From: a virus
Taxonomy: Duplodnaviria > Heunggongvirae > Uroviricota > Caudoviricetes
DNA length: 64,000 nucleotides
Strand: one strand, 5' to 3'
IMG/VR virus record: IMGVR_UViG_3300042691_014730
Span: 20,856 to 84,855 of that record
In this document: positions 1-64,000 of the stretch, piece after piece
Numbering within the stretch: the first letter of the stretch is position 1
Layout: each line of letters begins with the position of its first letter
Program-made: the position numbers and the translations under genes
Notes under the pieces: model-generated
The model's database searches: none
Seen by the model: the letters and a program-made list of their open reading frames with translations, nothing else
Told to the model about the DNA's origin: nothing

Positions 1-98
1 GGAAATGTATAGGCAATAAGTCGAAAAAATCATAGAACTATCCAATAACGGACGTTCTAACTAACCTCTATCCGATAGGACGAGTGTAAGGAGTAAAT

Positions 99-1070
99 AT
101 GTCGAACGAAATCGATTCTGTTCAATCAGAACAAGCACCTGAAAGTGTAAACGAGAACTTAGAAGCACAACAAGCTTCTGAACAACCAGAACAATCAGCA
201 GAACCTAAAGCTGAAACCAAACAAGAAATTAAGAAAAAATTAAAACAATTGAAGATTAAATTCAATGGTAAAGAGTTTAACGAAGAACTTCCTTTTGAAA
301 TCGATGATGATCCAAAAGCTATTGAATATATGACTAAGCAATTACAGTTTGCTAAAATGGCAACTCATAGTGCTCAAGAGAAAGCCGCTTTAGAAAAAGA
401 CGTTACTGCTTTTTTTCAACAACTTAGAGAGAATCCAAGAAAGGCTTTAAATAATCCTAACTTCGGTGTAGATTTAAAGAAATTAGCTGCTGAGATTCTA
501 GAGGAAGAAATTGCAAACTCACGTAAAACACCAGAACAATTAAAAATCGAAGAATACGAAAGAAAGTTAAAAGAATTTGAAGAACAAAAGAAACTTCAAG
601 AAGAAGAGTTAAAAAAGACTAAGTATGAGAAATTAGTTGATGATCAGTATTCTTATTACGATGAACAAATTAGCGCAGCTATTAATAAACTTGGAATACC
701 TGATAGTCCGTATGTTATTAAAAAAGCAACAGACTACTTAATTTATAGCATTGAAAATAACATGCAAGTTGACGTTGAAGCTATTATGAATGTTGTAAAA
801 GATGAGTATTCTAATGATATTAGAGAAATGCTTCCTAAAATGAGTCCTTCTCAATTAAAAGAATTCTTCCAATCTATGAGTCCAGATGTTATTGAAGAGA
901 TTCTAGGAAATGAGAAAATCGATCAAATACGTAAGAAGAAGTTAGCTCAAGCTAGACAAAAACAAGCTCCTGTTAAACCTTCTATACCAGATACTGGAAA
1001 AAGTTCAAACGATACTTCTAATAGTAAGACTGTTGAACCTAAGACTTACAGAGATTATTTTGGTATCTAA
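99..1070 (+). CDS. putative capsid scaffolding protein (acidic, helical, low complexity)
   Basis: AGGAGT RBS 8 nt upstream of ATG. Acidic, E/K/Q-rich helical protein immediately upstream of the capsid gene. Call rests on position and composition only. Confidence 0.45.
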   Translation: MSNEIDSVQSEQAPESVNENLEAQQASEQPEQSAEPKAETKQEIKKKLKQLKIKFNGKEFNEELPFEIDDDPKAIEYMTKQLQFAKMATHSAQEKAALEKDVTAFFQQLRENPRKALNNPNFGVDLKKLAAEILEEEIANSRKTPEQLKIEEYERKLKEFEEQKKLQEEELKKTKYEKLVDDQYSYYDEQISAAINKLGIPDSPYVIKKATDYLIYSIENNMQVDVEAIMNVVKDEYSNDIREMLPKMSPSQLKEFFQSMSPDVIEEILGNEKIDQIRKKKLAQARQKQAPVKPSIPDTGKSSNDTSNSKTVEPKTYRDYFGI

Positions 1071-1119
1071 GTTATTGAAATTACGTAAATGTGTAAATAT
1101 ATAGTTAAGTTATTGAAAT
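1068..1119 (+). repeat. 15-bp direct repeat TAAGTTATTGAAATT x2 (1068-1082, 1105-1119), followed by a degenerate late-motif box at 1121-1136
   Basis: Exact 15-nt duplication in the scaffold-to-capsid intergenic region. Confidence 0.5.
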
Positions 1120-1262
1120 TTTAACAACTATTCACGTATCGAAGTGTTTTCTTCTCTCGATGACTTGTTATAACCTTAAGTGGGTAACAATATCTGAAAA
1201 GCGGTTGTAGACATCTGAGTACGAAAGAATAATAAAACTTGTAAATTAAGGAGAAATTAAAA

Positions 1263-1547
1263 ATGAGTTTTCAAGCAAAAAATTCTGCCATACAAGATAG
1301 ACAACTTAAAGTTCAAGAGTTAGTCATTCCTTATGGTAGTCCACTATACTCAGTGTCTGGTGGAGATGTAGTTATTGACATTGGCGAAAACGTTAAGTCA
1401 GTAGAGTGTTGTCATTTATCAGATGATTCAGCAGGAGCAATCGTTGTTATCCCTCAAGCGGATATCAGCATCTCTGGTTCTGAAATCACAGCGACAGTAA
1501 CTGTTGCAGCTAATGACAGATTAATAATCAAATATATCGTTGAATAA
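1263..1547 (+). CDS. hypothetical small virion protein
   Basis: Strong RBS (AAGGAG). Lies between the scaffold-like and capsid genes. Confidence 0.35.
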   Translation: MSFQAKNSAIQDRQLKVQELVIPYGSPLYSVSGGDVVIDIGENVKSVECCHLSDDSAGAIVVIPQADISISGSEITATVTVAANDRLIIKYIVE

Positions 1548-1562
1548 TAGAGGAGAATCACA

Positions 1563-2822
1563 ATGAGTAATACAGCAAACGAATTATCAACGCTGAACGG
1601 ACTTTTTAAAGAAACTTACGCAGATAAGCTTAAAGAGTTAATTCCTGATGGCGTTAAACTTTTAAACAAAATCAAATTTATGGCTAAACAAAAACAGCCA
1701 GGTAACTTTTTCCACCAACCATTAATCTTAGGTATGGAGCACGGTGTAACTTTCGCTGGTTCAGATGAAGATGCATTTAATCTAAATCCACCAGTTGCAG
1801 GTCAAATTAAAGATGCTTCAGTTAAAGGTTCACCTCTAGTAATGAGATCATTATTAGGATATGTTTCTGCTTCAAGAGCAGCACAAGGTGGAGCACAAGC
1901 TTTCGAAGACGCTACTAAATTCTTAGTTGCTAACATGCTTCGATCTATGGCTAAGAAACTTGAAATCCAAATGCTTTATGGTCAAAAATCATACGGTGCG
2001 ATTTCAGCTGTTTCAGGCGCTACTTTAACAATCAAAACTTCTGAGTGGGCTCCTGGTATTTGGGCTGGTGCTGAAAATATGCCAATCGAAATCAGAACGT
2101 ATCAAGCTGCTGGTGACACACCATCTTCTTCATCTTCTGTTGCTGAAGCTGTAGTTAAGTCAGTAGATTTAAATGCTAGAACAATTATTTTACAAGCTGC
2201 TGTTTCTGGTATCACTACTACTGCTAACCAAGAAGATGTTATCTTCCACAAAGGTGCTTTCGGTAATGAGTTCCCTGGTATCCACAAAATTATCTCTCAG
2301 TCAACTGGTTCTTTATTCGGAATCAACGTAGCTGACTATAACATGTATCGTGGTAACACATACGATGCTGGTTCTGCTAACCTTTCATTCGCTAAGTTAA
2401 ACCAAGCTTTAACAAGAGCAGTTGAAAAAGGATTAGATGGAAAAGTATTAGTTATCTGTAACCCTCGTACTTGGGCTTCAATGCTTAATAACGAGTTAAC
2501 TTTAAGACAATACGATCAGTCTTATTCAAGTGCTAAATTAGAAAACGGTTCTAAATCGTTGAAGTTTTTCTCTCAAAATGGGGAAATGGAGATCGAACCT
2601 TCTATTTACGTAAAAGAAGGATATTGTTATATTCTTTCTCTTGAAGATTGGACTAGAATCGGTTCAAGCGATGTTTCTTTCAAACGTCCAGGTAAGAATG
2701 ATGAGTTCTTCCGTGACCTTGAAAACTCAGCAGCTTATGAATTAAGATTGTTCACAGATCAGTGTATTTTTACTAGCTCAGTTGGTAGAAACGTACTAGT
2801 TCATGGAATCGTCAATTCTTAA
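1563..2822 (+). CDS. putative major capsid protein
   Basis: 419 aa ORF with GAGGAG RBS, directly after the scaffold-like gene and ended by a strong terminator (the arrangement expected for a highly expressed capsid gene). No motif-level proof. Confidence 0.5.
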   Translation: MSNTANELSTLNGLFKETYADKLKELIPDGVKLLNKIKFMAKQKQPGNFFHQPLILGMEHGVTFAGSDEDAFNLNPPVAGQIKDASVKGSPLVMRSLLGYVSASRAAQGGAQAFEDATKFLVANMLRSMAKKLEIQMLYGQKSYGAISAVSGATLTIKTSEWAPGIWAGAENMPIEIRTYQAAGDTPSSSSSVAEAVVKSVDLNARTIILQAAVSGITTTANQEDVIFHKGAFGNEFPGIHKIISQSTGSLFGINVADYNMYRGNTYDAGSANLSFAKLNQALTRAVEKGLDGKVLVICNPRTWASMLNNELTLRQYDQSYSSAKLENGSKSLKFFSQNGEMEIEPSIYVKEGYCYILSLEDWTRIGSSDVSFKRPGKNDEFFRDLENSAAYELRLFTDQCIFTSSVGRNVLVHGIVNS

Positions 2823-2849
2823 TCTGAATCTAATTGATTAGTTTCAACA

Positions 2850-2880
2850 AGCCCGATGCAATGTCGGGCTTTTTTATTTT
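2850..2880 (+). terminator. rho-independent terminator after the capsid gene
   Basis: Stem AGCCCGA (2850-2856) pairs with TCGGGCT (2864-2870) around a 7-nt loop, followed by TTTTTTATTTT. Confidence 0.7.
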
Positions 2881-2891
2881 ATGGACTTATA

Positions 2892-2907
2892 TTAACAACT
2901 ATCATAG
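2892..2907 (+). promoter_or_regulatory. late-motif box ATTAACAACTATcATAG
   Basis: One of five copies of a conserved 16-17 nt motif located 14-24 nt upstream of + strand ATGs. Confidence 0.4.
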
Positions 2908-2930
2908 CAATTATTGCCTTTTGGAGTACT

Positions 2931-3428
2931 ATGCCTACTATCAATATTAAAGGAACTATCCTAGAACTTCCCGATTCAGCGAGTTCGCCTAATTGGGCAC
3001 CGAATGTTGTTGAATTTTTTAAGCTCGTAGCAGACGCTATTAACGGAATTTCAGGAGCTTTTGATGTTGCTCCTCAAACTTTCAATATAGACGCATTTAA
3101 TAACGCAACAGATGAAGATATTCAAGGATTATTGTTTCCTCCTTCAGATGTTAGAAGCTCTGTTATTATTTACGCTGTTTATAGGGAAACTGAAGAAACA
3201 ACACTTGGTCAAGGTGACAACCAAGCTGTATCAGAAGCAGGAACATTAGAAATTGTCTATAACGATTCAACTGGACTATGGTCGATGACTAGAATGGGAG
3301 TTGAAGATGCAATGATTGATTTTGGAATAGATTCAAACGGTCAAGTCACTTTTAGCACACAAGCTTTAACAGGAATAAACCATACTGGCATTATTACTTT
3401 TAGAGCCTTAGCAGTATTAAATACTTAG
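2931..3428 (+). CDS. hypothetical structural protein (start moved to ATG 2931)
   Basis: The tabled ORF start at 2856 lies inside the terminator hairpin. ATG at 2931 is in frame and has GGAG 7 nt upstream. Confidence 0.4.
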   Translation: MPTINIKGTILELPDSASSPNWAPNVVEFFKLVADAINGISGAFDVAPQTFNIDAFNNATDEDIQGLLFPPSDVRSSVIIYAVYRETEETTLGQGDNQAVSEAGTLEIVYNDSTGLWSMTRMGVEDAMIDFGIDSNGQVTFSTQALTGINHTGIITFRALAVLNT

Positions 3429-3435
3429 GAGAGAT

Positions 3436-6378
3436 ATGAATTTTAAGAAAATTTGGAAAGGGTTACAAATAGTTGCTGAGTCAGTTCTAGACTTGAATGC
3501 TAAAGGTCAGGTTCAAGTAGATGATTCATCAGGTAAAGCTCACTACCACAACGGCACTACTTCTTCGCCGATTGTAACAGAAGCACACTCTGGTACACTA
3601 ACTAATAAAACAATTGACGCAGATAATAATACAGTATCTAATATTGAAAATGATAATATTAAAGCAGCAGCAGGAATAGCTGAATCTAAGTTAAGCTTGG
3701 ATTACTCTACAAGCTCGCTTAATACGGCTATTACAGATCACATAAGCGACACTACAGATGCACATGACGCATCAGCAATTTCAAATGCTCCATCTGGAAA
3801 CCTAGCAGCTACAGATGTTCAAGCAGCGTTAAATGAACTACAAGGGGACATTGATACTACTAATTCAAACGTATCAAGTGTAACCACTGATGTTGCAGAT
3901 CTAGTTACTTTATCAGGAGTTACAGCAAACTCTACTGACTTAGGAACATTTACTGGCACAACTATTCCAGATAATAGTGATGTAAAAGAAGCATTACAAG
4001 CTTTAGAAACTGAAGTTGAATCTAAAATTGATGCATCTGACTTAACTACTCACGAAAATGACACTAGCACTCATGGAGTTGCAGGAGCTATTGTAGGAAC
4101 TTCAGACTCTCAAACATTGACAAATAAAACAATTGTTGTAGCAAATAATACTGTAACTACAGCAGCTACTGGAAACCTAGCAGCTACTGAATTAAACGCA
4201 GCGTTAGCTGAGTTACAAGGCGATATTGACACAAGAGCAACATCTTCTGCTTTAACTACTCATACTTCAGCTTCAACTGGAGTTCACGGAGTTACAGGAA
4301 GCGTAGTTGGAACTTCTGATACTCAAACTCTTACAAACAAAGACATTGATGGTGGGACTGCTTCTAATACAAACAGAATCACTCTACCTAAAGCAGCTAA
4401 AGCTACGTTAGATGGACTTACTCGTAAGGAAGCTACGTTAGTTTATGCTTCTGACCTCGATAAAGTATATTACGATGATGGTACAAACTTACGTGCAGTA
4501 GGTTCTGGATCAGGCTCTGATATTAATTACATCGAAAATGGAGATGCTGAAACTGGAACAACTGGTTGGGCTACATACGCAGATGCAGCAGGAACAATTC
4601 CTGTTGATGGTACTGGTGGAACAGCTTCTCAAACTTCTTTTTATACTCTTACTTCTAGTGCGAAAGCAAGGGGTAGTGCGTCATTTGGATTAGCAAAAGT
4701 AGGATCTGGTTCTGGTCAGGGTCAAGGTGTATCGTATGACTTTACAATAGACAATGCAGACAAAGCAAAACAATTAACCATCAGTTTTGATTATAATGCT
4801 TCATCTACTTATAATGATGGTTGGTTTAAAGTATTCGTATATGATGTAACAAATAATACACTAATTAGAGTTAATGGTGAAGATATATTAGCTGGTGGAG
4901 ATCAAACGAATGGCGTATATGTAAAACATTATGCTAGATTCCAGACATCTATAGACTCAACTAGTTATAGATTGATTATTCATAATTCAACTACACACGA
5001 TACTGTTGCTGCAACAGATTTTATACTTAATTTCGATAACGTACAAGTAAGTCCTAAATCTATTGTTTACGGAAGTCCTATTACTGATTGGACTTCTTAT
5101 ACTCCTACATTTGCAGGATTAGGAACAGTTACTAATATAGATTTTTATTACAGGAGAGTAGGAGATACTTTAGAAATTTATGGTTCTGGAACAACAGGAA
5201 CTGTAACAGCAACAACAGCATCAATATCACTTCCTTCAGGATTAGTTACATCAGCTAATATAAATTCAACATCGCCAAGAGGATCATTCTATTTATCAGG
5301 ATCTACAGCAGATGCAGTCGACGCATACAGATTGAATATAATAGCAAGTCCATCTGATACCACTGTAGGAATTGGGGAAAGAACTTCAGCAGCTTCAAAC
5401 GAAGTTCTTAAAAGAGCAGGAAATTCAATTGCAGGAAACTCTTTAAACTTTAACGTACTATTTTCAGTACCAATCCAAGGATGGTCAGCTAACGCAGCAA
5501 TGAGCGAAGATTTAGGAAATAGAACAATATTCGCTAGAATGAGATCCACAGCAGCACAACTAGTAAACAGTGCAGCAGAATTGGTGATATTTCAAGCAGT
5601 AGATTTTGATACAGTTGGAATGGCAAATATATCTACAGAAAGATTTACAATACCAGAAACAGGAGTTTATATTATAGGAGCTAGTGGCTCTGTAACTACA
5701 TTTACTAATTTTGATGACGGAGAAGAAGCTACTATTGAAGTGAGAGTCAATGGAGCTAACAATACCGATTCTTTTGCTCACTACCCATTCAGCACCGATG
5801 GTGGACAGTCATTTAATTTCGCAACACAGCCATATTATCTTAATAAAGGGGATTACGTAGAACTTTGGGTAAATAATATAGCTTCTGATCCAACAACTGA
5901 GACTTTTGAATTATCTCCTGGTACGTACTTTTCAATAACAAAAATAGCCTCTCCTCAAACAATATTTGAAACAGAAACAGTAGCTGCTGTTTATAATGAT
6001 TGCTCGCAAAATATACCTAGCTCAGTATCGACTATCGTCACTTTTGACACAAAAATTCAAGATACACATAACGCTTATGATACAGCTACTGGAGCATTCA
6101 CAATATTTACCTCAGGATATTACCATATAAGCGCATCGTTTGGTTTAACAGGGGCATCGGCATCAGGGTACTATTTTCCATATATATCTACATCTTCAGG
6201 CGAAACTATTTATGGAAACAGACTTCCAATATTAACAATAAATGTACAAAATATTATGTCATTTACGTATTATTTTAACAAAGGTGACACATTCTCTATT
6301 GGTATAAATCAAACAGAAGGAACTACAAGACCTTTAAATTCAACTTTCTGTAACTTTTCAGTAGCGAGGATAAAATAA
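3436..6378 (+). CDS. tail fiber protein with N-terminal tandem repeats
   Basis: 980 aa. Internal roughly 70-aa repeats (TDAHDAS...NLAAT..QAAL.ELQGDIDT...SDTQTLTNKTI). Ser/Thr/Gly/Asn-rich C-terminal half with two related C-terminal modules ending in NKGD motifs. RBS AGGAG. Confidence 0.6.
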   Translation: MNFKKIWKGLQIVAESVLDLNAKGQVQVDDSSGKAHYHNGTTSSPIVTEAHSGTLTNKTIDADNNTVSNIENDNIKAAAGIAESKLSLDYSTSSLNTAITDHISDTTDAHDASAISNAPSGNLAATDVQAALNELQGDIDTTNSNVSSVTTDVADLVTLSGVTANSTDLGTFTGTTIPDNSDVKEALQALETEVESKIDASDLTTHENDTSTHGVAGAIVGTSDSQTLTNKTIVVANNTVTTAATGNLAATELNAALAELQGDIDTRATSSALTTHTSASTGVHGVTGSVVGTSDTQTLTNKDIDGGTASNTNRITLPKAAKATLDGLTRKEATLVYASDLDKVYYDDGTNLRAVGSGSGSDINYIENGDAETGTTGWATYADAAGTIPVDGTGGTASQTSFYTLTSSAKARGSASFGLAKVGSGSGQGQGVSYDFTIDNADKAKQLTISFDYNASSTYNDGWFKVFVYDVTNNTLIRVNGEDILAGGDQTNGVYVKHYARFQTSIDSTSYRLIIHNSTTHDTVAATDFILNFDNVQVSPKSIVYGSPITDWTSYTPTFAGLGTVTNIDFYYRRVGDTLEIYGSGTTGTVTATTASISLPSGLVTSANINSTSPRGSFYLSGSTADAVDAYRLNIIASPSDTTVGIGERTSAASNEVLKRAGNSIAGNSLNFNVLFSVPIQGWSANAAMSEDLGNRTIFARMRSTAAQLVNSAAELVIFQAVDFDTVGMANISTERFTIPETGVYIIGASGSVTTFTNFDDGEEATIEVRVNGANNTDSFAHYPFSTDGGQSFNFATQPYYLNKGDYVELWVNNIASDPTTETFELSPGTYFSITKIASPQTIFETETVAAVYNDCSQNIPSSVSTIVTFDTKIQDTHNAYDTATGAFTIFTSGYYHISASFGLTGASASGYYFPYISTSSGETIYGNRLPILTINVQNIMSFTYYFNKGDTFSIGINQTEGTTRPLNSTFCNFSVARIK
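3595..3862 (+). repeat. repeat-module copy A shared with the second tail-fiber gene
   Basis: About 270 nt that is roughly 75-80% identical to 7980-8245, including an identical 38-nt core gcaatttcaaatgctccatctggaaacctagcagctac. Confidence 0.7.
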
Positions 6379-6379
6379 T

Positions 6380-6796
6380 ATGTTTAAAGTAAATATACAA
6401 TCATTAATAAGAGATATTTCTTGGGGAGCCGAACTTCCTACACTACAAGAAGCAGAAGCTTGGCTTAGTCAGCAAATAGGTAGACCTAATCGTTTACCTC
6501 AACGTGAGAAAGCAGTAAGCGAATGTTCACAAGAAGAACTTGACTCAGCTATCAGTATCGAGAACGATATTGCTACGCTACCAGCTCAGTTTACTTCAAG
6601 TATTGTAGACATTACAGCACAGAAAGCACAGGAAGCTATTAACGCAGAGAACAAGAAGTTTTTAGCTGATACTGACTATAAAGTATTACGTCATATTAGA
6701 CAGAAAGCTTTAAACATTCAAACTACTTTAACTGAACAAGAATATTTAGCATTAGAACAAGAAAGACATGACGCAGCTAGTGCGATTGTCGAATAA
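6380..6796 (+). CDS. hypothetical protein (possible tail-fiber accessory)
   Basis: GAGGA RBS. Tightly coupled to the upstream fiber gene. Confidence 0.35.
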   Translation: MFKVNIQSLIRDISWGAELPTLQEAEAWLSQQIGRPNRLPQREKAVSECSQEELDSAISIENDIATLPAQFTSSIVDITAQKAQEAINAENKKFLADTDYKVLRHIRQKALNIQTTLTEQEYLALEQERHDAASAIVE

Positions 6797-6807
6797 AAGG
6801 AAAATAA

Positions 6808-7146
6808 ATGAATTTAATTATCCACCAGATTAATCAGAAATTATTTGACAATCACGATATGACATCAGATGAGTCTAGTGATTCAATTAATATTAATAAC
6901 TACTCTTTATATGCGGTTCAGTATATATTTGATTCATTTGCTGGAATAGGATTTGATGTTAATTTAGAAGTATCAAATGATGGTGAAAACTTTTCGGTAT
7001 TGGATACTTTCACTTCAACAGACGCTTCTGGTTCTTTCATGGTGAATGTTGAGAAAGCAGGGTATTCCTTTGTTAGAGTAAGTCTAGAGGGAGATACTGT
7101 AACTGCTGGTAATTTAACTGTTATCTTTAATGGAAAAATGTTATAA
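6808..7146 (+). CDS. hypothetical protein
   Basis: AAAGGAAAA RBS. Lies within the structural operon. Confidence 0.35.
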   Translation: MNLIIHQINQKLFDNHDMTSDESSDSININNYSLYAVQYIFDSFAGIGFDVNLEVSNDGENFSVLDTFTSTDASGSFMVNVEKAGYSFVRVSLEGDTVTAGNLTVIFNGKML

Positions 7147-7586
7147 TGGGTAATTCTCAATTTCGTAATATACCTGGTGGAGGAGCTGAACAGTTTAAAC
7201 AACCTGTTCAATCGGTTGGTGATTTACCTTCTACTGGAAACTCATATGGAGATGTTAGAGTCGTTTTAGATTCTAATGAAATGTACATATGGGGACAATC
7301 AGATTCTTGGGTACTAAGTTCTGGAGGCGGAGGTAGTGGATCAACTCCTTTTGAACAAACATTTGTTACAAGTGATTGGATTTTAAACTCAGGAGAATAT
7401 AAAATAACTATAAATGAATCTACTCATTCAAGAGGTTCTGATATTATAGTTCAAGTTCAAGAATTAGTTGGTTCTTTTTATCAACCCGTAGATACTAATT
7501 ATTCCATAAATGCTACAGGCGATATAACAATAATAATAGGAAACGATTCACGATTTAATGGGCGTGTATTAATACAAGGAGCATAA
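7146..7586 (+). CDS. hypothetical structural protein
   Basis: Stop/start overlap with the previous gene. Gly/Ser-rich. Confidence 0.35.
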   Translation: MGNSQFRNIPGGGAEQFKQPVQSVGDLPSTGNSYGDVRVVLDSNEMYIWGQSDSWVLSSGGGGSGSTPFEQTFVTSDWILNSGEYKITINESTHSRGSDIIVQVQELVGSFYQPVDTNYSINATGDITIIIGNDSRFNGRVLIQGA

Positions 7587-9569
7587 ATGTCTACTAAAAG
7601 AATTAAAACAGATGTTAGTTTTGAACAAAAGGTATTATTACCTAATGAAACATCACAGAGAGCATTAAAAATTGACAATACTGGAGAAGTAGTCTCTTCA
7701 ACAGTAACAGAGACAGAGTTAGAGTACTTAAGTGGAGTAACATCTTCAGTACAGACTCAATTAAATGACAAGGCAAGCACTACTGACCTAAACAATCACA
7801 TTAATGATGCTACTGATGCTCACGATGCATCTTCTATTAGTGTCATTGAACAGAATGATGTAAATGGTACAAACGTACAAGCTGCTTTAGAAAACACAAT
7901 GGCAGATTTACTAAGTCACGTAGATAACAATGTAGCTCATGGTACAGCTAGTGATATTGTTGGTATTTCAGATACTCAAACTCTTACCAATAAGACAATT
8001 GATGCAGATTTAAACACAATTTCAAATATTGATAATAATGACATTAAAGCAGCAGCAGGAATCGTTGAATCAAAATTATCTTTAGATTACTCAACAGCAT
8101 CTTTAAATACTGCTATTAGTGATCACATCGCTGATACTTCAGATGCTCACGATGCTTCTGCAATTTCAAATGCTCCATCTGGAAACCTAGCAGCTACTAA
8201 CGTGCAAGGTGCATTAGACGAACTACAATCTGATGTAGATACAAGAGCTTTAGATTCTGACGTAATTAAAAAAGATGGATCTGTTGCATATATTGGCGAT
8301 CAGTCAATGGGTGGAAACAAGATTACAAACTTAGGAGCACCTACTAGTAATGGTCACGCACTAAGATATGATGAACTAGGGGCAGCTAATGGTATTGCTA
8401 CTCTAGATGGATCAGGAAAAGTTCCTGTTTCTCAATTACCTTCAGCAGTTATGACATACGAAGGTGTTTGGAATGCTTCTACAAACTCTCCTACTCTTGC
8501 TGACGGATCTGGAGATGCTGGTATGGTTTACAGAGTTGGAACTGCTGGATCTCAAGATCTAGGTTCTGGTTCAATCTCTTTTGCAGTTGGCGACTATGTA
8601 ATATACAATGGAACTATTTGGGAAAAATCAGACACTACTGACGCAGTAGCTTCTGTATTTGGAAGAACTGGAATTGTTACAGCTCAATCTGGAGATTATA
8701 CTGCTTCTCAAATTACAAACACTCCTGCTGGGAACATTTCAGCAACAACAGTACAAGCAGCTATTGATGAATTAGATTCTGAAAAATTCGCTTCTGCTGA
8801 TTTTAACTCATCTTTCGATACAAGATTAGCAACAAAGTCTACATCTGACTTAGCAGAAGGTTCAGCATTATATTTTACTGATGAAAGAGCACAAGATGCA
8901 GTAGGTAATAACTTATTAGATACAGCCTCTGTTAATTTATCATATAATGACGCTACTGGTCAGATCAGTGCAGACGTTCTTCCTGCTGGAGTTGATCACG
9001 ACTCTTTACAGAACTTTGTAGCTAATGAGCACATTGATCACTCTTCTGTATCAATCAACACAAATGCAAATAGTGGTTTAGCTGGAGGAGGAGATATTAC
9101 TGCCTCTAGAAGCTTAAGCGTAGATATCACAAATGCTACAGCAGAGACTTCAGCAGATGATGCAGACCTTATCCTTATTCATGATGATTCTGCAAATGCG
9201 TTACGTAAGATGACAAGAGCAAACTTCTTAGCTGGAATATCTTCAGGAAGTGCTGGTGACATAGAAGAAACATCTGCATCATTAAATGATAATCAAGCTT
9301 CAGCAGCTAATGTTACTGGATTATCTTTTGCAAATGCGACCGTTAGATCTTTTGAGGCAATGGTTTCAATAGTTAGAGGATCAACTTATGAAAAATTTAC
9401 ATTAGAGGGTATTCAAAAATCAGCTTCTTGGGATCTATATATTGAATCAGTAGGTGATGATTCTGGGATAACTTTTAGCATTACTTCTTCTGGACAAGTA
9501 CAGTATACTTCGACCAATACTGGTTCAGGAGCTACTTGTAAATTTAGAGCTATAACAACTACTGTGTAA
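7587..9569 (+). CDS. second tail fiber protein (paralog of 3436..6378 in the repeat module)
   Basis: 660 aa. Shares the TLTNKTIDAD...HDASAISNAPSGNLAAT...ELQ repeat module with the first fiber. The C-terminal domain differs. RBS AAGGAG. Confidence 0.6.
   Translation: MSTKRIKTDVSFEQKVLLPNETSQRALKIDNTGEVVSSTVTETELEYLSGVTSSVQTQLNDKASTTDLNNHINDATDAHDASSISVIEQNDVNGTNVQAALENTMADLLSHVDNNVAHGTASDIVGISDTQTLTNKTIDADLNTISNIDNNDIKAAAGIVESKLSLDYSTASLNTAISDHIADTSDAHDASAISNAPSGNLAATNVQGALDELQSDVDTRALDSDVIKKDGSVAYIGDQSMGGNKITNLGAPTSNGHALRYDELGAANGIATLDGSGKVPVSQLPSAVMTYEGVWNASTNSPTLADGSGDAGMVYRVGTAGSQDLGSGSISFAVGDYVIYNGTIWEKSDTTDAVASVFGRTGIVTAQSGDYTASQITNTPAGNISATTVQAAIDELDSEKFASADFNSSFDTRLATKSTSDLAEGSALYFTDERAQDAVGNNLLDTASVNLSYNDATGQISADVLPAGVDHDSLQNFVANEHIDHSSVSINTNANSGLAGGGDITASRSLSVDITNATAETSADDADLILIHDDSANALRKMTRANFLAGISSGSAGDIEETSASLNDNQASAANVTGLSFANATVRSFEAMVSIVRGSTYEKFTLEGIQKSASWDLYIESVGDDSGITFSITSSGQVQYTSTNTGSGATCKFRAITTTV
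7980..8245 (+). repeat. repeat-module copy B
   Basis: See 3595-3862. Confidence 0.7.
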
Positions 9570-9575
9570 ACAGTG

Positions 9576-9592
9576 ATTAACAACTATTATAG
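9576..9592 (+). promoter_or_regulatory. late-motif box ATTAACAACTATTATAG
   Basis: 22 nt upstream of ATG 9614. Confidence 0.45.
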
Positions 9593-9613
9593 AAATTTTA
9601 ACTGGAGAAATGA

Positions 9614-9943
9614 ATGGACGATTTAATGAAAAAAGCTAAACTTGAGGTATTAAAAGACCTTAGGAAGCAATGTATGGATTCTATGGGAAGCAGTATGAAA
9701 GGTGGATTGAATAAAGTTTCAGTTATGGCACCTGACGCTGAAAGCCTAAAAGAAGGCTTAGAAAAAGCTGAAGACATTGTTGAATCTAATCCTATGCAAA
9801 TGGGTGAAGAATCAGAAGAAATGGAAGACGAGGAAATGTCTGAAGAGTCGGAAGATTCAGAATCAGAAGAAATGTCTGAAGAAGAACTTGACAAGAAAAT
9901 CCAAGAATTAATGGCTAAAAAATCTAAGATTAAGAAAGCCTAA
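9614..9943 (+). CDS. highly acidic small protein (E/S/D-rich C-terminus)
   Basis: GGAG RBS. C-terminus reads EESEEMEDEEMSEESEDSESEEMSEEEL. Possible assembly chaperone or DNA mimic. Confidence 0.45.
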   Translation: MDDLMKKAKLEVLKDLRKQCMDSMGSSMKGGLNKVSVMAPDAESLKEGLEKAEDIVESNPMQMGEESEEMEDEEMSEESEDSESEEMSEEELDKKIQELMAKKSKIKKA

Positions 9944-9955
9944 TAAAGGCATTAA

Positions 9956-11167
9956 ATGAAACCTTATAAAACGTCAACTGATATAATCGAATCAGTGAAA
10001 CGTAATATATCCTTTCCTATTTCACAAAATACGTTTAGTGAAGAAGATATATTAGCTTTTGCTAATGAGGAAATGGATATTTCTCAAGTACCTAATGTTC
10101 TTCAGTTTCAAGAAAATTACTTCCTTTTTGAGGAAGATATTCCGTTAGTATCTGGTAAAAATAAATACCCTATTCCATCTAGAGCAATAGGAATGAACGT
10201 TAAAGCTGTGTTTTTCAAAGATTCAAATAATAATCTTTATGAAATGACTCAGATTAACGATGATGACTCTCCTTACTTTCAAAGAAATACTGGAAGTGAG
10301 ACAACTGCATATTCTTACTATTTCAAAAATACCGAAATAGTAATATCACAAGGATTTCAAAATACTCCTTCAACTGGTTACTTAACTATTAGATATTATT
10401 TAAGACCTAATAAATTAGTATTAAATGAAAGAGCAGCAGTTTGTACACACTTTATTAAAACTATTACTGTAAATAATACTGGATTAAACGCTGGTGATAT
10501 TGTAACTATTAATGGTGTAGAGTTAGAAGCTGGTACAGATTTCGCTATTGGAGTTAATTCTATAGCCACGGCAACTAATTTAAATACTGCAATAGTTAAT
10601 GCTGGTTTCATAGCCACGAATATTGTTGGAGCTAGTACAACTGAAACAATTACTATTAGATATAAAGTATTAGATATGGAAATATCTTCTGACAATGATT
10701 CTAGTTTAAGTGTTCAACAAACCATTACATTAGAATTTAATTCTGTTCCCGAGAATATCGTGGATGGGATTAAAATTGACTTTTTAGAGACAGCAAGTGG
10801 TCATAGAATTTATAACTACGATATTGAATTAGATTCTGGAGCTGTTGTTGGTAATAAAATAACTTTTGACTTTTCTGATGTACCATCCGATTTTAGAATA
10901 GGTGATTATATTTGTGAACAACATGAGTGTATTATTCCTAATATTCCAGATGATTTACATATTTCTTTAATACATAGAACTTGCGCTCGTGTTTTAGCTT
11001 CAATAAATGATCAAATAGGATTATCTTCTGTTCAATCTAAGATTGGAGAAATTGAAGCAAAACAAGGAACTATGATAGATAATCGTGGTTCTGGTGATCC
11101 TAAGAAAATAGTTAATAGACACTCTTTACTAAGATATGGAAAACATGGTGGCAGAAAGGGTATATAA
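9956..11167 (+). CDS. putative virion structural protein
   Basis: 403 aa. Coupled (ATAATGG) to the downstream giant gene. Confidence 0.4.
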   Translation: MKPYKTSTDIIESVKRNISFPISQNTFSEEDILAFANEEMDISQVPNVLQFQENYFLFEEDIPLVSGKNKYPIPSRAIGMNVKAVFFKDSNNNLYEMTQINDDDSPYFQRNTGSETTAYSYYFKNTEIVISQGFQNTPSTGYLTIRYYLRPNKLVLNERAAVCTHFIKTITVNNTGLNAGDIVTINGVELEAGTDFAIGVNSIATATNLNTAIVNAGFIATNIVGASTTETITIRYKVLDMEISSDNDSSLSVQQTITLEFNSVPENIVDGIKIDFLETASGHRIYNYDIELDSGAVVGNKITFDFSDVPSDFRIGDYICEQHECIIPNIPDDLHISLIHRTCARVLASINDQIGLSSVQSKIGEIEAKQGTMIDNRGSGDPKKIVNRHSLLRYGKHGGRKGI

Positions 11168-14100
11168 TGGCAAGTACTGTAACATTAAAAGCGTCTGGTT
11201 TATTCACTTCAGATAATGAGCTAACTTTGCCAGAAGGAGCTTTAGTTGAAGCTTCTAACGTAGTAATTCAGAACGAAGGTATAATTGAATCTAGGCGTGG
11301 TTATAAGTTATATGGCGACGCTATGCCCTCTATATCAGATAGGGCAAAACAATTAGCATCTTACCGTGAAAGAATTCTAAGACATTTTGGAACAACATTA
11401 CAATATGATGACGGTGATGGTAATTTTACTAGTTATACACTTCCTGTTGAGGAAACTCAGTCAGGATTAAGAATAAAGTTTACTGAATCAAATGGTAACT
11501 TATATTTCACTACAAGTACAGGTATTAAAAAGCTTTCAGCTAAAACTTCAAACGATCTTTCTTTAATAGAGATCGAATCTGCTGGTGCAATAAAAGCACT
11601 AGACATGACTGCAACTCCTATTTATACATTTGGTAATCAATCTGGATTCATGGCTCAAGATAGCGTTGTTGCATATAGAGCGTTATGGGCAAAGAAAGAT
11701 ATAAATAATAACCTATTAAGAGGAACTCCTAGTTCAACTACCACAGTATATAATTCTCTTTTAACTCTATTAATTCAAGACTATTTAAATGTTTTGGGTG
11801 CTCTAGATGATGTTACAGACAATACTGAATCAAGTAGAGTGTCTGATGGTGATTATGTTGATTCCTTAAAAGTTCCAATAACAGCAGACGCTTTAACTTT
11901 AAAAAATAATTTAGTTGCATTAGCTGCTAAAATAGATAATGACATATTATTAGCTGATGATGTTGCTTCTGCTACTCTTCAAATTGCTTCTTCTTCAGTA
12001 ACTGGTGGAGTTTGTACTGTTCATTTCGTTGCTGGACAAACAGAGTCTAATTATTTTCAAGTAGGTGATAGAATAAGGTTGTCCGGGTTTACTGGAATTG
12101 AAGAAGAAAGAGAAGTTGTATCTGTAGATGATGGAGCTAATCATGTTACATTTTTAACTTCAGCAGCAAATGGTTCAGTTTCATTGACTTCTCCTACTAT
12201 TTATTCAAATACTTTCCGTTCAATAACACAACCTTCCGATCCAACTATCCCCACACCGAATAATGATTTATTAGAACTCCAAGATTATCTAGACACAATC
12301 ATTACTGAATTACAAGATATTAGAGATACATCTATCACCGCATTGAATAAAACTAATTACATTGATATGTTAGATATAACAACAAGTGTTAATGTTGAAT
12401 TAAATGTAAATATTCCTTTAGACATAGACGATCAGTATTTTCTTCAGATATATAGAACAGATGTTTATCAGGCAACTGGAGTATCAACATTAGACGATAT
12501 TATTCTTCCTTCTGAATTTCAATTAGTTTATGAAGCTTATCCTACTCCAGATGAAATTACTGCTGGATTTATGATAGTAGAAGATATTCGTCCAGATGAA
12601 TTAAAAGAATCTAATTTATATACAAATCCATCCACTGGAGAAGGAGAGTTACAAGCCAATGATATTCCTCCTTTCGCTAAAGATATAAATAGATTTAGAA
12701 ATCACGTATTTTATGCTAATACTAGAACTAAACAAAGAATGTTTTTAAATTTATTAGGAGTCGATATATTAAGAGATAATATAATGACAAATACTCCTAA
12801 ATTAACTATATCAAATGGAACAGATTCAAATACCTATACTTTTGTATTGGGTGAAAAAGAAAGTTTCGATATAACAGTAACAAATGGTGCGTCTTTAGTC
12901 ACAGGTGCAACTGCATTATATTCAGATATTCCTTCTATGTCTGGAGATGTTTTTAGATTCTGGTTTAATACTGGAACCGAAACCGCTCCCTCTGTAACTA
13001 CACAAATACTAAAAGAGGTTAAAGTTGGTTCAACAGACGCTAATACTGTCGTGGCTCAAAAGTTTGCAGACAAGATATCTTTATTGGTTAATGATTTTTT
13101 AGTAACAGTGTTAAGTAACGTTGTTACAGTTTTACAAAATAAAATAGGTACAACAAATACTACTACGTCTGTAATAGAAGGAACTAGCCCATTTACTGCT
13201 GTAATAACTGCTGGTGTAGGTGAAGATGCTTTAACTAGAACAGTTGTCATATCTGATTCTTTGTCTTCTGGTAGAGCGACAGATGAAACAGCTAGAAGCT
13301 TTGTTCGAGTTATTAATGCTAATCCAAATGAATCAATTAGAGCATATTATTTATCAGGAACTGCTGATATTCCAGGAAAATTATTTTTTGAATCAGAAGA
13401 TTTAAGTTCTGATCCATTTTATATTATAGTCAATAGTGATATCACATCTATTGCGTTTGATCCTGATTTTACTCCAGAGAACTCAATATCTACTATTTCT
13501 GTCGGTTCTCAAACAACAATAACTTCAACTAATCCACATCAATTAACTCAAGGTGACTTTGTTTTAATTACTGATACAGACGCTACACCAGCTATAAATG
13601 GACAATCTCCGTTAGATGGGTTATTTGAAGTAATAGAGGTATTAAGTTCAACACAATTCGTTATTGATGTTAATACATCTTCTGCTGTTAATCAAGGTGT
13701 TTTTTCAAGAGCTTCCTATTCTCAGTTTTCAGAAAATGAAGTTAAACCTAATAGAATATACTATTCAAAGTTTTCTCAACCAGAAGCAGTTCCGTTAGTT
13801 AATTACTTTGACGTTGGTGCGGAAGAGAAAGAAATTTTAAGAATATTTCCTTTAAGAGATTCTTTATTCGTTTTTAAAGAAGATGGAGTTTACCGTGTTT
13901 CAGGAGAGACTGCTCCATTTAATGTTGGACTATTCGATAATACTTCACGATTAATCGCTTCTGATAGTTTAGGTTTATTAAATAATCTTATTTTCTGCTG
14001 GACAAAACAAGGAATTGTTGCTGTTTCAGAAGGTGGTATTGAAATTATAAGTAAACCAATAGATGATCAAATTTTAAAACTAGGTTCAAGTATATATGAA

Positions 14101-15468
14101 AATTTTAATACTGCTACTTTCGGTGTTGGATATGAGTCTGATAATAGCTATATGGTCTGGACGGTTGTAGACACATCAGATGAAATAGCTCAAATATGTT
14201 TCAGATACTCAACTTTAACTGGTACTTGGACTACTTTTGATAAATCAAACACTAGTGCTATAGTTAGTCCAAATCTAGATATTTTATTCTTAGGAGCAGG
14301 AGATACTAACCATTTAGAAGAAGAAAGAAAAACTTTTACTAGATATGACTTTGCTGATAGAGAATTAGATTTTACACTTTCAAATAATAAATATAATAAA
14401 GGTGTTATCTCTCTACCTACTGTATCAGGAATTGAAGTTGGAGATGTTGTAGTACAAGAACAATATGTTTCTTTATATGAATTCAATATGCTTTTAAAGA
14501 AATTAGATATTGATCCTAGTGTAGCTGATACTAACTATGAATCTTTATTACAAATAAATGCTGGTGAGAACTTAAGAGATCACCTAGAAGACTTAGCTGA
14601 TAAATTAGACTTAGATACTGGTGTAACCTTCACTAACTATAAATCAAGAATTAATAGTTTCTCTGGAACAATAACTAATATCCAAGCTGGTGATGAGACG
14701 ATTATTACAACAAGTGCTTCACATAATCTTCAAAATGGAAGAATAGTTAGAATAGTAAATTCTGATTGTGATCCTATTATAGACGGAGACTACGAAGTTA
14801 CTGTTTTATCCTCTACTACTTTTAAAATAGACAAAAGAACTATTGTTAACGGAACCTCTGGTGACTGGAATACAGTAATAACTGATTTAAAAGATATTAA
14901 AACTTGTTATAATTTAATAATTAGTAACTTAAACAACGATACAGGCGTTTCATTCTCTAATTATACTCAAGCGACAAATACTACAATACAAGAAGCAATC
15001 ATTACTAAAGTGGACACAGTTAAAAAACAAATTACTTTAAATTTAGATATTGACTTCTATGTTGGAGATTTTGTAGTGTATAAGAGTATTAAAACTACTT
15101 TTACTTATGGTCCAAACTTAATGGGTGATCCTATTAATTGGAAACATGTTAGAGAATTCACTCTAATGTTCAAAAGTAAAGCTTTAACTTCTGCTTCTGT
15201 TGCATTCGGTACTGATTTATTACCTGAATTCGTATCTGTTGATTTCGACTTAGATGGGAATGGTATATTTGGATTCTTACCTTTTGGTACAGGATTCTTT
15301 GGTGGATCATCGAACTCTGCACCATTTAGAACAACAATACCAAGAAATGCTCAAAGATGTAGATTTATTTCAGTTAAATTCAATCATTCAATTGCTAGAG
15401 AACAATATAAGATATTTGGTATTACTTTAACATTTGAAAATCTTTCAAGTACTAGGGCTTATAGATAA
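11167..15468 (+). CDS. large virion structural protein (putative tail or nozzle component)
   Basis: 1433-aa ORF with AAAGGG RBS. Size and position are typical of podovirus tail tube/nozzle proteins or myovirus baseplate proteins. Confidence 0.45.
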   Translation: MASTVTLKASGLFTSDNELTLPEGALVEASNVVIQNEGIIESRRGYKLYGDAMPSISDRAKQLASYRERILRHFGTTLQYDDGDGNFTSYTLPVEETQSGLRIKFTESNGNLYFTTSTGIKKLSAKTSNDLSLIEIESAGAIKALDMTATPIYTFGNQSGFMAQDSVVAYRALWAKKDINNNLLRGTPSSTTTVYNSLLTLLIQDYLNVLGALDDVTDNTESSRVSDGDYVDSLKVPITADALTLKNNLVALAAKIDNDILLADDVASATLQIASSSVTGGVCTVHFVAGQTESNYFQVGDRIRLSGFTGIEEEREVVSVDDGANHVTFLTSAANGSVSLTSPTIYSNTFRSITQPSDPTIPTPNNDLLELQDYLDTIITELQDIRDTSITALNKTNYIDMLDITTSVNVELNVNIPLDIDDQYFLQIYRTDVYQATGVSTLDDIILPSEFQLVYEAYPTPDEITAGFMIVEDIRPDELKESNLYTNPSTGEGELQANDIPPFAKDINRFRNHVFYANTRTKQRMFLNLLGVDILRDNIMTNTPKLTISNGTDSNTYTFVLGEKESFDITVTNGASLVTGATALYSDIPSMSGDVFRFWFNTGTETAPSVTTQILKEVKVGSTDANTVVAQKFADKISLLVNDFLVTVLSNVVTVLQNKIGTTNTTTSVIEGTSPFTAVITAGVGEDALTRTVVISDSLSSGRATDETARSFVRVINANPNESIRAYYLSGTADIPGKLFFESEDLSSDPFYIIVNSDITSIAFDPDFTPENSISTISVGSQTTITSTNPHQLTQGDFVLITDTDATPAINGQSPLDGLFEVIEVLSSTQFVIDVNTSSAVNQGVFSRASYSQFSENEVKPNRIYYSKFSQPEAVPLVNYFDVGAEEKEILRIFPLRDSLFVFKEDGVYRVSGETAPFNVGLFDNTSRLIASDSLGLLNNLIFCWTKQGIVAVSEGGIEIISKPIDDQILKLGSSIYENFNTATFGVGYESDNSYMVWTVVDTSDEIAQICFRYSTLTGTWTTFDKSNTSAIVSPNLDILFLGAGDTNHLEEERKTFTRYDFADRELDFTLSNNKYNKGVISLPTVSGIEVGDVVVQEQYVSLYEFNMLLKKLDIDPSVADTNYESLLQINAGENLRDHLEDLADKLDLDTGVTFTNYKSRINSFSGTITNIQAGDETIITTSASHNLQNGRIVRIVNSDCDPIIDGDYEVTVLSSTTFKIDKRTIVNGTSGDWNTVITDLKDIKTCYNLIISNLNNDTGVSFSNYTQATNTTIQEAIITKVDTVKKQITLNLDIDFYVGDFVVYKSIKTTFTYGPNLMGDPINWKHVREFTLMFKSKALTSASVAFGTDLLPEFVSVDFDLDGNGIFGFLPFGTGFFGGSSNSAPFRTTIPRNAQRCRFISVKFNHSIAREQYKIFGITLTFENLSSTRAYR

Positions 15469-15881
15469 TGAAACTCCCTAACTTTAAAAGAATACTGAGT
15501 ACTGACTTTCAGGATGAGTATAAAGGACTCGTTAATAAGTTAGCTGTTTCTATTAATGATGGTTTAGAAAGTGTTTATAATGCTTTAAATAAGAGATTAA
15601 CACTTAAAGATAATATCCAATGTACAGTTAAAAGCGTTCAGATTTCAGTTAATTCTAACGGAATTCCATCAACTACTACAACTTTCCAAGTAGATGTTCC
15701 AAATACTAAAGTAGAGGGGTGTATGGTTATTAGTGCAATTAATCAAACAAATCCAGGTACTTATCCTACTGCTGGAGTATTCGTATCGTTCACACAATTA
15801 GAAAATAATATAAGAATAGACCATGTTACAGGGTTACAGGCTAATGCCTCGTATTCATTGAAGATTGTAGCATTCAATTAA
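15468..15881 (+). CDS. hypothetical structural protein
   Basis: ATGA overlap with the upstream gene. Confidence 0.35.
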   Translation: MKLPNFKRILSTDFQDEYKGLVNKLAVSINDGLESVYNALNKRLTLKDNIQCTVKSVQISVNSNGIPSTTTTFQVDVPNTKVEGCMVISAINQTNPGTYPTAGVFVSFTQLENNIRIDHVTGLQANASYSLKIVAFN

Positions 15882-15893
15882 CAACTATTATAG
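15877..15893 (+). promoter_or_regulatory. late-motif box ATTAACAACTATTATAG
   Basis: 16 nt upstream of ATG 15909. Confidence 0.45.
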
Positions 15894-15908
15894 GTCTTCG
15901 GAGATTAA

Positions 15909-17585
15909 ATGGGTCCTATTATCGATAATAAATTTAAGCAACCTCAACAGAATCCTCAACAAAGAAGAGGAACTGGATTTACTAATCTTAATAAAATACT
16001 TAATGCTCAACAAGGAAGTAAAGTAGGTTCTGCTGTTTCAGGAGGAATTAGTAACGTTGCTCAACAAGCAAGAGCAGGAACTGAATCCGCTAAACAAGAG
16101 TTTGGTCAAAAAGCTGAACAATCTAGAGTATCTTCTTCTCAGCAAGGACAAGAAAAATCACAAGGATTTGTTAGTAGATTTGGTGTTCCAGCTCAACCAG
16201 CAACTCAACAACCAGGTCAACCTTCACAACCTAATAACGATCAAAGAGAGGTTGTAGCTAATGACAGATTAAATAATATGAATAGGGATGTTGGAACTAG
16301 ATCAGATGCATTAGCTGAACAAAGAAGAATTACAGCTGGATTAGGTCCTATTCAAGAAGCAGCAGTATATGAAGGTGATTTTCAAGCATTAACTGATGAA
16401 GAAATTGCTGATTATCAAAAACTTACTGCAGGAACATATGCTGGTCCAAGAGATTTACAAAATCAAGAACAATTATTAGCTAAAGCGCAAAGAGCTGAAA
16501 CTTTAGGCGGATTAACTCAATCTTCTGGTGGAAGAGAAGAACTTCTTAGACAATTTGTCGGTGGAGGTCAAGGATATACTTCAGGTATGAGTAAATTAGA
16601 TCAGTTAATACTTGGTAAACAAGGTAATTTAACTGGTGCCAGAAGAGAGACAAGAGGACAAATGCAAGATGTTTCACAAGCTGCTCAGTCTGCGAGAAAC
16701 CTTGCTTCACAAATCGAAGGACAAGAAAAAGCTGCTTCTGAAAAATTAAAAGCAGATATTGCAGGAATTGGTACAACTATTTCTGGTGATATTGAAAATA
16801 GATTTAAGTCAGCAGAACAATTCGAACAAAATAGAGCAAAAATAGCAACAGAGTTACAAAACTTTAAAGGAAATTCGGATCAATTAGGTCAATTTTTATT
16901 TGATAAGGGATTGATTGGACCACAGCAATTAGAACAAATAAATGCAATCGACAAAGCAAATAAAATAGCAGCTGGATTAGCTGAACATGAACACGGATTA
17001 AAAGATAAAAATAAATATACAGAATCATACTATAAAGATAAATTAAATGAATTTATCACCCAAGGATCATCCGCTTCTCAAAATTTATCACAAGCTGGTG
17101 TAACTTCTGCTGAACAAGCAGCTAGATTACAAGCATTACAACAATTAGGTGCTGGTCAATTTCAGCAGTATTTAGGAGATGACATTAATAAAGTAGGTTC
17201 TTTTCAAGCGGGTAAAGTAGGTATTAGCGATAAATCTCTTAATAGTTACTTACAAGGTTTATCTAAAGATTTATACAAAGCTGAGTTAGATAGAATAAAT
17301 GACCAAATGGATAAAGGCGAATTTGCTAGAAAAGAATCATCTAGACAAATAACTCCAGGAATAACGAGTTATTCTTTTATTGATTCAGGAAAAGAAGATA
17401 TATACGCAGATTACAGAAATCAATTAAAACCATTTGATGAATATGGTGATTTGAGCAGTCTAGTTAATCTTATTTCTGGAAGCAGAGCAAGTACTAAAAA
17501 ACAATTAGAAGATAATTTAAAGAGACTACAAGAACAAGGTTATGACGTTAATCAAGAAAGATATTATGATTTTTATAAGAACTAG
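15909..17585 (+). CDS. Q-rich putative internal virion protein
   Basis: 558 aa, Gln/Ala-rich low complexity. GGAG RBS. Late-motif box upstream. Confidence 0.4.
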   Translation: MGPIIDNKFKQPQQNPQQRRGTGFTNLNKILNAQQGSKVGSAVSGGISNVAQQARAGTESAKQEFGQKAEQSRVSSSQQGQEKSQGFVSRFGVPAQPATQQPGQPSQPNNDQREVVANDRLNNMNRDVGTRSDALAEQRRITAGLGPIQEAAVYEGDFQALTDEEIADYQKLTAGTYAGPRDLQNQEQLLAKAQRAETLGGLTQSSGGREELLRQFVGGGQGYTSGMSKLDQLILGKQGNLTGARRETRGQMQDVSQAAQSARNLASQIEGQEKAASEKLKADIAGIGTTISGDIENRFKSAEQFEQNRAKIATELQNFKGNSDQLGQFLFDKGLIGPQQLEQINAIDKANKIAAGLAEHEHGLKDKNKYTESYYKDKLNEFITQGSSASQNLSQAGVTSAEQAARLQALQQLGAGQFQQYLGDDINKVGSFQAGKVGISDKSLNSYLQGLSKDLYKAELDRINDQMDKGEFARKESSRQITPGITSYSFIDSGKEDIYADYRNQLKPFDEYGDLSSLVNLISGSRASTKKQLEDNLKRLQEQGYDVNQERYYDFYKN

Positions 17586-17594
17586 GAGAATATA

Positions 17595-18581
17595 ATGGAC
17601 CCACTTACCGCCGCCGCAGTATCAACTGGAGTATCAGTTATTGGAGGTATAGCAGCAAATGCTTCTGCATCTGGTGATAGAAATAGAGCTAATGAATTAG
17701 CAGGACAAGCACTGAGTGTCTTAAAAGATATGGGATATCCTCCTGATCTATCTCGTAAGATAGTTTTTGAACAATTTACTCAACAAGGAGTAATGACTCC
17801 TGAGTTAGAACAAGAATTATCTGCCGGTCCTTCAAGATTTGAACAAGTTCAAGAAGCTCCAGAAATGAGATTAGCTCAACTTGAAGCTTTACAAGCATTA
17901 CAACAAAGAGGTAAAGCAGGATTAGGAGCAGAAGATAGAGCTGCTTTAAATCAATCACGTAGAATGGTTCAGAAAGACGCTGAAGCAAAAAGACAGCAAA
18001 TATTAATGGATATGCAAGCTCGTGGACAATCTGGATCAGGAGCTGAATTAATCGCTCAATTAGCTGGTAATCAAGCAGCACAAGAAACACAATCACAAGA
18101 ATCTGATAGACTAATGGCTCAAGCTGCTCAAACAGCTTTACAATCTATGCAAAATGCTGGGACACTTGGTGGACAAATTAGAGAACAAGATTACGGTGTG
18201 ATGTCAGATAAAGCAAGAGCTGCTGATCAAATGAGTCAATTTAATACTCAATTATCTGCTGGAAGGCAACAAAGAAATGTTGGTGCTATTAATGAATCAA
18301 GAGCTGCTAATTTAGCAGAAAAACAACGATTAGCTGATATTAATATTAAAACTCGTAATGAAGAAAGACTAAGACAACGTGCATCTGAACAAGATGAATA
18401 TAGACTGAATATGGATAGAGCTAGGTTATTATCTGGTGGATATCAAGACGCAGCAACTACTGCACAAGCTAGAGGAGACGCAACAGCAGCTCAAACTATG
18501 GGTGTAGCAAATGCAATCGGTGGTGGTGTTAATTCTTATATGAAATGGAAAAAAGACGAAAAAAATGCCAGCGAAGACTAA
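17595..18581 (+). CDS. coiled-coil Q/A-rich putative internal virion protein with N-terminal hydrophobic segment
   Basis: AGGAG RBS. N-terminal hydrophobic segment LTAAAVSTGVSVIGGIAANA. Confidence 0.4.
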   Translation: MDPLTAAAVSTGVSVIGGIAANASASGDRNRANELAGQALSVLKDMGYPPDLSRKIVFEQFTQQGVMTPELEQELSAGPSRFEQVQEAPEMRLAQLEALQALQQRGKAGLGAEDRAALNQSRRMVQKDAEAKRQQILMDMQARGQSGSGAELIAQLAGNQAAQETQSQESDRLMAQAAQTALQSMQNAGTLGGQIREQDYGVMSDKARAADQMSQFNTQLSAGRQQRNVGAINESRAANLAEKQRLADINIKTRNEERLRQRASEQDEYRLNMDRARLLSGGYQDAATTAQARGDATAAQTMGVANAIGGGVNSYMKWKKDEKNASED

Positions 18582-18726
18582 AAAACAATTTAGATTCATG
18601 AAAGCAGTTGAGAATAATCCAAAATTTGCTAAAAAAGTAGGAGTGTCTCAAAAGGTAGCTGAGGAATTTACAAAAGAAAATAAAGGCAAAAGAAGATTTA
18701 GTAAATTGTTAGGAAAAGCGAGATAA
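18565..18726 (+). CDS. small basic protein (53 aa) missed by the ORF track
   Basis: ATG at 18565 to TAA at 18724-18726, giving MPAKTKKQFRFMKAVENNPKFAKKVGVSQKVAEEFTKENKGKRRFSKLLGKAR. Fills an otherwise empty 150-nt gap. Confidence 0.4.
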   Translation: MPAKTKKQFRFMKAVENNPKFAKKVGVSQKVAEEFTKENKGKRRFSKLLGKAR

Positions 18727-18730
18727 TATT

Positions 18731-19525
18731 ATGGCTGATAGAAGAGAATTACAAAAAGAGTTAAATCGCATTAATGAATTATACCAAGAGTATGATTTAC
18801 GAATGAGAAAGGCTGGGGCTTCAGATGAAGAGCGACAAAAAATGCGTGACATGATGAACGCAAAAAAACAAGAAGTAATTTCTCAAATGGGAGACGATTT
18901 ACAAAAATTAAATCAAACTGGTAAGCAAACTATTTCAGGAGGCACGGTTAGTAAAGGGTTGAGTCAATCTGGTATTCCTGATGCTCCTGGTGCTAGTAAA
19001 TTCAAAAACCTACTTAAAAAAGCTGCTCCAGCATTAAAAGCTGGCGGTAAAGCACTTCCTGTTGTCGGAGCAATCGCTGCTGGACTAAGTTCAGACGATG
19101 CTGCCGCTGCCGGAATGGATATATTTATTCCAGGTGGACTAGAAGGAACTGGACCTCAGAAAGGTTCTGAAGATTACGCTTTAGAAAAGGGAATGATAGA
19201 TGAATCTTTAGGAAAAAGTCTTTTTGAAAACCAAAAACAAGGTTTACAAAAATCATATTCTGACGATACTCCTGAAATACAACAAGCTAGAATAGCTGCT
19301 CTTAAAAAATTAAAAGATAAAGAGATGGCTATGTTTAAAGAAAAAACATTAAGAAATAGAGATGAAGAAATTCTAGAACAAGAATCATCAGGAGTTGGTT
19401 CGTATTTTTCTCCAGAAAACAGAGGTTCTTTACAAACTGCTGAAACTGTAAAACAACAACTTGAACAAAATAAAAGAGATAGAGATCTAACTGAATATTT
19501 AGGAAAAAAAAGGACAATGAGGTAG
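18731..19525 (+). CDS. hypothetical structural protein
   Basis: 264 aa, charged and coiled-coil. Confidence 0.4.
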   Translation: MADRRELQKELNRINELYQEYDLRMRKAGASDEERQKMRDMMNAKKQEVISQMGDDLQKLNQTGKQTISGGTVSKGLSQSGIPDAPGASKFKNLLKKAAPALKAGGKALPVVGAIAAGLSSDDAAAAGMDIFIPGGLEGTGPQKGSEDYALEKGMIDESLGKSLFENQKQGLQKSYSDDTPEIQQARIAALKKLKDKEMAMFKEKTLRNRDEEILEQESSGVGSYFSPENRGSLQTAETVKQQLEQNKRDRDLTEYLGKKRTMR

Positions 19526-19528
19526 TTT

Positions 19529-20296
19529 ATGTCAGATTATAAAAAACAAATACAAGAAAAAAATGCAGAAGCATCTCAAAAAGCAAGAGAAAGACTTAAG
19601 AAAGAAATAGAGCTTAGAAAGTATTTAAGAGATAAAAATGCTATCGAATTACAAGATAGAAAAGATATGAGAGACCTATTAAATATTGAATACGATGTTG
19701 ATGATTATGATATAGATGATTCTAATCAAAGAAAATATAATGAAATGACTGGTCTTCCTGATCAAATGACTAAAAAAGAAGCAGAAGATTATTCTAAGTT
19801 ATATCAAGAAGAATTACACGATGAAATGGTTAAAAGGGGAGAATATCCAGAATTAAGAGCGGACAATACTCCTAGAAAGTCAGATTTTTCTGCTGACCAG
19901 GTTCTTAAAGAAAGAGATGACTTTTTTAAGAAAGCAGATAGCGTAATTAATAAAACAGATAGAATTCAAAATCCAATAGTTAAGGAAGCTTTAGAACAAA
20001 GAATGGCTAAAAAAGCAGCGGAAATTGGAGCTAAAAAAGCAGGAAAATTAGGTTTATTACCTCTATTAACTGGTGGTGCTGGTCTTCTTTATTCAGGTCT
20101 TAGTGAGGCATCGGATGCTCCAGAAGCTGGTTCAAGTCAAAGTTCATTGTCTAGAAAGTTAGAATCAGGAAATAGATTGTCACCAGAGGAATATGAAAAG
20201 TTAGGAACTGAAGAAGATGTTGACACAGAAGACCTTGAAAAAAGAGCAAAAAAAGAAGCTATGTTACGTTACTTTAGCAACAAAATGAGTAGATAA
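19529..20296 (+). CDS. hypothetical structural protein (highly charged)
   Basis: GAGGT RBS. 255 aa. Confidence 0.4.
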   Translation: MSDYKKQIQEKNAEASQKARERLKKEIELRKYLRDKNAIELQDRKDMRDLLNIEYDVDDYDIDDSNQRKYNEMTGLPDQMTKKEAEDYSKLYQEELHDEMVKRGEYPELRADNTPRKSDFSADQVLKERDDFFKKADSVINKTDRIQNPIVKEALEQRMAKKAAEIGAKKAGKLGLLPLLTGGAGLLYSGLSEASDAPEAGSSQSSLSRKLESGNRLSPEEYEKLGTEEDVDTEDLEKRAKKEAMLRYFSNKMSR

Positions 20297-20312
20297 TAAA
20301 CAACTATAATAG
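20296..20312 (+). promoter_or_regulatory. late-motif box ATAAACAACTATAATAG
   Basis: 16 nt upstream of ATG 20328. Confidence 0.45.
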
Positions 20313-20327
20313 AAATATAGGTAAATA

Positions 20328-22259
20328 ATGAAAATATTAGGTGATGTAATTGAAAGATTAATGAAGTCTGGAGCAAGTGCTGATGAAGCAATTGAAGCAG
20401 TTGCTAAACAATCTGGAAAATCAACAGATGAAGTGGCAGAAGCATTAAAAAGTACTTCAGATATTGCACCTCAAGTCCCAATTGGAAGTGGTAAAAACTT
20501 AAAAGCTTTACAAGAAGCAAGAGTTGGTGCTCCTGATGTTTCAGACATTGATTCTTATCCTAAAAATATAACACAAGATGAACTAGCTAATCCAGGTCCT
20601 TTTAAACTAGAAGGTGCTCCTCAATCTAAAGATTTTACAATGCCTGATCCTGAAGCTGGATTACCTGTACCAAGTTCTGGAAATATGCCACAACCTTCTA
20701 AACTAGATTTAGGATATAATAAAGCCCCTGATGAATATAGTAAATTAGGTACTAGTAATATAGATGTTGTAGATTATCAAGGTCCTCTTAGACCTTCTTC
20801 TGGCATTACAGAAGGATTTGATACAGATATGACTAAAAGAATCTCTGATCAAGTTGGTCCTATTAAATTCGATGAAAACCCATTAAAAAAGTTTATGCCA
20901 GCTGCAACAGCTGTAGCTGCAGGAGCTACTTTATATAATATGTCTGGAGATGGTGATTCTAAACAAAATATTACTTCTCCTAAACAACCAATTGAAAAAC
21001 AAAAAGATACACAAGCTCCTGTTGTTACTGAAGATAAAAAAGAAGATGCTTTACAAAATAAATCTATTAAACAAAAATTAATTGGAAGTAAAGTGACACC
21101 GATCACTGGAGAAAATAAAGAACAAGTATCTGCTGAACAAACTAAACCTGAACCTCAATCTCCTGAAGAAAAAACAATAGACAAATACTTAAAAATGATG
21201 GATGAGGCTGAACAGAAGCGACAAGACAATGAGTTTATAAATGCAATGTATCGTGCTGGGATTATGGCTGGTTCAGCAATAGCTGGAGTAAAAGCTGATT
21301 ATTCTCTAGTGGATGCTTTAGATAAGTTAGCAGATTCAGATGTCAAACGTGTTAAAAACACAATGATGACAGAGGCTGAAGTTCAAAAATTAAAGCAAGC
21401 TAGAAAAATGGAAATTCTAGAAGAGAAGGCTAATGATCCAAATAATCCAATTGCAGTAAAGGCTACAATGATGATGAGGAATCATATTCCAGGATTTCCA
21501 GAAGGTCATTCTATTGCTGAAATAGAGAAATTAACAGGATTAAAAGTTGCAACTATCTTAGGTTATGATGAAAATGAGAAAGCAAGAAAAGAGGCTGCTT
21601 CTGAAAGAAAAGAATTAAAACAATTAGAAATTGAATTACAACAGAAAGAAAAAGAAAAAAGATTAGATGAGAGACAACGTAAGTATGTTTCTGATTTAAG
21701 AAAAGAAACTAGAACTGGTGAATTAGGTAAAAAGTATAGAGAATTCACTAAACTAAATATAATAGTTAAAGCTTTGACTGATTTTTCTAAAGACCCAAGT
21801 GGTTATAGTGATTACGCTACTTTAATGGGAAGTTTAAAAGCTTTACAGGGTGATGAATCAGTAGTTAAAGAAGCAGAAATTCGACTAGGTATGGATGCTA
21901 CATCTTATTTTAATAAGTTAATGAACTCTGTTGAGAAATTTAGAACAGGAAAATCTTTGCAACCTTCTCAAAGAGAAGATATAATTAAAGCAGTAGATAA
22001 ATTGAGTTCTTTAAATCGTAATAGTTACTTAGAAGCAATTCAACCTATATTAATAAATGCTGAACAGGAAGGAATCGATAAAAGTTTAATTATTCCTCCA
22101 GATGTTGCTCTTGCTTTAGAATCTCAATCATATAAAAAGAATGATGTCGAAGATAAATCACCTTCTGTTAAAAAAAGTAAAGTTGGACAACAAGTTAAAA
22201 TTAGAGGAAAACTTTATAAGATAATTAACGAAAATGGTGATCTTGAGGAAGTTAAATAA
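20328..22259 (+). CDS. putative internal virion or ejection protein
   Basis: 643 aa. Late-motif box upstream. Pro/charged N-terminal half and coiled-coil C-terminal half. Confidence 0.4.
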   Translation: MKILGDVIERLMKSGASADEAIEAVAKQSGKSTDEVAEALKSTSDIAPQVPIGSGKNLKALQEARVGAPDVSDIDSYPKNITQDELANPGPFKLEGAPQSKDFTMPDPEAGLPVPSSGNMPQPSKLDLGYNKAPDEYSKLGTSNIDVVDYQGPLRPSSGITEGFDTDMTKRISDQVGPIKFDENPLKKFMPAATAVAAGATLYNMSGDGDSKQNITSPKQPIEKQKDTQAPVVTEDKKEDALQNKSIKQKLIGSKVTPITGENKEQVSAEQTKPEPQSPEEKTIDKYLKMMDEAEQKRQDNEFINAMYRAGIMAGSAIAGVKADYSLVDALDKLADSDVKRVKNTMMTEAEVQKLKQARKMEILEEKANDPNNPIAVKATMMMRNHIPGFPEGHSIAEIEKLTGLKVATILGYDENEKARKEAASERKELKQLEIELQQKEKEKRLDERQRKYVSDLRKETRTGELGKKYREFTKLNIIVKALTDFSKDPSGYSDYATLMGSLKALQGDESVVKEAEIRLGMDATSYFNKLMNSVEKFRTGKSLQPSQREDIIKAVDKLSSLNRNSYLEAIQPILINAEQEGIDKSLIIPPDVALALESQSYKKNDVEDKSPSVKKSKVGQQVKIRGKLYKIINENGDLEEVK

Positions 22260-24343
22260 TGAATATTAACGATTTTAAAGACGAAGAGATTGAATTTGTT
22301 GATAATATAAATGATGTTTCAGAAGACGAAATAGAGTTTATTGAGCAACCTAAGACAACATCCTCTGTTTTAAAAAATAAATTACTTTCAAGCGTTGAAG
22401 GTTCAGGAGATTCTTTATCTAATATTGCATCTGATACAATGTCAAATATTAAAGATTTAGGAATGGGAATTGCTCAAGGTTCTACTTTGGGCGGAGCTGA
22501 AGAAATAGGAGCAGGACTACAAACATTACTAGCTAAAATAATGCCTAATAGTCCATTAGACGTTGATAAACAATTAGCTGAACAAGGATTTAAAGGAGAT
22601 ATAACTCCTAGTGCTGGCGAGTTTTATAGACAAGCTGAAAATGAAGAACAAGCTAGGTTTAAAGAGGCAGAAGAAAGAAGCCCTTATTTGTATGGTGCTG
22701 GGGAATTAGGCGGAGCAATTACTACAGGTATTGCAACTGGTGGAGCAGTAGATAAAGTATTTGGGTTAGGTAAAGTAGCTTTAAAAGATATTTTAAAAAA
22801 CCAAGGAAAACAAGCTTTTGCTAAAGAAGTATTGAAACGTGGTGGTGTTCTAGGTGCAACTGGAACTGTTGAAGGTGGAATTGCTGGTGCTTTAGGTTCA
22901 GAAGAAGGTGAAATTATTGGTGCAACTCCTGAACAAACTGAAAAGTTAAAAGCAGACGCTGCTGGTGGTGCATTAATGGGTGGAACACTAGGTTTGGGTG
23001 GTAGTGTTCTTGCTGATGTTGTAAGTACTAAAACTGGAGAAATGTTAGAAGGTGCTAAAGTAAAATTGGATGAATTTGTAGAAGAAAAGCCGTTCTTAAG
23101 AAAACTTAAAGAACAATATAAAATGGGCAAAGATCAAATCGATCCTACTCGAGAAACAGATTTAGGTATTAAAACTAAATATGATGCTCAAGGTAACCCT
23201 ATTGTTGGACCTAAGGTTTCTCAGTATGCTCAGAATGAAGCAAGTAGAATAATGGATGAAATTATTGAAGCACGTAATGAAATAGGTAGAACTGTTGGAA
23301 AAGCATTAGACGATGCAGCACAGAAAGGCATTACTATTGATTTACGAAATGAAATAGCTAATGCTGGTCAAAGAATAATGAGTGCTTATAATTTAGCTCC
23401 TAATATAATGGTTAATCCAAAGGGTAGAGCGGCTTACGATAGAATGGTTCAAGCTGGAGGAGCGTCTATTAGTGAAATTAAAGCAGTATTAGATGACATG
23501 GACACTATCTATAATCAATTAGATTCAGTTAAAAATAAAGATACGGCAACTGAATTAACTATGCGTAATATTGCGGATTTTAGAAAACAAGTGTCTAATA
23601 AATTAAAAGAATCAATTCCTGAATATAAAAATGCTTCAGAAAGATTTCAAAGATTTAATGAATTAGTTCCTGAAACTATTATATCTAAAGATAAACCAAG
23701 AGATGTTGCTGGTGTATTTTTTGGTAACTTAAAAACACAACAACAAGATAATAAATTATACGATGCTTTAATTGATTTATTCGATAAAGGAACAGCTCCA
23801 GGTACTTCTAGTTTAAAAGGCAAAACTGCTTTAACTAATGTATTAGATGGATTAAAACAATTTGAATTAGAAGAAGCATTACGTGTGAATAAAGGTCAAA
23901 TTCCTAACTCTGCTTTAAAGCGTGGAGCTAAAGAATTTGAAAAAGACTTCCAAACTATATCAGATAAACTAGGTTCTATAAAGTTATCTATGTTTGAAAG
24001 AGCAGACTCTGGACAACAAGCTAAAGGACTTAACGTTTTATTTGGTTTAGGTGAAGGTATGGCTGGAACTTCAATGAGAGCGGCTAATATTGTTGGAAGA
24101 AACATGGATAATATTTCTAATGTATCTAAATCAGTGTATAAAATGCCAGCAAATAAAATGAATGAATTAGCTCAAAAACTTAAAGGTATTCCTGGACTTA
24201 AAACTTATGGAGAATACTTAGAAGAAGGACTTAATTCGAATAATTTAGCTAAAAGAAACGCAGCATTATTTACCATTGTACAAAATCCACAATCTCGTAT
24301 GCTAATATCAGCTGAAGATTTAGAAGAAACACCAGAGGAATAA
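22259..24343 (+). CDS. putative internal virion or ejection protein with Gly-rich hydrophobic segments
   Basis: 694 aa. GAGGAAG RBS. Glycine-zipper-like stretches (GGAITTGIATGGAV, GGALMGGTLGLGG). Confidence 0.4.
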   Translation: MNINDFKDEEIEFVDNINDVSEDEIEFIEQPKTTSSVLKNKLLSSVEGSGDSLSNIASDTMSNIKDLGMGIAQGSTLGGAEEIGAGLQTLLAKIMPNSPLDVDKQLAEQGFKGDITPSAGEFYRQAENEEQARFKEAEERSPYLYGAGELGGAITTGIATGGAVDKVFGLGKVALKDILKNQGKQAFAKEVLKRGGVLGATGTVEGGIAGALGSEEGEIIGATPEQTEKLKADAAGGALMGGTLGLGGSVLADVVSTKTGEMLEGAKVKLDEFVEEKPFLRKLKEQYKMGKDQIDPTRETDLGIKTKYDAQGNPIVGPKVSQYAQNEASRIMDEIIEARNEIGRTVGKALDDAAQKGITIDLRNEIANAGQRIMSAYNLAPNIMVNPKGRAAYDRMVQAGGASISEIKAVLDDMDTIYNQLDSVKNKDTATELTMRNIADFRKQVSNKLKESIPEYKNASERFQRFNELVPETIISKDKPRDVAGVFFGNLKTQQQDNKLYDALIDLFDKGTAPGTSSLKGKTALTNVLDGLKQFELEEALRVNKGQIPNSALKRGAKEFEKDFQTISDKLGSIKLSMFERADSGQQAKGLNVLFGLGEGMAGTSMRAANIVGRNMDNISNVSKSVYKMPANKMNELAQKLKGIPGLKTYGEYLEEGLNSNNLAKRNAALFTIVQNPQSRMLISAEDLEETPEE

Positions 24344-24344
24344 A

Positions 24345-24740
24345 ATGAAAGAATGGTTACAAGCATCAACAATTAGTCTATTTGCAGTATTCGCTCCTAT
24401 TAAAGCAATTATTATAACTGTTGGGTTTTTAATTGTTATGGATTGTATTACTGGTATTTTTGCAGCAATGAAGAGAGGTGAGAAAATTTCAAGTGCTGCA
24501 TTGAGAAGAACTGTAACTAAAGCATTCGTATATCAATCTGCGGTAATTACCGGGTTTTTGGTAGAAGTCTACTTGATTGATAAAGCATTTCCTATTAATA
24601 AAGTAGTTGCTGGACTAATAGGTGTTGTTGAATTTAAATCTATATTAGAAAATCTAAACACTATTCACGGTGAAAACCTATTTAAATCTATTATTGAAAA
24701 GCTAGGAAGCATCAATGATAAACTTAATAAAAAAGACTAG
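24345..24740 (+). CDS. putative holin (small protein with at least two TM helices)
   Basis: 131 aa. Hydrophobic helices LFAVFAPIKAIIITVGFLIVMDCITGIF and AFVYQSAVITGFLVEVYL with a charged C-terminus. Last gene of the late operon. Confidence 0.4.
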   Translation: MKEWLQASTISLFAVFAPIKAIIITVGFLIVMDCITGIFAAMKRGEKISSAALRRTVTKAFVYQSAVITGFLVEVYLIDKAFPINKVVAGLIGVVEFKSILENLNTIHGENLFKSIIEKLGSINDKLNKKD

Positions 24741-25186
24741 TCAGTATCTTTTGTATCAAATAACGATACTAATGAATCACTTAATGATTCGTCTTCCTCT
24801 GTACTTTCTGTAATTTCAAATTCTTTCTTTTTCATATCTTCTAAGTAATCCATGTTATGATCACCTTGAGCTTTCTGTTTAGTATATACGCATCTATTTC
24901 TTTGGTTATTACGTCTATAACACTCTAGTTCACCTTCTTTATCTTTGATAATTCTATCTCCTTTATGATTAAAATTAGCACATACTGTTTCTTCCATAAA
25001 CGAATTTAACCATTCTTTAGGGTTCATCTTCTTAACTGTACCATCTGCTAAAGTAACTTCTATTTCTCTATCAGGAATTTTCTTAGCATATGTTGCAACG
25101 TCTGCGATTTCTTCATATCTTGTTTTCAGGTTTAACTCAGGGTCTAGAGCTTTATATTTAACTTTATCTCGTTTAGTTTTAGCCAT
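24737..25186 (-). CDS. hypothetical protein
   Basis: 149 aa ORF convergent with the late operon. Confidence 0.35.
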   Translation of the reverse strand: MAKTKRDKVKYKALDPELNLKTRYEEIADVATYAKKIPDREIEVTLADGTVKKMNPKEWLNSFMEETVCANFNHKGDRIIKDKEGELECYRRNNQRNRCVYTKQKAQGDHNMDYLEDMKKKEFEITESTEEDESLSDSLVSLFDTKDTD

Positions 25187-25841
25187 TTTTTCTCCTAGAA
25201 TGACGAATTACGTCTCTTTGTTCTCTGGTAAATATTTTACAAATAAATTCAGGATTGATTTTAAACCATTTACTTCTGTTTGAGCTTCTTCTTGAATTAG
25301 GTAAATATAAACTCAACATACTAATAAAAACAGGGTATGAGAACCTCGACTGTTTTCTTCTTAATCTACAGAGTTCACGATATGCTTCATATATAATAAA
25401 CCCTTCACACCACTTAATTCCGCCTTGTATATTGGTTTCTTTTAAAAAGTTTTCAAAAGCTTTTCTATGTGATTGATTCTTTGTTTTATTTATACTAGAT
25501 TTAGATAATTGATTGTATAGCATCTTAGATATATTAATAGAGTTAATATTAATTTTAAAAAACTTACCTTTTGAGTTAGTATAATATGGTAAATGTTTAT
25601 TAATTTCTAAAGCAAATTGTATTTTATTAACAGGGTTATTAGAATACGCTTTGTATAGTTTATCAATTAAACTTGCATGCACGTTATTTTCACCTGGTAT
25701 AATATTAAACCTACTTAAAAAAGGAATAACGTCATTAAAATATTCGCTAATTTCTTCTTGTTCAGAAACATCTGATTCATCATTTAAAGCATCTAAAAGA
25801 TCCTCTGTATCAATTTGGTGGGGTAACTTAGGGTTATTCAT
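25179..25841 (-). CDS. hypothetical protein
   Basis: 220 aa ORF. Confidence 0.35.
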   Translation of the reverse strand: MNNPKLPHQIDTEDLLDALNDESDVSEQEEISEYFNDVIPFLSRFNIIPGENNVHASLIDKLYKAYSNNPVNKIQFALEINKHLPYYTNSKGKFFKININSINISKMLYNQLSKSSINKTKNQSHRKAFENFLKETNIQGGIKWCEGFIIYEAYRELCRLRRKQSRFSYPVFISMLSLYLPNSRRSSNRSKWFKINPEFICKIFTREQRDVIRHSRRKNG

Positions 25842-26224
25842 TATCTAAGCTCCTGTGCCCCTTTAATAGCTAAACTAGTGGCTAATACACCTAATACGAA
25901 CCACCCTGCTCTTTCATAATTATTTACTTTCTTGATTGATTCTAGGTCTTCATGTAGTTTAACGTTGCGTTGTTTATAGTAATGAATTTGTTCATCTTTA
26001 AGTTCTAATTGTTCGACCTGTAAGTTAATTATTTTTTTCTGATTGGCGTTTAGCTTCTTTTGTGTTTCTAGATCAATAAGTTTATTTTTAACTTCTATTG
26101 CTTTAGAAGGAGTGAATAAATAACCAGTATATGGTGCGGGTTCGTTTCTTTCTATGTATACAACATCAGCCTTACTATTTAGACTTATTAAAGAAATCAA
26201 GAATATCTTGAACATTGTTCTCAT
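25841..26224 (-). CDS. secreted coiled-coil protein with C-terminal TM helix (spanin-like)
   Basis: N-terminal signal-like segment, central coiled coil, C-terminal hydrophobic helix. No lipobox cysteine. Confidence 0.35.
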   Translation of the reverse strand: MRTMFKIFLISLISLNSKADVVYIERNEPAPYTGYLFTPSKAIEVKNKLIDLETQKKLNANQKKIINLQVEQLELKDEQIHYYKQRNVKLHEDLESIKKVNNYERAGWFVLGVLATSLAIKGAQELR

Positions 26225-26432
26225 TTTTCTTCTCCTCCCCTTCTTTAATTATCTGTTTATCTTCTTTTTGAATAGAATCAATTTGTTTATCTATGTTATC
26301 CACTTCTTTCTCAATTCGTTTAACTTGTTCTTCTAGTTTTTTATCTGTTGATACTGCATTCTTTTGTACAAAGAATCGATATAAAATCAATCCCATTGTT
26401 GAACCAAGAATAGCAATTATTAATTCATTCAT
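26175..26432 (-). CDS. membrane-anchored coiled-coil protein (i-spanin-like), start moved to ATG 26432
   Basis: GGAG RBS before MNELIIAILGSTMGLILYRFF (TM helix) followed by a K/E-rich coiled coil. Confidence 0.4.
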   Translation of the reverse strand: MNELIIAILGSTMGLILYRFFVQKNAVSTDKKLEEQVKRIEKEVDNIDKQIDSIQKEDKQIIKEGEEKKNENNVQDILDFFNKSK

Positions 26433-26620
26433 CTTTTCTCCGTTAATACTAGTAATACTTTTATACTTGTTAAGTAAGTTAAAAAAGTAACAAGATGCAC
26501 ACATACTCTATCAAAATAACTAGAATCCAATCCAAACATATAATACATGATTATTATATATGTGTAAAAGAAAGTTCCTGCTATTAAATTGTTGATTAGT
26601 TCTTGAAATTTACTATTCAT
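26429..26620 (-). CDS. small two-TM membrane protein
   Basis: 63 aa and hydrophobic. Confidence 0.35.
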   Translation of the reverse strand: MNSKFQELINNLIAGTFFYTYIIIMYYMFGLDSSYFDRVCVHLVTFLTYLTSIKVLLVLTEKR

Positions 26621-26967
26621 TTTTTCTTCTTTTTCTTATCTTCTTTGTATTTCTTTCTAAATTCGTCCTCAATCATTGTTTTAGTTTCATGACAAGCTAC
26701 ACAACATATTTGAAACGAACTAGGGTCTTCTGGCAATAAACGTTCAATGTATGAGTCGAATGTCGTAAATCCTTCTTTAATGTCAATTACTGGTTCAATA
26801 TGGTCAATCTGCACATCTTTTCTTTTAAAGGAATCACCACACATAGCACATTTATATAATCCACGTTCAATCCTAGCATCAGTAAGTGCTTGATTTCTTG
26901 CCCACCATCTCAACGATGCTGAACGAAGAACGTGTTTTACAAAAGATATTCTATTTTGCTTCTTCAT
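26617..26967 (-). CDS. HNH endonuclease
   Basis: CxxC...DHIxP...N...CxxCH HNH pattern (CAMCGD...QIDHIEPV...CCVACHETK). Confidence 0.6.
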   Translation of the reverse strand: MKKQNRISFVKHVLRSASLRWWARNQALTDARIERGLYKCAMCGDSFKRKDVQIDHIEPVIDIKEGFTTFDSYIERLLPEDPSSFQICCVACHETKTMIEDEFRKKYKEDKKKKKK

Positions 26968-26976
26968 TACTGTTCC

Positions 26977-27005
26977 AGTATATCATACTTTCTTAATTTT
27001 GTCAA
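26977..27005 (-). promoter_or_regulatory. sigma70-like promoter (TTGACA-N17-TATACT) reading leftwards
   Basis: Reverse complement reads TTGACA at 27005-27000, a 17-nt spacer, then TATACT. Confidence 0.5.
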
Positions 27006-27423
27006 GTAATTTTATATCGTCTGGTACTAAATCGTTTAGTTTCCAGAAATAAGTTAGAGCAAAAAAAGAATTAATATCTGGTTTATCGTAATGTGCTCTC
27101 TTAAACACTTTTAAAAACTCAACCTTTTGAGATTGAGTTGCTTTGTTTTCTTTTATAGCTCTTAAGTAGAAAGGATGTTCTTCAGGTGAAATAGACTTAT
27201 CGAATACTTGAACTACTAAAGTTGGGTTTATTACTTCCCAAGTTAGTCCTTCTTCTGGAGGCTCACCTTGATAATACAATAGCGTTTGTTTTAACTGTTC
27301 TAAATTATGAAAACTATATGAATAAGCTATTTCATCTGAGTCATTATTAAACCCTAACCTTCCTTGATAGTAGATCACTTCTTGTTCAGCTTCTTTAATA
27401 AGTTTTTGTATTTTATCTATCAT
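26983..27423 (-). CDS. hypothetical protein
   Basis: 146 aa ORF. Confidence 0.35.
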   Translation of the reverse strand: MIDKIQKLIKEAEQEVIYYQGRLGFNNDSDEIAYSYSFHNLEQLKQTLLYYQGEPPEEGLTWEVINPTLVVQVFDKSISPEEHPFYLRAIKENKATQSQKVEFLKVFKRAHYDKPDINSFFALTYFWKLNDLVPDDIKLLDKIKKV

Positions 27424-27811
27424 TCTTTTTCCTTAGTTCAGTAAATTTGCAATCTTCGTTTAAACAGAATACCATGTTCCCAAAACTAAGTCTATCAATT
27501 CTAACTTCCCCATTACATTTACAACATTTGTTATTATTCTCTGTTTTCATTTGTTTAAGTGTTTGATCTTTCTTAGCTGCTTCAATTGCGTCTTCTACAC
27601 TAAAGTCTTCTAATGAACCCTTTAAGAACTTTTTAGTTTTATCAAATGCTGATTCTAATGTCTTTATTTCAGATTTTAACTGTCTATTCTCTCTTTCTAA
27701 TTTTTGTATTCTTTCTTTTAATTTTGATAACTCTCCATCTTTCTCTTCTCTATTATACGTTCTATGTTTAGATTTACCCAATTTAAACTCCTTATGAGCC
27801 AGTTGAACCAA
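27413..27811 (-). CDS. coiled-coil protein with C-terminal zinc ribbon
   Basis: CCKCNG...FCLNEDC cysteine pattern. Confidence 0.35.
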   Translation of the reverse strand: MVQLAHKEFKLGKSKHRTYNREEKDGELSKLKERIQKLERENRQLKSEIKTLESAFDKTKKFLKGSLEDFSVEDAIEAAKKDQTLKQMKTENNNKCCKCNGEVRIDRLSFGNMVFCLNEDCKFTELRKKNDR

Positions 27812-28220
27812 AGCCTCCAGTACCTCTGTCAGTAGAACTCAATTCGTCTACTTCTTCAAATTCTATTTGCGGATACGGTATAATCATTATTTGTCCGATT
27901 CTTTCATTTTCATCGAATACTTTCTCAAAATAATAATCTTTTGCTGTTGATCTGTATTTAAACATTATGGATCCTCTGTACTGACTATCTATAACTCCTA
28001 CACTATTAGCCATAATTAAATCTTTTTTAAATACACTTGATCTAGGAAATAGTAGTCCTACGTGTCCTTCTGGAATTTCAATAGCTAATCCTGTATCATA
28101 TGTAATTATATTTCCTTCAATCTCATAGTCAATAGCTGTTAAATCTAATGCTGCATCTCCTGGTTTGGCATATTTTGGAATAATAGCATCTTTGTGTAAT
28201 TTTTTTATTTTAACCTTCAT
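27792..28220 (-). CDS. dut: dUTP diphosphatase
   Basis: dUTPase motifs: AGxDL (PGDAALDLTA), GLLFPRSS, VIDSQYRG, C-terminal RGTGGFGSTG. Confidence 0.75.
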   Translation of the reverse strand: MKVKIKKLHKDAIIPKYAKPGDAALDLTAIDYEIEGNIITYDTGLAIEIPEGHVGLLFPRSSVFKKDLIMANSVGVIDSQYRGSIMFKYRSTAKDYYFEKVFDENERIGQIMIIPYPQIEFEEVDELSSTDRGTGGFGSTGS

Positions 28221-28878
28221 TCTTTCCTCCGTATAAATAAGCCTTCTGTCCTAGTTTTTCTAATTGACGAACTGAAGTACGTAATTCAGAAATATTTCCA
28301 TTATTATATAAAATAAAATCGTATTCTGAATCTTCTCCTAAATTATTTTCACTAATATGACCATCATTACTATCGTCAACCATTTCTCTTTTAATTCTAC
28401 AAATTATTCCTTTAAGATTTTTAATAAACTTTCTTTCGTGACTAAATCTCATATCAGCAATTACCACAGGTGTTTCAATTTTATCAATTGTGTTTTTTAA
28501 TAAATTAATCCAGAAGTCATTCCCATACATTTCTTTTCTAACAATATCTGTTCCAATTGTTTGCATTATTGTTCTTGGTGATTCGAAACTAAGTTCAATT
28601 GTTTTAGAATCTTCTGGTATTTCAAACTTTAAATTAAAATATTCATTTATGTTTTCACATAACTCATATTTATTTAGAATAACCTTTTTACTAAAAGCTA
28701 CATCTTTTAAATTTTCATCATAAAAGTTTTTTAATGGTATTTTAGTAACTGCTGCACACATTTTTTTTAAATCATCTCCAAAACTGAGTTTAGTATACCC
28801 AAATTCAGACACTAAAATATCAGCCGATGTATCTTTTCCTGAACGTTTTTTTCCTCCTAGCCCTAAAACAAATCCCAT
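28210..28878 (-). CDS. deoxynucleoside monophosphate kinase (T4 gp1-like)
   Basis: GGKKRSGKDTSADI P-loop closely matches T4 gp1 GVKRSGKDTTADFI. C-terminal NNGNISELRTSV resembles T4 NDGSLEELFSKI. Confidence 0.65.
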   Translation of the reverse strand: MGFVLGLGGKKRSGKDTSADILVSEFGYTKLSFGDDLKKMCAAVTKIPLKNFYDENLKDVAFSKKVILNKYELCENINEYFNLKFEIPEDSKTIELSFESPRTIMQTIGTDIVRKEMYGNDFWINLLKNTIDKIETPVVIADMRFSHERKFIKNLKGIICRIKREMVDDSNDGHISENNLGEDSEYDFILYNNGNISELRTSVRQLEKLGQKAYLYGGKNEG

Positions 28879-28885
28879 ATTCCTC

Positions 28886-29869
28886 CTATCGTGCGGTTTT
28901 CTTTCTTAGACTTTTACGTTTCTCTAAACTCAGTAGGTTCTTTGAATCCCTAGATTCGTGACCACAATCGATACAACGATATCTTTGGAACTTTCCTGTG
29001 TTAGAATAATGATATCCTGCTTTTTTAAATCTAGTTCCACCGCATGAACTACATGAGTTATCTGTATCATCGTGGTAAACATTAAAGTCGATACTATTAT
29101 CCCAAGGAATTAACTTATAATATACTGATTCTAACGTTAAAACGTCATTTTTATTATAACGCTCCATTTCATTCCAAGCTTCTTGATTACCTTTCAAACA
29201 CTCCATCCATAATTCATGTCCTGGATATTTTTTATGTTTTAACTTCTTATACTTAGCTCCTAAAAAGTCTGCTAAATATTCTAATTTATTAGACGTAAAT
29301 CCGAAATGTTTTTTTGCTATACGTTTCGTATCTATCTGTCTAAAGCTACTAGGTGGCTGAAATCCATTATAAATAATTCGAGCATTTAATCGTTTAGTGT
29401 CAAAAGCAATACTGTTATGACCGATAACAATATCTGCTTCATTCATTAATTTCCAAATGTTTTTTAACAAGGTTTTATCGTTATGTACGTCCTTGTTCTT
29501 CCTATTATCTTCATATAAGATTTCATCTGAATGTAACCATTTAGCACTCCAACTAAGAATACTCCAATCCTTAACTACTTGATTCAAACCGACGTTATTG
29601 TCCCACAATCCCCAAACGTGAGCAATAATAGGAGCTGTTTCAATATCTAGTAATAGTACTTTGGGTTTTTTCTTTTCGGTTACAATGGAATCGCTGTAAC
29701 GATAGAATGCTTTTTTTATAGCATTTGGTGTTTTCTCTAAACCAAATTCATCGTTTAAAAGTAACGATATCTCTTGACAGGAATGATTTTGGTATAGTTC
29801 TTTGAGTCGATTAATTGACTCTTGTGACCAATCATTCTTTGATCTAGATTTTAATTTAATGTTTTTCAT
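28886..29869 (-). CDS. DnaQ-like 3'-5' exonuclease (DEDD) with C-terminal zinc ribbon
   Basis: LLLDIETAP (Exo I), GHNSIAFD (Exo II-like), C-terminal CSSCGG...CIDCGHE. Confidence 0.5.
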   Translation of the reverse strand: MKNIKLKSRSKNDWSQESINRLKELYQNHSCQEISLLLNDEFGLEKTPNAIKKAFYRYSDSIVTEKKKPKVLLLDIETAPIIAHVWGLWDNNVGLNQVVKDWSILSWSAKWLHSDEILYEDNRKNKDVHNDKTLLKNIWKLMNEADIVIGHNSIAFDTKRLNARIIYNGFQPPSSFRQIDTKRIAKKHFGFTSNKLEYLADFLGAKYKKLKHKKYPGHELWMECLKGNQEAWNEMERYNKNDVLTLESVYYKLIPWDNSIDFNVYHDDTDNSCSSCGGTRFKKAGYHYSNTGKFQRYRCIDCGHESRDSKNLLSLEKRKSLRKKTAR

Positions 29870-30120
29870 TCTTCGCTCTCTTTTTCAACTAAATCAGATA
29901 TTCTATCTAACTCGTCTCTAATTTGTTTAATTCTATTAGAATATTCCGATCTAATATAATTTAATTCGTTTGCTATATGTTTTAATCTTGAATCTGTTGT
30001 ACTTCCATCATTTAATACCGACATACATAGTTGCATATTTTTTAAATTAATTTCAATATTCTTAAGTGTCTTTAAGAGTGCTTTCCTTCTTTTTCTCATT
30101 GAAAAACTATGAACTGTCAT
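29866..30120 (-). CDS. hypothetical coiled-coil protein
   Basis: GGAG RBS. First gene after promoter P2. Confidence 0.4.
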   Translation of the reverse strand: MTVHSFSMRKRRKALLKTLKNIEINLKNMQLCMSVLNDGSTTDSRLKHIANELNYIRSEYSNRIKQIRDELDRISDLVEKESEE

Positions 30121-30137
30121 CGTAACTCCTAATTTCT

Positions 30138-30166
30138 ACTATACCACATTTTTAATAAAAAGTCAA
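30138..30166 (-). promoter_or_regulatory. sigma70-like promoter TTGACT-N17-TATAGT with TGG extended -10
   Basis: + strand reads actataccacatttttaataaaaagtcaa; the reverse complement gives the -35 and -10 hexamers. Confidence 0.6.
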
Positions 30167-32316
30167 GCAACATTTATAATTTCGTTAATAATTTTTAAAT
30201 TTTTTTTCAAAGAATAATTAGGAAAGTGTGTTTTAATATCAAAAATAGTATCAAACACAGATATAGTGTCGTATATGTTTTTATATAATCTAGGTTTATT
30301 ATATTCTCCATCAAAGTTTTCAACTAATCCAAGACTGTTATCTGGTTTATAATACACGAAAAACCTGTCACCTTCAGTGTAGTCTGAACCCTCTAATGCA
30401 TCTAATACTTTAGTTTCGTTTGTTCGACTTGATTCCATCATCGTAGATGATAGTGTCTTTCTTGCTGCCCATCTTTTAATATCTTTAACGTTGGACGCTT
30501 CTTTTATGTATTCGATATATAGTTGTTTTATTTCTTCGAATGATTTACCATATAGAGTATTTTTTATTATGTATTTAATCATTTCTTTTAGAGCAAGACA
30601 TTTGGTAGATGCTTTTAGTGCCGACCCCTTTACTGTTATCTTATCTCCTTCCCTATAAGCATAGTTTTTAGCCTTTACAACCATAATTGAATCATACATT
30701 GAATCTAATTCAAATTTAATTTCAATAGGCAATAGTCCGTTTATTTCATTTAATAATTGTTTAACTTCATCATTATTAAATGCTTCTCCATTTTTCCATA
30801 TAGTAATGGAATCTGTATCAACTTTTGGGACAGTAAATCCTTTAGAAAGAGCCCAATCTATAGAATACTGAAGTGTCTCTCTTCCTCTTCTAGTAACTTC
30901 TGCTGCTCCTGCTGGATAATTAAAGTTAAGCCCTGCTGCCCCCATGAACCCATACAATGAGTTAATTAATATCTTCTGACTAGTGTCTAGGTGCTTATAT
31001 AAACTATCTCCAGTCTCTTTTGCTAGTTTTTTATTCTTTAGACGCTCTGCTCTTAAATATTCTAATAATCCTAACATATGACAATTAGGGTCTTTTTCTG
31101 GGCTATATATTTTATACTGAAGCATAACTGATGGATATAGCGATGCGATATCGAAAGATACAGCATTTGCGTATATCCCAGGTGTTCCGTATGAGATGGC
31201 ACCTTCATAATCAACTGGTCCATCCTCTTTAGGAATACTATGTCTATTTTGTAAGTAACTTCTGACCATTAGAGCATTTAACTGACTACCACTAGCACTT
31301 TCTACTATTTGTTGAAATGTTTTAGGAATCATTTGAGTCATATAGAAAAAAGGAGCAGACATTAAGTCATATAGAGTCAATGAATCATCACTATCATCCT
31401 CACAATATACTTTTATCTTTTCCCATTCTTCAGGAATTAAATAATTGTTACGTATCTGACTAGCATCATAATGAACTCTTTTTTCTTTCTCAAGTCCTTC
31501 TGTTTTTATAATAGACTTAAGACCATAAGATTCGTATTTTTTAGTGGCGGTGTCGTATCTGTAGGCTAAGAACATGGTATCGATTAAATCTCTTCCATAT
31601 ACTTTGCAACGATTATAATGTAAATCTCTACTACCATCTACTCTAAATTTAGATTCTCTTTTAGCTCGAATTAAAGGAGAAGAATCTCTTCCTAGTTTTA
31701 ATTCATATCCGTATCTATCTGCGCAATGAATCATATACGGTAAATCGTATCCAAAAATATTATGTCCGATGATAAGACAAGGATCGATTTCTCTAACCCA
31801 TTGACACCAATCGTCGATCATTTCACCGCAGTTAGAATAATTTTCGTAAGAGAATAGTTTCTTAATTATAATACCGTTTTTACGAAATGTGTTTGATATT
31901 AATAATACTTTAGAATCATTATTATGTTCTAATCCAGTACCCTCGATATCGAATGATAACATTGGTATTTCAGTATTCTTTAGTCCTTTATAATAAGTAA
32001 ATCCGTCCTTTAACATGAAGGCTTCTTGTGGATTGTAGACGCTATAAATGTCTTCGTTTCTGTATTTTATTCTAGCTTCTTCTAGCTCTGATCTAGTTTC
32101 GTATTGAATTCCGTATTTGTAGTGGAGATTACCATTTAAACGGACTGCTGTGTTTGTTAATTTTCTATCGGAAAGTATCCAAAAACGGTTCGATACATAC
32201 TGTAAATGAGTTTTAAACTGCTCGTCTACAGTATATATCGCCGCTTTGTTATCTTCAATTTCTATTGAAACAATTCGTTGTGTTGAATTCTTGCCGTAAA
32301 TTAAAGATTCTGACAT
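30163..32316 (-). CDS. family B DNA polymerase with 3'-5' proofreading exonuclease
   Basis: Exo I FDIEGTGL, Exo II GHNIFGYD, pol motif A DIASLYPS, motif B KILINSLYGFMG, motif C KVDTDS. Confidence 0.8.
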   Translation of the reverse strand: MSESLIYGKNSTQRIVSIEIEDNKAAIYTVDEQFKTHLQYVSNRFWILSDRKLTNTAVRLNGNLHYKYGIQYETRSELEEARIKYRNEDIYSVYNPQEAFMLKDGFTYYKGLKNTEIPMLSFDIEGTGLEHNNDSKVLLISNTFRKNGIIIKKLFSYENYSNCGEMIDDWCQWVREIDPCLIIGHNIFGYDLPYMIHCADRYGYELKLGRDSSPLIRAKRESKFRVDGSRDLHYNRCKVYGRDLIDTMFLAYRYDTATKKYESYGLKSIIKTEGLEKEKRVHYDASQIRNNYLIPEEWEKIKVYCEDDSDDSLTLYDLMSAPFFYMTQMIPKTFQQIVESASGSQLNALMVRSYLQNRHSIPKEDGPVDYEGAISYGTPGIYANAVSFDIASLYPSVMLQYKIYSPEKDPNCHMLGLLEYLRAERLKNKKLAKETGDSLYKHLDTSQKILINSLYGFMGAAGLNFNYPAGAAEVTRRGRETLQYSIDWALSKGFTVPKVDTDSITIWKNGEAFNNDEVKQLLNEINGLLPIEIKFELDSMYDSIMVVKAKNYAYREGDKITVKGSALKASTKCLALKEMIKYIIKNTLYGKSFEEIKQLYIEYIKEASNVKDIKRWAARKTLSSTMMESSRTNETKVLDALEGSDYTEGDRFFVYYKPDNSLGLVENFDGEYNKPRLYKNIYDTISVFDTIFDIKTHFPNYSLKKNLKIINEIINVA

Positions 32317-32319
32317 TAT

Positions 32320-32439
32320 CTACTCTTTTGTAGATTGTTTTTCTAACTCTTCTAATGCTAGTTCAAACCATGATTGTTCGTCTTGTTCTGATCTAACGAT
32401 GATTGTAAATGGCGGCATTGGTGATTTGTTGTCTTTCAT
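32320..32439 (-). CDS. 39-aa upstream ORF with perfect AGGAGG RBS preceding the polymerase gene
   Basis: ATG 32439, product MKDNKSPMPPFTIIVRSEQDEQSWFELALEELEKQSTKE, stop 4 nt before the polymerase ATG. Below the ORF-track size cutoff. Confidence 0.35.
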   Translation of the reverse strand: MKDNKSPMPPFTIIVRSEQDEQSWFELALEELEKQSTKE

Positions 32440-32458
32440 AAGGTCCTCCTAATATCGT

Positions 32459-32488
32459 ACTATACCACATTTTAAGAAGTTTGTCAAG
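32459..32488 (-). promoter_or_regulatory. sigma70-like promoter TTGACA-N18-TATAGT
   Basis: gtactataccacattttaagaagtttgtcaag, nearly identical to P2 across the -10 region. Confidence 0.6.
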
Positions 32489-32496
32489 TACTATTT

Positions 32497-32841
32497 TTAG
32501 TCATTTATTTTTATAGAACCGTTTTGTAAAAATGTAACCATAGAACATTTATCTATTCTAGAATTATCTCTCTTTCTAAAGAAATAATCGAATTTGTACG
32601 GATTATAAGATGCGTCTATTGTACATAAGTCAAGACTACAAAATTCATTTAATTCTCCTTTAATGTAAGCGTGTACATTTTTTCTTTTCTCTCTTAATAC
32701 TTTTTTTCTTCCAGCTGGTTGAACTCTAAAAACACAGTTTAATAAAACTAAAGAATCTAAATGTTTTATTATTCTACCTTTGTGTCTAATAGACCACTTG
32801 TTTTTATGTAAATTTCTATATACTTCTACAGTTATTCCCAT
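32497..32841 (-). CDS. hypothetical basic protein
   Basis: 114 aa. Overlaps the primase-helicase stop. Confidence 0.35.
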   Translation of the reverse strand: MGITVEVYRNLHKNKWSIRHKGRIIKHLDSLVLLNCVFRVQPAGRKKVLREKRKNVHAYIKGELNEFCSLDLCTIDASYNPYKFDYFFRKRDNSRIDKCSMVTFLQNGSIKIND

Positions 32842-34790
32842 CCTGAATCTCCACCGTTTTTACTTTCTTTTTTCAATTTAAGCAATTCTTTTAGTTCTTG
32901 TTTTTCAATGTCTTCAAGTTCATAAATTTCGCCAGTTTTACCTTTCCATCCAAATTCCAATCTATCTAATTCACCCAAATCGTTTTTTAATATATTCATA
33001 ATCATATACTTATCTAACTCTTTTGTAGATGGAGTGTAGAATGGTCTAGATAAACCAACAATACCTCTGAATGATTGATACAAGAAAGAGCTACCTTTAA
33101 TTGACGTATAACTAGTTAATTCAGTGTCTGGTCCACTTCCTAAACTAAACTTATTTGGCTGACACAGAGTTATCGATGCTATGTCTAAATCGTTTACCAT
33201 ATCTTGGATTTCGTTTGCAATCTTCTTAGAGGCAGCAGTATCGTCGGCTACGTCAGTATTTACTCGTTCAAAGTAATCTAACATAACAAATCTTACCTTT
33301 TCTCCTGTCGTTTGTTCTACTTCTTGAACATAATTTCTAATACTATTAATTGTCGCTGAACTTCTATCATAAAACCAAACGTTTCCATATTTCTCTTTAA
33401 TCTTAACCATTAATTCTTTTTGTTTAGGTCCACCTGTTTTAAAGATATGATATACTTCCTCTCTAGGAAGCCCTGTAACCTTATATAGAAGCTTTTCAAA
33501 TAACCTATTACGGTGCATATCTAACGAGGCAAAAACGCTTATAATGCCTTGTTTTGAAGTATTCTCAAGGATATTTAGTGCTAGTGCAGTTTTTCCCGCA
33601 CCTGGAGCTGCCACGATACCAACGTTCGAACCTACAGTTATAGGCATTGTTGCGTCTAAGCTTTTTATTCCTGTTTTAATTGTATTCTTTTCTATGTTCT
33701 GAACAAAGTTAATGAACTGACCTTCGATTTCTGAAATCTTCATTGGTTCAACATCGATGTCTGTTTTGTTCTTAACTCCCATACTACTAGCGTATTGAGC
33801 TAACCAGTTAGTAGGGTCTTTGGTTGTGAACTGTCCACCTTTCCAATGTTCCGAAAATACTTGTCCAATAATTAAATCGATCTCGTTATCAGGGAATTGT
33901 TCTTCTCCTGTTCTTTTGGATTGAATTTCAGCAACACCGTTTAATAAATTCTTAACGTGTTCTTCGGCATATCCTACGTTTCGATATGTAGCAGCAAGAC
34001 ATAACATAGCGTGATTTCGTTGACCACTTTTAAAGAAACCATTGGCTAATAACCATCTAGCTTCATCTAAATACTTTGGTTTAACTTTCATGTCCAACGT
34101 TGTATGATCAAATGAGTATTCTACTTCAACCTTGGTTTTTGTTTCTGGAATCTGAATGTTTTTTAAAGACTCAGGTAATGACACTTTAGTACTGCTTTGT
34201 GTTAAAGGTCTTGGATTTTTAGCTAGCTCAATAATGTCTGTTAAAGACATTTCGTCTAACTCATATAATTCTAATGGGATTTTATATAGTCCTGATTTCT
34301 GATGTTTAGTGTTAGGTAATCTGATAATTCTATTAGGATCGTTCACTACTTTATCGAATGTTTTAAGATCGCCAGCAACATCAAATACTATAGCTTTAAA
34401 CATTGAAGGAGTTATACTATCGTTTAACTGAACTTCTAGAGAAAAACCTTTGTTTCCAGTAAAGTGTGAACTAATTGCTGTTTCAGGTATTCCACGTTCA
34501 ATTAATCTATGTGCAGTCGTAACTGCGTCTTTTCTGGCAAATTCAATATTATCTTTACTGTCGAAGTCGAAATATAGTATATTGGTTTCAGTATCTTCTA
34601 TTCCAGATACAGTGCCTGTCGTTGTTACTATTTTTTTATGGTTTTGATTGTATAAGAATAAACTTCTGTACCAATCTTTAGATTTATCTTTAATGAGGTT
34701 TTGATATTCATTAGCAGATACTAAGTTAGCTTTACTGGACAACCCTTCACGAAGGTTAATAAACTTCATTTCATCCTCCAAATTATTCAT
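32832..34790 (-). CDS. DNA primase / DnaB-like replicative helicase fusion
   Basis: C-terminal Walker A APGAGKT, DnaB-like Walker B VMLDYFERV and LCQPNK (compare DnaB SQLNR). N-terminal domain carries a DFD motif consistent with a primase. AGGAGG RBS. Confidence 0.65.
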   Translation of the reverse strand: MNNLEDEMKFINLREGLSSKANLVSANEYQNLIKDKSKDWYRSLFLYNQNHKKIVTTTGTVSGIEDTETNILYFDFDSKDNIEFARKDAVTTAHRLIERGIPETAISSHFTGNKGFSLEVQLNDSITPSMFKAIVFDVAGDLKTFDKVVNDPNRIIRLPNTKHQKSGLYKIPLELYELDEMSLTDIIELAKNPRPLTQSSTKVSLPESLKNIQIPETKTKVEVEYSFDHTTLDMKVKPKYLDEARWLLANGFFKSGQRNHAMLCLAATYRNVGYAEEHVKNLLNGVAEIQSKRTGEEQFPDNEIDLIIGQVFSEHWKGGQFTTKDPTNWLAQYASSMGVKNKTDIDVEPMKISEIEGQFINFVQNIEKNTIKTGIKSLDATMPITVGSNVGIVAAPGAGKTALALNILENTSKQGIISVFASLDMHRNRLFEKLLYKVTGLPREEVYHIFKTGGPKQKELMVKIKEKYGNVWFYDRSSATINSIRNYVQEVEQTTGEKVRFVMLDYFERVNTDVADDTAASKKIANEIQDMVNDLDIASITLCQPNKFSLGSGPDTELTSYTSIKGSSFLYQSFRGIVGLSRPFYTPSTKELDKYMIMNILKNDLGELDRLEFGWKGKTGEIYELEDIEKQELKELLKLKKESKNGGDSGWE

Positions 34791-34869
34791 AATATCCTCC
34801 TTTTAGATACCCTTCCGTGGCATTGCACCAGGGAAGGGATTTATTAATACTAGCAGTTGGAGGGAGCCA

Positions 34870-35148
34870 CTAGTCTTTTGTAGTTTGGATAATTTCAAAT
34901 CTAACGAAATCAGGAATCTCGTTAGCATATTCAAGTTGTTTCTTTGCATAATCTTCTGTAATTTTACCATCTTTTAAGGCTTTGTTAATTCCGTCAATCT
35001 TAGATTTTTTACTTTCTAAGTTTAGAAATACCTTTTTACCTTCTGGGACTACAATGCTTCTAAATAACTCAATGTAATCTGATTCACCAGGGTTTTTTGA
35101 TTTCTTAATTGCTCCGACTTTTTTTCTAGACATTTTTTTCTCCTTCAT
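34870..35148 (-). CDS. hypothetical protein
   Basis: 92 aa, lysine-rich. Confidence 0.35.
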   Translation of the reverse strand: MKEKKMSRKKVGAIKKSKNPGESDYIELFRSIVVPEGKKVFLNLESKKSKIDGINKALKDGKITEDYAKKQLEYANEIPDFVRFEIIQTTKD

Positions 35149-35560
35149 TAATAATTTCTAAATCTTTCTTTTCTTGTTCAGTGAGTTCCACGTTAGGGTC
35201 TGCTGCTTTTTGTAGTAAATCTCGTGCATTATTTAATGTTTCTAACATCATTAAGAACTTACATTCTAAAGCATAGTTTCCAATTTCCAATAGAACCTTT
35301 TCTGTTTTATTTAACTTATAAGAAGCATCATTTAAGTCTTTATCTACTAAAGCTTTTAATAAACGTTTTGCTCCTCTTGAAGATAAATAGTCTACACCTT
35401 GTCTGAACTTAGTAGAATATAATCCATACCCTAAACTTGCTGTAGCTAGTGGATCGTTTGCTCGTTTTTCTGCTTCAGCTAAAAGTCTTTCTTCTTCAGC
35501 TTTAACGTCTAATTCTTTTAATTGTTCTTCTTCTGTCAATTGTTTATTTTCTTCTGACAT
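35126..35560 (-). CDS. hypothetical coiled-coil protein
   Basis: 144 aa. Confidence 0.35.
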   Translation of the reverse strand: MSEENKQLTEEEQLKELDVKAEEERLLAEAEKRANDPLATASLGYGLYSTKFRQGVDYLSSRGAKRLLKALVDKDLNDASYKLNKTEKVLLEIGNYALECKFLMMLETLNNARDLLQKAADPNVELTEQEKKDLEIINEGEKNV

Positions 35561-35569
35561 AATTATCCT

Positions 35570-36085
35570 TTATTGCCAACCGTCGTCTTGTTGTGGCTCT
35601 GTTTGTTTTGTTTCAGTAGCTTTGTTTGGTCTGCTAAATCCAGATGATTTAGACGAAGAAGCTTTAGGTGTTTCTTGTTTTGTTTCAGTAGAAGATTCTT
35701 TAACGTCAGTTACAGGAGAGTCTACGATTCTAGAACCTTCGTCTAGGTCAGCTAGAGCGAATTGGGTTCCGTAACCGATGAGAGCCATACATCTACCAAT
35801 ACTTCCTGTTTCTGCTTTTTCAGTGTGATCAGAAAAGTCTTTCTTTGTTTCACGTTTAGTTGCAGAAACGCTTTTAATCATCTGTCCCTGCTCATTAAAA
35901 ATAGTTACAGTACTTTGTGCAACGGTCTGATCATCATCAATATGTAAAAATTTTGTTTCAATTTGAAAGTTACTAACTTCTTCATTAAACCATTGTAATC
36001 TGTGTGCAACTAAAAGATACTGTTTACCTTTTAAATTAACTAACGGTAGATCAGTTCCTTTAGGTGTCTTAAGTGTTTTACTCAT
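35570..36085 (-). CDS. putative ssDNA-binding protein with disordered acidic C-terminal tail
   Basis: Globular N-terminal domain followed by a low-complexity tail ending QQDDGWQ (acidic plus aromatic, as in T7 gp2.5 or SSB tails). Sits in the replication/recombination cluster. Inference only. Confidence 0.3.
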   Translation of the reverse strand: MSKTLKTPKGTDLPLVNLKGKQYLLVAHRLQWFNEEVSNFQIETKFLHIDDDQTVAQSTVTIFNEQGQMIKSVSATKRETKKDFSDHTEKAETGSIGRCMALIGYGTQFALADLDEGSRIVDSPVTDVKESSTETKQETPKASSSKSSGFSRPNKATETKQTEPQQDDGWQ

Positions 36086-36094
36086 TATATCTCC

Positions 36095-36340
36095 TTAGTT
36101 AAATAATCCTTCTTTGATTACTGACATTTTAAATCTTTCAACTGCTACTGTTTTTTCAACGTCTTCTCCTAGAACTTCTGGAACCCCAGCTAATCCTAGT
36201 TCTACATTGTATGGTACTTTAATAGTTTTAAAAACACCATTATGTTTAACTAAACCAATAGCAGCGTTATTAAATTCTGTTAATTCGTTTTGTTCTTCGT
36301 TTGAAGATTCTACTTCATTTTGTTTTTTAGACTTTGACAT
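36095..36340 (-). CDS. hypothetical protein
   Basis: First gene after promoter P4. Confidence 0.4.
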   Translation of the reverse strand: MSKSKKQNEVESSNEEQNELTEFNNAAIGLVKHNGVFKTIKVPYNVELGLAGVPEVLGEDVEKTVAVERFKMSVIKEGLFN

Positions 36341-36361
36341 TTGTGTCCTTTTGTTAAAATT

Positions 36362-36390
36362 ACTATATCACACTTTTTAAATTTTGTCAA
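36362..36390 (-). promoter_or_regulatory. sigma70 consensus promoter TTGACA-N17-TATAGT
   Basis: Reverse complement reads gttgTTGACAaaatttaaaaagtgtgaTATAGTaa. Confidence 0.65.
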
Positions 36391-36546
36391 CAACTTTATA
36401 ATAAAAAATAAGCAATTAAAAACACCCAACCACCAATAACATAAGGTCTGGATTCTTTAATCCGTTCTTCAGACTTAGGGAAAATTCCACCTTGTTTATA
36501 TATAGCAATAATAAACATTACTAAAGCAGCTGTATTCAATACCATT

Positions 36547-36762
36547 TTATAATCCATTTAGTATTCTCCTTAATTTCCTACGACATTTATAATAGAATGC
36601 CATTAATTTATTACCTTCAATCGTGTGTAATAGTTCTTCAATTAAATGCATATTATTGATAATGGGTTCATCTAAAAATTTAATATATTCAATATCGTTT
36701 ACTATTTTATTCTGATAAAGAAGATTTGCTATCTCTAATTTTCCCGCAGTACTTACGTACAT
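36547..36762 (-). CDS. hypothetical protein
   Basis: 71 aa. Confidence 0.3.
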   Translation of the reverse strand: MYVSTAGKLEIANLLYQNKIVNDIEYIKFLDEPIINNMHLIEELLHTIEGNKLMAFYYKCRRKLRRILNGL

Positions 36763-36763
36763 A

Positions 36764-37834
36764 TTAGTCCTTTTTTATCACTTGACTGTAATCATCTTTA
36801 TGACATATCTCGTAGAAAGCACATTTACCGTAAGGTTTGATACAAGCACTTAAGTTTCTAGGAAATATTTCAGTTTTAATTGCAGCATTAACCATATTCA
36901 TATTTTCAATAACAATTTGTTCTAATTTCTCTGGTATTTCGTTTATTAAAATCTGAGTGAATATACTTGGATTTAAAATTTCTTTCCATTCACCATCACA
37001 TCTTATTCCTTCGATAATATTATTACATGTTTTATGTCTACCACCTGTACCATCGAATCCACATTTAGTACATGTTTTAGTTTTATTCTTACGAATATGT
37101 TTATGTAAAACAAAAAATCCTGCTAATCTTGTGTTTTCAAAATCAGGACTAAGACCGTGAACATATAAACTTAATTGAGGACTTGTCATTACTGCATTAT
37201 CTTCATACATTCTACTAGAAGTTTTAAAGTCTAAAATAATAGGCTTATCATATCCTTTCCATTTAACTACGGCATCTGCATATCCTATAATACTATCACC
37301 TTCTGAATTAGTTAGTTCAACTTTAACTTGCGTTCCTAGTACTTTTTCTACGTTTTTATTAATGATCTTACTCGCTTCCTGAATCATTAATGTACCCTTA
37401 ACCAACATGACATGCCAGTTAATAAAATTAAGTTCTTTTTTCTTTGAGTTAGGTAATCCATCATAACTTAATTTATCTTTTAATTCATATAAAGCGTCAA
37501 CTTGTTCTTTAGTCGGTAGATCATCTCCTAGCTGACAAAACTGTTCAAGTATTTCATAATCAAAGTCAGAGTTAGCATACACTACATTCGTAGCTTCTTT
37601 TAACTGTGTTTTAACTCCATTCAAATCTTGTTCTGTCCACATGTTTTTAAATATTTTAATAGAAGCCGATTCATCTCTAGTTATTATAAGATGTTCTAGT
37701 GCTTTATCTAGGGCAGTACCGAATAACAATGCTGACGAATGTAAGTTCCCACGGAATCCTTTTTTATAATGAAGTTCCCATGCTTTAGAACAGTCAGTGT
37801 ATTTAGTTACTGAAGAGTGTGATAATTTATTCAA
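36764..37834 (-). CDS. PD-(D/E)XK exonuclease, Cas4/RecB-like with C-terminal Cys cluster
   Basis: Nuclease motifs IGYADAV ... ILDFKTS (D ... D/E-x-K). Cysteine clusters CTKCGF...C and CIKPYGKCAFYEIC suggest an Fe-S domain. Confidence 0.55.
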   Translation of the reverse strand: MNKLSHSSVTKYTDCSKAWELHYKKGFRGNLHSSALLFGTALDKALEHLIITRDESASIKIFKNMWTEQDLNGVKTQLKEATNVVYANSDFDYEILEQFCQLGDDLPTKEQVDALYELKDKLSYDGLPNSKKKELNFINWHVMLVKGTLMIQEASKIINKNVEKVLGTQVKVELTNSEGDSIIGYADAVVKWKGYDKPIILDFKTSSRMYEDNAVMTSPQLSLYVHGLSPDFENTRLAGFFVLHKHIRKNKTKTCTKCGFDGTGGRHKTCNNIIEGIRCDGEWKEILNPSIFTQILINEIPEKLEQIVIENMNMVNAAIKTEIFPRNLSACIKPYGKCAFYEICHKDDYSQVIKKD

Positions 37835-37919
37835 TGATTAACTCCTGTTTTAGTTATTGTGACTATTACACCAACTAAAAATCCCATTAAAAATGTTATT
37901 CCAAATTGAAATATTTTTT

Positions 37920-38201
37920 CTAACATGCTTCCTGCTTTTTTTGAAAAAACTGTTCTAAGGTTAGAGAAGCTTTGCTGAAATTACATGATCTGCAACATAC
38001 TGCAAGATTATCTATTCTATTAGAACCTCCCTTAGATAGGGGTAGTTTATGATCGATTGTTACATAATTAGGTAATTGTGGATTGTCGAATTGCATATCG
38101 TTTTCACAATATTCACATTTATATTTATTATGTTTTAATAAGTTACGTTTAATTAGATTACGTCTATTTCTTTGATATTGACTTCCGTTTTTACATGCCA
38201 T
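37920..38201 (-). CDS. HNH endonuclease
   Basis: CEYCEN...IDHKLPLSKGGSNRIDNLAVCCRSCN HNH signature. GGAGG RBS. Confidence 0.6.
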   Translation of the reverse strand: MACKNGSQYQRNRRNLIKRNLLKHNKYKCEYCENDMQFDNPQLPNYVTIDHKLPLSKGGSNRIDNLAVCCRSCNFSKASLTLEQFFQKKQEAC

Positions 38202-38223
38202 TATTTCCTCCCAATGACATGTT

Positions 38224-38252
38224 TACTATATCATACTTTTGTTATTTTGTCA
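38224..38252 (-). promoter_or_regulatory. sigma70 consensus promoter TTGACA-N17-TATAGT with TGn extended -10
   Basis: Reverse complement reads TTGACAaaataacaaaagtatgaTATAGT. Confidence 0.65.
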
Positions 38253-38560
38253 AGCATTTTAATTGCTTCTCCTAAACCTAGAATGATAACAACGTCTGTT
38301 TCATCTAATTGAATAGCGACAGTGACGGGATTTGAACACATTGTTGCTGCTTTTATTGGTGAGTAACTGAGTATATTGCCATCTATATCTTTTACTGGAT
38401 AAGGACACCCTACTAATCTTTGACAAATATTCATTTTAGCTTCCTTTTGGATAGATTTTAATATACTCATGTTATTTATAATTGTTTCTTTTGATATTTG
38501 ATTAACTCCAAATCCTGAATTTGTATAAATCTTTTTACTTTTTTCTGGGAGTTCACTCAT
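38231..38560 (-). CDS. hypothetical protein
   Basis: 109 aa. Confidence 0.35.
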   Translation of the reverse strand: MSELPEKSKKIYTNSGFGVNQISKETIINNMSILKSIQKEAKMNICQRLVGCPYPVKDIDGNILSYSPIKAATMCSNPVTVAIQLDETDVVIILGLGEAIKMLDKITKV

Positions 38561-38582
38561 TCATTATCCTTTTTTATTAGAT

Positions 38583-38771
38583 TCATAATTTAAAAACTCC
38601 ATTAATAAGATTCCCTAAAAAATAACAAAACAATATAAATAACAAACCAGGAACTATTACTTCAATGTAGTCTTTAAAAAAAATGTACACGCTTGTAATT
38701 CCAAGAACAATAACAAAAATTAAAAAACTAAATGCAAATCCAATAAAAATATTATGAAGTATCTCCAACAT
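38583..38771 (-). CDS. small membrane protein
   Basis: 62 aa with two hydrophobic helices. Confidence 0.3.
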   Translation of the reverse strand: MLEILHNIFIGFAFSFLIFVIVLGITSVYIFFKDYIEVIVPGLLFILFCYFLGNLINGVFKL

Positions 38772-38772
38772 T

Positions 38773-39072
38773 CTATTCTCCTTTTAGTTCGCTTAATTTT
38801 TGATTTATCTCATTGAGTTCATTTTGTAATTCAAGAGACGTGCTTCCACTTAAGTACATCAACTTAACTCTGTCCATTGGATAATCCACACAGCTTGTCA
38901 TATCTAAAGCTGACCCGATTTCGTGAGCTTTTCTGTCATAGCATCTTCCGTAGTAGTTCATTAATTTATCTGCGATTTCACCTTTACGCTCAAGGAGTGA
39001 GATTTTATTAAGCAGTACTGCCACATCATCTCTGTGCCACCATTTACTATCTACTGTAATCTTACCGCTCAT
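38773..39072 (-). CDS. hypothetical protein
   Basis: 99 aa. Confidence 0.35.
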   Translation of the reverse strand: MSGKITVDSKWWHRDDVAVLLNKISLLERKGEIADKLMNYYGRCYDRKAHEIGSALDMTSCVDYPMDRVKLMYLSGSTSLELQNELNEINQKLSELKGE

Positions 39073-39401
39073 TCACTCACCTCTATTTCTGTTGAGAATT
39101 TTTCCGTTTTGATAAATTTCCATTTATTACCGATTACGTCGCCCATCGAATTTATAAAAACTTGGTCATAATCATCTATGTAAAATGAAACATTAAACTC
39201 AATTTTCTTGGTTTTAACTGGAATAGCTTTTTGATAGCTCCCTAGTGGATCAGAAAAATGCAATGAACACTTATTTAGGCAAAAATACTGACCGTCTTCG
39301 TTGGCAGTAAATATAGAACCAGCAATCTTAATTGGTTTTCTGTCTGCCGCCCACTGGTGTAGCTCTGAGTAATCTTTAAATGGTTCAAATTTGTATTTCA
39401 T
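39069..39401 (-). CDS. hypothetical protein
   Basis: 110 aa. Confidence 0.35.
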   Translation of the reverse strand: MKYKFEPFKDYSELHQWAADRKPIKIAGSIFTANEDGQYFCLNKCSLHFSDPLGSYQKAIPVKTKKIEFNVSFYIDDYDQVFINSMGDVIGNKWKFIKTEKFSTEIEVSE

Positions 39402-39585
39402 CTGTAATCCTCTGTTTTGTAATAAGCTTTAAATTTTTTAATTAAATCTGGATATAAATATGTTTCTTCTTTTGTATATTCATGCCAACCCCAAGACATT
39501 TCAACCCATAGTGAATCAGTGGATTCTCTGTACCACTTAAATCCAGACAAAAACATGTTTAGTATTTCTTTAAACATTATTATTC

Positions 39586-40062
39586 CTAATCATCACCATC
39601 AAATAGATTATCATACTCTTCTTCACTCATATTGTCAAATATGGATTGATTATTTAATTTAGTTTCTAAAAAAGAAGGATTATCTTTATACCTGTTTATA
39701 AGCTCTTGTTTTGAGCAATATAAATCTGAGTCTATCAAAGAAACGTCAGTAGGGATAAGTTTAGATACTACATTTAATTGACTCTCGGTACTGCATCCTA
39801 TTGTACAAGTGAGAGAAGTCTTACTATCCGTTAAATTGTGGTTTGGAATTTCTGTAGAAGTTGTGCAATATACCATACTTTTATCAAAATGAGGAATTTC
39901 TACTCCACCTGTTCCATCTTGTATTTTCAAACTGGGAGTTACCTTAGTCATTACCAAAGCTATATGATCCTTTATGATCTTTACCTGTTGTTCGTTTAAT
40001 GTAGTAGCTCCACTTAGTTCTAGGAATCCTTGTAACCAGTAAATAAAGTCTCTTTCATTCAT
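39586..40062 (-). CDS. hypothetical protein with acidic C-terminus
   Basis: 158 aa. Confidence 0.35.
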   Translation of the reverse strand: MNERDFIYWLQGFLELSGATTLNEQQVKIIKDHIALVMTKVTPSLKIQDGTGGVEIPHFDKSMVYCTTSTEIPNHNLTDSKTSLTCTIGCSTESQLNVVSKLIPTDVSLIDSDLYCSKQELINRYKDNPSFLETKLNNQSIFDNMSEEEYDNLFDGDD

Positions 40063-40075
40063 GTTATTTCCCTTG

Positions 40076-40270
40076 TTATTTACAATTATCTTCTGCTTCT
40101 TGTTTAGTTTCGTAATATGTCTGACTCAAGTGTTTAATTCCATAGTTTTCACCAGAATAATATTTGAGACATACCCAAGCTCCTTCTTTAGGATATACCC
40201 AATAATGCCATGAGTACCGATTTGCACATGAGGTTACTATTAAAGGTAATATTATAAAAATTATATTCAT
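40076..40270 (-). CDS. small lipoprotein
   Basis: Signal peptide with lipobox-like LIVTSC. Confidence 0.4.
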   Translation of the reverse strand: MNIIFIILPLIVTSCANRYSWHYWVYPKEGAWVCLKYYSGENYGIKHLSQTYYETKQEAEDNCK

Positions 40271-40551
40271 TATAAGCCTCTTCTTTGTTTGTAAAAATTT
40301 ATTGCATTTAATTCTTTTTCATCAAATTGAAATAAATGAAATTCACTTTTGGAAGTTTCATCAATTTGCATACTACAAATAGGTACATAATTCCCAGTTT
40401 TTTCATCATGCCAAGCAGTAGCATTAACATATTTCATTTTCATTTCATTACCAATTGCAACGCACTTATTTGAAAATTCAGTCATGTCAATTGCCCTAGG
40501 AACTTTTTCAGAACAACCAATTAATAATAACAATACTAAAAATTTTACCAT
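40270..40551 (-). CDS. lipoprotein
   Basis: Lipobox LLLIGCSEK. Confidence 0.4.
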   Translation of the reverse strand: MVKFLVLLLLIGCSEKVPRAIDMTEFSNKCVAIGNEMKMKYVNATAWHDEKTGNYVPICSMQIDETSKSEFHLFQFDEKELNAINFYKQRRGL

Positions 40552-40561
40552 ATACTACCTT

Positions 40562-41119
40562 TTACCAACTAACATCCATATTACTATCTACAGTAAAATG
40601 ACAATTACTTCCATCTGTAGTCATGTAATTTCCTTGAGGTAGGACTGATAGATACCTATTTCCACCTACTTCAAAATATGCTACAAGTTTGTTACTGTTT
40701 GTCCTAATCAATACTTCATCGTATCCGACAGAATCTCCACAAGGATCAACTAACTCTGCTACAGATTCTTCTGTCTTTTCTTCTACTAATTCAGTTAACT
40801 CCACTATATCATTGTTTACGGAATTTTGTAAGCTATTTATAATAGATAATATGTTATTATACATACTATCATTCGAATCTCCTATAACATCCAGCTCGTT
40901 ATATAGTGAGTTTATTTCGTTTATATTATCTTGTATACTGAGTTCAAGAGCGTCGATTCTAACGTTGATCTTATCTATCTCTTCGTCTTGGTCTGAGTTT
41001 TTTCTATCTAAATGTTTAACGTCTTGATCGTAATTAGCACCAATTAAATCTCTAGTATATTGCTTTAAACCTTCGTTTCTACCACATGATACTAATAAAA
41101 TAAACATTAAAAACTTCAT
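40562..41119 (-). CDS. lipoprotein with coiled-coil region
   Basis: Lipobox ILLVSCGRN followed by a coiled coil. Confidence 0.45.
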   Translation of the reverse strand: MKFLMFILLVSCGRNEGLKQYTRDLIGANYDQDVKHLDRKNSDQDEEIDKINVRIDALELSIQDNINEINSLYNELDVIGDSNDSMYNNILSIINSLQNSVNNDIVELTELVEEKTEESVAELVDPCGDSVGYDEVLIRTNSNKLVAYFEVGGNRYLSVLPQGNYMTTDGSNCHFTVDSNMDVSW

Positions 41120-41128
41120 AACGTGTCC

Positions 41129-41305
41129 TTATTCAAATTTATTCTTAACGCAACTAGCTTTAACTCTAGTGTTTGCTGTTTCCATATTTATTAACTCTTC
41201 TAATGCTTTTCTACAAGAATACATATCTTCAAACTGAATTGAGTTAGTTGTCACAGACACTACATTGGATAATGTCATTACATAATAAATTAATATTGCT
41301 TTCAT
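41129..41305 (-). CDS. small secreted protein (58 aa), not in ORF track
   Basis: GGAG RBS. Product MKAILIYYVMTLSNVVSV... ATGA-coupled to an upstream 36-aa basic ORF (41302..41412) and a 42-aa TM ORF (41409..41534). Confidence 0.3.
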   Translation of the reverse strand: MKAILIYYVMTLSNVVSVTTNSIQFEDMYSCRKALEELINMETANTRVKASCVKNKFE

Positions 41306-41543
41306 TTTAATCTCCTATACGCTTTTTTAATTATCGTTGGTAGCTTCTTATTGTTCTTTCTTAAAGCTCGATTATAAAATTTAATCATTTGTTTAGCTTC
41401 TTTCTTTGTCATAGATTAAACCCTCTTACAAATGTTAAGTATATAACCCTAGCAAAAAAAATAGCAAGAAGTAGTGCAAGTGAAATAAAAACTAAATATT
41501 GTATTAAATTTAATATTTTTTCTAACACTTCCATTTACTCTCC

Positions 41544-42755
41544 TTAATGAAAGTCAGTATTATCTTTATCCAAATAAGCCTCAGAAATCCATTTTAATGA
41601 CTTTCTAGAGTTAGGACAAGATGGGTTATTATAATCTACTACAGATTTAATCACAATACCTTCTCGTATCTTTTGTGACGGACAATATACTGAATCACCT
41701 TTAGTAAGTTCGTACGCTTGTTCTTTATTAAAAGGTCCAGAGTATAAAGTAGGAACGATATCAAATCCTCGTTCTTTAGCGTACTCTTGTACCTCTAGTG
41801 GGTTTAACCATCTAGTAGAACCGTCTTCATTTAAAATCTTTACATCAAATAATACGAAGTGATGTTCGTTTTTAAATCCGTAATCATAGTTCTTTTGAAT
41901 GCCATGACCTATTAACTCTCCAAATATAGTTTCGTTTGGTTTAATCTTTTCATTAGCTTTTACTTTTTTAAAAACAGCACCGTAAACATCTTCTCCATAG
42001 AATCCAGTATATCCAACTCTGTTGGTTAATTCAACGTTATTAGAACCATAACAAAATTCGTATTTAGGTAATAGTCCTAGTGTATTCTTAATCGATCTTA
42101 AAAACATATTAAGACATGACAACAGAATACTTTTTCTTTCATTAGGTCTAGTTTTTAATAGTTTTAAAGCTGATAGTATTTCCTTAATAGAAGGAACTAC
42201 AGTAGGTAAGTAAGAACAACGTGCGTTACTACCATGTAACTTCTCTTGTATTACTACAATCTCACCTTCTTCGAATAAGTTAGGGAACCATTTAATGTTC
42301 TCAAGTCCGTTGAACTTATGGAACAATGGATTCTCTAGTGGTTTATTTCTAGAAGTCTTTACTGAAACAGAAAACGATGGAGCAGGAGGTTCATACTTAA
42401 CTATTCCTAGTTTCTCTGAAACGTCGTCTTCTTCGTTAATGTTTGATATATTAATTAAGTCTTTAACTTCGTCTAAGTTAATTAACATTCCCTGAGAAGG
42501 GAAGTTTCTGATTCGTATTTGTTTAACTCTGGACTTATGTAGTTTGATTTTACTTCCTTCTGGGAAGAGTTTAGACTCTAGTGAAGGAGGTAGAACTGAA
42601 TCAATAGGAACGTATAATACTGAGTCTCCTACTTTATACTTGTCTTTCTGAATAACTACTTGGAAACCATAAACTGTCGCTACCTCTAGTTTCTCCGCAT
42701 TAAAGTGAGGAGTGATGTTAATGATTTTAGTTAAAGGTACTTTAAATAGTGACAT
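41544..42755 (-). CDS. Rnl2-like RNA ligase (nucleotidyltransferase superfamily)
   Basis: Motif I EKLHGSN resembles Rnl2 KIHGTN. GGAGGG RBS. Gene has its own promoter. Confidence 0.5.
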   Translation of the reverse strand: MSLFKVPLTKIINITPHFNAEKLEVATVYGFQVVIQKDKYKVGDSVLYVPIDSVLPPSLESKLFPEGSKIKLHKSRVKQIRIRNFPSQGMLINLDEVKDLINISNINEEDDVSEKLGIVKYEPPAPSFSVSVKTSRNKPLENPLFHKFNGLENIKWFPNLFEEGEIVVIQEKLHGSNARCSYLPTVVPSIKEILSALKLLKTRPNERKSILLSCLNMFLRSIKNTLGLLPKYEFCYGSNNVELTNRVGYTGFYGEDVYGAVFKKVKANEKIKPNETIFGELIGHGIQKNYDYGFKNEHHFVLFDVKILNEDGSTRWLNPLEVQEYAKERGFDIVPTLYSGPFNKEQAYELTKGDSVYCPSQKIREGIVIKSVVDYNNPSCPNSRKSLKWISEAYLDKDNTDFH

Positions 42756-42866
42756 ATCCCTCCAGATATAAAAGAGTCAGGTAGCTAATCAGATACTGTC
42801 CGAAATGACTTTACTAGCATTTTGGTTCGAATCCATAACTAACAGTCGTGACCTGAACTCTAATTG

Positions 42867-42896
42867 ACTATATCACGTTTTAACGATTTTGTCAAG
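42867..42896 (-). promoter_or_regulatory. sigma70-like promoter TTGACA-N18-TATAGT
   Basis: Reverse complement reads TTGACAaaatcgttaaaacgtgaTATAGT. Confidence 0.6.
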
Positions 42897-42923
42897 CATT
42901 ATTTTTATCTAGTAAGTGTTATA

Positions 42924-43340
42924 TTAAAAATTTATGCTAATTGCATGTGAAGTTATTCCAAGCGATATAATATTTTCTAGTTTAAGCTCATAATTTTCAT
43001 TTTTATATAATGACATTTTAAAATTAGCCCCTAACACTGGTGTTATACCATAAACAGATGGAGGCATAATGTCCAATTCTTTAAATTCTTTAAAATTTGT
43101 ATTATATCCACCAAACACAAAATCAACATCGTCAGTAATTTTGGTAGATGTTACGGCACCAGTTATTTCACCGCACGCTGAGTCTCTACCTTTTAAAATT
43201 CCTGCTTTAAATTCTTCATCGCCGACCATACCTATAACGTATTCGTTGTGAATAGTTCCGTAATTATTGACAGTATTACAATAAGGCAAGCTGGGTGCAA
43301 GATAATGATTAGTTATACCGCCATAAATTATAGTTATCAT
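42924..43340 (-). CDS. hypothetical protein
   Basis: 138 aa. Confidence 0.3.
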   Translation of the reverse strand: MITIIYGGITNHYLAPSLPYCNTVNNYGTIHNEYVIGMVGDEEFKAGILKGRDSACGEITGAVTSTKITDDVDFVFGGYNTNFKEFKELDIMPPSVYGITPVLGANFKMSLYKNENYELKLENIISLGITSHAISINF

Positions 43341-43816
43341 ACTTTAATATAAACTACTATTTCGTTTTCACCAATAACTTCATTTATAATCTTTTCAATA
43401 ATATTCCAATCTCCACCACCTAACCCTGCTCCGATCTTAGGAATAGCTACTGTCTTACCACGATCTAAATATTTCTCTTTAAGTTTAATAAAGCAATCTT
43501 GTATTGCTTCATAGTCAACATACTGTTTTCCATCATACCCATAATTCTCTTGTGTGAAACAGTTTACTATTGTACGGTTTGGTGCTACTTTAATCGGTTG
43601 TATCATTCCTAATAATATTCCTTCTCCAAATCCCATTGACTTATAGTGTTCACATAATCCGTGATAACTACCTTTCACGATTGGATATCTTTCAGTTATT
43701 GTTTTAGCTAATCCTGAGCCAAACTTACTCTGACAGTTTACTCCATGAGCTATAATCTCACAGTCTGTATTAAATAGATCACCTTGTACGTATTTCAACA
43801 TAATCATAACCTCCAA
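43337..43816 (-). CDS. macro domain protein (ADP-ribose binding or processing)
   Basis: VQGDLFNTDCEIIAHGVNCQSKFGSGLAKTI and IPKIGAGLGGGDW match the macro domain GDIT / hhVNAAN / GxGGV and PxIGxGxxGG motifs. Confidence 0.65.
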   Translation of the reverse strand: MEVMIMLKYVQGDLFNTDCEIIAHGVNCQSKFGSGLAKTITERYPIVKGSYHGLCEHYKSMGFGEGILLGMIQPIKVAPNRTIVNCFTQENYGYDGKQYVDYEAIQDCFIKLKEKYLDRGKTVAIPKIGAGLGGGDWNIIEKIINEVIGENEIVVYIKV

Positions 43817-43961
43817 AACTATTTTCTACTTGTTTTAATTGAAATCCAAACCTAGTTAATATTTCTGCTAGTGGTTGAGATGGATTGTATATCCTTCCAT
43901 TCTGGATACTAGCATATAATAGCTCTAGTACTTCTTCCTTTGTAATTTGTTCTGTTTTCAT
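43779..43961 (-). CDS. hypothetical protein
   Basis: 60 aa. Confidence 0.3.
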   Translation of the reverse strand: MKTEQITKEEVLELLYASIQNGRIYNPSQPLAEILTRFGFQLKQVENSFGGYDYVEIRTR

Positions 43962-44854
43962 TAAAAATCTCCATAATTGACTTGCAGTGTTCTTATATTT
44001 TTATTTCTAAGCATCTTTACTACTTGATCTCTGTCATCTAGTGCGAACTTAATATTGTATTTAGGTAAGATTTCATAATCTAGCAGTATACTCTTCACTA
44101 AATCGTCTCTTCTAAAATCTCCTCTGCTTCTCATTACTAATTCATCAAAGGGTATGTTATTATTTTGTAACCAAGTAGTTGTTAATGTTCTATAATCATC
44201 TGGTCTTCCAGAACAAAGTACTATTTTAGTTCCTTTTTCTTTATAAGTTCTCAGTATATCAACGATATCCTCATAAACCAAGTCATTTATCATATCGTCA
44301 AAGAATCCTTTCCAGTTTTTCTTACCTTCACCGTGTACATGATGTAATCTTTGATCTATATTAGCGATTGTACCGTCGATATCACAGTATATTGCATCTG
44401 GTTTGACTTTTTCGCTGTATTTCTCCGTTAAAACGTTGTCTGCTTCGTCCTCAGTAATGTATTCATACTTACTGAAGAACGTGTTTAAAGCGTTTATGGC
44501 GTGTTTAGACGATGTTATCGTAGGATGGTTTAACCTACATTTCATTCTACTGAAACAAACGCTTAAAGGAACAATAATGTTGTGAATACTTGTAGTATAA
44601 CCTAGTTCTTTTGCTGGCTTTAGGTATCGTTCACGTTGTTGTTTACTAAAATTCATTCGGTCTACTACAATATCGTCTTGTCGTTCTAAAGCTTCTTTAA
44701 ATAATTTTAAATGACCTTCCTTGCCTTGATCGTCTTGCGATATTCTAGTATATCCTATGTAACTTTTACTAAGAGATGACTTACCTGATCCAGGAGGTCC
44801 AACTAATAACACTATGTTTTTCATTCCTTGTCCTCCCATTCTATTAGAAAACAA
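43961..44854 (-). CDS. pnk: polynucleotide kinase / 3'-phosphatase (T4 Pnk-like)
   Basis: N-terminal P-loop LLVGPPGSGKSSL. C-terminal HAD phosphatase motif IYCDIDGTIA (DxDGT). Confidence 0.65.
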   Translation of the reverse strand: MFSNRMGGQGMKNIVLLVGPPGSGKSSLSKSYIGYTRISQDDQGKEGHLKLFKEALERQDDIVVDRMNFSKQQRERYLKPAKELGYTTSIHNIIVPLSVCFSRMKCRLNHPTITSSKHAINALNTFFSKYEYITEDEADNVLTEKYSEKVKPDAIYCDIDGTIANIDQRLHHVHGEGKKNWKGFFDDMINDLVYEDIVDILRTYKEKGTKIVLCSGRPDDYRTLTTTWLQNNNIPFDELVMRSRGDFRRDDLVKSILLDYEILPKYNIKFALDDRDQVVKMLRNKNIRTLQVNYGDF

Positions 44855-45183
44855 GTCTTTTCTTTTGCTGTTTTTATAATTTTTTTAAGTGATGTAAATT
44901 GTATCTTATCTAAAACACTACACACTACAAATAAAACAGCTCCAACTAAACAAATAAATATAACTATCATTCCAAATTGAGAATGGGTTTTATAATATGA
45001 ATCTTCTGGGTAAGAGATAAATAACGTACCTATTGCTAAAAAAACACAAATTAATGAAAATAATGTATGAAGTGAAATAACAAACGTCATAACAGTTAAT
45101 ATTATTAATTGACATGTATTATTCGGTTCACATTGTGTCCAAAATTTTATAAACTTATATAACAAACCTTTTTTTAATCTCAT
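44821..45183 (-). CDS. membrane protein
   Basis: 120 aa with three or four hydrophobic helices. Confidence 0.35.
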   Translation of the reverse strand: MRLKKGLLYKFIKFWTQCEPNNTCQLIILTVMTFVISLHTLFSLICVFLAIGTLFISYPEDSYYKTHSQFGMIVIFICLVGAVLFVVCSVLDKIQFTSLKKIIKTAKEKTCFLIEWEDKE

Positions 45184-45380
45184 TTTCGTCCTTCTATGTG
45201 TTTTACAATAACATCAATTATATCATCCGTTAGAATCATTAGGAAAAATAGAAACGAAACTATGTTCATCAAAGGATAGAAAGAATATTTATATAATTCA
45301 GTCTGATTAAAGTAATTTGCAGCTAATAACGTTCCTAGCATTGGAAATACGTATATAAGAATAAAGAAGTTTACAATCAT
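45180..45380 (-). CDS. small membrane protein
   Basis: 66 aa. Confidence 0.3.
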   Translation of the reverse strand: MIVNFFILIYVFPMLGTLLAANYFNQTELYKYSFYPLMNIVSFLFFLMILTDDIIDVIVKHIEGRK

Positions 45381-45541
45381 CGTTTGCCCTTATACTTAGG
45401 TTTAGATTTACGTTTAGCACGTCTTCTGTTTTCACCGTCGTGCATAGGACAAAAAGAACACTTACCAGTCTCGTTACAAATTTTATTTCGACGAAGTTTT
45501 TTGTATTCTTGTGAATTATTCGTTTCGTCAATTCTTTTCAT
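45378..45541 (-). CDS. 54-aa basic zinc-ribbon protein, not in ORF track
   Basis: ATG 45541. Product MKRIDETNNSQEYKKLRRNKICNETGKCSFCPMHDGENRRRAKRKSKPKYKGKR. ATGA-coupled to the downstream gene. Preferred over the overlapping TTG-start ORF 45307..45531. Confidence 0.35.
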
Positions 45542-45830
45542 ACTTCGCCTTCAATTTCTCTAATAAAGCACGTTCTTTCTTTTCTTTTTCAGAAGAACGT
45601 TTTAATTTATCTTTTAGAACTTTTGTTTCAAGTTTAATTCGTTTATTGTACTCTGAATCAGTCTCATCTCTATGATATGCAATATATAATTCATCATACT
45701 CAAATCCTATATACAAATTATTAGATGTTTCATTTAATTCATAAATAGCATCTATTTCTTCTTTTAATTGATCTAAACTGATAGCACTAGAGTTAAGATA
45801 CATAAATTCGTGTATTTTCTTTTTACTCAT
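45528..45830 (-). CDS. hypothetical protein
   Basis: 100 aa. Confidence 0.3.
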   Translation of the reverse strand: MSKKKIHEFMYLNSSAISLDQLKEEIDAIYELNETSNNLYIGFEYDELYIAYHRDETDSEYNKRIKLETKVLKDKLKRSSEKEKKERALLEKLKAKYEKN

Positions 45831-45839
45831 AATATCTCT

Positions 45840-46061
45840 TTAGTTAGCATAAATTAAAGAAAATAAATTTTGAACTTCATCTTTTCCTAGAGTTTTATTA
45901 AGTACTTCTCTACAAATTAAAAAATCCTCTGATAACATGAAAGCATCTTCTCCTTTATGTAATTTTAAAAAAGCAGTGCAGTAGTCTAGTGCGTCAGTAA
46001 CAGATGCCTCTCCTTTTAAAGGAGGTTTTGTGTCTCTTTGAACTTCTACTGAAATTTTCAT
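45840..46061 (-). CDS. hypothetical protein (start moved to ATG 46061)
   Basis: AAGGA RBS before MKISVEVQRD. The tabled start at 46118 lies inside the terminator hairpin. Confidence 0.35.
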   Translation of the reverse strand: MKISVEVQRDTKPPLKGEASVTDALDYCTAFLKLHKGEDAFMLSEDFLICREVLNKTLGKDEVQNLFSLIYAN

Positions 46062-46077
46062 GTTATTCCTTTTGTTA

Positions 46078-46385
46078 AAAAAAAAGCGATAGCTCGCCAC
46101 CCTAACAACTTGTACCATAGTGTGTTACTCTATCGCACTCTTTCAACGTTACTACCGTTTAACAGATGATACGTTCTGTAGTGAGGTGAACTTTACTCTA
46201 AGCTATAACTTTGTGTAGGTAATTAAACGAAAGTATCTTCCGCCCCTTCCAACCCATAATTCGCTTAGACCAACGTTTCATAAACTACCGTAGTTCACTG
46301 CTGGGGAATTACTTTGCCTTCTAGTCAAGCTCATTTAAAGACGAAGTGTTTATCATGCTCCACCTTGACTTGGACTCACTGAGGT
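46078..46385 (-). ncRNA. candidate structured RNA (about 300 nt), GC-rich, bracketed by promoter P7 and a hairpin/U8 terminator
   Basis: No ORF. GC content is clearly above that of the flanks. Promoter at 46387-46416. The - strand reads GCGATAG-N37-CTATCGC followed by UUUUUUUU. Internal direct repeat CAACGTT...ACTACCGT occurs twice. Confidence 0.3.
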
Positions 46386-46386
46386 T

Positions 46387-46416
46387 ACTATATCATATTT
46401 TAAGAAATTTGTCAAG
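46387..46416 (-). promoter_or_regulatory. sigma70-like promoter TTGACA-N18-TATAGT
   Basis: Reverse complement reads ccTTGACAaatttcttaaaatatgaTATAGTaa. Confidence 0.6.
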
Positions 46417-47193
46417 GGATTTTTTTGTAATGTCGTAGATCGGAGGATCATACTTTGCACGAGAATAGTATCTTAGTGCAGAAATAACTCCGTTGTCTCC
46501 TTCTTCAAAATAATCCTTGAAAGAACGATGGAAAAGAAAATAGAAACTAAACCCAAGTTTACTAAAAAGGGTTTCTTTGGTTAGCTTTGTTTGAATTAAA
46601 GCTGAAACCTGATGAAATACTGTTGAAGTTTGAAAATATTTAGTATGAGATTTTAAAACATGAACTATTAAATGTAGAAGCCAGAAAAAATCCAACAAAT
46701 ATAGAAACAGAACTAAACTCTTCTTCTGAAATAACGCACGATATATAATAGACCATGTACTTAATCCACAAAAGTCTGGTAAAAACTTACGTTTACCTTT
46801 AGTAGTGTGGGTGTTTTGAAAAAAGCTACCACGTTTTAGTATATCTAGTGCGATTTTCTTAACTCTATTCGTTTCACCCATAAACCCAGCTAGGATTATG
46901 TAACCTATACTGTTATCTCTAGACACAGTTCTAGGGTCTGTCCACAGTCTACCCTCTTCTGAGTCTTGTATTGAGTGATAACGACGTATTTTACCGTTAG
47001 TAAAGAAGCGATATAGAGCTAGAATTGCTGTTGTCGTACATTTATTACCGTTCACCCATTCATTGTCTTCAGAAGCTAGTTTTTGGTACAAAGCGTTTGT
47101 TGTTAGAAAGTTAGAATCTACAGCATTAAAATGATCTGGTGTCTTTTGTACAAGAAATGTGTAATCATCTATGAATCTTTCTAACTTTTTCAT
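46393..47193 (-). CDS. hypothetical protein
   Basis: 266 aa. Confidence 0.35.
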   Translation of the reverse strand: MKKLERFIDDYTFLVQKTPDHFNAVDSNFLTTNALYQKLASEDNEWVNGNKCTTTAILALYRFFTNGKIRRYHSIQDSEEGRLWTDPRTVSRDNSIGYIILAGFMGETNRVKKIALDILKRGSFFQNTHTTKGKRKFLPDFCGLSTWSIIYRALFQKKSLVLFLYLLDFFWLLHLIVHVLKSHTKYFQTSTVFHQVSALIQTKLTKETLFSKLGFSFYFLFHRSFKDYFEEGDNGVISALRYYSRAKYDPPIYDITKKSLDKFLKI

Positions 47194-47204
47194 TTATTCT
47201 CCTA

Positions 47205-48827
47205 TTATAAACCACATACTCCACCAACACACTCTGTCATATTTTCTTCAAATATAACTCCTTCATTAGCTAGTGCTTCTTCTAGAGAAACTCTAGTTAA
47301 AGGCTGACCTCCTCGGCATCCGTCTGGATAACAAGTAAATCCTCTTAGTCTCTTTGCGTATTTTAAAAGTATCTTTGCTTTTTCTTCTAACGTTGACTCG
47401 TTATTATTTTCAGTTCCCCACGATGGAATATTACATGTTGAACTTATCGCCATGTCAACATAATTCTGTACGTCTGCTTGGAACTTAACTCTTGTTTTAA
47501 AATCTAAATCATATGAATCTTGTATATCTTCAATTTTAACTCCTTGTTCTAGAAGTCTTTTAACTGATCCATCTATAACATATTGTGATAGCCATTTTCC
47601 TTCTTTGAAATATCTTCTTTTGTATGCTTTGCAAAATAAAGGTTCAATACCTGTTGTTGTTTCAGCAATAATGCCAATAGTTCCAGTTGGTGCTATTGCT
47701 CTTACTCCTTTCGGTACAGATACTCCTAATTGTTTAGCACATACAAAAGCTTCTGAATTTGATTCGTCTTCATATACTGAAAGCCATCTATGTAATTCAG
47801 GAGTTACTTCGTATTTCATTCCTCTAGACATTAACCATTCGTGTATTCCACCTAATCCCAATCCAATTCTATTATTACGATTACCAACTTCTTTAATCTG
47901 TGCATTAGGAACATCCGAATAAAGTCCCCCGCATAATAAAAATTTGGTCGCATACTTTGTGACTTTTCTAAGTTCTTTAGTATCTTTTATTCTATTGATC
48001 CAGATAGTTCCCAAATTACATTTATCGCTATCATCTTCACTAACTACTTCAGTACAAGCATTACGTAGTGTTTCGTTGTCTTTTCTAAAGTTAAATGAAA
48101 ATCCGGGTTCAGCAGTACTGAATGCTTGTTTACAATTTAATAAATAAACTTCCCAAGCACGTTGGTGTAGTGGGTGTGATTCGTTTTCAATTGCAATAAA
48201 AAATTCAGTGTCGTAATTTACTGAAATATTTGTTAGTTCCATATCTAACTGGAAATTAAAATCTTTTTCTTTTTGCAATCTTAATTCTTCTGAATGATTT
48301 TTCATTAAAAGAAATTTATCTATGTCTTGATGTTTCCAATTCAATGACGCATAAATAGCAGATCTTCTCTGACCACCCTGCATAATATTTCTTCCTGCTT
48401 CATTTACCATTCTCATTAATGCTAATGGTCCAGTACTGAAACCACCAGTGCGTTTTACTAAAGCACCCTCTGGTCTAAGAGCAGAGTAATCTACTCCTAT
48501 TCCACCACCAGTCATAAGAGCAGATGTTATTTTATACATTAACTCTGCCCATTCTTCCCTACTATCTCCTGCTCTAAATAAAAAACAGTTATTAACTTGG
48601 TGAAAAGGTCTTCCTGCTGAATAAAGGTATCTCCCTCCTGGAATAAATTTTCTTTCATAAATTATTTTAAATATATTTTCTTTATCTTCTGGACTTAGAT
48701 ACTGACCACACACTGACATTGTGACACGTCTTGCTGTCTCTTCCCATGTTTCTTGACCATTTAATGAATATTTTTGTAAGTAAACGTCTTGACTAAACTT
48801 ATTTGAAAATACATCAAACTTTGACAT
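47205..48827 (-). CDS. ribonucleotide reductase, class II-like
   Basis: GGGIGVDYSALRPEG glycine-rich motif, VNNCF active-site cysteine loop, C-terminal cysteine pair CVGGVCGL. Start uncertain (48827 or 48869). Confidence 0.55.
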   Translation of the reverse strand: MSKFDVFSNKFSQDVYLQKYSLNGQETWEETARRVTMSVCGQYLSPEDKENIFKIIYERKFIPGGRYLYSAGRPFHQVNNCFLFRAGDSREEWAELMYKITSALMTGGGIGVDYSALRPEGALVKRTGGFSTGPLALMRMVNEAGRNIMQGGQRRSAIYASLNWKHQDIDKFLLMKNHSEELRLQKEKDFNFQLDMELTNISVNYDTEFFIAIENESHPLHQRAWEVYLLNCKQAFSTAEPGFSFNFRKDNETLRNACTEVVSEDDSDKCNLGTIWINRIKDTKELRKVTKYATKFLLCGGLYSDVPNAQIKEVGNRNNRIGLGLGGIHEWLMSRGMKYEVTPELHRWLSVYEDESNSEAFVCAKQLGVSVPKGVRAIAPTGTIGIIAETTTGIEPLFCKAYKRRYFKEGKWLSQYVIDGSVKRLLEQGVKIEDIQDSYDLDFKTRVKFQADVQNYVDMAISSTCNIPSWGTENNNESTLEEKAKILLKYAKRLRGFTCYPDGCRGGQPLTRVSLEEALANEGVIFEENMTECVGGVCGL

Positions 48828-48894
48828 TGTAAACCTTTTAATTGAAAAAGGGAAGTGAATTCTTCCCATTAAAGAGTTGTTTACTGATTAAACG

Positions 48895-50391
48895 TTAAGC
48901 TGAAATTTTTTGCTCTTTTAATGTTTTTCGTATATTAGACAAAGTATCGTTGAATAAAAAGTTACCATTAATAAAAATAGGTTTCAACAAATCTTCTTTA
49001 GTGTTAGTTAGTGTTGTATCATCTGAGTATTCTAAAATCCCTTGATCATTTTTAAACACTTTTACTTTACCCTTAGCCGAGTTCTTGGTTCCATCATCTG
49101 TTTTAGGTGCTTTAAATATAGCCTTTTCTGTTCCATTAATTGTAACAGATGTTGCCTTCATTGCAAATCCTAATGTATCTCTAGTGATGTATTGATAAGT
49201 ATAAGAACCAATTCCTAGTACAACGTTAGTTGAAGCGAATCCTTTTTGTTTTAATCTTTCACAAATTTCCTTGCATCTAGTAATTGTGATTGAATCTCCG
49301 TAGATAGCTCCTACTTTTGGATTTAGTAGTTTGAATCCTTGCGGCGTTACTGATCCTCCGAATGTTTCGTAAAGTAATTCAATAACACCTTTGCTCTCAG
49401 ATGAACCAGGTTTAGCTTCAGGGTCACCACAAAGAATATTTACTGGATCACCGCTATCTGGTCGGATAACTACTTTATCTAAAGAGCCTTCTCCTCCGTT
49501 ACGAGCAAGGATAGATTCTTTTAATGAAGGAATAATATTTGTCATTACATTCCATAAATCCCATGTATCTGAAACAATAGATACAATTCCTGTTGGATAT
49601 AAGTCTTCAATAAATCTTCTATATGTTTCTCTTTCATCTTCATATCCTCCAGCACACATACAACTGTGTTCTGAAGCGGGAACCGAGCATCCTACTAGTT
49701 CTTTAGTAACGTCTGCGCCATAATACTGTTCAGCGTATGAGATGGCTGGTAATGTGTCAGTTCCTACAAACGAAAGTAAATGACCTACTCCTGATCTAGC
49801 TGAATCTTCTGGACCACTTTGACCTCTCATAGAAAAGTCGTGTCCTTGGAATTCTACTCCTGCTGTAGAGCCTGTTGTTTGTAAAGCATAATCATCTAAT
49901 ATACTTCTGTATGTGTGAGCAATGCTTGCCGTTGTAGAAGGCTTCCATAGTAGGGAAGATAGAATCGTTTCAAGATAATTAGTTACCCAAAAGAATTCAG
50001 GCTTTGTGTTTTCGATAGTCATCATTGGAACACGATATGGTACTAGAGTACCTTCCTTCAGAGACTTAACTTCAATAGGTAGAAATCCCAAATCGTGTAA
50101 ATCTTCAATGTGTTTTGTTTCAACGTTCGGATTAAATAAATAAGCACTTACTTGTCTTTTGTACTCAATAATTACTTCTTCTTTTGAACGATTGAAGAAC
50201 TGTTTATTAAACAAATCATTAACTTCTTTTAATGCCCCTTGAATACCAAAACAAACTACGTTCTTAATTTCTGGAGCATGCTTTCCAGATCGAGGAATCC
50301 ATGTACTGTAAACGTTTGTAGTGCCTTTTGGGTACTGAATTCTGTGACTAAGTTTATATCCATCAGCTGCTAATGTTGCAATTAAATTCAT
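48895..50391 (-). CDS. nadV: nicotinamide phosphoribosyltransferase (NadV-type NAMPT)
   Basis: N-terminal LAADGYKLSHRIQYP resembles the NAMPT DSYKxxH signature. About 500 aa. Own consensus promoter. Confidence 0.65.
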   Translation of the reverse strand: MNLIATLAADGYKLSHRIQYPKGTTNVYSTWIPRSGKHAPEIKNVVCFGIQGALKEVNDLFNKQFFNRSKEEVIIEYKRQVSAYLFNPNVETKHIEDLHDLGFLPIEVKSLKEGTLVPYRVPMMTIENTKPEFFWVTNYLETILSSLLWKPSTTASIAHTYRSILDDYALQTTGSTAGVEFQGHDFSMRGQSGPEDSARSGVGHLLSFVGTDTLPAISYAEQYYGADVTKELVGCSVPASEHSCMCAGGYEDERETYRRFIEDLYPTGIVSIVSDTWDLWNVMTNIIPSLKESILARNGGEGSLDKVVIRPDSGDPVNILCGDPEAKPGSSESKGVIELLYETFGGSVTPQGFKLLNPKVGAIYGDSITITRCKEICERLKQKGFASTNVVLGIGSYTYQYITRDTLGFAMKATSVTINGTEKAIFKAPKTDDGTKNSAKGKVKVFKNDQGILEYSDDTTLTNTKEDLLKPIFINGNFLFNDTLSNIRKTLKEQKISA

Positions 50392-50417
50392 ATTTATATT
50401 CCCTTTGTTTTATAATT

Positions 50418-50446
50418 ACTATATCATACTTTTGTCATTTAGTCAA
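50418..50446 (-). promoter_or_regulatory. sigma70-like promoter TTGACT-N17-TATAGT
   Basis: + strand reads actatatcatacttttgtcatttagtcaa; the reverse complement gives the -35 and -10. Confidence 0.6.
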
Positions 50447-50638
50447 GTCTTTTCCGAAGATTTTTTTGTTCATTTTTTGTATAAATGGAATACCGAAAGC
50501 AACGATAGCACATAGTACATGTATTGTAATAGCTAATGTTCTAAAATCATTTTGGCTGATAGGTGCAAATATTAATAAACACCCAAAGAAAAATACACTA
50601 GATGCTATTGTAATTCCTAGTTTTAAATCACTTAACAT
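50435..50638 (-). CDS. small two-TM membrane protein
   Basis: 67 aa. Confidence 0.35.
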   Translation of the reverse strand: MLSDLKLGITIASSVFFFGCLLIFAPISQNDFRTLAITIHVLCAIVAFGIPFIQKMNKKIFGKDLTK

Positions 50639-50868
50639 TTAAACTCCTTAGTAATAGTTTTCCTAAGTGTAATATTACAGCCAATAAAGTAAGTCCTCCT
50701 AGAATTGGAAGTTCATTTGAACGATGACTAAATAGGTATGGTAGTAAAAAACCAAAGTAAACAATTGCTGAAGCAATGATAATAAATAACTTAATAATAA
50801 CTCCTTTGTTAATAACGGCGACAGCTCGCCACTCTCACCACTTAAGCGGGGGTGACCCTGCACAGTAC

Positions 50869-51723
50869 TTATTTAATATTAATAAACGGAATAGCGTTGC
50901 TTCCTGTCATGGTCGGTAACTTACCATCCCATCTTTGGATGGCTTCATATTGAATAAGTTCAGATGTTAATGTTTTTAACTTTAAAGCGTTTGATTTAGA
51001 CTCAGCTTCAGCAATAGCGATCATTGATTTAGCTCTACCTTCTGCTTCAGCGATTTGTTTCTTAGCTTCTGCCTCTGCTTCTCTTAACTCATTCTCTCTT
51101 TGTTGAGCACGTTGTGTAGCTTCGATCTTAGAGTTCAACGCATTAACTACGTTGCTAGGTAATCGAATAGAACCGATTAAATAAACCTTTTCAATTAAGA
51201 TTCCGTTACTCTTTAAGTTAGTTCTTACAATCTCTTCTACCTTAGAAAATAACTCTGCTTTACCTGATCCATATACTGATTCAACATTCATCGTAGAAGC
51301 TACAGTATTTAGAGCGTCTCTAATAGCATTCTTTACTACAATAGATTTAATCTCATCAATGCCCTTTCTATACTTTTGAAATAACTTACTAATTTTTTCA
51401 GCGTCAACACTAAAAGTTACACCAACGTCAATGTTACAAGAAAGACCTTCTTGTGTTTGAAATGTAAAAGATTCATCTGTTTCCGAATCCTCTTGTTCAT
51501 CAGCTGTATATACTTTTGTTTGTTGAAAAGTAGGGAAGATGTATAGTTCTTCATTAATACCAATGAAGTATCTACCTACTCCAAGTACTTCGTGATCTAC
51601 CCCTTTGTCTTTTCCTAGTAAATAAATCTTGACTCCGACGTTTCCTGCTGGAACTTTAGAACATGATGTTGTTAGTGTTACTCCTAACAGAATAACAAAA
51701 GCTAACGTAATAAATCTAATCAT
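50869..51723 (-). CDS. SPFH (band 7 / stomatin-prohibitin-like) lipoprotein
   Basis: Lipobox LTTSCSK. Ala/Glu-rich EAEAEAKKQIAEAEGRAKS...IQRWDGKLP segment typical of SPFH or HflK/C. Confidence 0.6.
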   Translation of the reverse strand: MIRFITLAFVILLGVTLTTSCSKVPAGNVGVKIYLLGKDKGVDHEVLGVGRYFIGINEELYIFPTFQQTKVYTADEQEDSETDESFTFQTQEGLSCNIDVGVTFSVDAEKISKLFQKYRKGIDEIKSIVVKNAIRDALNTVASTMNVESVYGSGKAELFSKVEEIVRTNLKSNGILIEKVYLIGSIRLPSNVVNALNSKIEATQRAQQRENELREAEAEAKKQIAEAEGRAKSMIAIAEAESKSNALKLKTLTSELIQYEAIQRWDGKLPTMTGSNAIPFINIK

Positions 51724-52477
51724 TAATTTCTCCTTTATAAGTAAAGATTCGGTTAATACCTGAATCTCTTAATGTTTGAATACCTTTAGTAAATAATCCA
51801 TGTGATACATACAAATCAACATTCGATACTTTGTGTTTATTTAATAATTGTTCAGCGACTAATTTAAATGTTCCTCCTCCATCACATAAGTCGTCAACAA
51901 TTAAACATCTCTTATTTGTTAAATCTTCTTTGGATAATAAATCCATTCCAATAATGTTACCAGTTAATTGATCTCTTGTTTTTTCGAAATAGACTTTAGT
52001 ATGGTTTGGTAAATAGTATCTTAAACTTGCTCCTTTGTCTGGGTATACTATAATATCTGCATCTGTTTTAATGAACGTGTGTTTTATTATTTCGTTAGGC
52101 AATACATTCACAAACCTTTTTATACCGTGGTTATTTGAATGTACATCTACACTCGATACTTTATTAAAGTTAAAAGAATTAATTATGTTAGAGAAAGCTT
52201 GAAGACCAAACGTTGTATTATTACTAACCTCTTTATCTTGTCTGGCATAAGGTAAATAAGGAATAAACAGTTCACCTCGTTTTTCTTCAATACTACCGAT
52301 CAATAATCGTAACTGACAAACGTTTATTAATTCCGCTTCGTTTTCAAACTGCCATCTTATTTCGTTATAATATGAGTTTCTGATTTTAGAATAGACTTCA
52401 TCTGGAAGTTTCCATACTTGACTACATTTATCTGGGAACATAGTTGGTTTGACTAGGTATCCATTAATATATATCAT
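51716..52477 (-). CDS. phosphoribosyltransferase-domain protein, probably PRPP synthetase-like
   Basis: PRPP-binding loop CLIVDDLCDGGGTF. Directly upstream of SPFH and two genes from NAMPT. Exact family uncertain. Confidence 0.45.
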   Translation of the reverse strand: MIYINGYLVKPTMFPDKCSQVWKLPDEVYSKIRNSYYNEIRWQFENEAELINVCQLRLLIGSIEEKRGELFIPYLPYARQDKEVSNNTTFGLQAFSNIINSFNFNKVSSVDVHSNNHGIKRFVNVLPNEIIKHTFIKTDADIIVYPDKGASLRYYLPNHTKVYFEKTRDQLTGNIIGMDLLSKEDLTNKRCLIVDDLCDGGGTFKLVAEQLLNKHKVSNVDLYVSHGLFTKGIQTLRDSGINRIFTYKGEIND

Positions 52478-52478
52478 A

Positions 52479-52721
52479 TTATTCTCCGTATGTTACTTCA
52501 TCAATAACTTCCTCGATAGCAGATGTTTCAGCCGTAGTTGGTTCTCCACTATAAAATTTTTTAAGCTCCTCTAATGAATCAAGTAAAGCTGGGATAGGTA
52601 CAGCAAACTTATGTCCTTCATGTTCTAATATAACTCCGTCCTTATTTCCTTTTAATATTCGAACCGATGCCTCGATTCCTTTTTCACTTGTTTGAATGTA
52701 TATAACTAATTCTTTTCTCAT
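52479..52721 (-). CDS. hypothetical protein
   Basis: 80 aa. Confidence 0.3.
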   Translation of the reverse strand: MRKELVIYIQTSEKGIEASVRILKGNKDGVILEHEGHKFAVPIPALLDSLEELKKFYSGEPTTAETSAIEEVIDEVTYGE

Positions 52722-52722
52722 A

Positions 52723-53094
52723 CTAACTCCTTTCGAGTATTCGAGTTTTGTTTATATTAATAGCGTCTTCAGTAGGTTTATAATCATTATTGAATTCCAT
52801 GGGGAATTGACAGAAGATACTACTATCTCTAAAGCTAGGATTATATCCTCTTCTTAACATTTCAGAAACTAATTGTTCGTATCTGTTTTTTAGATAAATC
52901 ATTTTATCATAAAAGAATTTTACATGTCCTTTACCTAGAGTGTACTCATTGGGTATTTCAGTTAAACTAAAAGGAGATGTTAATCTATTCAATGACTTCT
53001 TAAGATTATTTGGAAGTCTAGTTATTTCTCTATACTCAGCTATAAGGTGTTTAGTACTAAGAGTTTCGACTGGAACAACGTTTATTCTAGTCAT
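52723..53094 (-). CDS. denV: pyrimidine dimer DNA glycosylase / AP lyase (T4 endonuclease V-like)
   Basis: MTRINVVPVETLSTKHLIAEYREI and GKGHVKFFYDKMIYLKNRYEQLVSEMLRRGYNP closely match T4 DenV [24 protein letters not shown] and [33 protein letters not shown]. Start set at MTRIN (53094), because the tabled start lies in the promoter -35. Confidence 0.75.
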   Translation of the reverse strand: MTRINVVPVETLSTKHLIAEYREITRLPNNLKKSLNRLTSPFSLTEIPNEYTLGKGHVKFFYDKMIYLKNRYEQLVSEMLRRGYNPSFRDSSIFCQFPMEFNNDYKPTEDAININKTRILERS

Positions 53095-53104
53095 AGACCT
53101 CCTT

Positions 53105-53133
53105 ATTATATCATATATTTTATAATTTGTCAA
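53105..53133 (-). promoter_or_regulatory. perfect sigma70 consensus promoter TTGACA-N17-TATAAT
   Basis: Reverse complement reads gcTTGACAaattataaaatatatgaTATAATaaggaggtctATG. The -10 sits only about 11 nt from the denV ATG. Confidence 0.65.
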
Positions 53134-53204
53134 GCACTATTTTATATCTAAATCCTTGGTTAAGTAAACAAATCCTAAATAACATACTGCCATAACTATA
53201 AATA

Positions 53205-53510
53205 CTAAGGGCATATCTCACCTACTTTGTTTAAGTCTGCTGAATAAAATTTAAGTTCTACTGGAATACTACCCAATGTTTCTAAGCTGTACACTTTAAT
53301 TCCAATATCCATATAGCTATCCTCTATTGATGATATAACACCGATATAACTTAATAGATCTTTATTTATTAATCGTTTTTTAATATAATAGTTTGATATA
53401 TATCGATTGTTATATGCATCGTATGCAGTGTCGTCAATTACTTGTACAATGTCTCCTACTTTAAACATATCCCTCCTTATCTGTTTCTTTCTTACAGCTT
53501 CTACACACAT
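53205..53510 (-). CDS. hypothetical protein
   Basis: 101 aa. Confidence 0.3.
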   Translation of the reverse strand: MCVEAVRKKQIRRDMFKVGDIVQVIDDTAYDAYNNRYISNYYIKKRLINKDLLSYIGVISSIEDSYMDIGIKVYSLETLGSIPVELKFYSADLNKVGEICP

Positions 53511-53862
53511 AGAATGATTTACCGTATGCTGTATTCATAACAATATTTTTATTATTACAACATTGTTTCTTAGAGTTATGTATGTTGTTTATATTTGAAG
53601 TATAGTCAAAGTCTACTAAAGGAAATTCTCCATTAATAAATCCATACAGTTCATCTTTAATTTCAATACAGTCATCGAACATAACGTCAAATGTGTTACC
53701 ATCAAACGGATCGGTAACAGTGAAGTGATGCCAAGGATAAAAATATTCTTTTGCTTCTAATTCATAGAAGTTATTGTTTAACCATTTATTGATTTTAGTA
53801 ATGTCCATTCCTACATTATGTGAATTAGCTGAGGAAATTATTTTGATTTTCTTATAACTCAT
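53461..53862 (-). CDS. Cys-rich protein (zinc ribbon)
   Basis: C-terminal KKQCCNN...CRSCKK. Confidence 0.35.
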   Translation of the reverse strand: MSYKKIKIISSANSHNVGMDITKINKWLNNNFYELEAKEYFYPWHHFTVTDPFDGNTFDVMFDDCIEIKDELYGFINGEFPLVDFDYTSNINNIHNSKKQCCNNKNIVMNTAYGKSFYVCRSCKKETDKEGYV

Positions 53863-53864
53863 AA

Positions 53865-54440
53865 TTATCTCCTTAGTTGATATTCAAATCTTAGTTTATG
53901 TTTCTGTTTAATTACTTTAGCTTTACCTTCTTTTATAAGTTCTTGAAACTTAATTGCAGCTTTAGTATATTCTCCGTTCAGTTTAGCATATAGTTGTCTT
54001 ATGTGTACTTTCTTTCCATCGTCCAACAATAGTACTCTAGGATTAGGAGTTTTTTCTGCTCCAGTAAATACGAAGTTACTGGCTTTATATATTGTTCCAT
54101 TGTGTCCGACATTAGGATCGGTGTACGATAATACATACGGAGGAGTATCTAGTTCTTTAAGAAGTCTTAATGTCTTCCCTAAGAAGAAAGACTCTGTATT
54201 CTTTTGTGTATTATCTATTAAACAGAAGCGTCTTAATTCTATATACTTATCATTATCAACATTAGTACCCATTGGTTGTCCGTATATTGCAACACCGACT
54301 AGAGTGTTATCGTGTGTTCTTAACGTAAAGACGTGCTTTTGTTTTAGCGATCTATATGATTTAGAATAGTGCCATTGAACAATGAAGTCCATGATCTCCA
54401 CACTTAAAGCTTCCTCTTCAACTTTATATATATCTTTCAT
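53865..54440 (-). CDS. hypothetical protein
   Basis: 191 aa. Confidence 0.35.
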   Translation of the reverse strand: MKDIYKVEEEALSVEIMDFIVQWHYSKSYRSLKQKHVFTLRTHDNTLVGVAIYGQPMGTNVDNDKYIELRRFCLIDNTQKNTESFFLGKTLRLLKELDTPPYVLSYTDPNVGHNGTIYKASNFVFTGAEKTPNPRVLLLDDGKKVHIRQLYAKLNGEYTKAAIKFQELIKEGKAKVIKQKHKLRFEYQLRR

Positions 54441-54642
54441 CTACTATTCTCCATTTCTTTAATTGTTCTTTTATACTTAACAATTTAGTAAATTCAAATC
54501 CTCCGTCACACATTAGTTTATTATTTTCTATATATAGATAATCATGTTTTAACCAGTCAGAAGCTTGTACTTTGTGTCCTTGTTCCATCTTTTCTAAAGC
54601 TTCAATGAATGTCATCCACTTTATTTTTTTATTATTTTTCAT
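54424..54642 (-). CDS. hypothetical protein
   Basis: 72 aa. Confidence 0.3.
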   Translation of the reverse strand: MKNNKKIKWMTFIEALEKMEQGHKVQASDWLKHDYLYIENNKLMCDGGFEFTKLLSIKEQLKKWRIVDERYI

Positions 54643-54875
54643 GTAACCTCACCTATTTTAATAAAAGTATTTTCACAATTGAAGTTAAATTTGAAAGAAT
54701 TTTCATCCCAATCATTACGTGAACTCCGACAGCATAAATATTTTACTTCAACAATATTATTTTCATAAATGTTTTCTATGTAAACAAGTCTTGTTTGTTT
54801 AAAAATACCATCAAGGTTAACCCACATATATAATCCACCAACAGATAAGTCGTTAATATCTTTGACATATTGCAT
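54639..54875 (-). CDS. small paralog-family protein (member 1)
   Basis: Shares hVGxhYhh N-terminal and hKIGEV C-terminal motifs with the 55256-55990 genes. Confidence 0.35.
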   Translation of the reverse strand: MQYVKDINDLSVGGLYMWVNLDGIFKQTRLVYIENIYENNIVEVKYLCCRSSRNDWDENSFKFNFNCENTFIKIGEVT

Positions 54876-54984
54876 TTTGTCCTCACTTTTTACTTGACAA
54901 AAGTTTAATTGTGTGTTACAACTATTATGCGACGTTCGAAAGAACCATAAAGTTCAGTCGCAAAGTTATTATGAAACGTTTGAT

Positions 54985-55254
54985 TTAAGGGATAGTGTGT
55001 TTGAAGTTATCTACGAACTTAACACCTAATGACTCTAAGTATTGTCTGATCTCTTCTTTGGCTTTCTTTAAAGATTTATAAGATGTCTTATGAATGTTGA
55101 TGAACGAGTCAACATTGATGACTTCTCTAATTGCGTAAGTTCTATTTTGTAGGTTAATACATATGTAGTATATCGTTCCATTAACCATAAAGTCTTGACT
55201 AAAAAGGAACGTAGATTGTTTCTTATATACTATTTTAGTTGGAGATGGATTCAT
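54985..55254 (-). CDS. hypothetical small protein
   Basis: 89 aa. Confidence 0.3.
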   Translation of the reverse strand: MNPSPTKIVYKKQSTFLFSQDFMVNGTIYYICINLQNRTYAIREVINVDSFINIHKTSYKSLKKAKEEIRQYLESLGVKFVDNFKHTIP

Positions 55255-55255
55255 T

Positions 55256-55510
55256 TTAAAACTCCAATGAATAAATATGATCTTCTAAAGAAAGATGTTG
55301 GTCATTTATAACTTGACTTGTTGTAATAAACGAGTGCTTTCCATCAATTGAATCTAAAGCTAATAGATAATTATCACTATCTAAAGAAGAAGGAGTTCCT
55401 CCTCTATATATACAAAGAGTAATATCTATCATAAAATCCTTTTGCACGTCTTTAGCATATAAATACAATTGACCTTCCTTTAATTCAAAAGGGTATGTTA
55501 TTCTTTTCAT
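55256..55510 (-). CDS. small paralog-family protein (member 2)
   Basis: LKEGQLYLY motif. Confidence 0.35.
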   Translation of the reverse strand: MKRITYPFELKEGQLYLYAKDVQKDFMIDITLCIYRGGTPSSLDSDNYLLALDSIDGKHSFITTSQVINDQHLSLEDHIYSLEF

Positions 55511-55752
55511 ATAACTTCTCCTATTAGATAAAGTTCATCTTTTGTAGAATCTTTGTATTCTTCATTTAAGAAAGAAGAACAAGTACTATCTAATGATCTA
55601 GTGTCCAGTCTTCTTAGTTGAACTGTATCAATTAATATCTTTTCTACTTGAACAAGTAAAACGTTTAATAACTTTTCAGAATGACAGTTACGTAGAAATA
55701 AGTATACACTTCCTACTTTAAGCTTATTAACTTCTGTTATTTTATTCATCAA
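55507..55752 (-). CDS. small paralog-family protein (member 3)
   Basis: LKVGSVYLF ... LYLIGEVI. Confidence 0.35.
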   Translation of the reverse strand: MMNKITEVNKLKVGSVYLFLRNCHSEKLLNVLLVQVEKILIDTVQLRRLDTRSLDSTCSSFLNEEYKDSTKDELYLIGEVI

Positions 55753-55990
55753 TACTCCCTATTTTATATATTGAATCTTTATATGAAGCAAAGTCATGCT
55801 TAATTAAATGCTGTTCATGTAAAGAGTTACGAAACTCACCTGCAATACTAGTAAAGTACCACAATGATCCAATCTTCTCTATTGTTCCTAAATAAAATTC
55901 ATAATCTAATCGATTAAATGAACCTTTATTATACTGATACATATATAAACTATTATTTTCTAAATTAACCATATCTAAAATTCTTTTCAT
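55742..55990 (-). CDS. small paralog-family protein (member 4)
   Basis: LENNSLYMY ... IYKIGSIDE. Confidence 0.35.
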   Translation of the reverse strand: MKRILDMVNLENNSLYMYQYNKGSFNRLDYEFYLGTIEKIGSLWYFTSIAGEFRNSLHEQHLIKHDFASYKDSIYKIGSIDE

Positions 55991-56181
55991 TATATTACCT
56001 TTTTAAAGATTTTACGAAAGTCACTTAATAGTTTTGAGTTACCCTTACTGTTTTTTCCTAAGTAGTCGTAAAAAATAATACTTTCTGAAACTAGAACTAT
56101 AATAACTAAACAGTCATGGTAGTCTGAATTTAACATATCAGAAGAATTACTTTGAAATATTTGTCCTATTTGAATATCCAT
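55990..56181 (-). CDS. hypothetical protein
   Basis: 63 aa. Confidence 0.3.
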   Translation of the reverse strand: MDIQIGQIFQSNSSDMLNSDYHDCLVIIVLVSESIIFYDYLGKNSKGNSKLLSDFRKIFKKVI

Positions 56182-56340
56182 TATACAACCTTTGTAAAGA
56201 GTTCATTGAATCTTTTAATATCTTTTAAAAAAATTCCTTGACCACCTAAGTATTTGTATTTAATAAATGGCTCTATACTTAATACTATAACTAAGTTATT
56301 TGTATAAGAAGAAGCTATTAAATCTGTGGCTTGATAAATA

Positions 56341-56739
56341 CTATCTGTAGTTATATTCATACATTACCTTTTTATAATAATTGTTATCGTATGGATTTGA
56401 AACATACGATCCACCTTTGTTACCTCTATTATAACATATAATAAAAGTATTGTTTGTTTTGTGTTTACAAGTATTACGAAAACTATTTAATAATTGAATC
56501 CCTCTATGTACATTAGTACAAGGGTCTAATAATTGTTCATGTGTTTCGATTACAAAAACAGGGCGTATTTGCATTAGTCCAACTTCCCCTACACTACCTA
56601 TAGTCTGGGAATTGAAACGTGACTCAACCGATATTACAGCGTTTACTAAGTTTTTATCAATGTTATATTTACTGGAGTACAAGTCTATACAAGAAGATAG
56701 AATCCAGTAGTTAATCAGACTTACCATAGACTGCATCAT
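56341..56739 (-). CDS. lytic transglycosylase (SLT domain), probable endolysin, with hydrophobic N-terminus
   Basis: AVISVESRFNSQTIGSVGEVGLMQI matches the SLT E-S...GLMQ catalytic signature. N-terminus VSLINYWILSSCI could be a signal-anchor. Confidence 0.6.
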   Translation of the reverse strand: MMQSMVSLINYWILSSCIDLYSSKYNIDKNLVNAVISVESRFNSQTIGSVGEVGLMQIRPVFVIETHEQLLDPCTNVHRGIQLLNSFRNTCKHKTNNTFIICYNRGNKGGSYVSNPYDNNYYKKVMYEYNYR

Positions 56740-56896
56740 AAACCTCCTCTAATGTATCAAAGTCTACCTCACCACCACCGATATTAATAATCAGTTCGTC
56801 TGGTAGTACAACCATAACATTAGATTTATCTAACTCAGCAATCAATGCCTTAGAGTTAAAACCTGTGTGCTTGTCTTTAAATAAGTGAATATTCAT
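56711..56896 (-). CDS. hypothetical protein
   Basis: 61 aa. Confidence 0.3.
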   Translation of the reverse strand: MNIHLFKDKHTGFNSKALIAELDKSNVMVVLPDELIINIGGGEVDFDTLEEVYDAVYGKSD

Positions 56897-56930
56897 AATG
56901 ACTCACACACAGTTGTTAATGTTAATAATT

Positions 56931-57116
56931 TCAAGCTCTTAGAAGCTTGCTTAATAATAGAGCAACGAAGACAAAAACTAATAAGCTATTACTTAACAAA
57001 GTCAATAAAACAATACCAGATAATCTCACTAATAGTTTTGAAATGTCACTCATAAAAATGAATGTGCCTAGTATAACTAGGATAAATAAAATGTTAGTCG
57101 AATTGCACCTCCCCAA
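56931..57116 (-). CDS. small two-TM membrane protein
   Basis: Product MGRCNSTNILFILVILGTFIFM...LLVFVFVALLLSKLL. Confidence 0.3.
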   Translation of the reverse strand: MGRCNSTNILFILVILGTFIFMSDISKLLVRLSGIVLLTLLSNSLLVFVFVALLLSKLLRA

Positions 57117-57202
57117 TGTTGAAAATTTTTCTAAACGAATTGACTAGCTTCAAAAATAGAAACAAAACTAACGCCACTATAATAGTCTTTTGCATAGTAC
57201 TC

Positions 57203-57562
57203 CTAGTGTTTAATTGTTTCTTTATTAGGAAACGATATAACATTAGATATATCATCTAAGGTATCAGAATTAGATAATGATTCTACTTCTGTGTATAGAC
57301 TTTTTTCAAGTTCGTCAATTTGTTCTGGTGTATCAGCAATTAATAGTTGTAAAGTTGTTGCCTTTACCACCTCAAACTCTTCTTTACTCAATGTTTGTTT
57401 TATGTTATTTAGATAATCAGTTTGAACATCTAATAAACATTGAAGTAACACAATAAAAGGTCCTTGTGTTTCAATTAAGCTTGGAGAAGTTTCCGAAATT
57501 TCCACAGCTTTAACTTTAATCATGTCAACTAACGATTCAATAACTACTTTATACTCTTTCAT
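57203..57562 (-). CDS. hypothetical acidic protein
   Basis: 119 aa. Confidence 0.3.
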   Translation of the reverse strand: MKEYKVVIESLVDMIKVKAVEISETSPSLIETQGPFIVLLQCLLDVQTDYLNNIKQTLSKEEFEVVKATTLQLLIADTPEQIDELEKSLYTEVESLSNSDTLDDISNVISFPNKETIKH

Positions 57563-57703
57563 TTAACTCCTTTGTTAAACAATTGCCAATAATTGTTACA
57601 GTTTTATATGTAATATCATCTTTCAATATACGTTCATCACAACATCTAAACACATAATTAGGTCCTACTAAAAATAACATTTGAAAACATTGATATAGTT
57701 TCA

Positions 57704-57979
57704 TTATACTACCTCATCTAATTCTAGAGGGTGTGCCATTCTTATTTCATTAGTATTACTTATCGGTCTTAAGTATACAATATGAATTGAACTAGGGGCA
57801 CCACTAAACCAATTAGGTTTCTTAGTAACTACAAATATTTCTCCTAACTCACACATATCATATATAGATTTTATTCCTTTTTTAAAAGTTACTGTATTAT
57901 ATGTATATTCATCATGATTATCAAAGTCCTTTACTGTGCGATTCAGTATTACCAAGTCATTAGTTTTGAATAGATTCAT
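57704..57979 (-). CDS. hypothetical protein
   Basis: 91 aa. Confidence 0.3.
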   Translation of the reverse strand: MNLFKTNDLVILNRTVKDFDNHDEYTYNTVTFKKGIKSIYDMCELGEIFVVTKKPNWFSGAPSSIHIVYLRPISNTNEIRMAHPLELDEVV

Positions 57980-58523
57980 ATTGAATTCCTTTTATAACTT
58001 GACATACCTTATTCAATGTTTCTTTATTTACATCTGTACATAGATACTTACAAACATCTGTTAAGTCTTGTAATAAATAATCTTCTAAATAAAATTGTAT
58101 TTCATTATTTAAAATCTTTAACAATTTTCTTGTGTCTCTTTTAATAAGATAATACTGATTAATTTTTTTATCCTGTGGTAACCAATCGTATAGTAATATT
58201 AAAGCCCCAGCATGAGCCAATATTTCTTCGTGTAATACATCAACTTCTTCTTTTAATTTATTTAAAGTTATTCTATTTAATCTATTAAACCTACCAGTCG
58301 AATGTATTATTTCATGAACTAAAGTAATTTGTGCCCAATATCTATTTAATAACATTTCATTATTTAATGCTATAATATCTAAAGGTATTAGATATTTACC
58401 ATATGCATTGATCTCATTTGTAATTATAATTTTAGGGAGATTTATAGTATTTAATGCTAGAGTATTGTTCATTGCTTTATTAAGCTCGACGATTGATTGA
58501 TCCATTTGTTCCCCTTTGTTCAT
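57960..58523 (-). CDS. HExxH zinc-metallopeptidase-like protein
   Basis: ITLVHEIIHSTGRFNRL. Overlaps the ATP-grasp gene (translational coupling). Confidence 0.4.
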   Translation of the reverse strand: MNKGEQMDQSIVELNKAMNNTLALNTINLPKIIITNEINAYGKYLIPLDIIALNNEMLLNRYWAQITLVHEIIHSTGRFNRLNRITLNKLKEEVDVLHEEILAHAGALILLYDWLPQDKKINQYYLIKRDTRKLLKILNNEIQFYLEDYLLQDLTDVCKYLCTDVNKETLNKVCQVIKGIQYESIQN

Positions 58524-59274
58524 TGATGTATTGAACTATATTGTTTACCCATATATCTAAATTCAAAGAGTTAAGTCCAGGACTTGAATTAACTTCTATT
58601 ACATAGAATCGTTTCTTATCTCTGTCGAATATAATATCGACACCACCGAATAGTAACCCTAATCCTTGTACTGCTTTAATACACATTTGTTGTGCATTAT
58701 AATTACAAGTAGATATTTCTGGATTACATTTTCTGAACTGACAGTTATGTGATTTATATATTTTAACATTAGAATCATTTGGTATCTTCTCGTAAACACC
58801 TAATATCTTACCATTAAATACATGAACTCTATACTCTTTCTTATTACTAATAGGTCTAGTAATGTATAGATCATTAGGTCTAAGTTGGTTATCATATCTA
58901 ACCACCATGTCTCTACCTCTAACATAGAAGTAACCAGATGAATCTTTAAATCTTTCAATATCAAATGTATTTCTATCGCCTTCAATTAAATCGAAATACT
59001 GGGGAGTTCTAACACCTTCTATTAACTTAAGACTCTTTAACATATAATGTTTGTTAGATGCTTTCTTAACAGCTAGTCTATCATTTAATGTTAATGTCTG
59101 ACCACTATCAGGAGTTCTACTTTCTCCCCAACGAATTGTAACGGCTGATTGTTTTGGTGTCATGTATTCTCTAACTCTTCTAACTCTACTGAATAGTCTA
59201 GAGTTTTTAAGTTTTAAATATAATGACTTACCTGTCTTACAGGATTTGTTTGAATAACAAAAATTAATAAACAT
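58480..59274 (-). CDS. ATP-grasp ligase (RimK / glutathionylspermidine-synthase-like)
   Basis: C-terminal FYVIEVNSSPGL is the characteristic ATP-grasp E-x-N...PG motif. Product about 260 aa. Confidence 0.55.
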   Translation of the reverse strand: MFINFCYSNKSCKTGKSLYLKLKNSRLFSRVRRVREYMTPKQSAVTIRWGESRTPDSGQTLTLNDRLAVKKASNKHYMLKSLKLIEGVRTPQYFDLIEGDRNTFDIERFKDSSGYFYVRGRDMVVRYDNQLRPNDLYITRPISNKKEYRVHVFNGKILGVYEKIPNDSNVKIYKSHNCQFRKCNPEISTCNYNAQQMCIKAVQGLGLLFGGVDIIFDRDKKRFYVIEVNSSPGLNSLNLDIWVNNIVQYINEQRGTNGSINRRA

Positions 59275-59452
59275 AACAATCTCCTATTTTTTTATATCTA
59301 TTTGAATGTGGACCAAGCGTAGATGAGTAATGATCGAATCCATTACAAGCCGCAGTACTCCAATAAGTATAATAATTATAGTATGCTCCTGATTCCCTTT
59401 TCTCAAAAAGAACTAGTCCTTTAAATACTATATCAAAATATAATTCAATCAT
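59264..59452 (-). CDS. hypothetical protein
   Basis: 62 aa. Confidence 0.3.
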   Translation of the reverse strand: MIELYFDIVFKGLVLFEKRESGAYYNYYTYWSTAACNGFDHYSSTLGPHSNRYKKIGDCYVY

Positions 59453-59684
59453 TTTTTACCTCACATATAAGTTTCAATAACTCTCCTTTAACAAACCTAG
59501 AGTATCTCCTGTCGTGTATTTCAAAATCAGATGTTCCAACATTACCCAAATAATAATACTGTATAATATCAGCCATAGGGTCAACACTTAAAACAATCAC
59601 TAATCTATTTAGATTATTAGCAGAAAAGAAATTACCATATTGGTTACCTTTTGTTGTTAAGTATAGACAGTTTGGTTTATACAT
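59445..59684 (-). CDS. hypothetical protein
   Basis: 79 aa. Confidence 0.3.
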   Translation of the reverse strand: MYKPNCLYLTTKGNQYGNFFSANNLNRLVIVLSVDPMADIIQYYYLGNVGTSDFEIHDRRYSRFVKGELLKLICEVKND

Positions 59685-59685
59685 A

Positions 59686-59934
59686 TTATCCTCTTTTTGA
59701 TTTTAACTGACCATCTTTTGTTAAAGTTATATTATCTTTAATAAGTTGAAGTACTGTACCAATTGCTTCATATTCATCTGAATTAAAAAAGTCCCACTGT
59801 TCTTCTGATATAATACCAGTTTCTTGAAAATCATACATATTATCAGCTAATGTGTACATATCTTCAATTGCTTTATCTAATGCTTCCAATAACTTATCAT
59901 TTGATAATGTAACCTTTTCATTATTTATTTTCAT
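59686..59934 (-). CDS. hypothetical acidic protein
   Basis: 82 aa. Confidence 0.3.
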   Translation of the reverse strand: MKINNEKVTLSNDKLLEALDKAIEDMYTLADNMYDFQETGIISEEQWDFFNSDEYEAIGTVLQLIKDNITLTKDGQLKSKRG

Positions 59935-59943
59935 ATGTTCTCC

Positions 59944-61044
59944 TTAGTATTGAATGCTATAAGGTTGACTATCACTCATGTAAGCATCATATAATAGTTG
60001 CATCTTTGTCTCATAATCTAAACTATTTAATACGTTTTGTTCGTCACTAGATAGTTTAAGAAAGTATTCATTTAATGTAGATGCTATTTTATTAATTTCT
60101 AGTATATCAACTTTAGTTTTCTTAACATCAGAGTATTTAGAATCCGAGGCTTCTTCGTTATTATACAACCAGTTATATGATTGACTATGGTTTTCTTCCC
60201 ATCTGTTTCTGCTAGAGGATAACCTCCGTGACCTACTTGATGTAGTCCAATTAGTTGAAATTGTTCTAGTAATGTCAGTGACTGAAATAGGTTCTCCAGT
60301 AATTGCATCTACTCTTAGTAACTTGTTATCATACAGTGGGAAACATCTAGGCTTTTTCCAATTAAGTTTATCACAAGTATTCTTAATAATATCATCACTT
60401 GTACAGATAACCATGCCACCTAACTCTTCTACTTGAGCCAAGAATAAAGGGGCATTATTTTTAAATACATCTAATATACTTCTACCATCTGATTGTTTAG
60501 ACAATACAGCTACTCCCCAATAACCTTGTAAAGCATCTGTTGTTTCCTGAATCTTAGCTTGATTATTCTGAACATCATTCTTAAGATATTCATTTAAGAT
60601 TGTTTCAGAGTCACAAGTTGAAATAACATTTGTTAATGTATGTGAGTTATTAATAATACCATTGTGAATTAAAGCAGTATTACCTATAATAAAAGGGTGT
60701 ACATTTTCAAATGTCCTAGCACAAGTTGCGAATCTTGTATGATAGATAATAGATTTAACATCTTCAAAATTCACAACACCAGTTGTAGAATATTCAGTTG
60801 GTTCTAATTGTGTAGGAACTTGTTCTTTAAGAACACCCTGATATTTAGCTACTTCAGTTAATGGTTTAACAAATGCTTTCTCTACATTTAGAAATCTTTC
60901 AGAGAACATATTACCTTGTCCATCAATTGCGGCATAACCTAATCCATGACTATCTGATTTAGTCATATCAGCTTTAGATGCAACCATAAATTTTCTAGCG
61001 TTCAATCCGTTCTTAATACCAAACATCACCATAACTTTACACAT
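59944..61044 (-). CDS. class II (Ntn) glutamine amidotransferase-like protein (YafJ/GATase_4-like)
   Basis: Starts MCK (Cys2 nucleophile position). DSHGLGYAAIDGQGNMF and HTRFATCARTFENVHPFII resemble the NGDGFG and H.R.AT.G....N.HPF motifs. Confidence 0.5.
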   Translation of the reverse strand: MCKVMVMFGIKNGLNARKFMVASKADMTKSDSHGLGYAAIDGQGNMFSERFLNVEKAFVKPLTEVAKYQGVLKEQVPTQLEPTEYSTTGVVNFEDVKSIIYHTRFATCARTFENVHPFIIGNTALIHNGIINNSHTLTNVISTCDSETILNEYLKNDVQNNQAKIQETTDALQGYWGVAVLSKQSDGRSILDVFKNNAPLFLAQVEELGGMVICTSDDIIKNTCDKLNWKKPRCFPLYDNKLLRVDAITGEPISVTDITRTISTNWTTSSRSRRLSSSRNRWEENHSQSYNWLYNNEEASDSKYSDVKKTKVDILEINKIASTLNEYFLKLSSDEQNVLNSLDYETKMQLLYDAYMSDSQPYSIQY

Positions 61045-61053
61045 ACTTACTCC

Positions 61054-62517
61054 TTATGCAAATGCATTAATATTGTTATTAATATAATCTAAAGATGTCT
61101 GAGGAATATTTTCAATATAATTAGGAATCGTTTCAACTTTTCTTGGAGCAGATTCTAATTTAGTTGATTTGTTTACAATAGGTAATAAGAAGTTAATCCA
61201 GTTACTAATCTCAATACAATCAACAGTTCCTTTATGTACTCTAATCTCTAATGTTTTATGACGAGCATAAGACATAGGATTAATAACTAAATATCTTTCT
61301 GATCTACCTCTATGTCCATCTTTATATGAATATTTTTCAATATCAGCAAATTCAGTTGGCTTACAATATGTATTGCTTCTACGTTCAATAGGTTGTGAAT
61401 CAATTAAAAACTTTTGCATCTTAACTAAATTATGAAACGCAGTAGCAACATCTCTATTTCTCATATCTAAATGAACGTGAAGACCACAAGAACTATTAAC
61501 TGAACATTTAGCATCTTGTAATGCAACTCCTAATTGTTTAAGAATATCTTCTCTCTTAGATTCAGGAAGCAACACTCTAATTTCATGTGTATAATTATAT
61601 CCATCTGAAGTTCTTAATGAACCATCGGAAGTAACATTTGTCCACTTTTGGAGCTTATGTTTAATGAGAATATTTTTAAGCTCAGTAACGTCTGACTTAG
61701 AAATTAATTCAATTTCAATACCAATAAAGTTTTCACTATTGAAAGGAACTTTCTCGTCATTAATATAGTTGGATTGAATGTGGTTATATAATTTCAGATA
61801 CTCTTCTGGTTTAGAATGTACCTTACCTAACAAGGTAACTGAACCAAATTTATTTTTAATAACTTTCTCAACTAATTTCTTAGAAGCACGTTCCTCTCGG
61901 ATTAAAGAATTTAATGCGACAAAAGCTTTTAACTTTGCATTCTTTAAATCTTTTTTAATAATATCCTTTCCTGCTTCATTGACTGAAATAGTTGGCATCG
62001 GAATACTGATCTCTTTCTTAACTCCATTAACAATTCGACTAGCTTGTACAAAGATTTCAGCGTTTAATATGTTACTAATCTTAGCTCTGTTTTCTCTGAT
62101 CTTAGTAGATAAAGTAGACTCCTTATCTTTAGAACCTTTAAGCTTTAACTTCTGCTGTTGTCTATCTAAGTCTTCTAGCTTTTTTGTATCTCTTAATAAA
62201 GTAAATAACATTGTATTTTTATTATCACTCTTATTAACAATTCTAATCTTAAAGTCTTTAGGATAAATAACTTTTTCATACCTACTAAACACTAGATTAT
62301 CTTTTAGTACAATGAACTGAGTACCGACTGGAACTTTAATTTTCTTAGAGTCAACAGTAATTATTACATCTTCGTATGTTTCGATTGTACAATACTTATC
62401 ACTTAAACTATACTCACCAATGTATTTAACTTCTTTGTTTAAAAAGAATGTACCTAGTTTGTTGTCTCTGTCCTTTGCAATTTTGTAAATACTTCCTAAT
62501 TCTAATTTTGTTGACAT
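61054..62517 (-). CDS. amidoligase-like (glutamine synthetase / GCS2-fold) protein with a novel N-terminal domain
   Basis: C-terminal half contains GIEIELIS (G-x-E-x-E), CGLHVHLDM (H-x-H) and RYLVINP...EIRVHKG, consistent with the Amidoligase_2 / carboxylate-amine ligase fold. Recalled from memory, not searched. Confidence 0.4.
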   Translation of the reverse strand: MSTKLELGSIYKIAKDRDNKLGTFFLNKEVKYIGEYSLSDKYCTIETYEDVIITVDSKKIKVPVGTQFIVLKDNLVFSRYEKVIYPKDFKIRIVNKSDNKNTMLFTLLRDTKKLEDLDRQQQKLKLKGSKDKESTLSTKIRENRAKISNILNAEIFVQASRIVNGVKKEISIPMPTISVNEAGKDIIKKDLKNAKLKAFVALNSLIREERASKKLVEKVIKNKFGSVTLLGKVHSKPEEYLKLYNHIQSNYINDEKVPFNSENFIGIEIELISKSDVTELKNILIKHKLQKWTNVTSDGSLRTSDGYNYTHEIRVLLPESKREDILKQLGVALQDAKCSVNSSCGLHVHLDMRNRDVATAFHNLVKMQKFLIDSQPIERRSNTYCKPTEFADIEKYSYKDGHRGRSERYLVINPMSYARHKTLEIRVHKGTVDCIEISNWINFLLPIVNKSTKLESAPRKVETIPNYIENIPQTSLDYINNNINAFA

Positions 62518-62519
62518 AA

Positions 62520-62714
62520 TTAATTTCCTCCTATAGATTGTTGTTTTTCCATTAGTTTAGTTTTAATATTTTGATTTAAATTTTCATAAACTTTTTCTAA
62601 TCTTGATTGCCACAATAATGCTTGTTCTAAATTTAATTCTTTAGGACATCTATTGTATGTTTTCCAACCTTTATTATCTAAATTATACATTATGTAATAT
62701 TTAGTTTCGTCCAT
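62520..62714 (-). CDS. hypothetical protein
   Basis: 64 aa. Confidence 0.3.
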   Translation of the reverse strand: MDETKYYIMYNLDNKGWKTYNRCPKELNLEQALLWQSRLEKVYENLNQNIKTKLMEKQQSIGGN

Positions 62715-62722
62715 AGTTCCTC

Positions 62723-62905
62723 CTATAATATTTGTTTAATTTCATCATGGTCTATAAATTTTTTTCCCCTATTAATAACAAATACCTCATACATAGTTCC
62801 TCTATGAAAAGAGTTAATAGCCATAATAATACCCATACGTTTTACAAGATAGCCATCTATCCATGCTTCAAATTTAACAATGTCGTTTACTTTAATCTCT
62901 TTCAA
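62723..62905 (-). CDS. hypothetical small protein (KOW/SH3-like pattern)
   Basis: 60 aa. MKEIKVNDIVKF... Confidence 0.3.
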   Translation of the reverse strand: MKEIKVNDIVKFEAWIDGYLVKRMGIIMAINSFHRGTMYEVFVINRGKKFIDHDEIKQIL

Positions 62906-63099
62906 GATACCTCCTTTATGCTATTTTCTGGTAACCATATTTCTTTTTTACCTAACACTAATACTTTTAACCAAGAAGGTTTACCATTTTCCCATGTTAT
63001 TTGTTTAATAATAGCTAGCCTATTAATAAAATCATTTTTATTAAGTTTATGATAATAGTCTGGTATTGATACTATTGTAATTACATCATTTATTTTCAT
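62902..63099 (-). CDS. hypothetical small protein
   Basis: 65 aa. MKINDVITIVS... Confidence 0.3.
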   Translation of the reverse strand: MKINDVITIVSIPDYYHKLNKNDFINRLAIIKQITWENGKPSWLKVLVLGKKEIWLPENSIKEVS

Positions 63100-63371
63100 G
63101 GTATAATATCTCCTTTATATACATATACTTTATTAATATAATAATTATAACTTCTTTGACTACCATAACACTGATCACTATATAGTAAATAAACATTTAA
63201 AGGTGAGCAATGTATTCCTTGATAACATGTATTACCATATGCAAAGTCTGAATTCATTACTTCTTGTGGTGTACTACGTATTGACAATATATATCCTTGT
63301 TGTAATAACCATAACATATGAGCATGGTTATAACATATTATATCGGTTTCAACTAGATTGTTTATCACCAT
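63096..63371 (-). CDS. hypothetical protein
   Basis: 91 aa. Confidence 0.3.
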   Translation of the reverse strand: MVINNLVETDIICYNHAHMLWLLQQGYILSIRSTPQEVMNSDFAYGNTCYQGIHCSPLNVYLLYSDQCYGSQRSYNYYINKVYVYKGDIIP

Positions 63372-63546
63372 ATATTACAATCTCCTTTGTTGATTTCATT
63401 ATATCATGAATTGACCTATAAAGATAAAAGGGTTGACCAATATAATTATACGTTATTTCTTTTTTTAACTCACCCTTAATAATAATTAAACGACCTTTTG
63501 ACATACCTATCTCATTAGGTAAAACTTGTCTAATATGAATTACCAT
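63349..63546 (-). CDS. hypothetical protein
   Basis: 65 aa. Confidence 0.3.
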   Translation of the reverse strand: MVIHIRQVLPNEIGMSKGRLIIIKGELKKEITYNYIGQPFYLYRSIHDIMKSTKEIVIYGDKQSS

Positions 63547-63932
63547 AACTTAATCCTTTTATAAACGTATCCATTTTCAAAAACATGAGAGTACCAAGAC
63601 TTACTAGGAAGTATATCAGATTTGAAATTATGATTAAATTCTTTTAAAAATTTACATTCTTTTATCTGATATTGTTTAATTGCATCTGTACCTCCATATA
63701 TTCTACCATTTCTACTATAATAAATTATATCCCAATCACCTTTTCCACAACCATATCCTTTTTCAATTAAATACAAAGCATGAGCTAAGTTATATGTTCT
63801 TAAGTTACATCTAATCCATCTGTGACTAGTCATCAATAAGTAAATCTTCATCATTAATACAATGTGTTTTATTATTAGGATTTTGAATTTCATCACAATC
63901 ATGTTGTAATAAAAAGTTATAAATGTATTCAT
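63540..63932 (-). CDS. hypothetical protein
   Basis: 130 aa. Resembles 63096..63371 (HALYLIEKGY versus HMLWLLQQGY), so it may be another paralog pair. Confidence 0.3.
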   Translation of the reverse strand: MNTFITFYYNMIVMKFKILIIKHIVLMMKIYLLMTSHRWIRCNLRTYNLAHALYLIEKGYGCGKGDWDIIYYSRNGRIYGGTDAIKQYQIKECKFLKEFNHNFKSDILPSKSWYSHVFENGYVYKRIKLW

Positions 63933-64000
63933 TAATGAAGTCCTTGTTAAAATACTTTTTTAATTTATTGAACATACTTGCCTCCAAAATAGAAACAAAA

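Follow-up and report, generated by a model that had tools for sequence, protein, structure and literature searches.

The genes for an amidoligase, a class II glutamine amidotransferase (GATase), and a RimK-like ATP-grasp ligase, which occupy 58480-62517 on the minus strand of the 64,000-nt stretch of DNA analyzed here (the window), probably constitute a pared-down version, with three enzymes, of the amidoligase/GATase/ATP-grasp module known from phages, with the adjacent HExxH zincin gene being independent of it and the intervening small ORFs being fillers. The source is an uncultured ~85 kb lytic-type phage, in which the module lies in a long co-directional array of early/middle genes. As the original prediction held, four co-oriented ORFs are present where proposed on the minus strand along with three small ORFs, the latter lying specifically between the GATase and ATP-grasp genes. 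Searches against Pfam and PHROGs, together with homolog-built profiles, recover the proposed fold or family for all four larger products; the motifs that had been named (GxExE, HxH, Cys2, E-x-N..P, and HExxH) are conserved in homologs, and the catalytic residues are intact in the amidoligase, GATase, ATP-grasp, and zincin alike.

Enzymatic components

The amidoligase (61054..62517, minus strand) is a 487-aa long-form Amidoligase_2 enzyme, whose match to the eponymous Pfam family (4.1e-15, 56.8 bits against a cutoff of 22) places it in the amidoligase/glutamine synthetase (GS) fold, as had been proposed. Its catalytic GS/GCS2-fold domain spans residues ~258-487 and displays the motifs G266-x-E268-x-E270 and H347-x-H349, which are conserved across the homolog alignment. 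This domain is preceded by a beta-rich and helical extension of ~255 residues (61753..62517, minus strand) of orphan sequence, which is poorly conserved in the same alignment and yields a structure model of moderate confidence with a disordered segment at residues 79-103; a phmmer search with it against 1.84 billion representatives retrieved its own cluster only.

The GATase gene (59944..61044, minus strand) begins 9 nt past the amidoligase stop, with an AGGAG ribosome-binding site 5 nt ahead of its Met-Cys start, and codes for a 366-aa class II (Ntn, Cys2) GATase-like protein, the C-terminal ~100 aa of which form an extension. This protein matches Pfam GATase_6 (3.5e-6, 27.5 bits against a cutoff of 27) as well as the glmS/purF N-terminal domains, and a profile built from its homologs retrieves the GlmS glutaminase domain (1.5e-12) and PurF (1.7e-8) from the PDB, which bears out the anticipated Ntn-GATase placement. 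Residues C2, H102, R104, T107, H127-N128-G129, D145, and E147 are invariant across these homologs. The possibility that it is an AsnB or GlmS fragment was rejected: the protein falls in a separate clade, whose members invariably accompany an amidoligase.

The third enzyme (58480..59274, minus strand; 264 aa) is a RimK-family ATP-grasp ligase, as indicated by matches to Pfam RimK (4.2e-9, 36.7 bits against a cutoff of 21) and phrog_2599 (6.6e-33), and by the retrieval of RimK from the PDB (5e-13) with a homolog-built profile. The ATP-grasp motif E227-x-N229..P232 is present and conserved, and K75, R119, E147, R149, H151, K163, D213, E227, N229, and P232 are invariant among the homologs. RimK itself is the ribosomal protein S6 L-glutamate ligase. 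With it and the other alpha-L-glutamate ligases MptN and CofF, the window protein shares the ATP-grasp fold, the signature residues of the RimK family, and its best PDB and NCBIfam matches; however, it falls in a distinct phage clade (phrog_2599), and all three NCBIfam models match it far below their equivalog cutoffs (e.g., MptN 49 bits vs 350, RimK 23 vs 331).

These affinities bear on the reading of the genes as unrelated housekeeping or auxiliary nitrogen-metabolism enzymes, namely a GS-like protein and a glutaminase that would enhance nitrogen assimilation by the host. A role in nitrogen metabolism has indeed been speculated for phage amidoligase, GATase, and gamma-glutamyl cyclotransferase (GGCT) genes (eLife 2024). 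Yet, the amidoligase is just 10-14% identical to GS or GCL, with the match limited to the catalytic core, no module protein reaches any NCBIfam equivalog, and the GATase, as noted above, is no fragment of a metabolic enzyme; accordingly, we give this reading very little credence.

Gene linkage and the known phage module

In 48 of the 72 non-redundant loci recovered, the amidoligase gene is directly followed by that for the GATase, the two genes being separated by a median of 15 nt. The ligase invariably precedes the GATase, marking a tightly coupled pair whose linkage is far beyond chance; this runs counter to the possibility, raised at the outset, of housekeeping enzymes lacking conserved linkage, and answers the question of whether homologous clusters occur in other phages. 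The commonest third partner is the ATP-grasp, found within 6 kb downstream in 13/51 loci. No amidoligase-GATase fusion that would prove physical coupling was found; given that fusing the genes in this order would leave the N-terminal Cys buried, the absence of such fusions is uninformative. The order amidoligase, GATase, small ORFs, ATP-grasp is retained in relatives with 34-63% amidoligase identity, and the same gene order recurs in phiEco32-like KBNP1711, UFV-P2/LUZ24-like, and PA11/O4-like phages.

The combination itself is hence not new: it is the widespread phage module of amidoligase, GAT-II, ATP-grasp, COOH-NH2 ligase, and GGCT predicted by comparative genomics (Iyer, Abhiman, Burroughs, Aravind 2009, Mol Biosyst 5:1636), which is known from LUZ24-like (UFV-P2, tf, PaP3), phiEco32-like (KBNP1711), and PA11/TC6/O4-like phages and often bears the annotation 'putative peptidoglycan modification module'. 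In agreement with its earlier description as essentially uncharacterized, no biochemical study of the module was found in the searchable literature. The window version resembles it in the succession on one strand of Amidoligase_2, a directly adjoining Cys1 class II GATase, and a RimK-like ATP-grasp, in its early/replication-proximal site, and in the interspersed small ORFs. It differs in that the window ORFs scanned include no COOH-NH2_lig (PF14395), short amidoligase paralog, or GGCT, in the orphan extension of the amidoligase (255 residues), in the presence of an ArdC-type protease domain at the usual GGCT position, and in showing just ~23-32% sequence identity to the cultured-phage versions.

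The three small ORFs, which code for 82 aa (59686-59934), 79 aa (59445-59684), and 62 aa (59264-59452) on the minus strand, match no family in Pfam or PHROGs. Their number and identity differ among relatives: the 82- and 79-aa ORFs are retained only in a relative with 63% identity, where five small ORFs occupy this site, and in loci L006 and L067 the GATase directly adjoins the ATP-grasp. Moreover, the 79-aa ORF belongs to a three-copy family of the early region, with paralogs at 56181-56360 and 55990-56181. These ORFs are lineage-specific fillers.

A further small ORF of 64 aa (62520..62714, minus strand) sits 3 nt upstream of the amidoligase, and its product ends in GGN, which is what might be expected if the PafA/Dop-fold amidoligase ligated it to target proteins following deamidation by the GATase, in the manner of Pup. 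However, the ORF is retained only in the closest relative, where the product ends in GGK, and none of the ~40 other upstream ORFs codes for a conserved GG[QEN] end. The GGK terminus and the lack of a conserved C-terminal motif elsewhere argue that the 64-aa protein is no Pup-like tag, making such tagging a most improbable function for the module.

The adjacent zincin

The fourth gene (57960..58523, minus strand) codes for a 187-aa stand-alone ArdC-type gluzincin metalloprotease domain. It matches Pfam MPTase-PolyVal below the family cutoff (4.9e-4) and phrog_7245, annotated 'anti-restriction protein' (3.1e-8), and a homolog-built profile aligns with residues 168-268 of ArdC (6I89/6SNA; 2.8e-10). 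Its H70-E71-x-x-H74 motif and E99-E100, conserved in homologs, correspond to H201/E202/H205 and E228-E229 of ArdC from plasmid R388, such that the two have in common the C-terminal gluzincin domain and the EE 'glutamate helix' ligands. ArdC, however, has 297 aa, and its N-terminal ssDNA-binding ArdcN domain is absent from the zincin and from the rest of the window. As the anti-restriction phenotype of ArdC is independent of its protease activity and no substrate is known for it (PMC7213743), its function is not transferable to the zincin.

Several features could tie the zincin to the module. Its gene overlaps the 3' end of the ATP-grasp gene by 44 nt, as it does to a similar extent in the 63% relative; short versions (155-187 aa) lie within ~3.5 kb of module genes in five divergent members of the lineage, four of which carry it downstream of the ATP-grasp; and its slot is taken by GGCT in KBNP1711 and UFV-P2 and by a short amidoligase in L007/L019. 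The polyglutamate tails that RimK writes are trimmed by the protease RimB, and the zincin might likewise serve as a peptidase for processing or trimming, in place of the canonical module's GGCT, in a four-gene pathway. A RimK-plus-protease precedent is outlined in PMC11957791. Against this, of the 42 other viral loci with zincin homologs recovered in a reverse search, 41 have none of the three module genes (amidoligase, GATase, ATP-grasp) within 10 kb; those homologs are full-length ArdC-like proteins. The linkage is confined to a single syntenic ~85 kb phage lineage, in which synteny extends equally to the Mom, DenV-like, and SLT genes, and is no stronger than theirs. Further, the zincin is missing from L006, L007, L019, L022, L067, and all cultured-phage versions seen, and that of L011 adjoins no ATP-grasp. 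The four-gene pathway originally envisaged thus stands with respect to the amidoligase/GATase/ATP-grasp linkage, with the HExxH protein being no conserved member; we consider its participation rather unlikely. Instead, the zincin is probably an ArdC-type protease domain that is a neighbor only, and would most likely act as an independent host-takeover or counter-defense gene amid a region rich in such genes.

Genomic neighborhood

The surroundings of the module feature genes of counter-defense and host-takeover types, viz., Tad2-like, Mom-like, NAMPT with PRPP synthetase, RNA ligase with PNK, and a macro domain. The Mom-family gene (53865-54440; Pfam Mom 2.4e-28) raises the prospect that the module hypermodifies phage DNA by extending or amidating a Mom-like adenine adduct, or by decorating 5-hydroxymethyl-pyrimidines. 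In the window, as well as in L004, L010, L014, L016, and L022, the module has Mom on its downstream side, just ~650 nt from a short amidoligase in L022; genes for a dNMP kinase and a dUTPase also occur; and amidoligase and amidotransferase genes are co-associated with thymidine-hypermodification genes in metagenomic clusters (Lee et al. 2021). On the other hand, the loci with Mom all come from one syntenic phage group, Mom is missing from roughly half of the loci that contain an ATP-grasp and from the cultured-phage versions, ~3.5 kb with about a dozen small ORFs separate it from the module in the window, and the window ORFs scanned include no dUMP/dCMP hydroxymethylase, 5-HMUDK, aGPT-Pplase, or TET/JBP. 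We therefore regard hypermodification as improbable. Of the candidate substrates put to such tests, neither a DNA base, nor NAD (see below), nor a protein tagged in Pup-like fashion gained support.

The NAMPT and PRPP synthetase genes, 5-9 kb away in the window, along with the Tad2-like gene, could point to regeneration of a metabolite depleted by host immunity, e.g., through glutamine-dependent amidation of a nicotinate-type precursor feeding the phage NAMPT pathway. Consistent with this, the GATase and ATP-grasp of L007 are separated by an inserted NMNAT / PRPP-synthetase-like / NAMPT block, and NAMPT lies 1 kb from an amidoligase in L077. However, NAMPT is not nearby in most module-bearing phages, and in the reverse test the amidoligase profile matched at none of 80 viral NAMPT loci, 77 of which have PRPP synthetase beside NAMPT; a GATase or ATP-grasp occurs at just two of the 80, one being from the window's own lineage. 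Such a role is highly improbable.

Proposed biochemistry of the module

By homology, the amidoligase is predicted to phosphorylate a carboxylate with ATP and couple it with an amine. The carboxylate would most likely be the gamma-carboxyl of glutamate or of a terminal glutamyl residue, by analogy with all characterized members of the GS/GCL/PafA fold. The Cys1 Ntn GATase may work with it as a second subunit, for which we favor the release of ammonia from glutamine for glutamine-dependent amidation, the alternative being hydrolysis of a gamma-glutamyl amide, as by EgtC after EgtA; the two roles are inseparable by sequence because they involve the same glutamine-binding residues. Two-part ligase/amidohydrolase systems of the same fold include PafA/Dop in pupylation, EgtA/EgtC in ergothioneine synthesis, and PuuA/PuuD. 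The window differs from the first in having no Pup-like tag and from the others in having no ergothioneine or polyamine genes near the module. The peptidoglycan amidotransferase MurT/GatD is a functional analog, whose likeness to the module is only mechanistic since the fold of MurT is that of Mur ligases and GatD belongs to the class I GATases.

The RimK-like ligase, in turn, would add an amino acid, probably glutamate, to the terminal carboxylate of the same acceptor. Ranking the acceptors by judgment, we tentatively place a small metabolite or peptide first, followed by a protein as a less likely candidate and a cell-wall precursor as a still less likely one, with a nucleic-acid base being unlikely and an NAD-type cofactor very unlikely. 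Taken together, the steps proposed for the amidoligase, GATase, and RimK-like ligase would yield a glutamyl/glutaminyl (iso)peptide of short length, as a free product or built on a carboxylate-bearing acceptor.

Domain composition of the amidoligase cluster

The cluster (57960-62517) is a tightly packed array of four substantial co-directional genes on the minus strand, with neighbors separated by as much as 9 nt or overlapping by as much as 44 nt. Three small filler ORFs on the same strand (82, 79, and 62 aa) all lie between the GATase and ATP-grasp genes, in agreement with the layout described in the original prediction. Motifs and profiles alike validate the enzyme assignments made there, placing the product of the first gene in the amidoligase/GS fold and that of the second in the Ntn-GATase fold. 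The first gene (61054-62517, minus strand; 487 aa) codes for a GS/GCS2-fold Amidoligase_2 protein (Pfam 4.1e-15; PHROGs "amidoligase") with its metal- and ATP-binding residues intact. Its N-terminal extension of 255 residues is an orphan, having homologs only in its own cluster among 1.84 billion representatives, and a search for homology between this N-terminus and the many small early ORFs found none.

The GATase (59944-61044, minus strand; 366 aa) is barely above the cutoff in Pfam (GATase_6, 3.5e-6) and is labeled "glutamine amidotransferase / GlmS-like" in PHROGs; its family profile recovers the GlmS glutaminase domain (1.5e-12) and PurF (1.7e-8) from the PDB. The alignment shows C2, R104, N128-G129, and D145 to be kept across 28-56 homologs; these correspond to the nucleophile, oxyanion hole, and glutamine-binding residues of GlmS-type class II enzymes. 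The Met-Cys start is preceded by an AGGAG site and lies 9 nt past the amidoligase stop. A tblastn search with this protein against cultured phages gave no match because it is too divergent.

The ATP-grasp protein (58480-59274, minus strand; 264 aa) likewise bears out its earlier designation as a ligase, scoring above the cutoff for Pfam RimK (4.2e-9), matching RimK structures in the PDB at 5e-13, and retaining the ATP- and Mg-binding residues of its homologs (E147, R149, H151, K163, D213, E227, and N229). In PHROGs it belongs to phrog_2599 ("S6 glutaminyl transferase", 6.6e-33), together with proteins of the phages KBNP1711, O4, PA11, and CVT22. Its NCBIfam bit scores fall far under the equivalog cutoffs for MptN (49 vs 350), rimK_fam (32 vs 143), RimK (23 vs 331), and also CofF; judged by sequence, it is a family-level relative only of the RimK/MptN/CofF alpha-L-glutamate ligases. 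A PADLOC scan found no match to known defense-system proteins, and promoter and terminator counts equaled the shuffled expectation, so that operon boundaries could not be drawn from them.

Conservation of linkage across phages

Loci with an amidoligase homolog were gathered, 90 in all, and searched with HMMs iterated from the window proteins; 78 come from IMG/VR, where an alignment-based scan worked and a single-protein pattern scan with the amidoligase returned nothing. Of the amidoligase genes, 72 are non-redundant and have enough sequence downstream; in 48 of these the GATase gene lies immediately downstream on the same strand, the gap in the adjacent pairs having a median of 15 nt. An ATP-grasp gene follows at a distance of up to 6 kb in 13 of 51. 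Homologous clusters thus occur in other phages, and their true invariant core is the ligase-then-GATase pair. The junction between GATase and ATP-grasp is more fluid: the two genes adjoin directly, with no ORF between them, in two loci (L006 and L067), and the phage locus with the closest (63%-identical) amidoligase has five small ORFs at this point versus three in the window. In a further locus (L007; 10001-16988 of a contig of NCBI GCA_034680565.1) the junction is filled by a four-gene NAD-salvage block, the order being amidoligase, GATase, DUF3307, NMNAT-like, PRPP-synthetase-like, NAMPT, RimK-like, and short amidoligase. Based on these linkage data, we consider amidoligase-GATase-ATP-grasp to be the ancestral unit and the GATase/ATP-grasp junction to be an insertion hot spot. 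One of the fillers of the window (59445-59684) is a paralog of two small ORFs (55990-56181 and 56181-56360; blastp 3e-6 and 2e-5, small database), all three being minus-strand ORFs of ~60-80 aa with a common LVIVLS-type motif.

Fusions of amidoligase and GATase, sought as Rosetta-stone evidence, were absent among 102 amidoligase and 73 GATase ORFs. As the GATase needs its N-terminal Cys free, fusion behind the ligase is precluded, and the ligase-then-GATase order may hence reflect mechanism. A related 88.7 kb phage (L011, 2402-13716) carries the amidoligase-GATase pair twice, plus a short amidoligase, with no ATP-grasp detected. Separately, in Mycobacterium phage Marvin (31627-33967 of locus L215), gp105 and gp106 are both annotated as "glutamine amidotransferase domain protein"; gp106 begins with Met-Cys, and the gp105 homolog of phage Tesla matches the amidoligase model structurally (Foldseek 4.7e-6). 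Marvin gp105-gp106 is probably another instance of the ligase-then-GATase pair in which gp105 carries the wrong annotation; the HMMs built here were too weak to confirm this and detected neither protein.

A reduced version of a predicted phage module

The literature traces this gene set to Iyer et al. 2009 and usually labels it a putative peptidoglycan-modification or superinfection-exclusion module. All three of its central components, namely Amidoligase_2, the adjoining Cys1 class II GATase, and the co-directional RimK-like ATP-grasp, are present in the window. The same amidoligase-GATase-ATP-grasp order is seen in LUZ24-like UFV-P2, in PA11/TC6/O4-like phages, and in phiEco32-like KBNP1711, whose full order is COOH-NH2 ligase, amidoligase, GATase, small ORFs, ATP-grasp, and GGCT. 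The three enzymes are therefore a known, computationally predicted module, the combination is not new, and the peptidase is most likely a neighbor; of the four genes, the original interpretation is right about three.

In the window the module is present in reduced form. The second ligase, COOH-NH2_lig (PF14395), which is present in L006, L134, O4, and KBNP1711 and is a variable component in published module descriptions, was found neither among the window ORFs scanned nor, in the 63% relative, across the upstream 10 kb. There is no match to an AIG2/GGCT gene in the cluster or the flanking ORFs scanned, and the slot downstream of the ATP-grasp that is occupied by GGCT in the known module is held in the window by an ArdC-type zincin. 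A short amidoligase paralog is likewise absent among the window ORFs scanned. The window instance thus shows the minimal three-enzyme form and leaves the kind of system unchanged. As originally stated, such phage systems are essentially uncharacterized by experiment, full-text literature searches having found no biochemical characterization of the module.

Genomic setting and associated genes

The window has a plus-strand structural module up to about 24 kb, followed by a long minus-strand replication/early array, with the strand switch at 24343-24740 and a change in the sign of the GC skew at about 24 kb; there are no tRNA genes in the 64 kb. This tailed phage is without a close cultured relative: its cluster has no nucleotide match among cultured phages, and its DNA polymerase shares 29% identity or less with those of Salinibacter phages. 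A metagenomic contig of 84.9 kb carries the identical amidoligase, and contigs of 81-89 kb carry relatives at 34-63% identity.

Besides the polymerase, the minus-strand array codes for a primase-helicase, exonuclease, dNMP kinase, dUTPase, and RNR, and several further genes, all on the minus strand, are noteworthy. An RNA ligase (phrog_968), a macro domain protein (43337-43816, at the Pfam cutoff), and a polynucleotide kinase (together 41544-44854) look like an RNA-repair/ADP-ribose-handling set typical of counter-defense. A NAMPT (phrog_448, 1e-194), a Band_7/HflK-like protein, and a PRPP-synthetase-like protein are encoded at 48895-52477; the NAMPT-PRPP synthetase pair is consistent with an NAD-reconstitution counter-defense pathway, and no NMNAT was identified in the window. 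These are followed by a DenV-like pyrimidine-dimer DNA glycosylase (52723-53133; PF03013, 2.5e-16), also syntenic in L133, and a Mom-family DNA-modification protein (53865-54440; Pfam Mom 2.4e-28, phrog_1384 4e-41), suggesting that the phage lineage may carry an N6-adenine adduct. The Mom-family gene is syntenic downstream of the module in five other loci (L004, L010, L014, L016, and L022). Directly upstream of it is a 72-aa Tad2-like (Thoeris anti-defense 2) ORF (54424-54642; PF11195 1.1e-5, 26.3 bits vs a cutoff of 25), a candidate immune-signal sponge. An SLT-type lytic transglycosylase domain protein (56341-56739) is encoded in this early-gene array, outside the lysis/structural module; it also occurs near the module in three other loci (L004, L017, and L052) and is weakly relevant to a cell-wall hypothesis.

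The ArdC-type metalloprotease

The HExxH protein (57960-58523, minus strand; 187 aa) is a metallopeptidase-like protein as first described, with weak direct matches (Pfam MPTase-PolyVal 4.9e-4, below cutoff; PHROGs "anti-restriction protein" 3.1e-8). As its single-sequence AlphaFold model had a pLDDT of 43, we relied instead on a four-sequence profile. Its match, at 2.8e-10, is to the metalloprotease domain at the C-terminus of ArdC, an anti-restriction protein of plasmids (6I89/6SNA), with H70/E71/H74/E99-E100 aligned to H201/E202/H205/E228-E229 of ArdC. The gluzincin domain, with HExxH and glutamate helix, is thus present, whereas the N-terminal ssDNA-binding domain of ArdC (ArdcN) is absent, and a profile of that region from 28 full-length viral homologs matches no window ORF. 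In L011, ArdC is split into separate genes for ArdcN (93 aa) and the protease domain (170 aa) ~4 kb apart. The protease activity of R388 ArdC is dispensable for anti-restriction and has no known substrate (PMC7213743).

The main rival to our reading of this gene is that the zincin is a trimming peptidase that replaces GGCT in the pathway. In the ~85 kb phage lineage, five divergent members do carry a short zincin no more than ~3.5 kb from genes of the amidoligase module. It is downstream of the ATP-grasp in four of them, the fifth being L011, which lacks a detected ATP-grasp. However, this linkage does not show shared function because synteny there is just as strong for the Mom, DenV-like, and SLT genes. 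Moreover, of 42 viral loci recovered with a zincin homolog in a reverse search, 41 code for a full-length ArdC-like protein and have none of the three module enzymes (amidoligase, GATase, ATP-grasp) within 10 kb; the sole exception is the window's own lineage. Given that the homologs elsewhere are unlinked and the lineage synteny is uninformative, we regard the trimming role as unlikely and the zincin as probably an independent gene neighboring the module, which sets the ArdC-type protease apart from the pathway to which it was first assigned.

Predicted biochemistry and candidate acceptors

To our knowledge, every characterized enzyme of the GS/GCL/PafA fold phosphorylates the gamma-carboxylate of glutamate and then couples it to an amine. 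Class II Ntn amidotransferases with the residue set found here recognize glutamine or a gamma-glutamyl group, from which they liberate ammonia or the amine, and RimK-family ligases extend a terminal carboxylate with L-glutamate. Combined most simply, these activities would make up a pathway dependent on glutamine and glutamate whose product is a short glutamyl/glutaminyl (iso)peptide, whether unattached or carried by an acceptor. In this reading the ligase-GATase pair would act as a two-subunit amidotransferase, for which obligate adjacency and tight spacing are indirect evidence; alternatively, by analogy, it could be a ligase/hydrolase pair of the EgtA/EgtC type.

Several acceptors were considered. 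A Pup-like tag, in the form of an upstream 64-aa ORF ending in GGN, was rejected as its C-terminus is not conserved: the ortholog ends in GGK, and ~40 other lineages have no conserved GGQ/GGE-type end. The link to NAD salvage prompted by L007 does not generalize, with module genes in only 2 of 80 viral NAMPT loci (GATase or ATP-grasp in those 2, amidoligase profile matches in 0, and a PRPP-synthetase partner in 77).

A DNA base, one of the substrates originally suggested, finds a precedent in metagenomes where amidoligase and amidotransferase genes occur near thymidine-hypermodification genes (Lee et al. 2021). However, the set that defines such clusters (hydroxymethylase or TET/JBP, 5-HMUDK, and aGPT-Pplase; Lee et al. 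2018/2021) was not found near the window amidoligase and GATase: Pfam and PHROGs identified no dUMP hydroxymethylase, TET/JBP, 5-HMUDK kinase, or aGPT-Pplase in the ORFs scanned, which are those of the window; for the ~21 kb of genome beyond it, the relative L004 is the only proxy. The Mom-like gene, 3.5 kb from the module, is missing in about half of the related loci. These observations give no support to DNA as the substrate.

A more speculative proposal, which we hold to be quite improbable, is that the module is a counter-defense or host-takeover device, a post-translational "writer" set aimed at a host immune or translation protein. The RimK-like ligase would then add a glutamate tail, the amidoligase and GATase would cap or amidate it, and the ArdC-type protease could be an eraser or processor in this lineage. 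This proposal fits the location of the module in an island with Tad2-like, Mom-like, NAD-reconstitution, and RNA-repair genes.

The module is among the most widespread tailed-phage enzyme sets still without an assigned product, being carried both by Pseudomonas and E. coli phages that are candidates for therapy and by uncultured lineages such as this one. LUZ24 or phiEco32 would be a better experimental entry than an uncultured phage, and solving the chemistry of the module would provide a function for thousands of phage genes and could expose a new phage-made metabolite or macromolecular modification.
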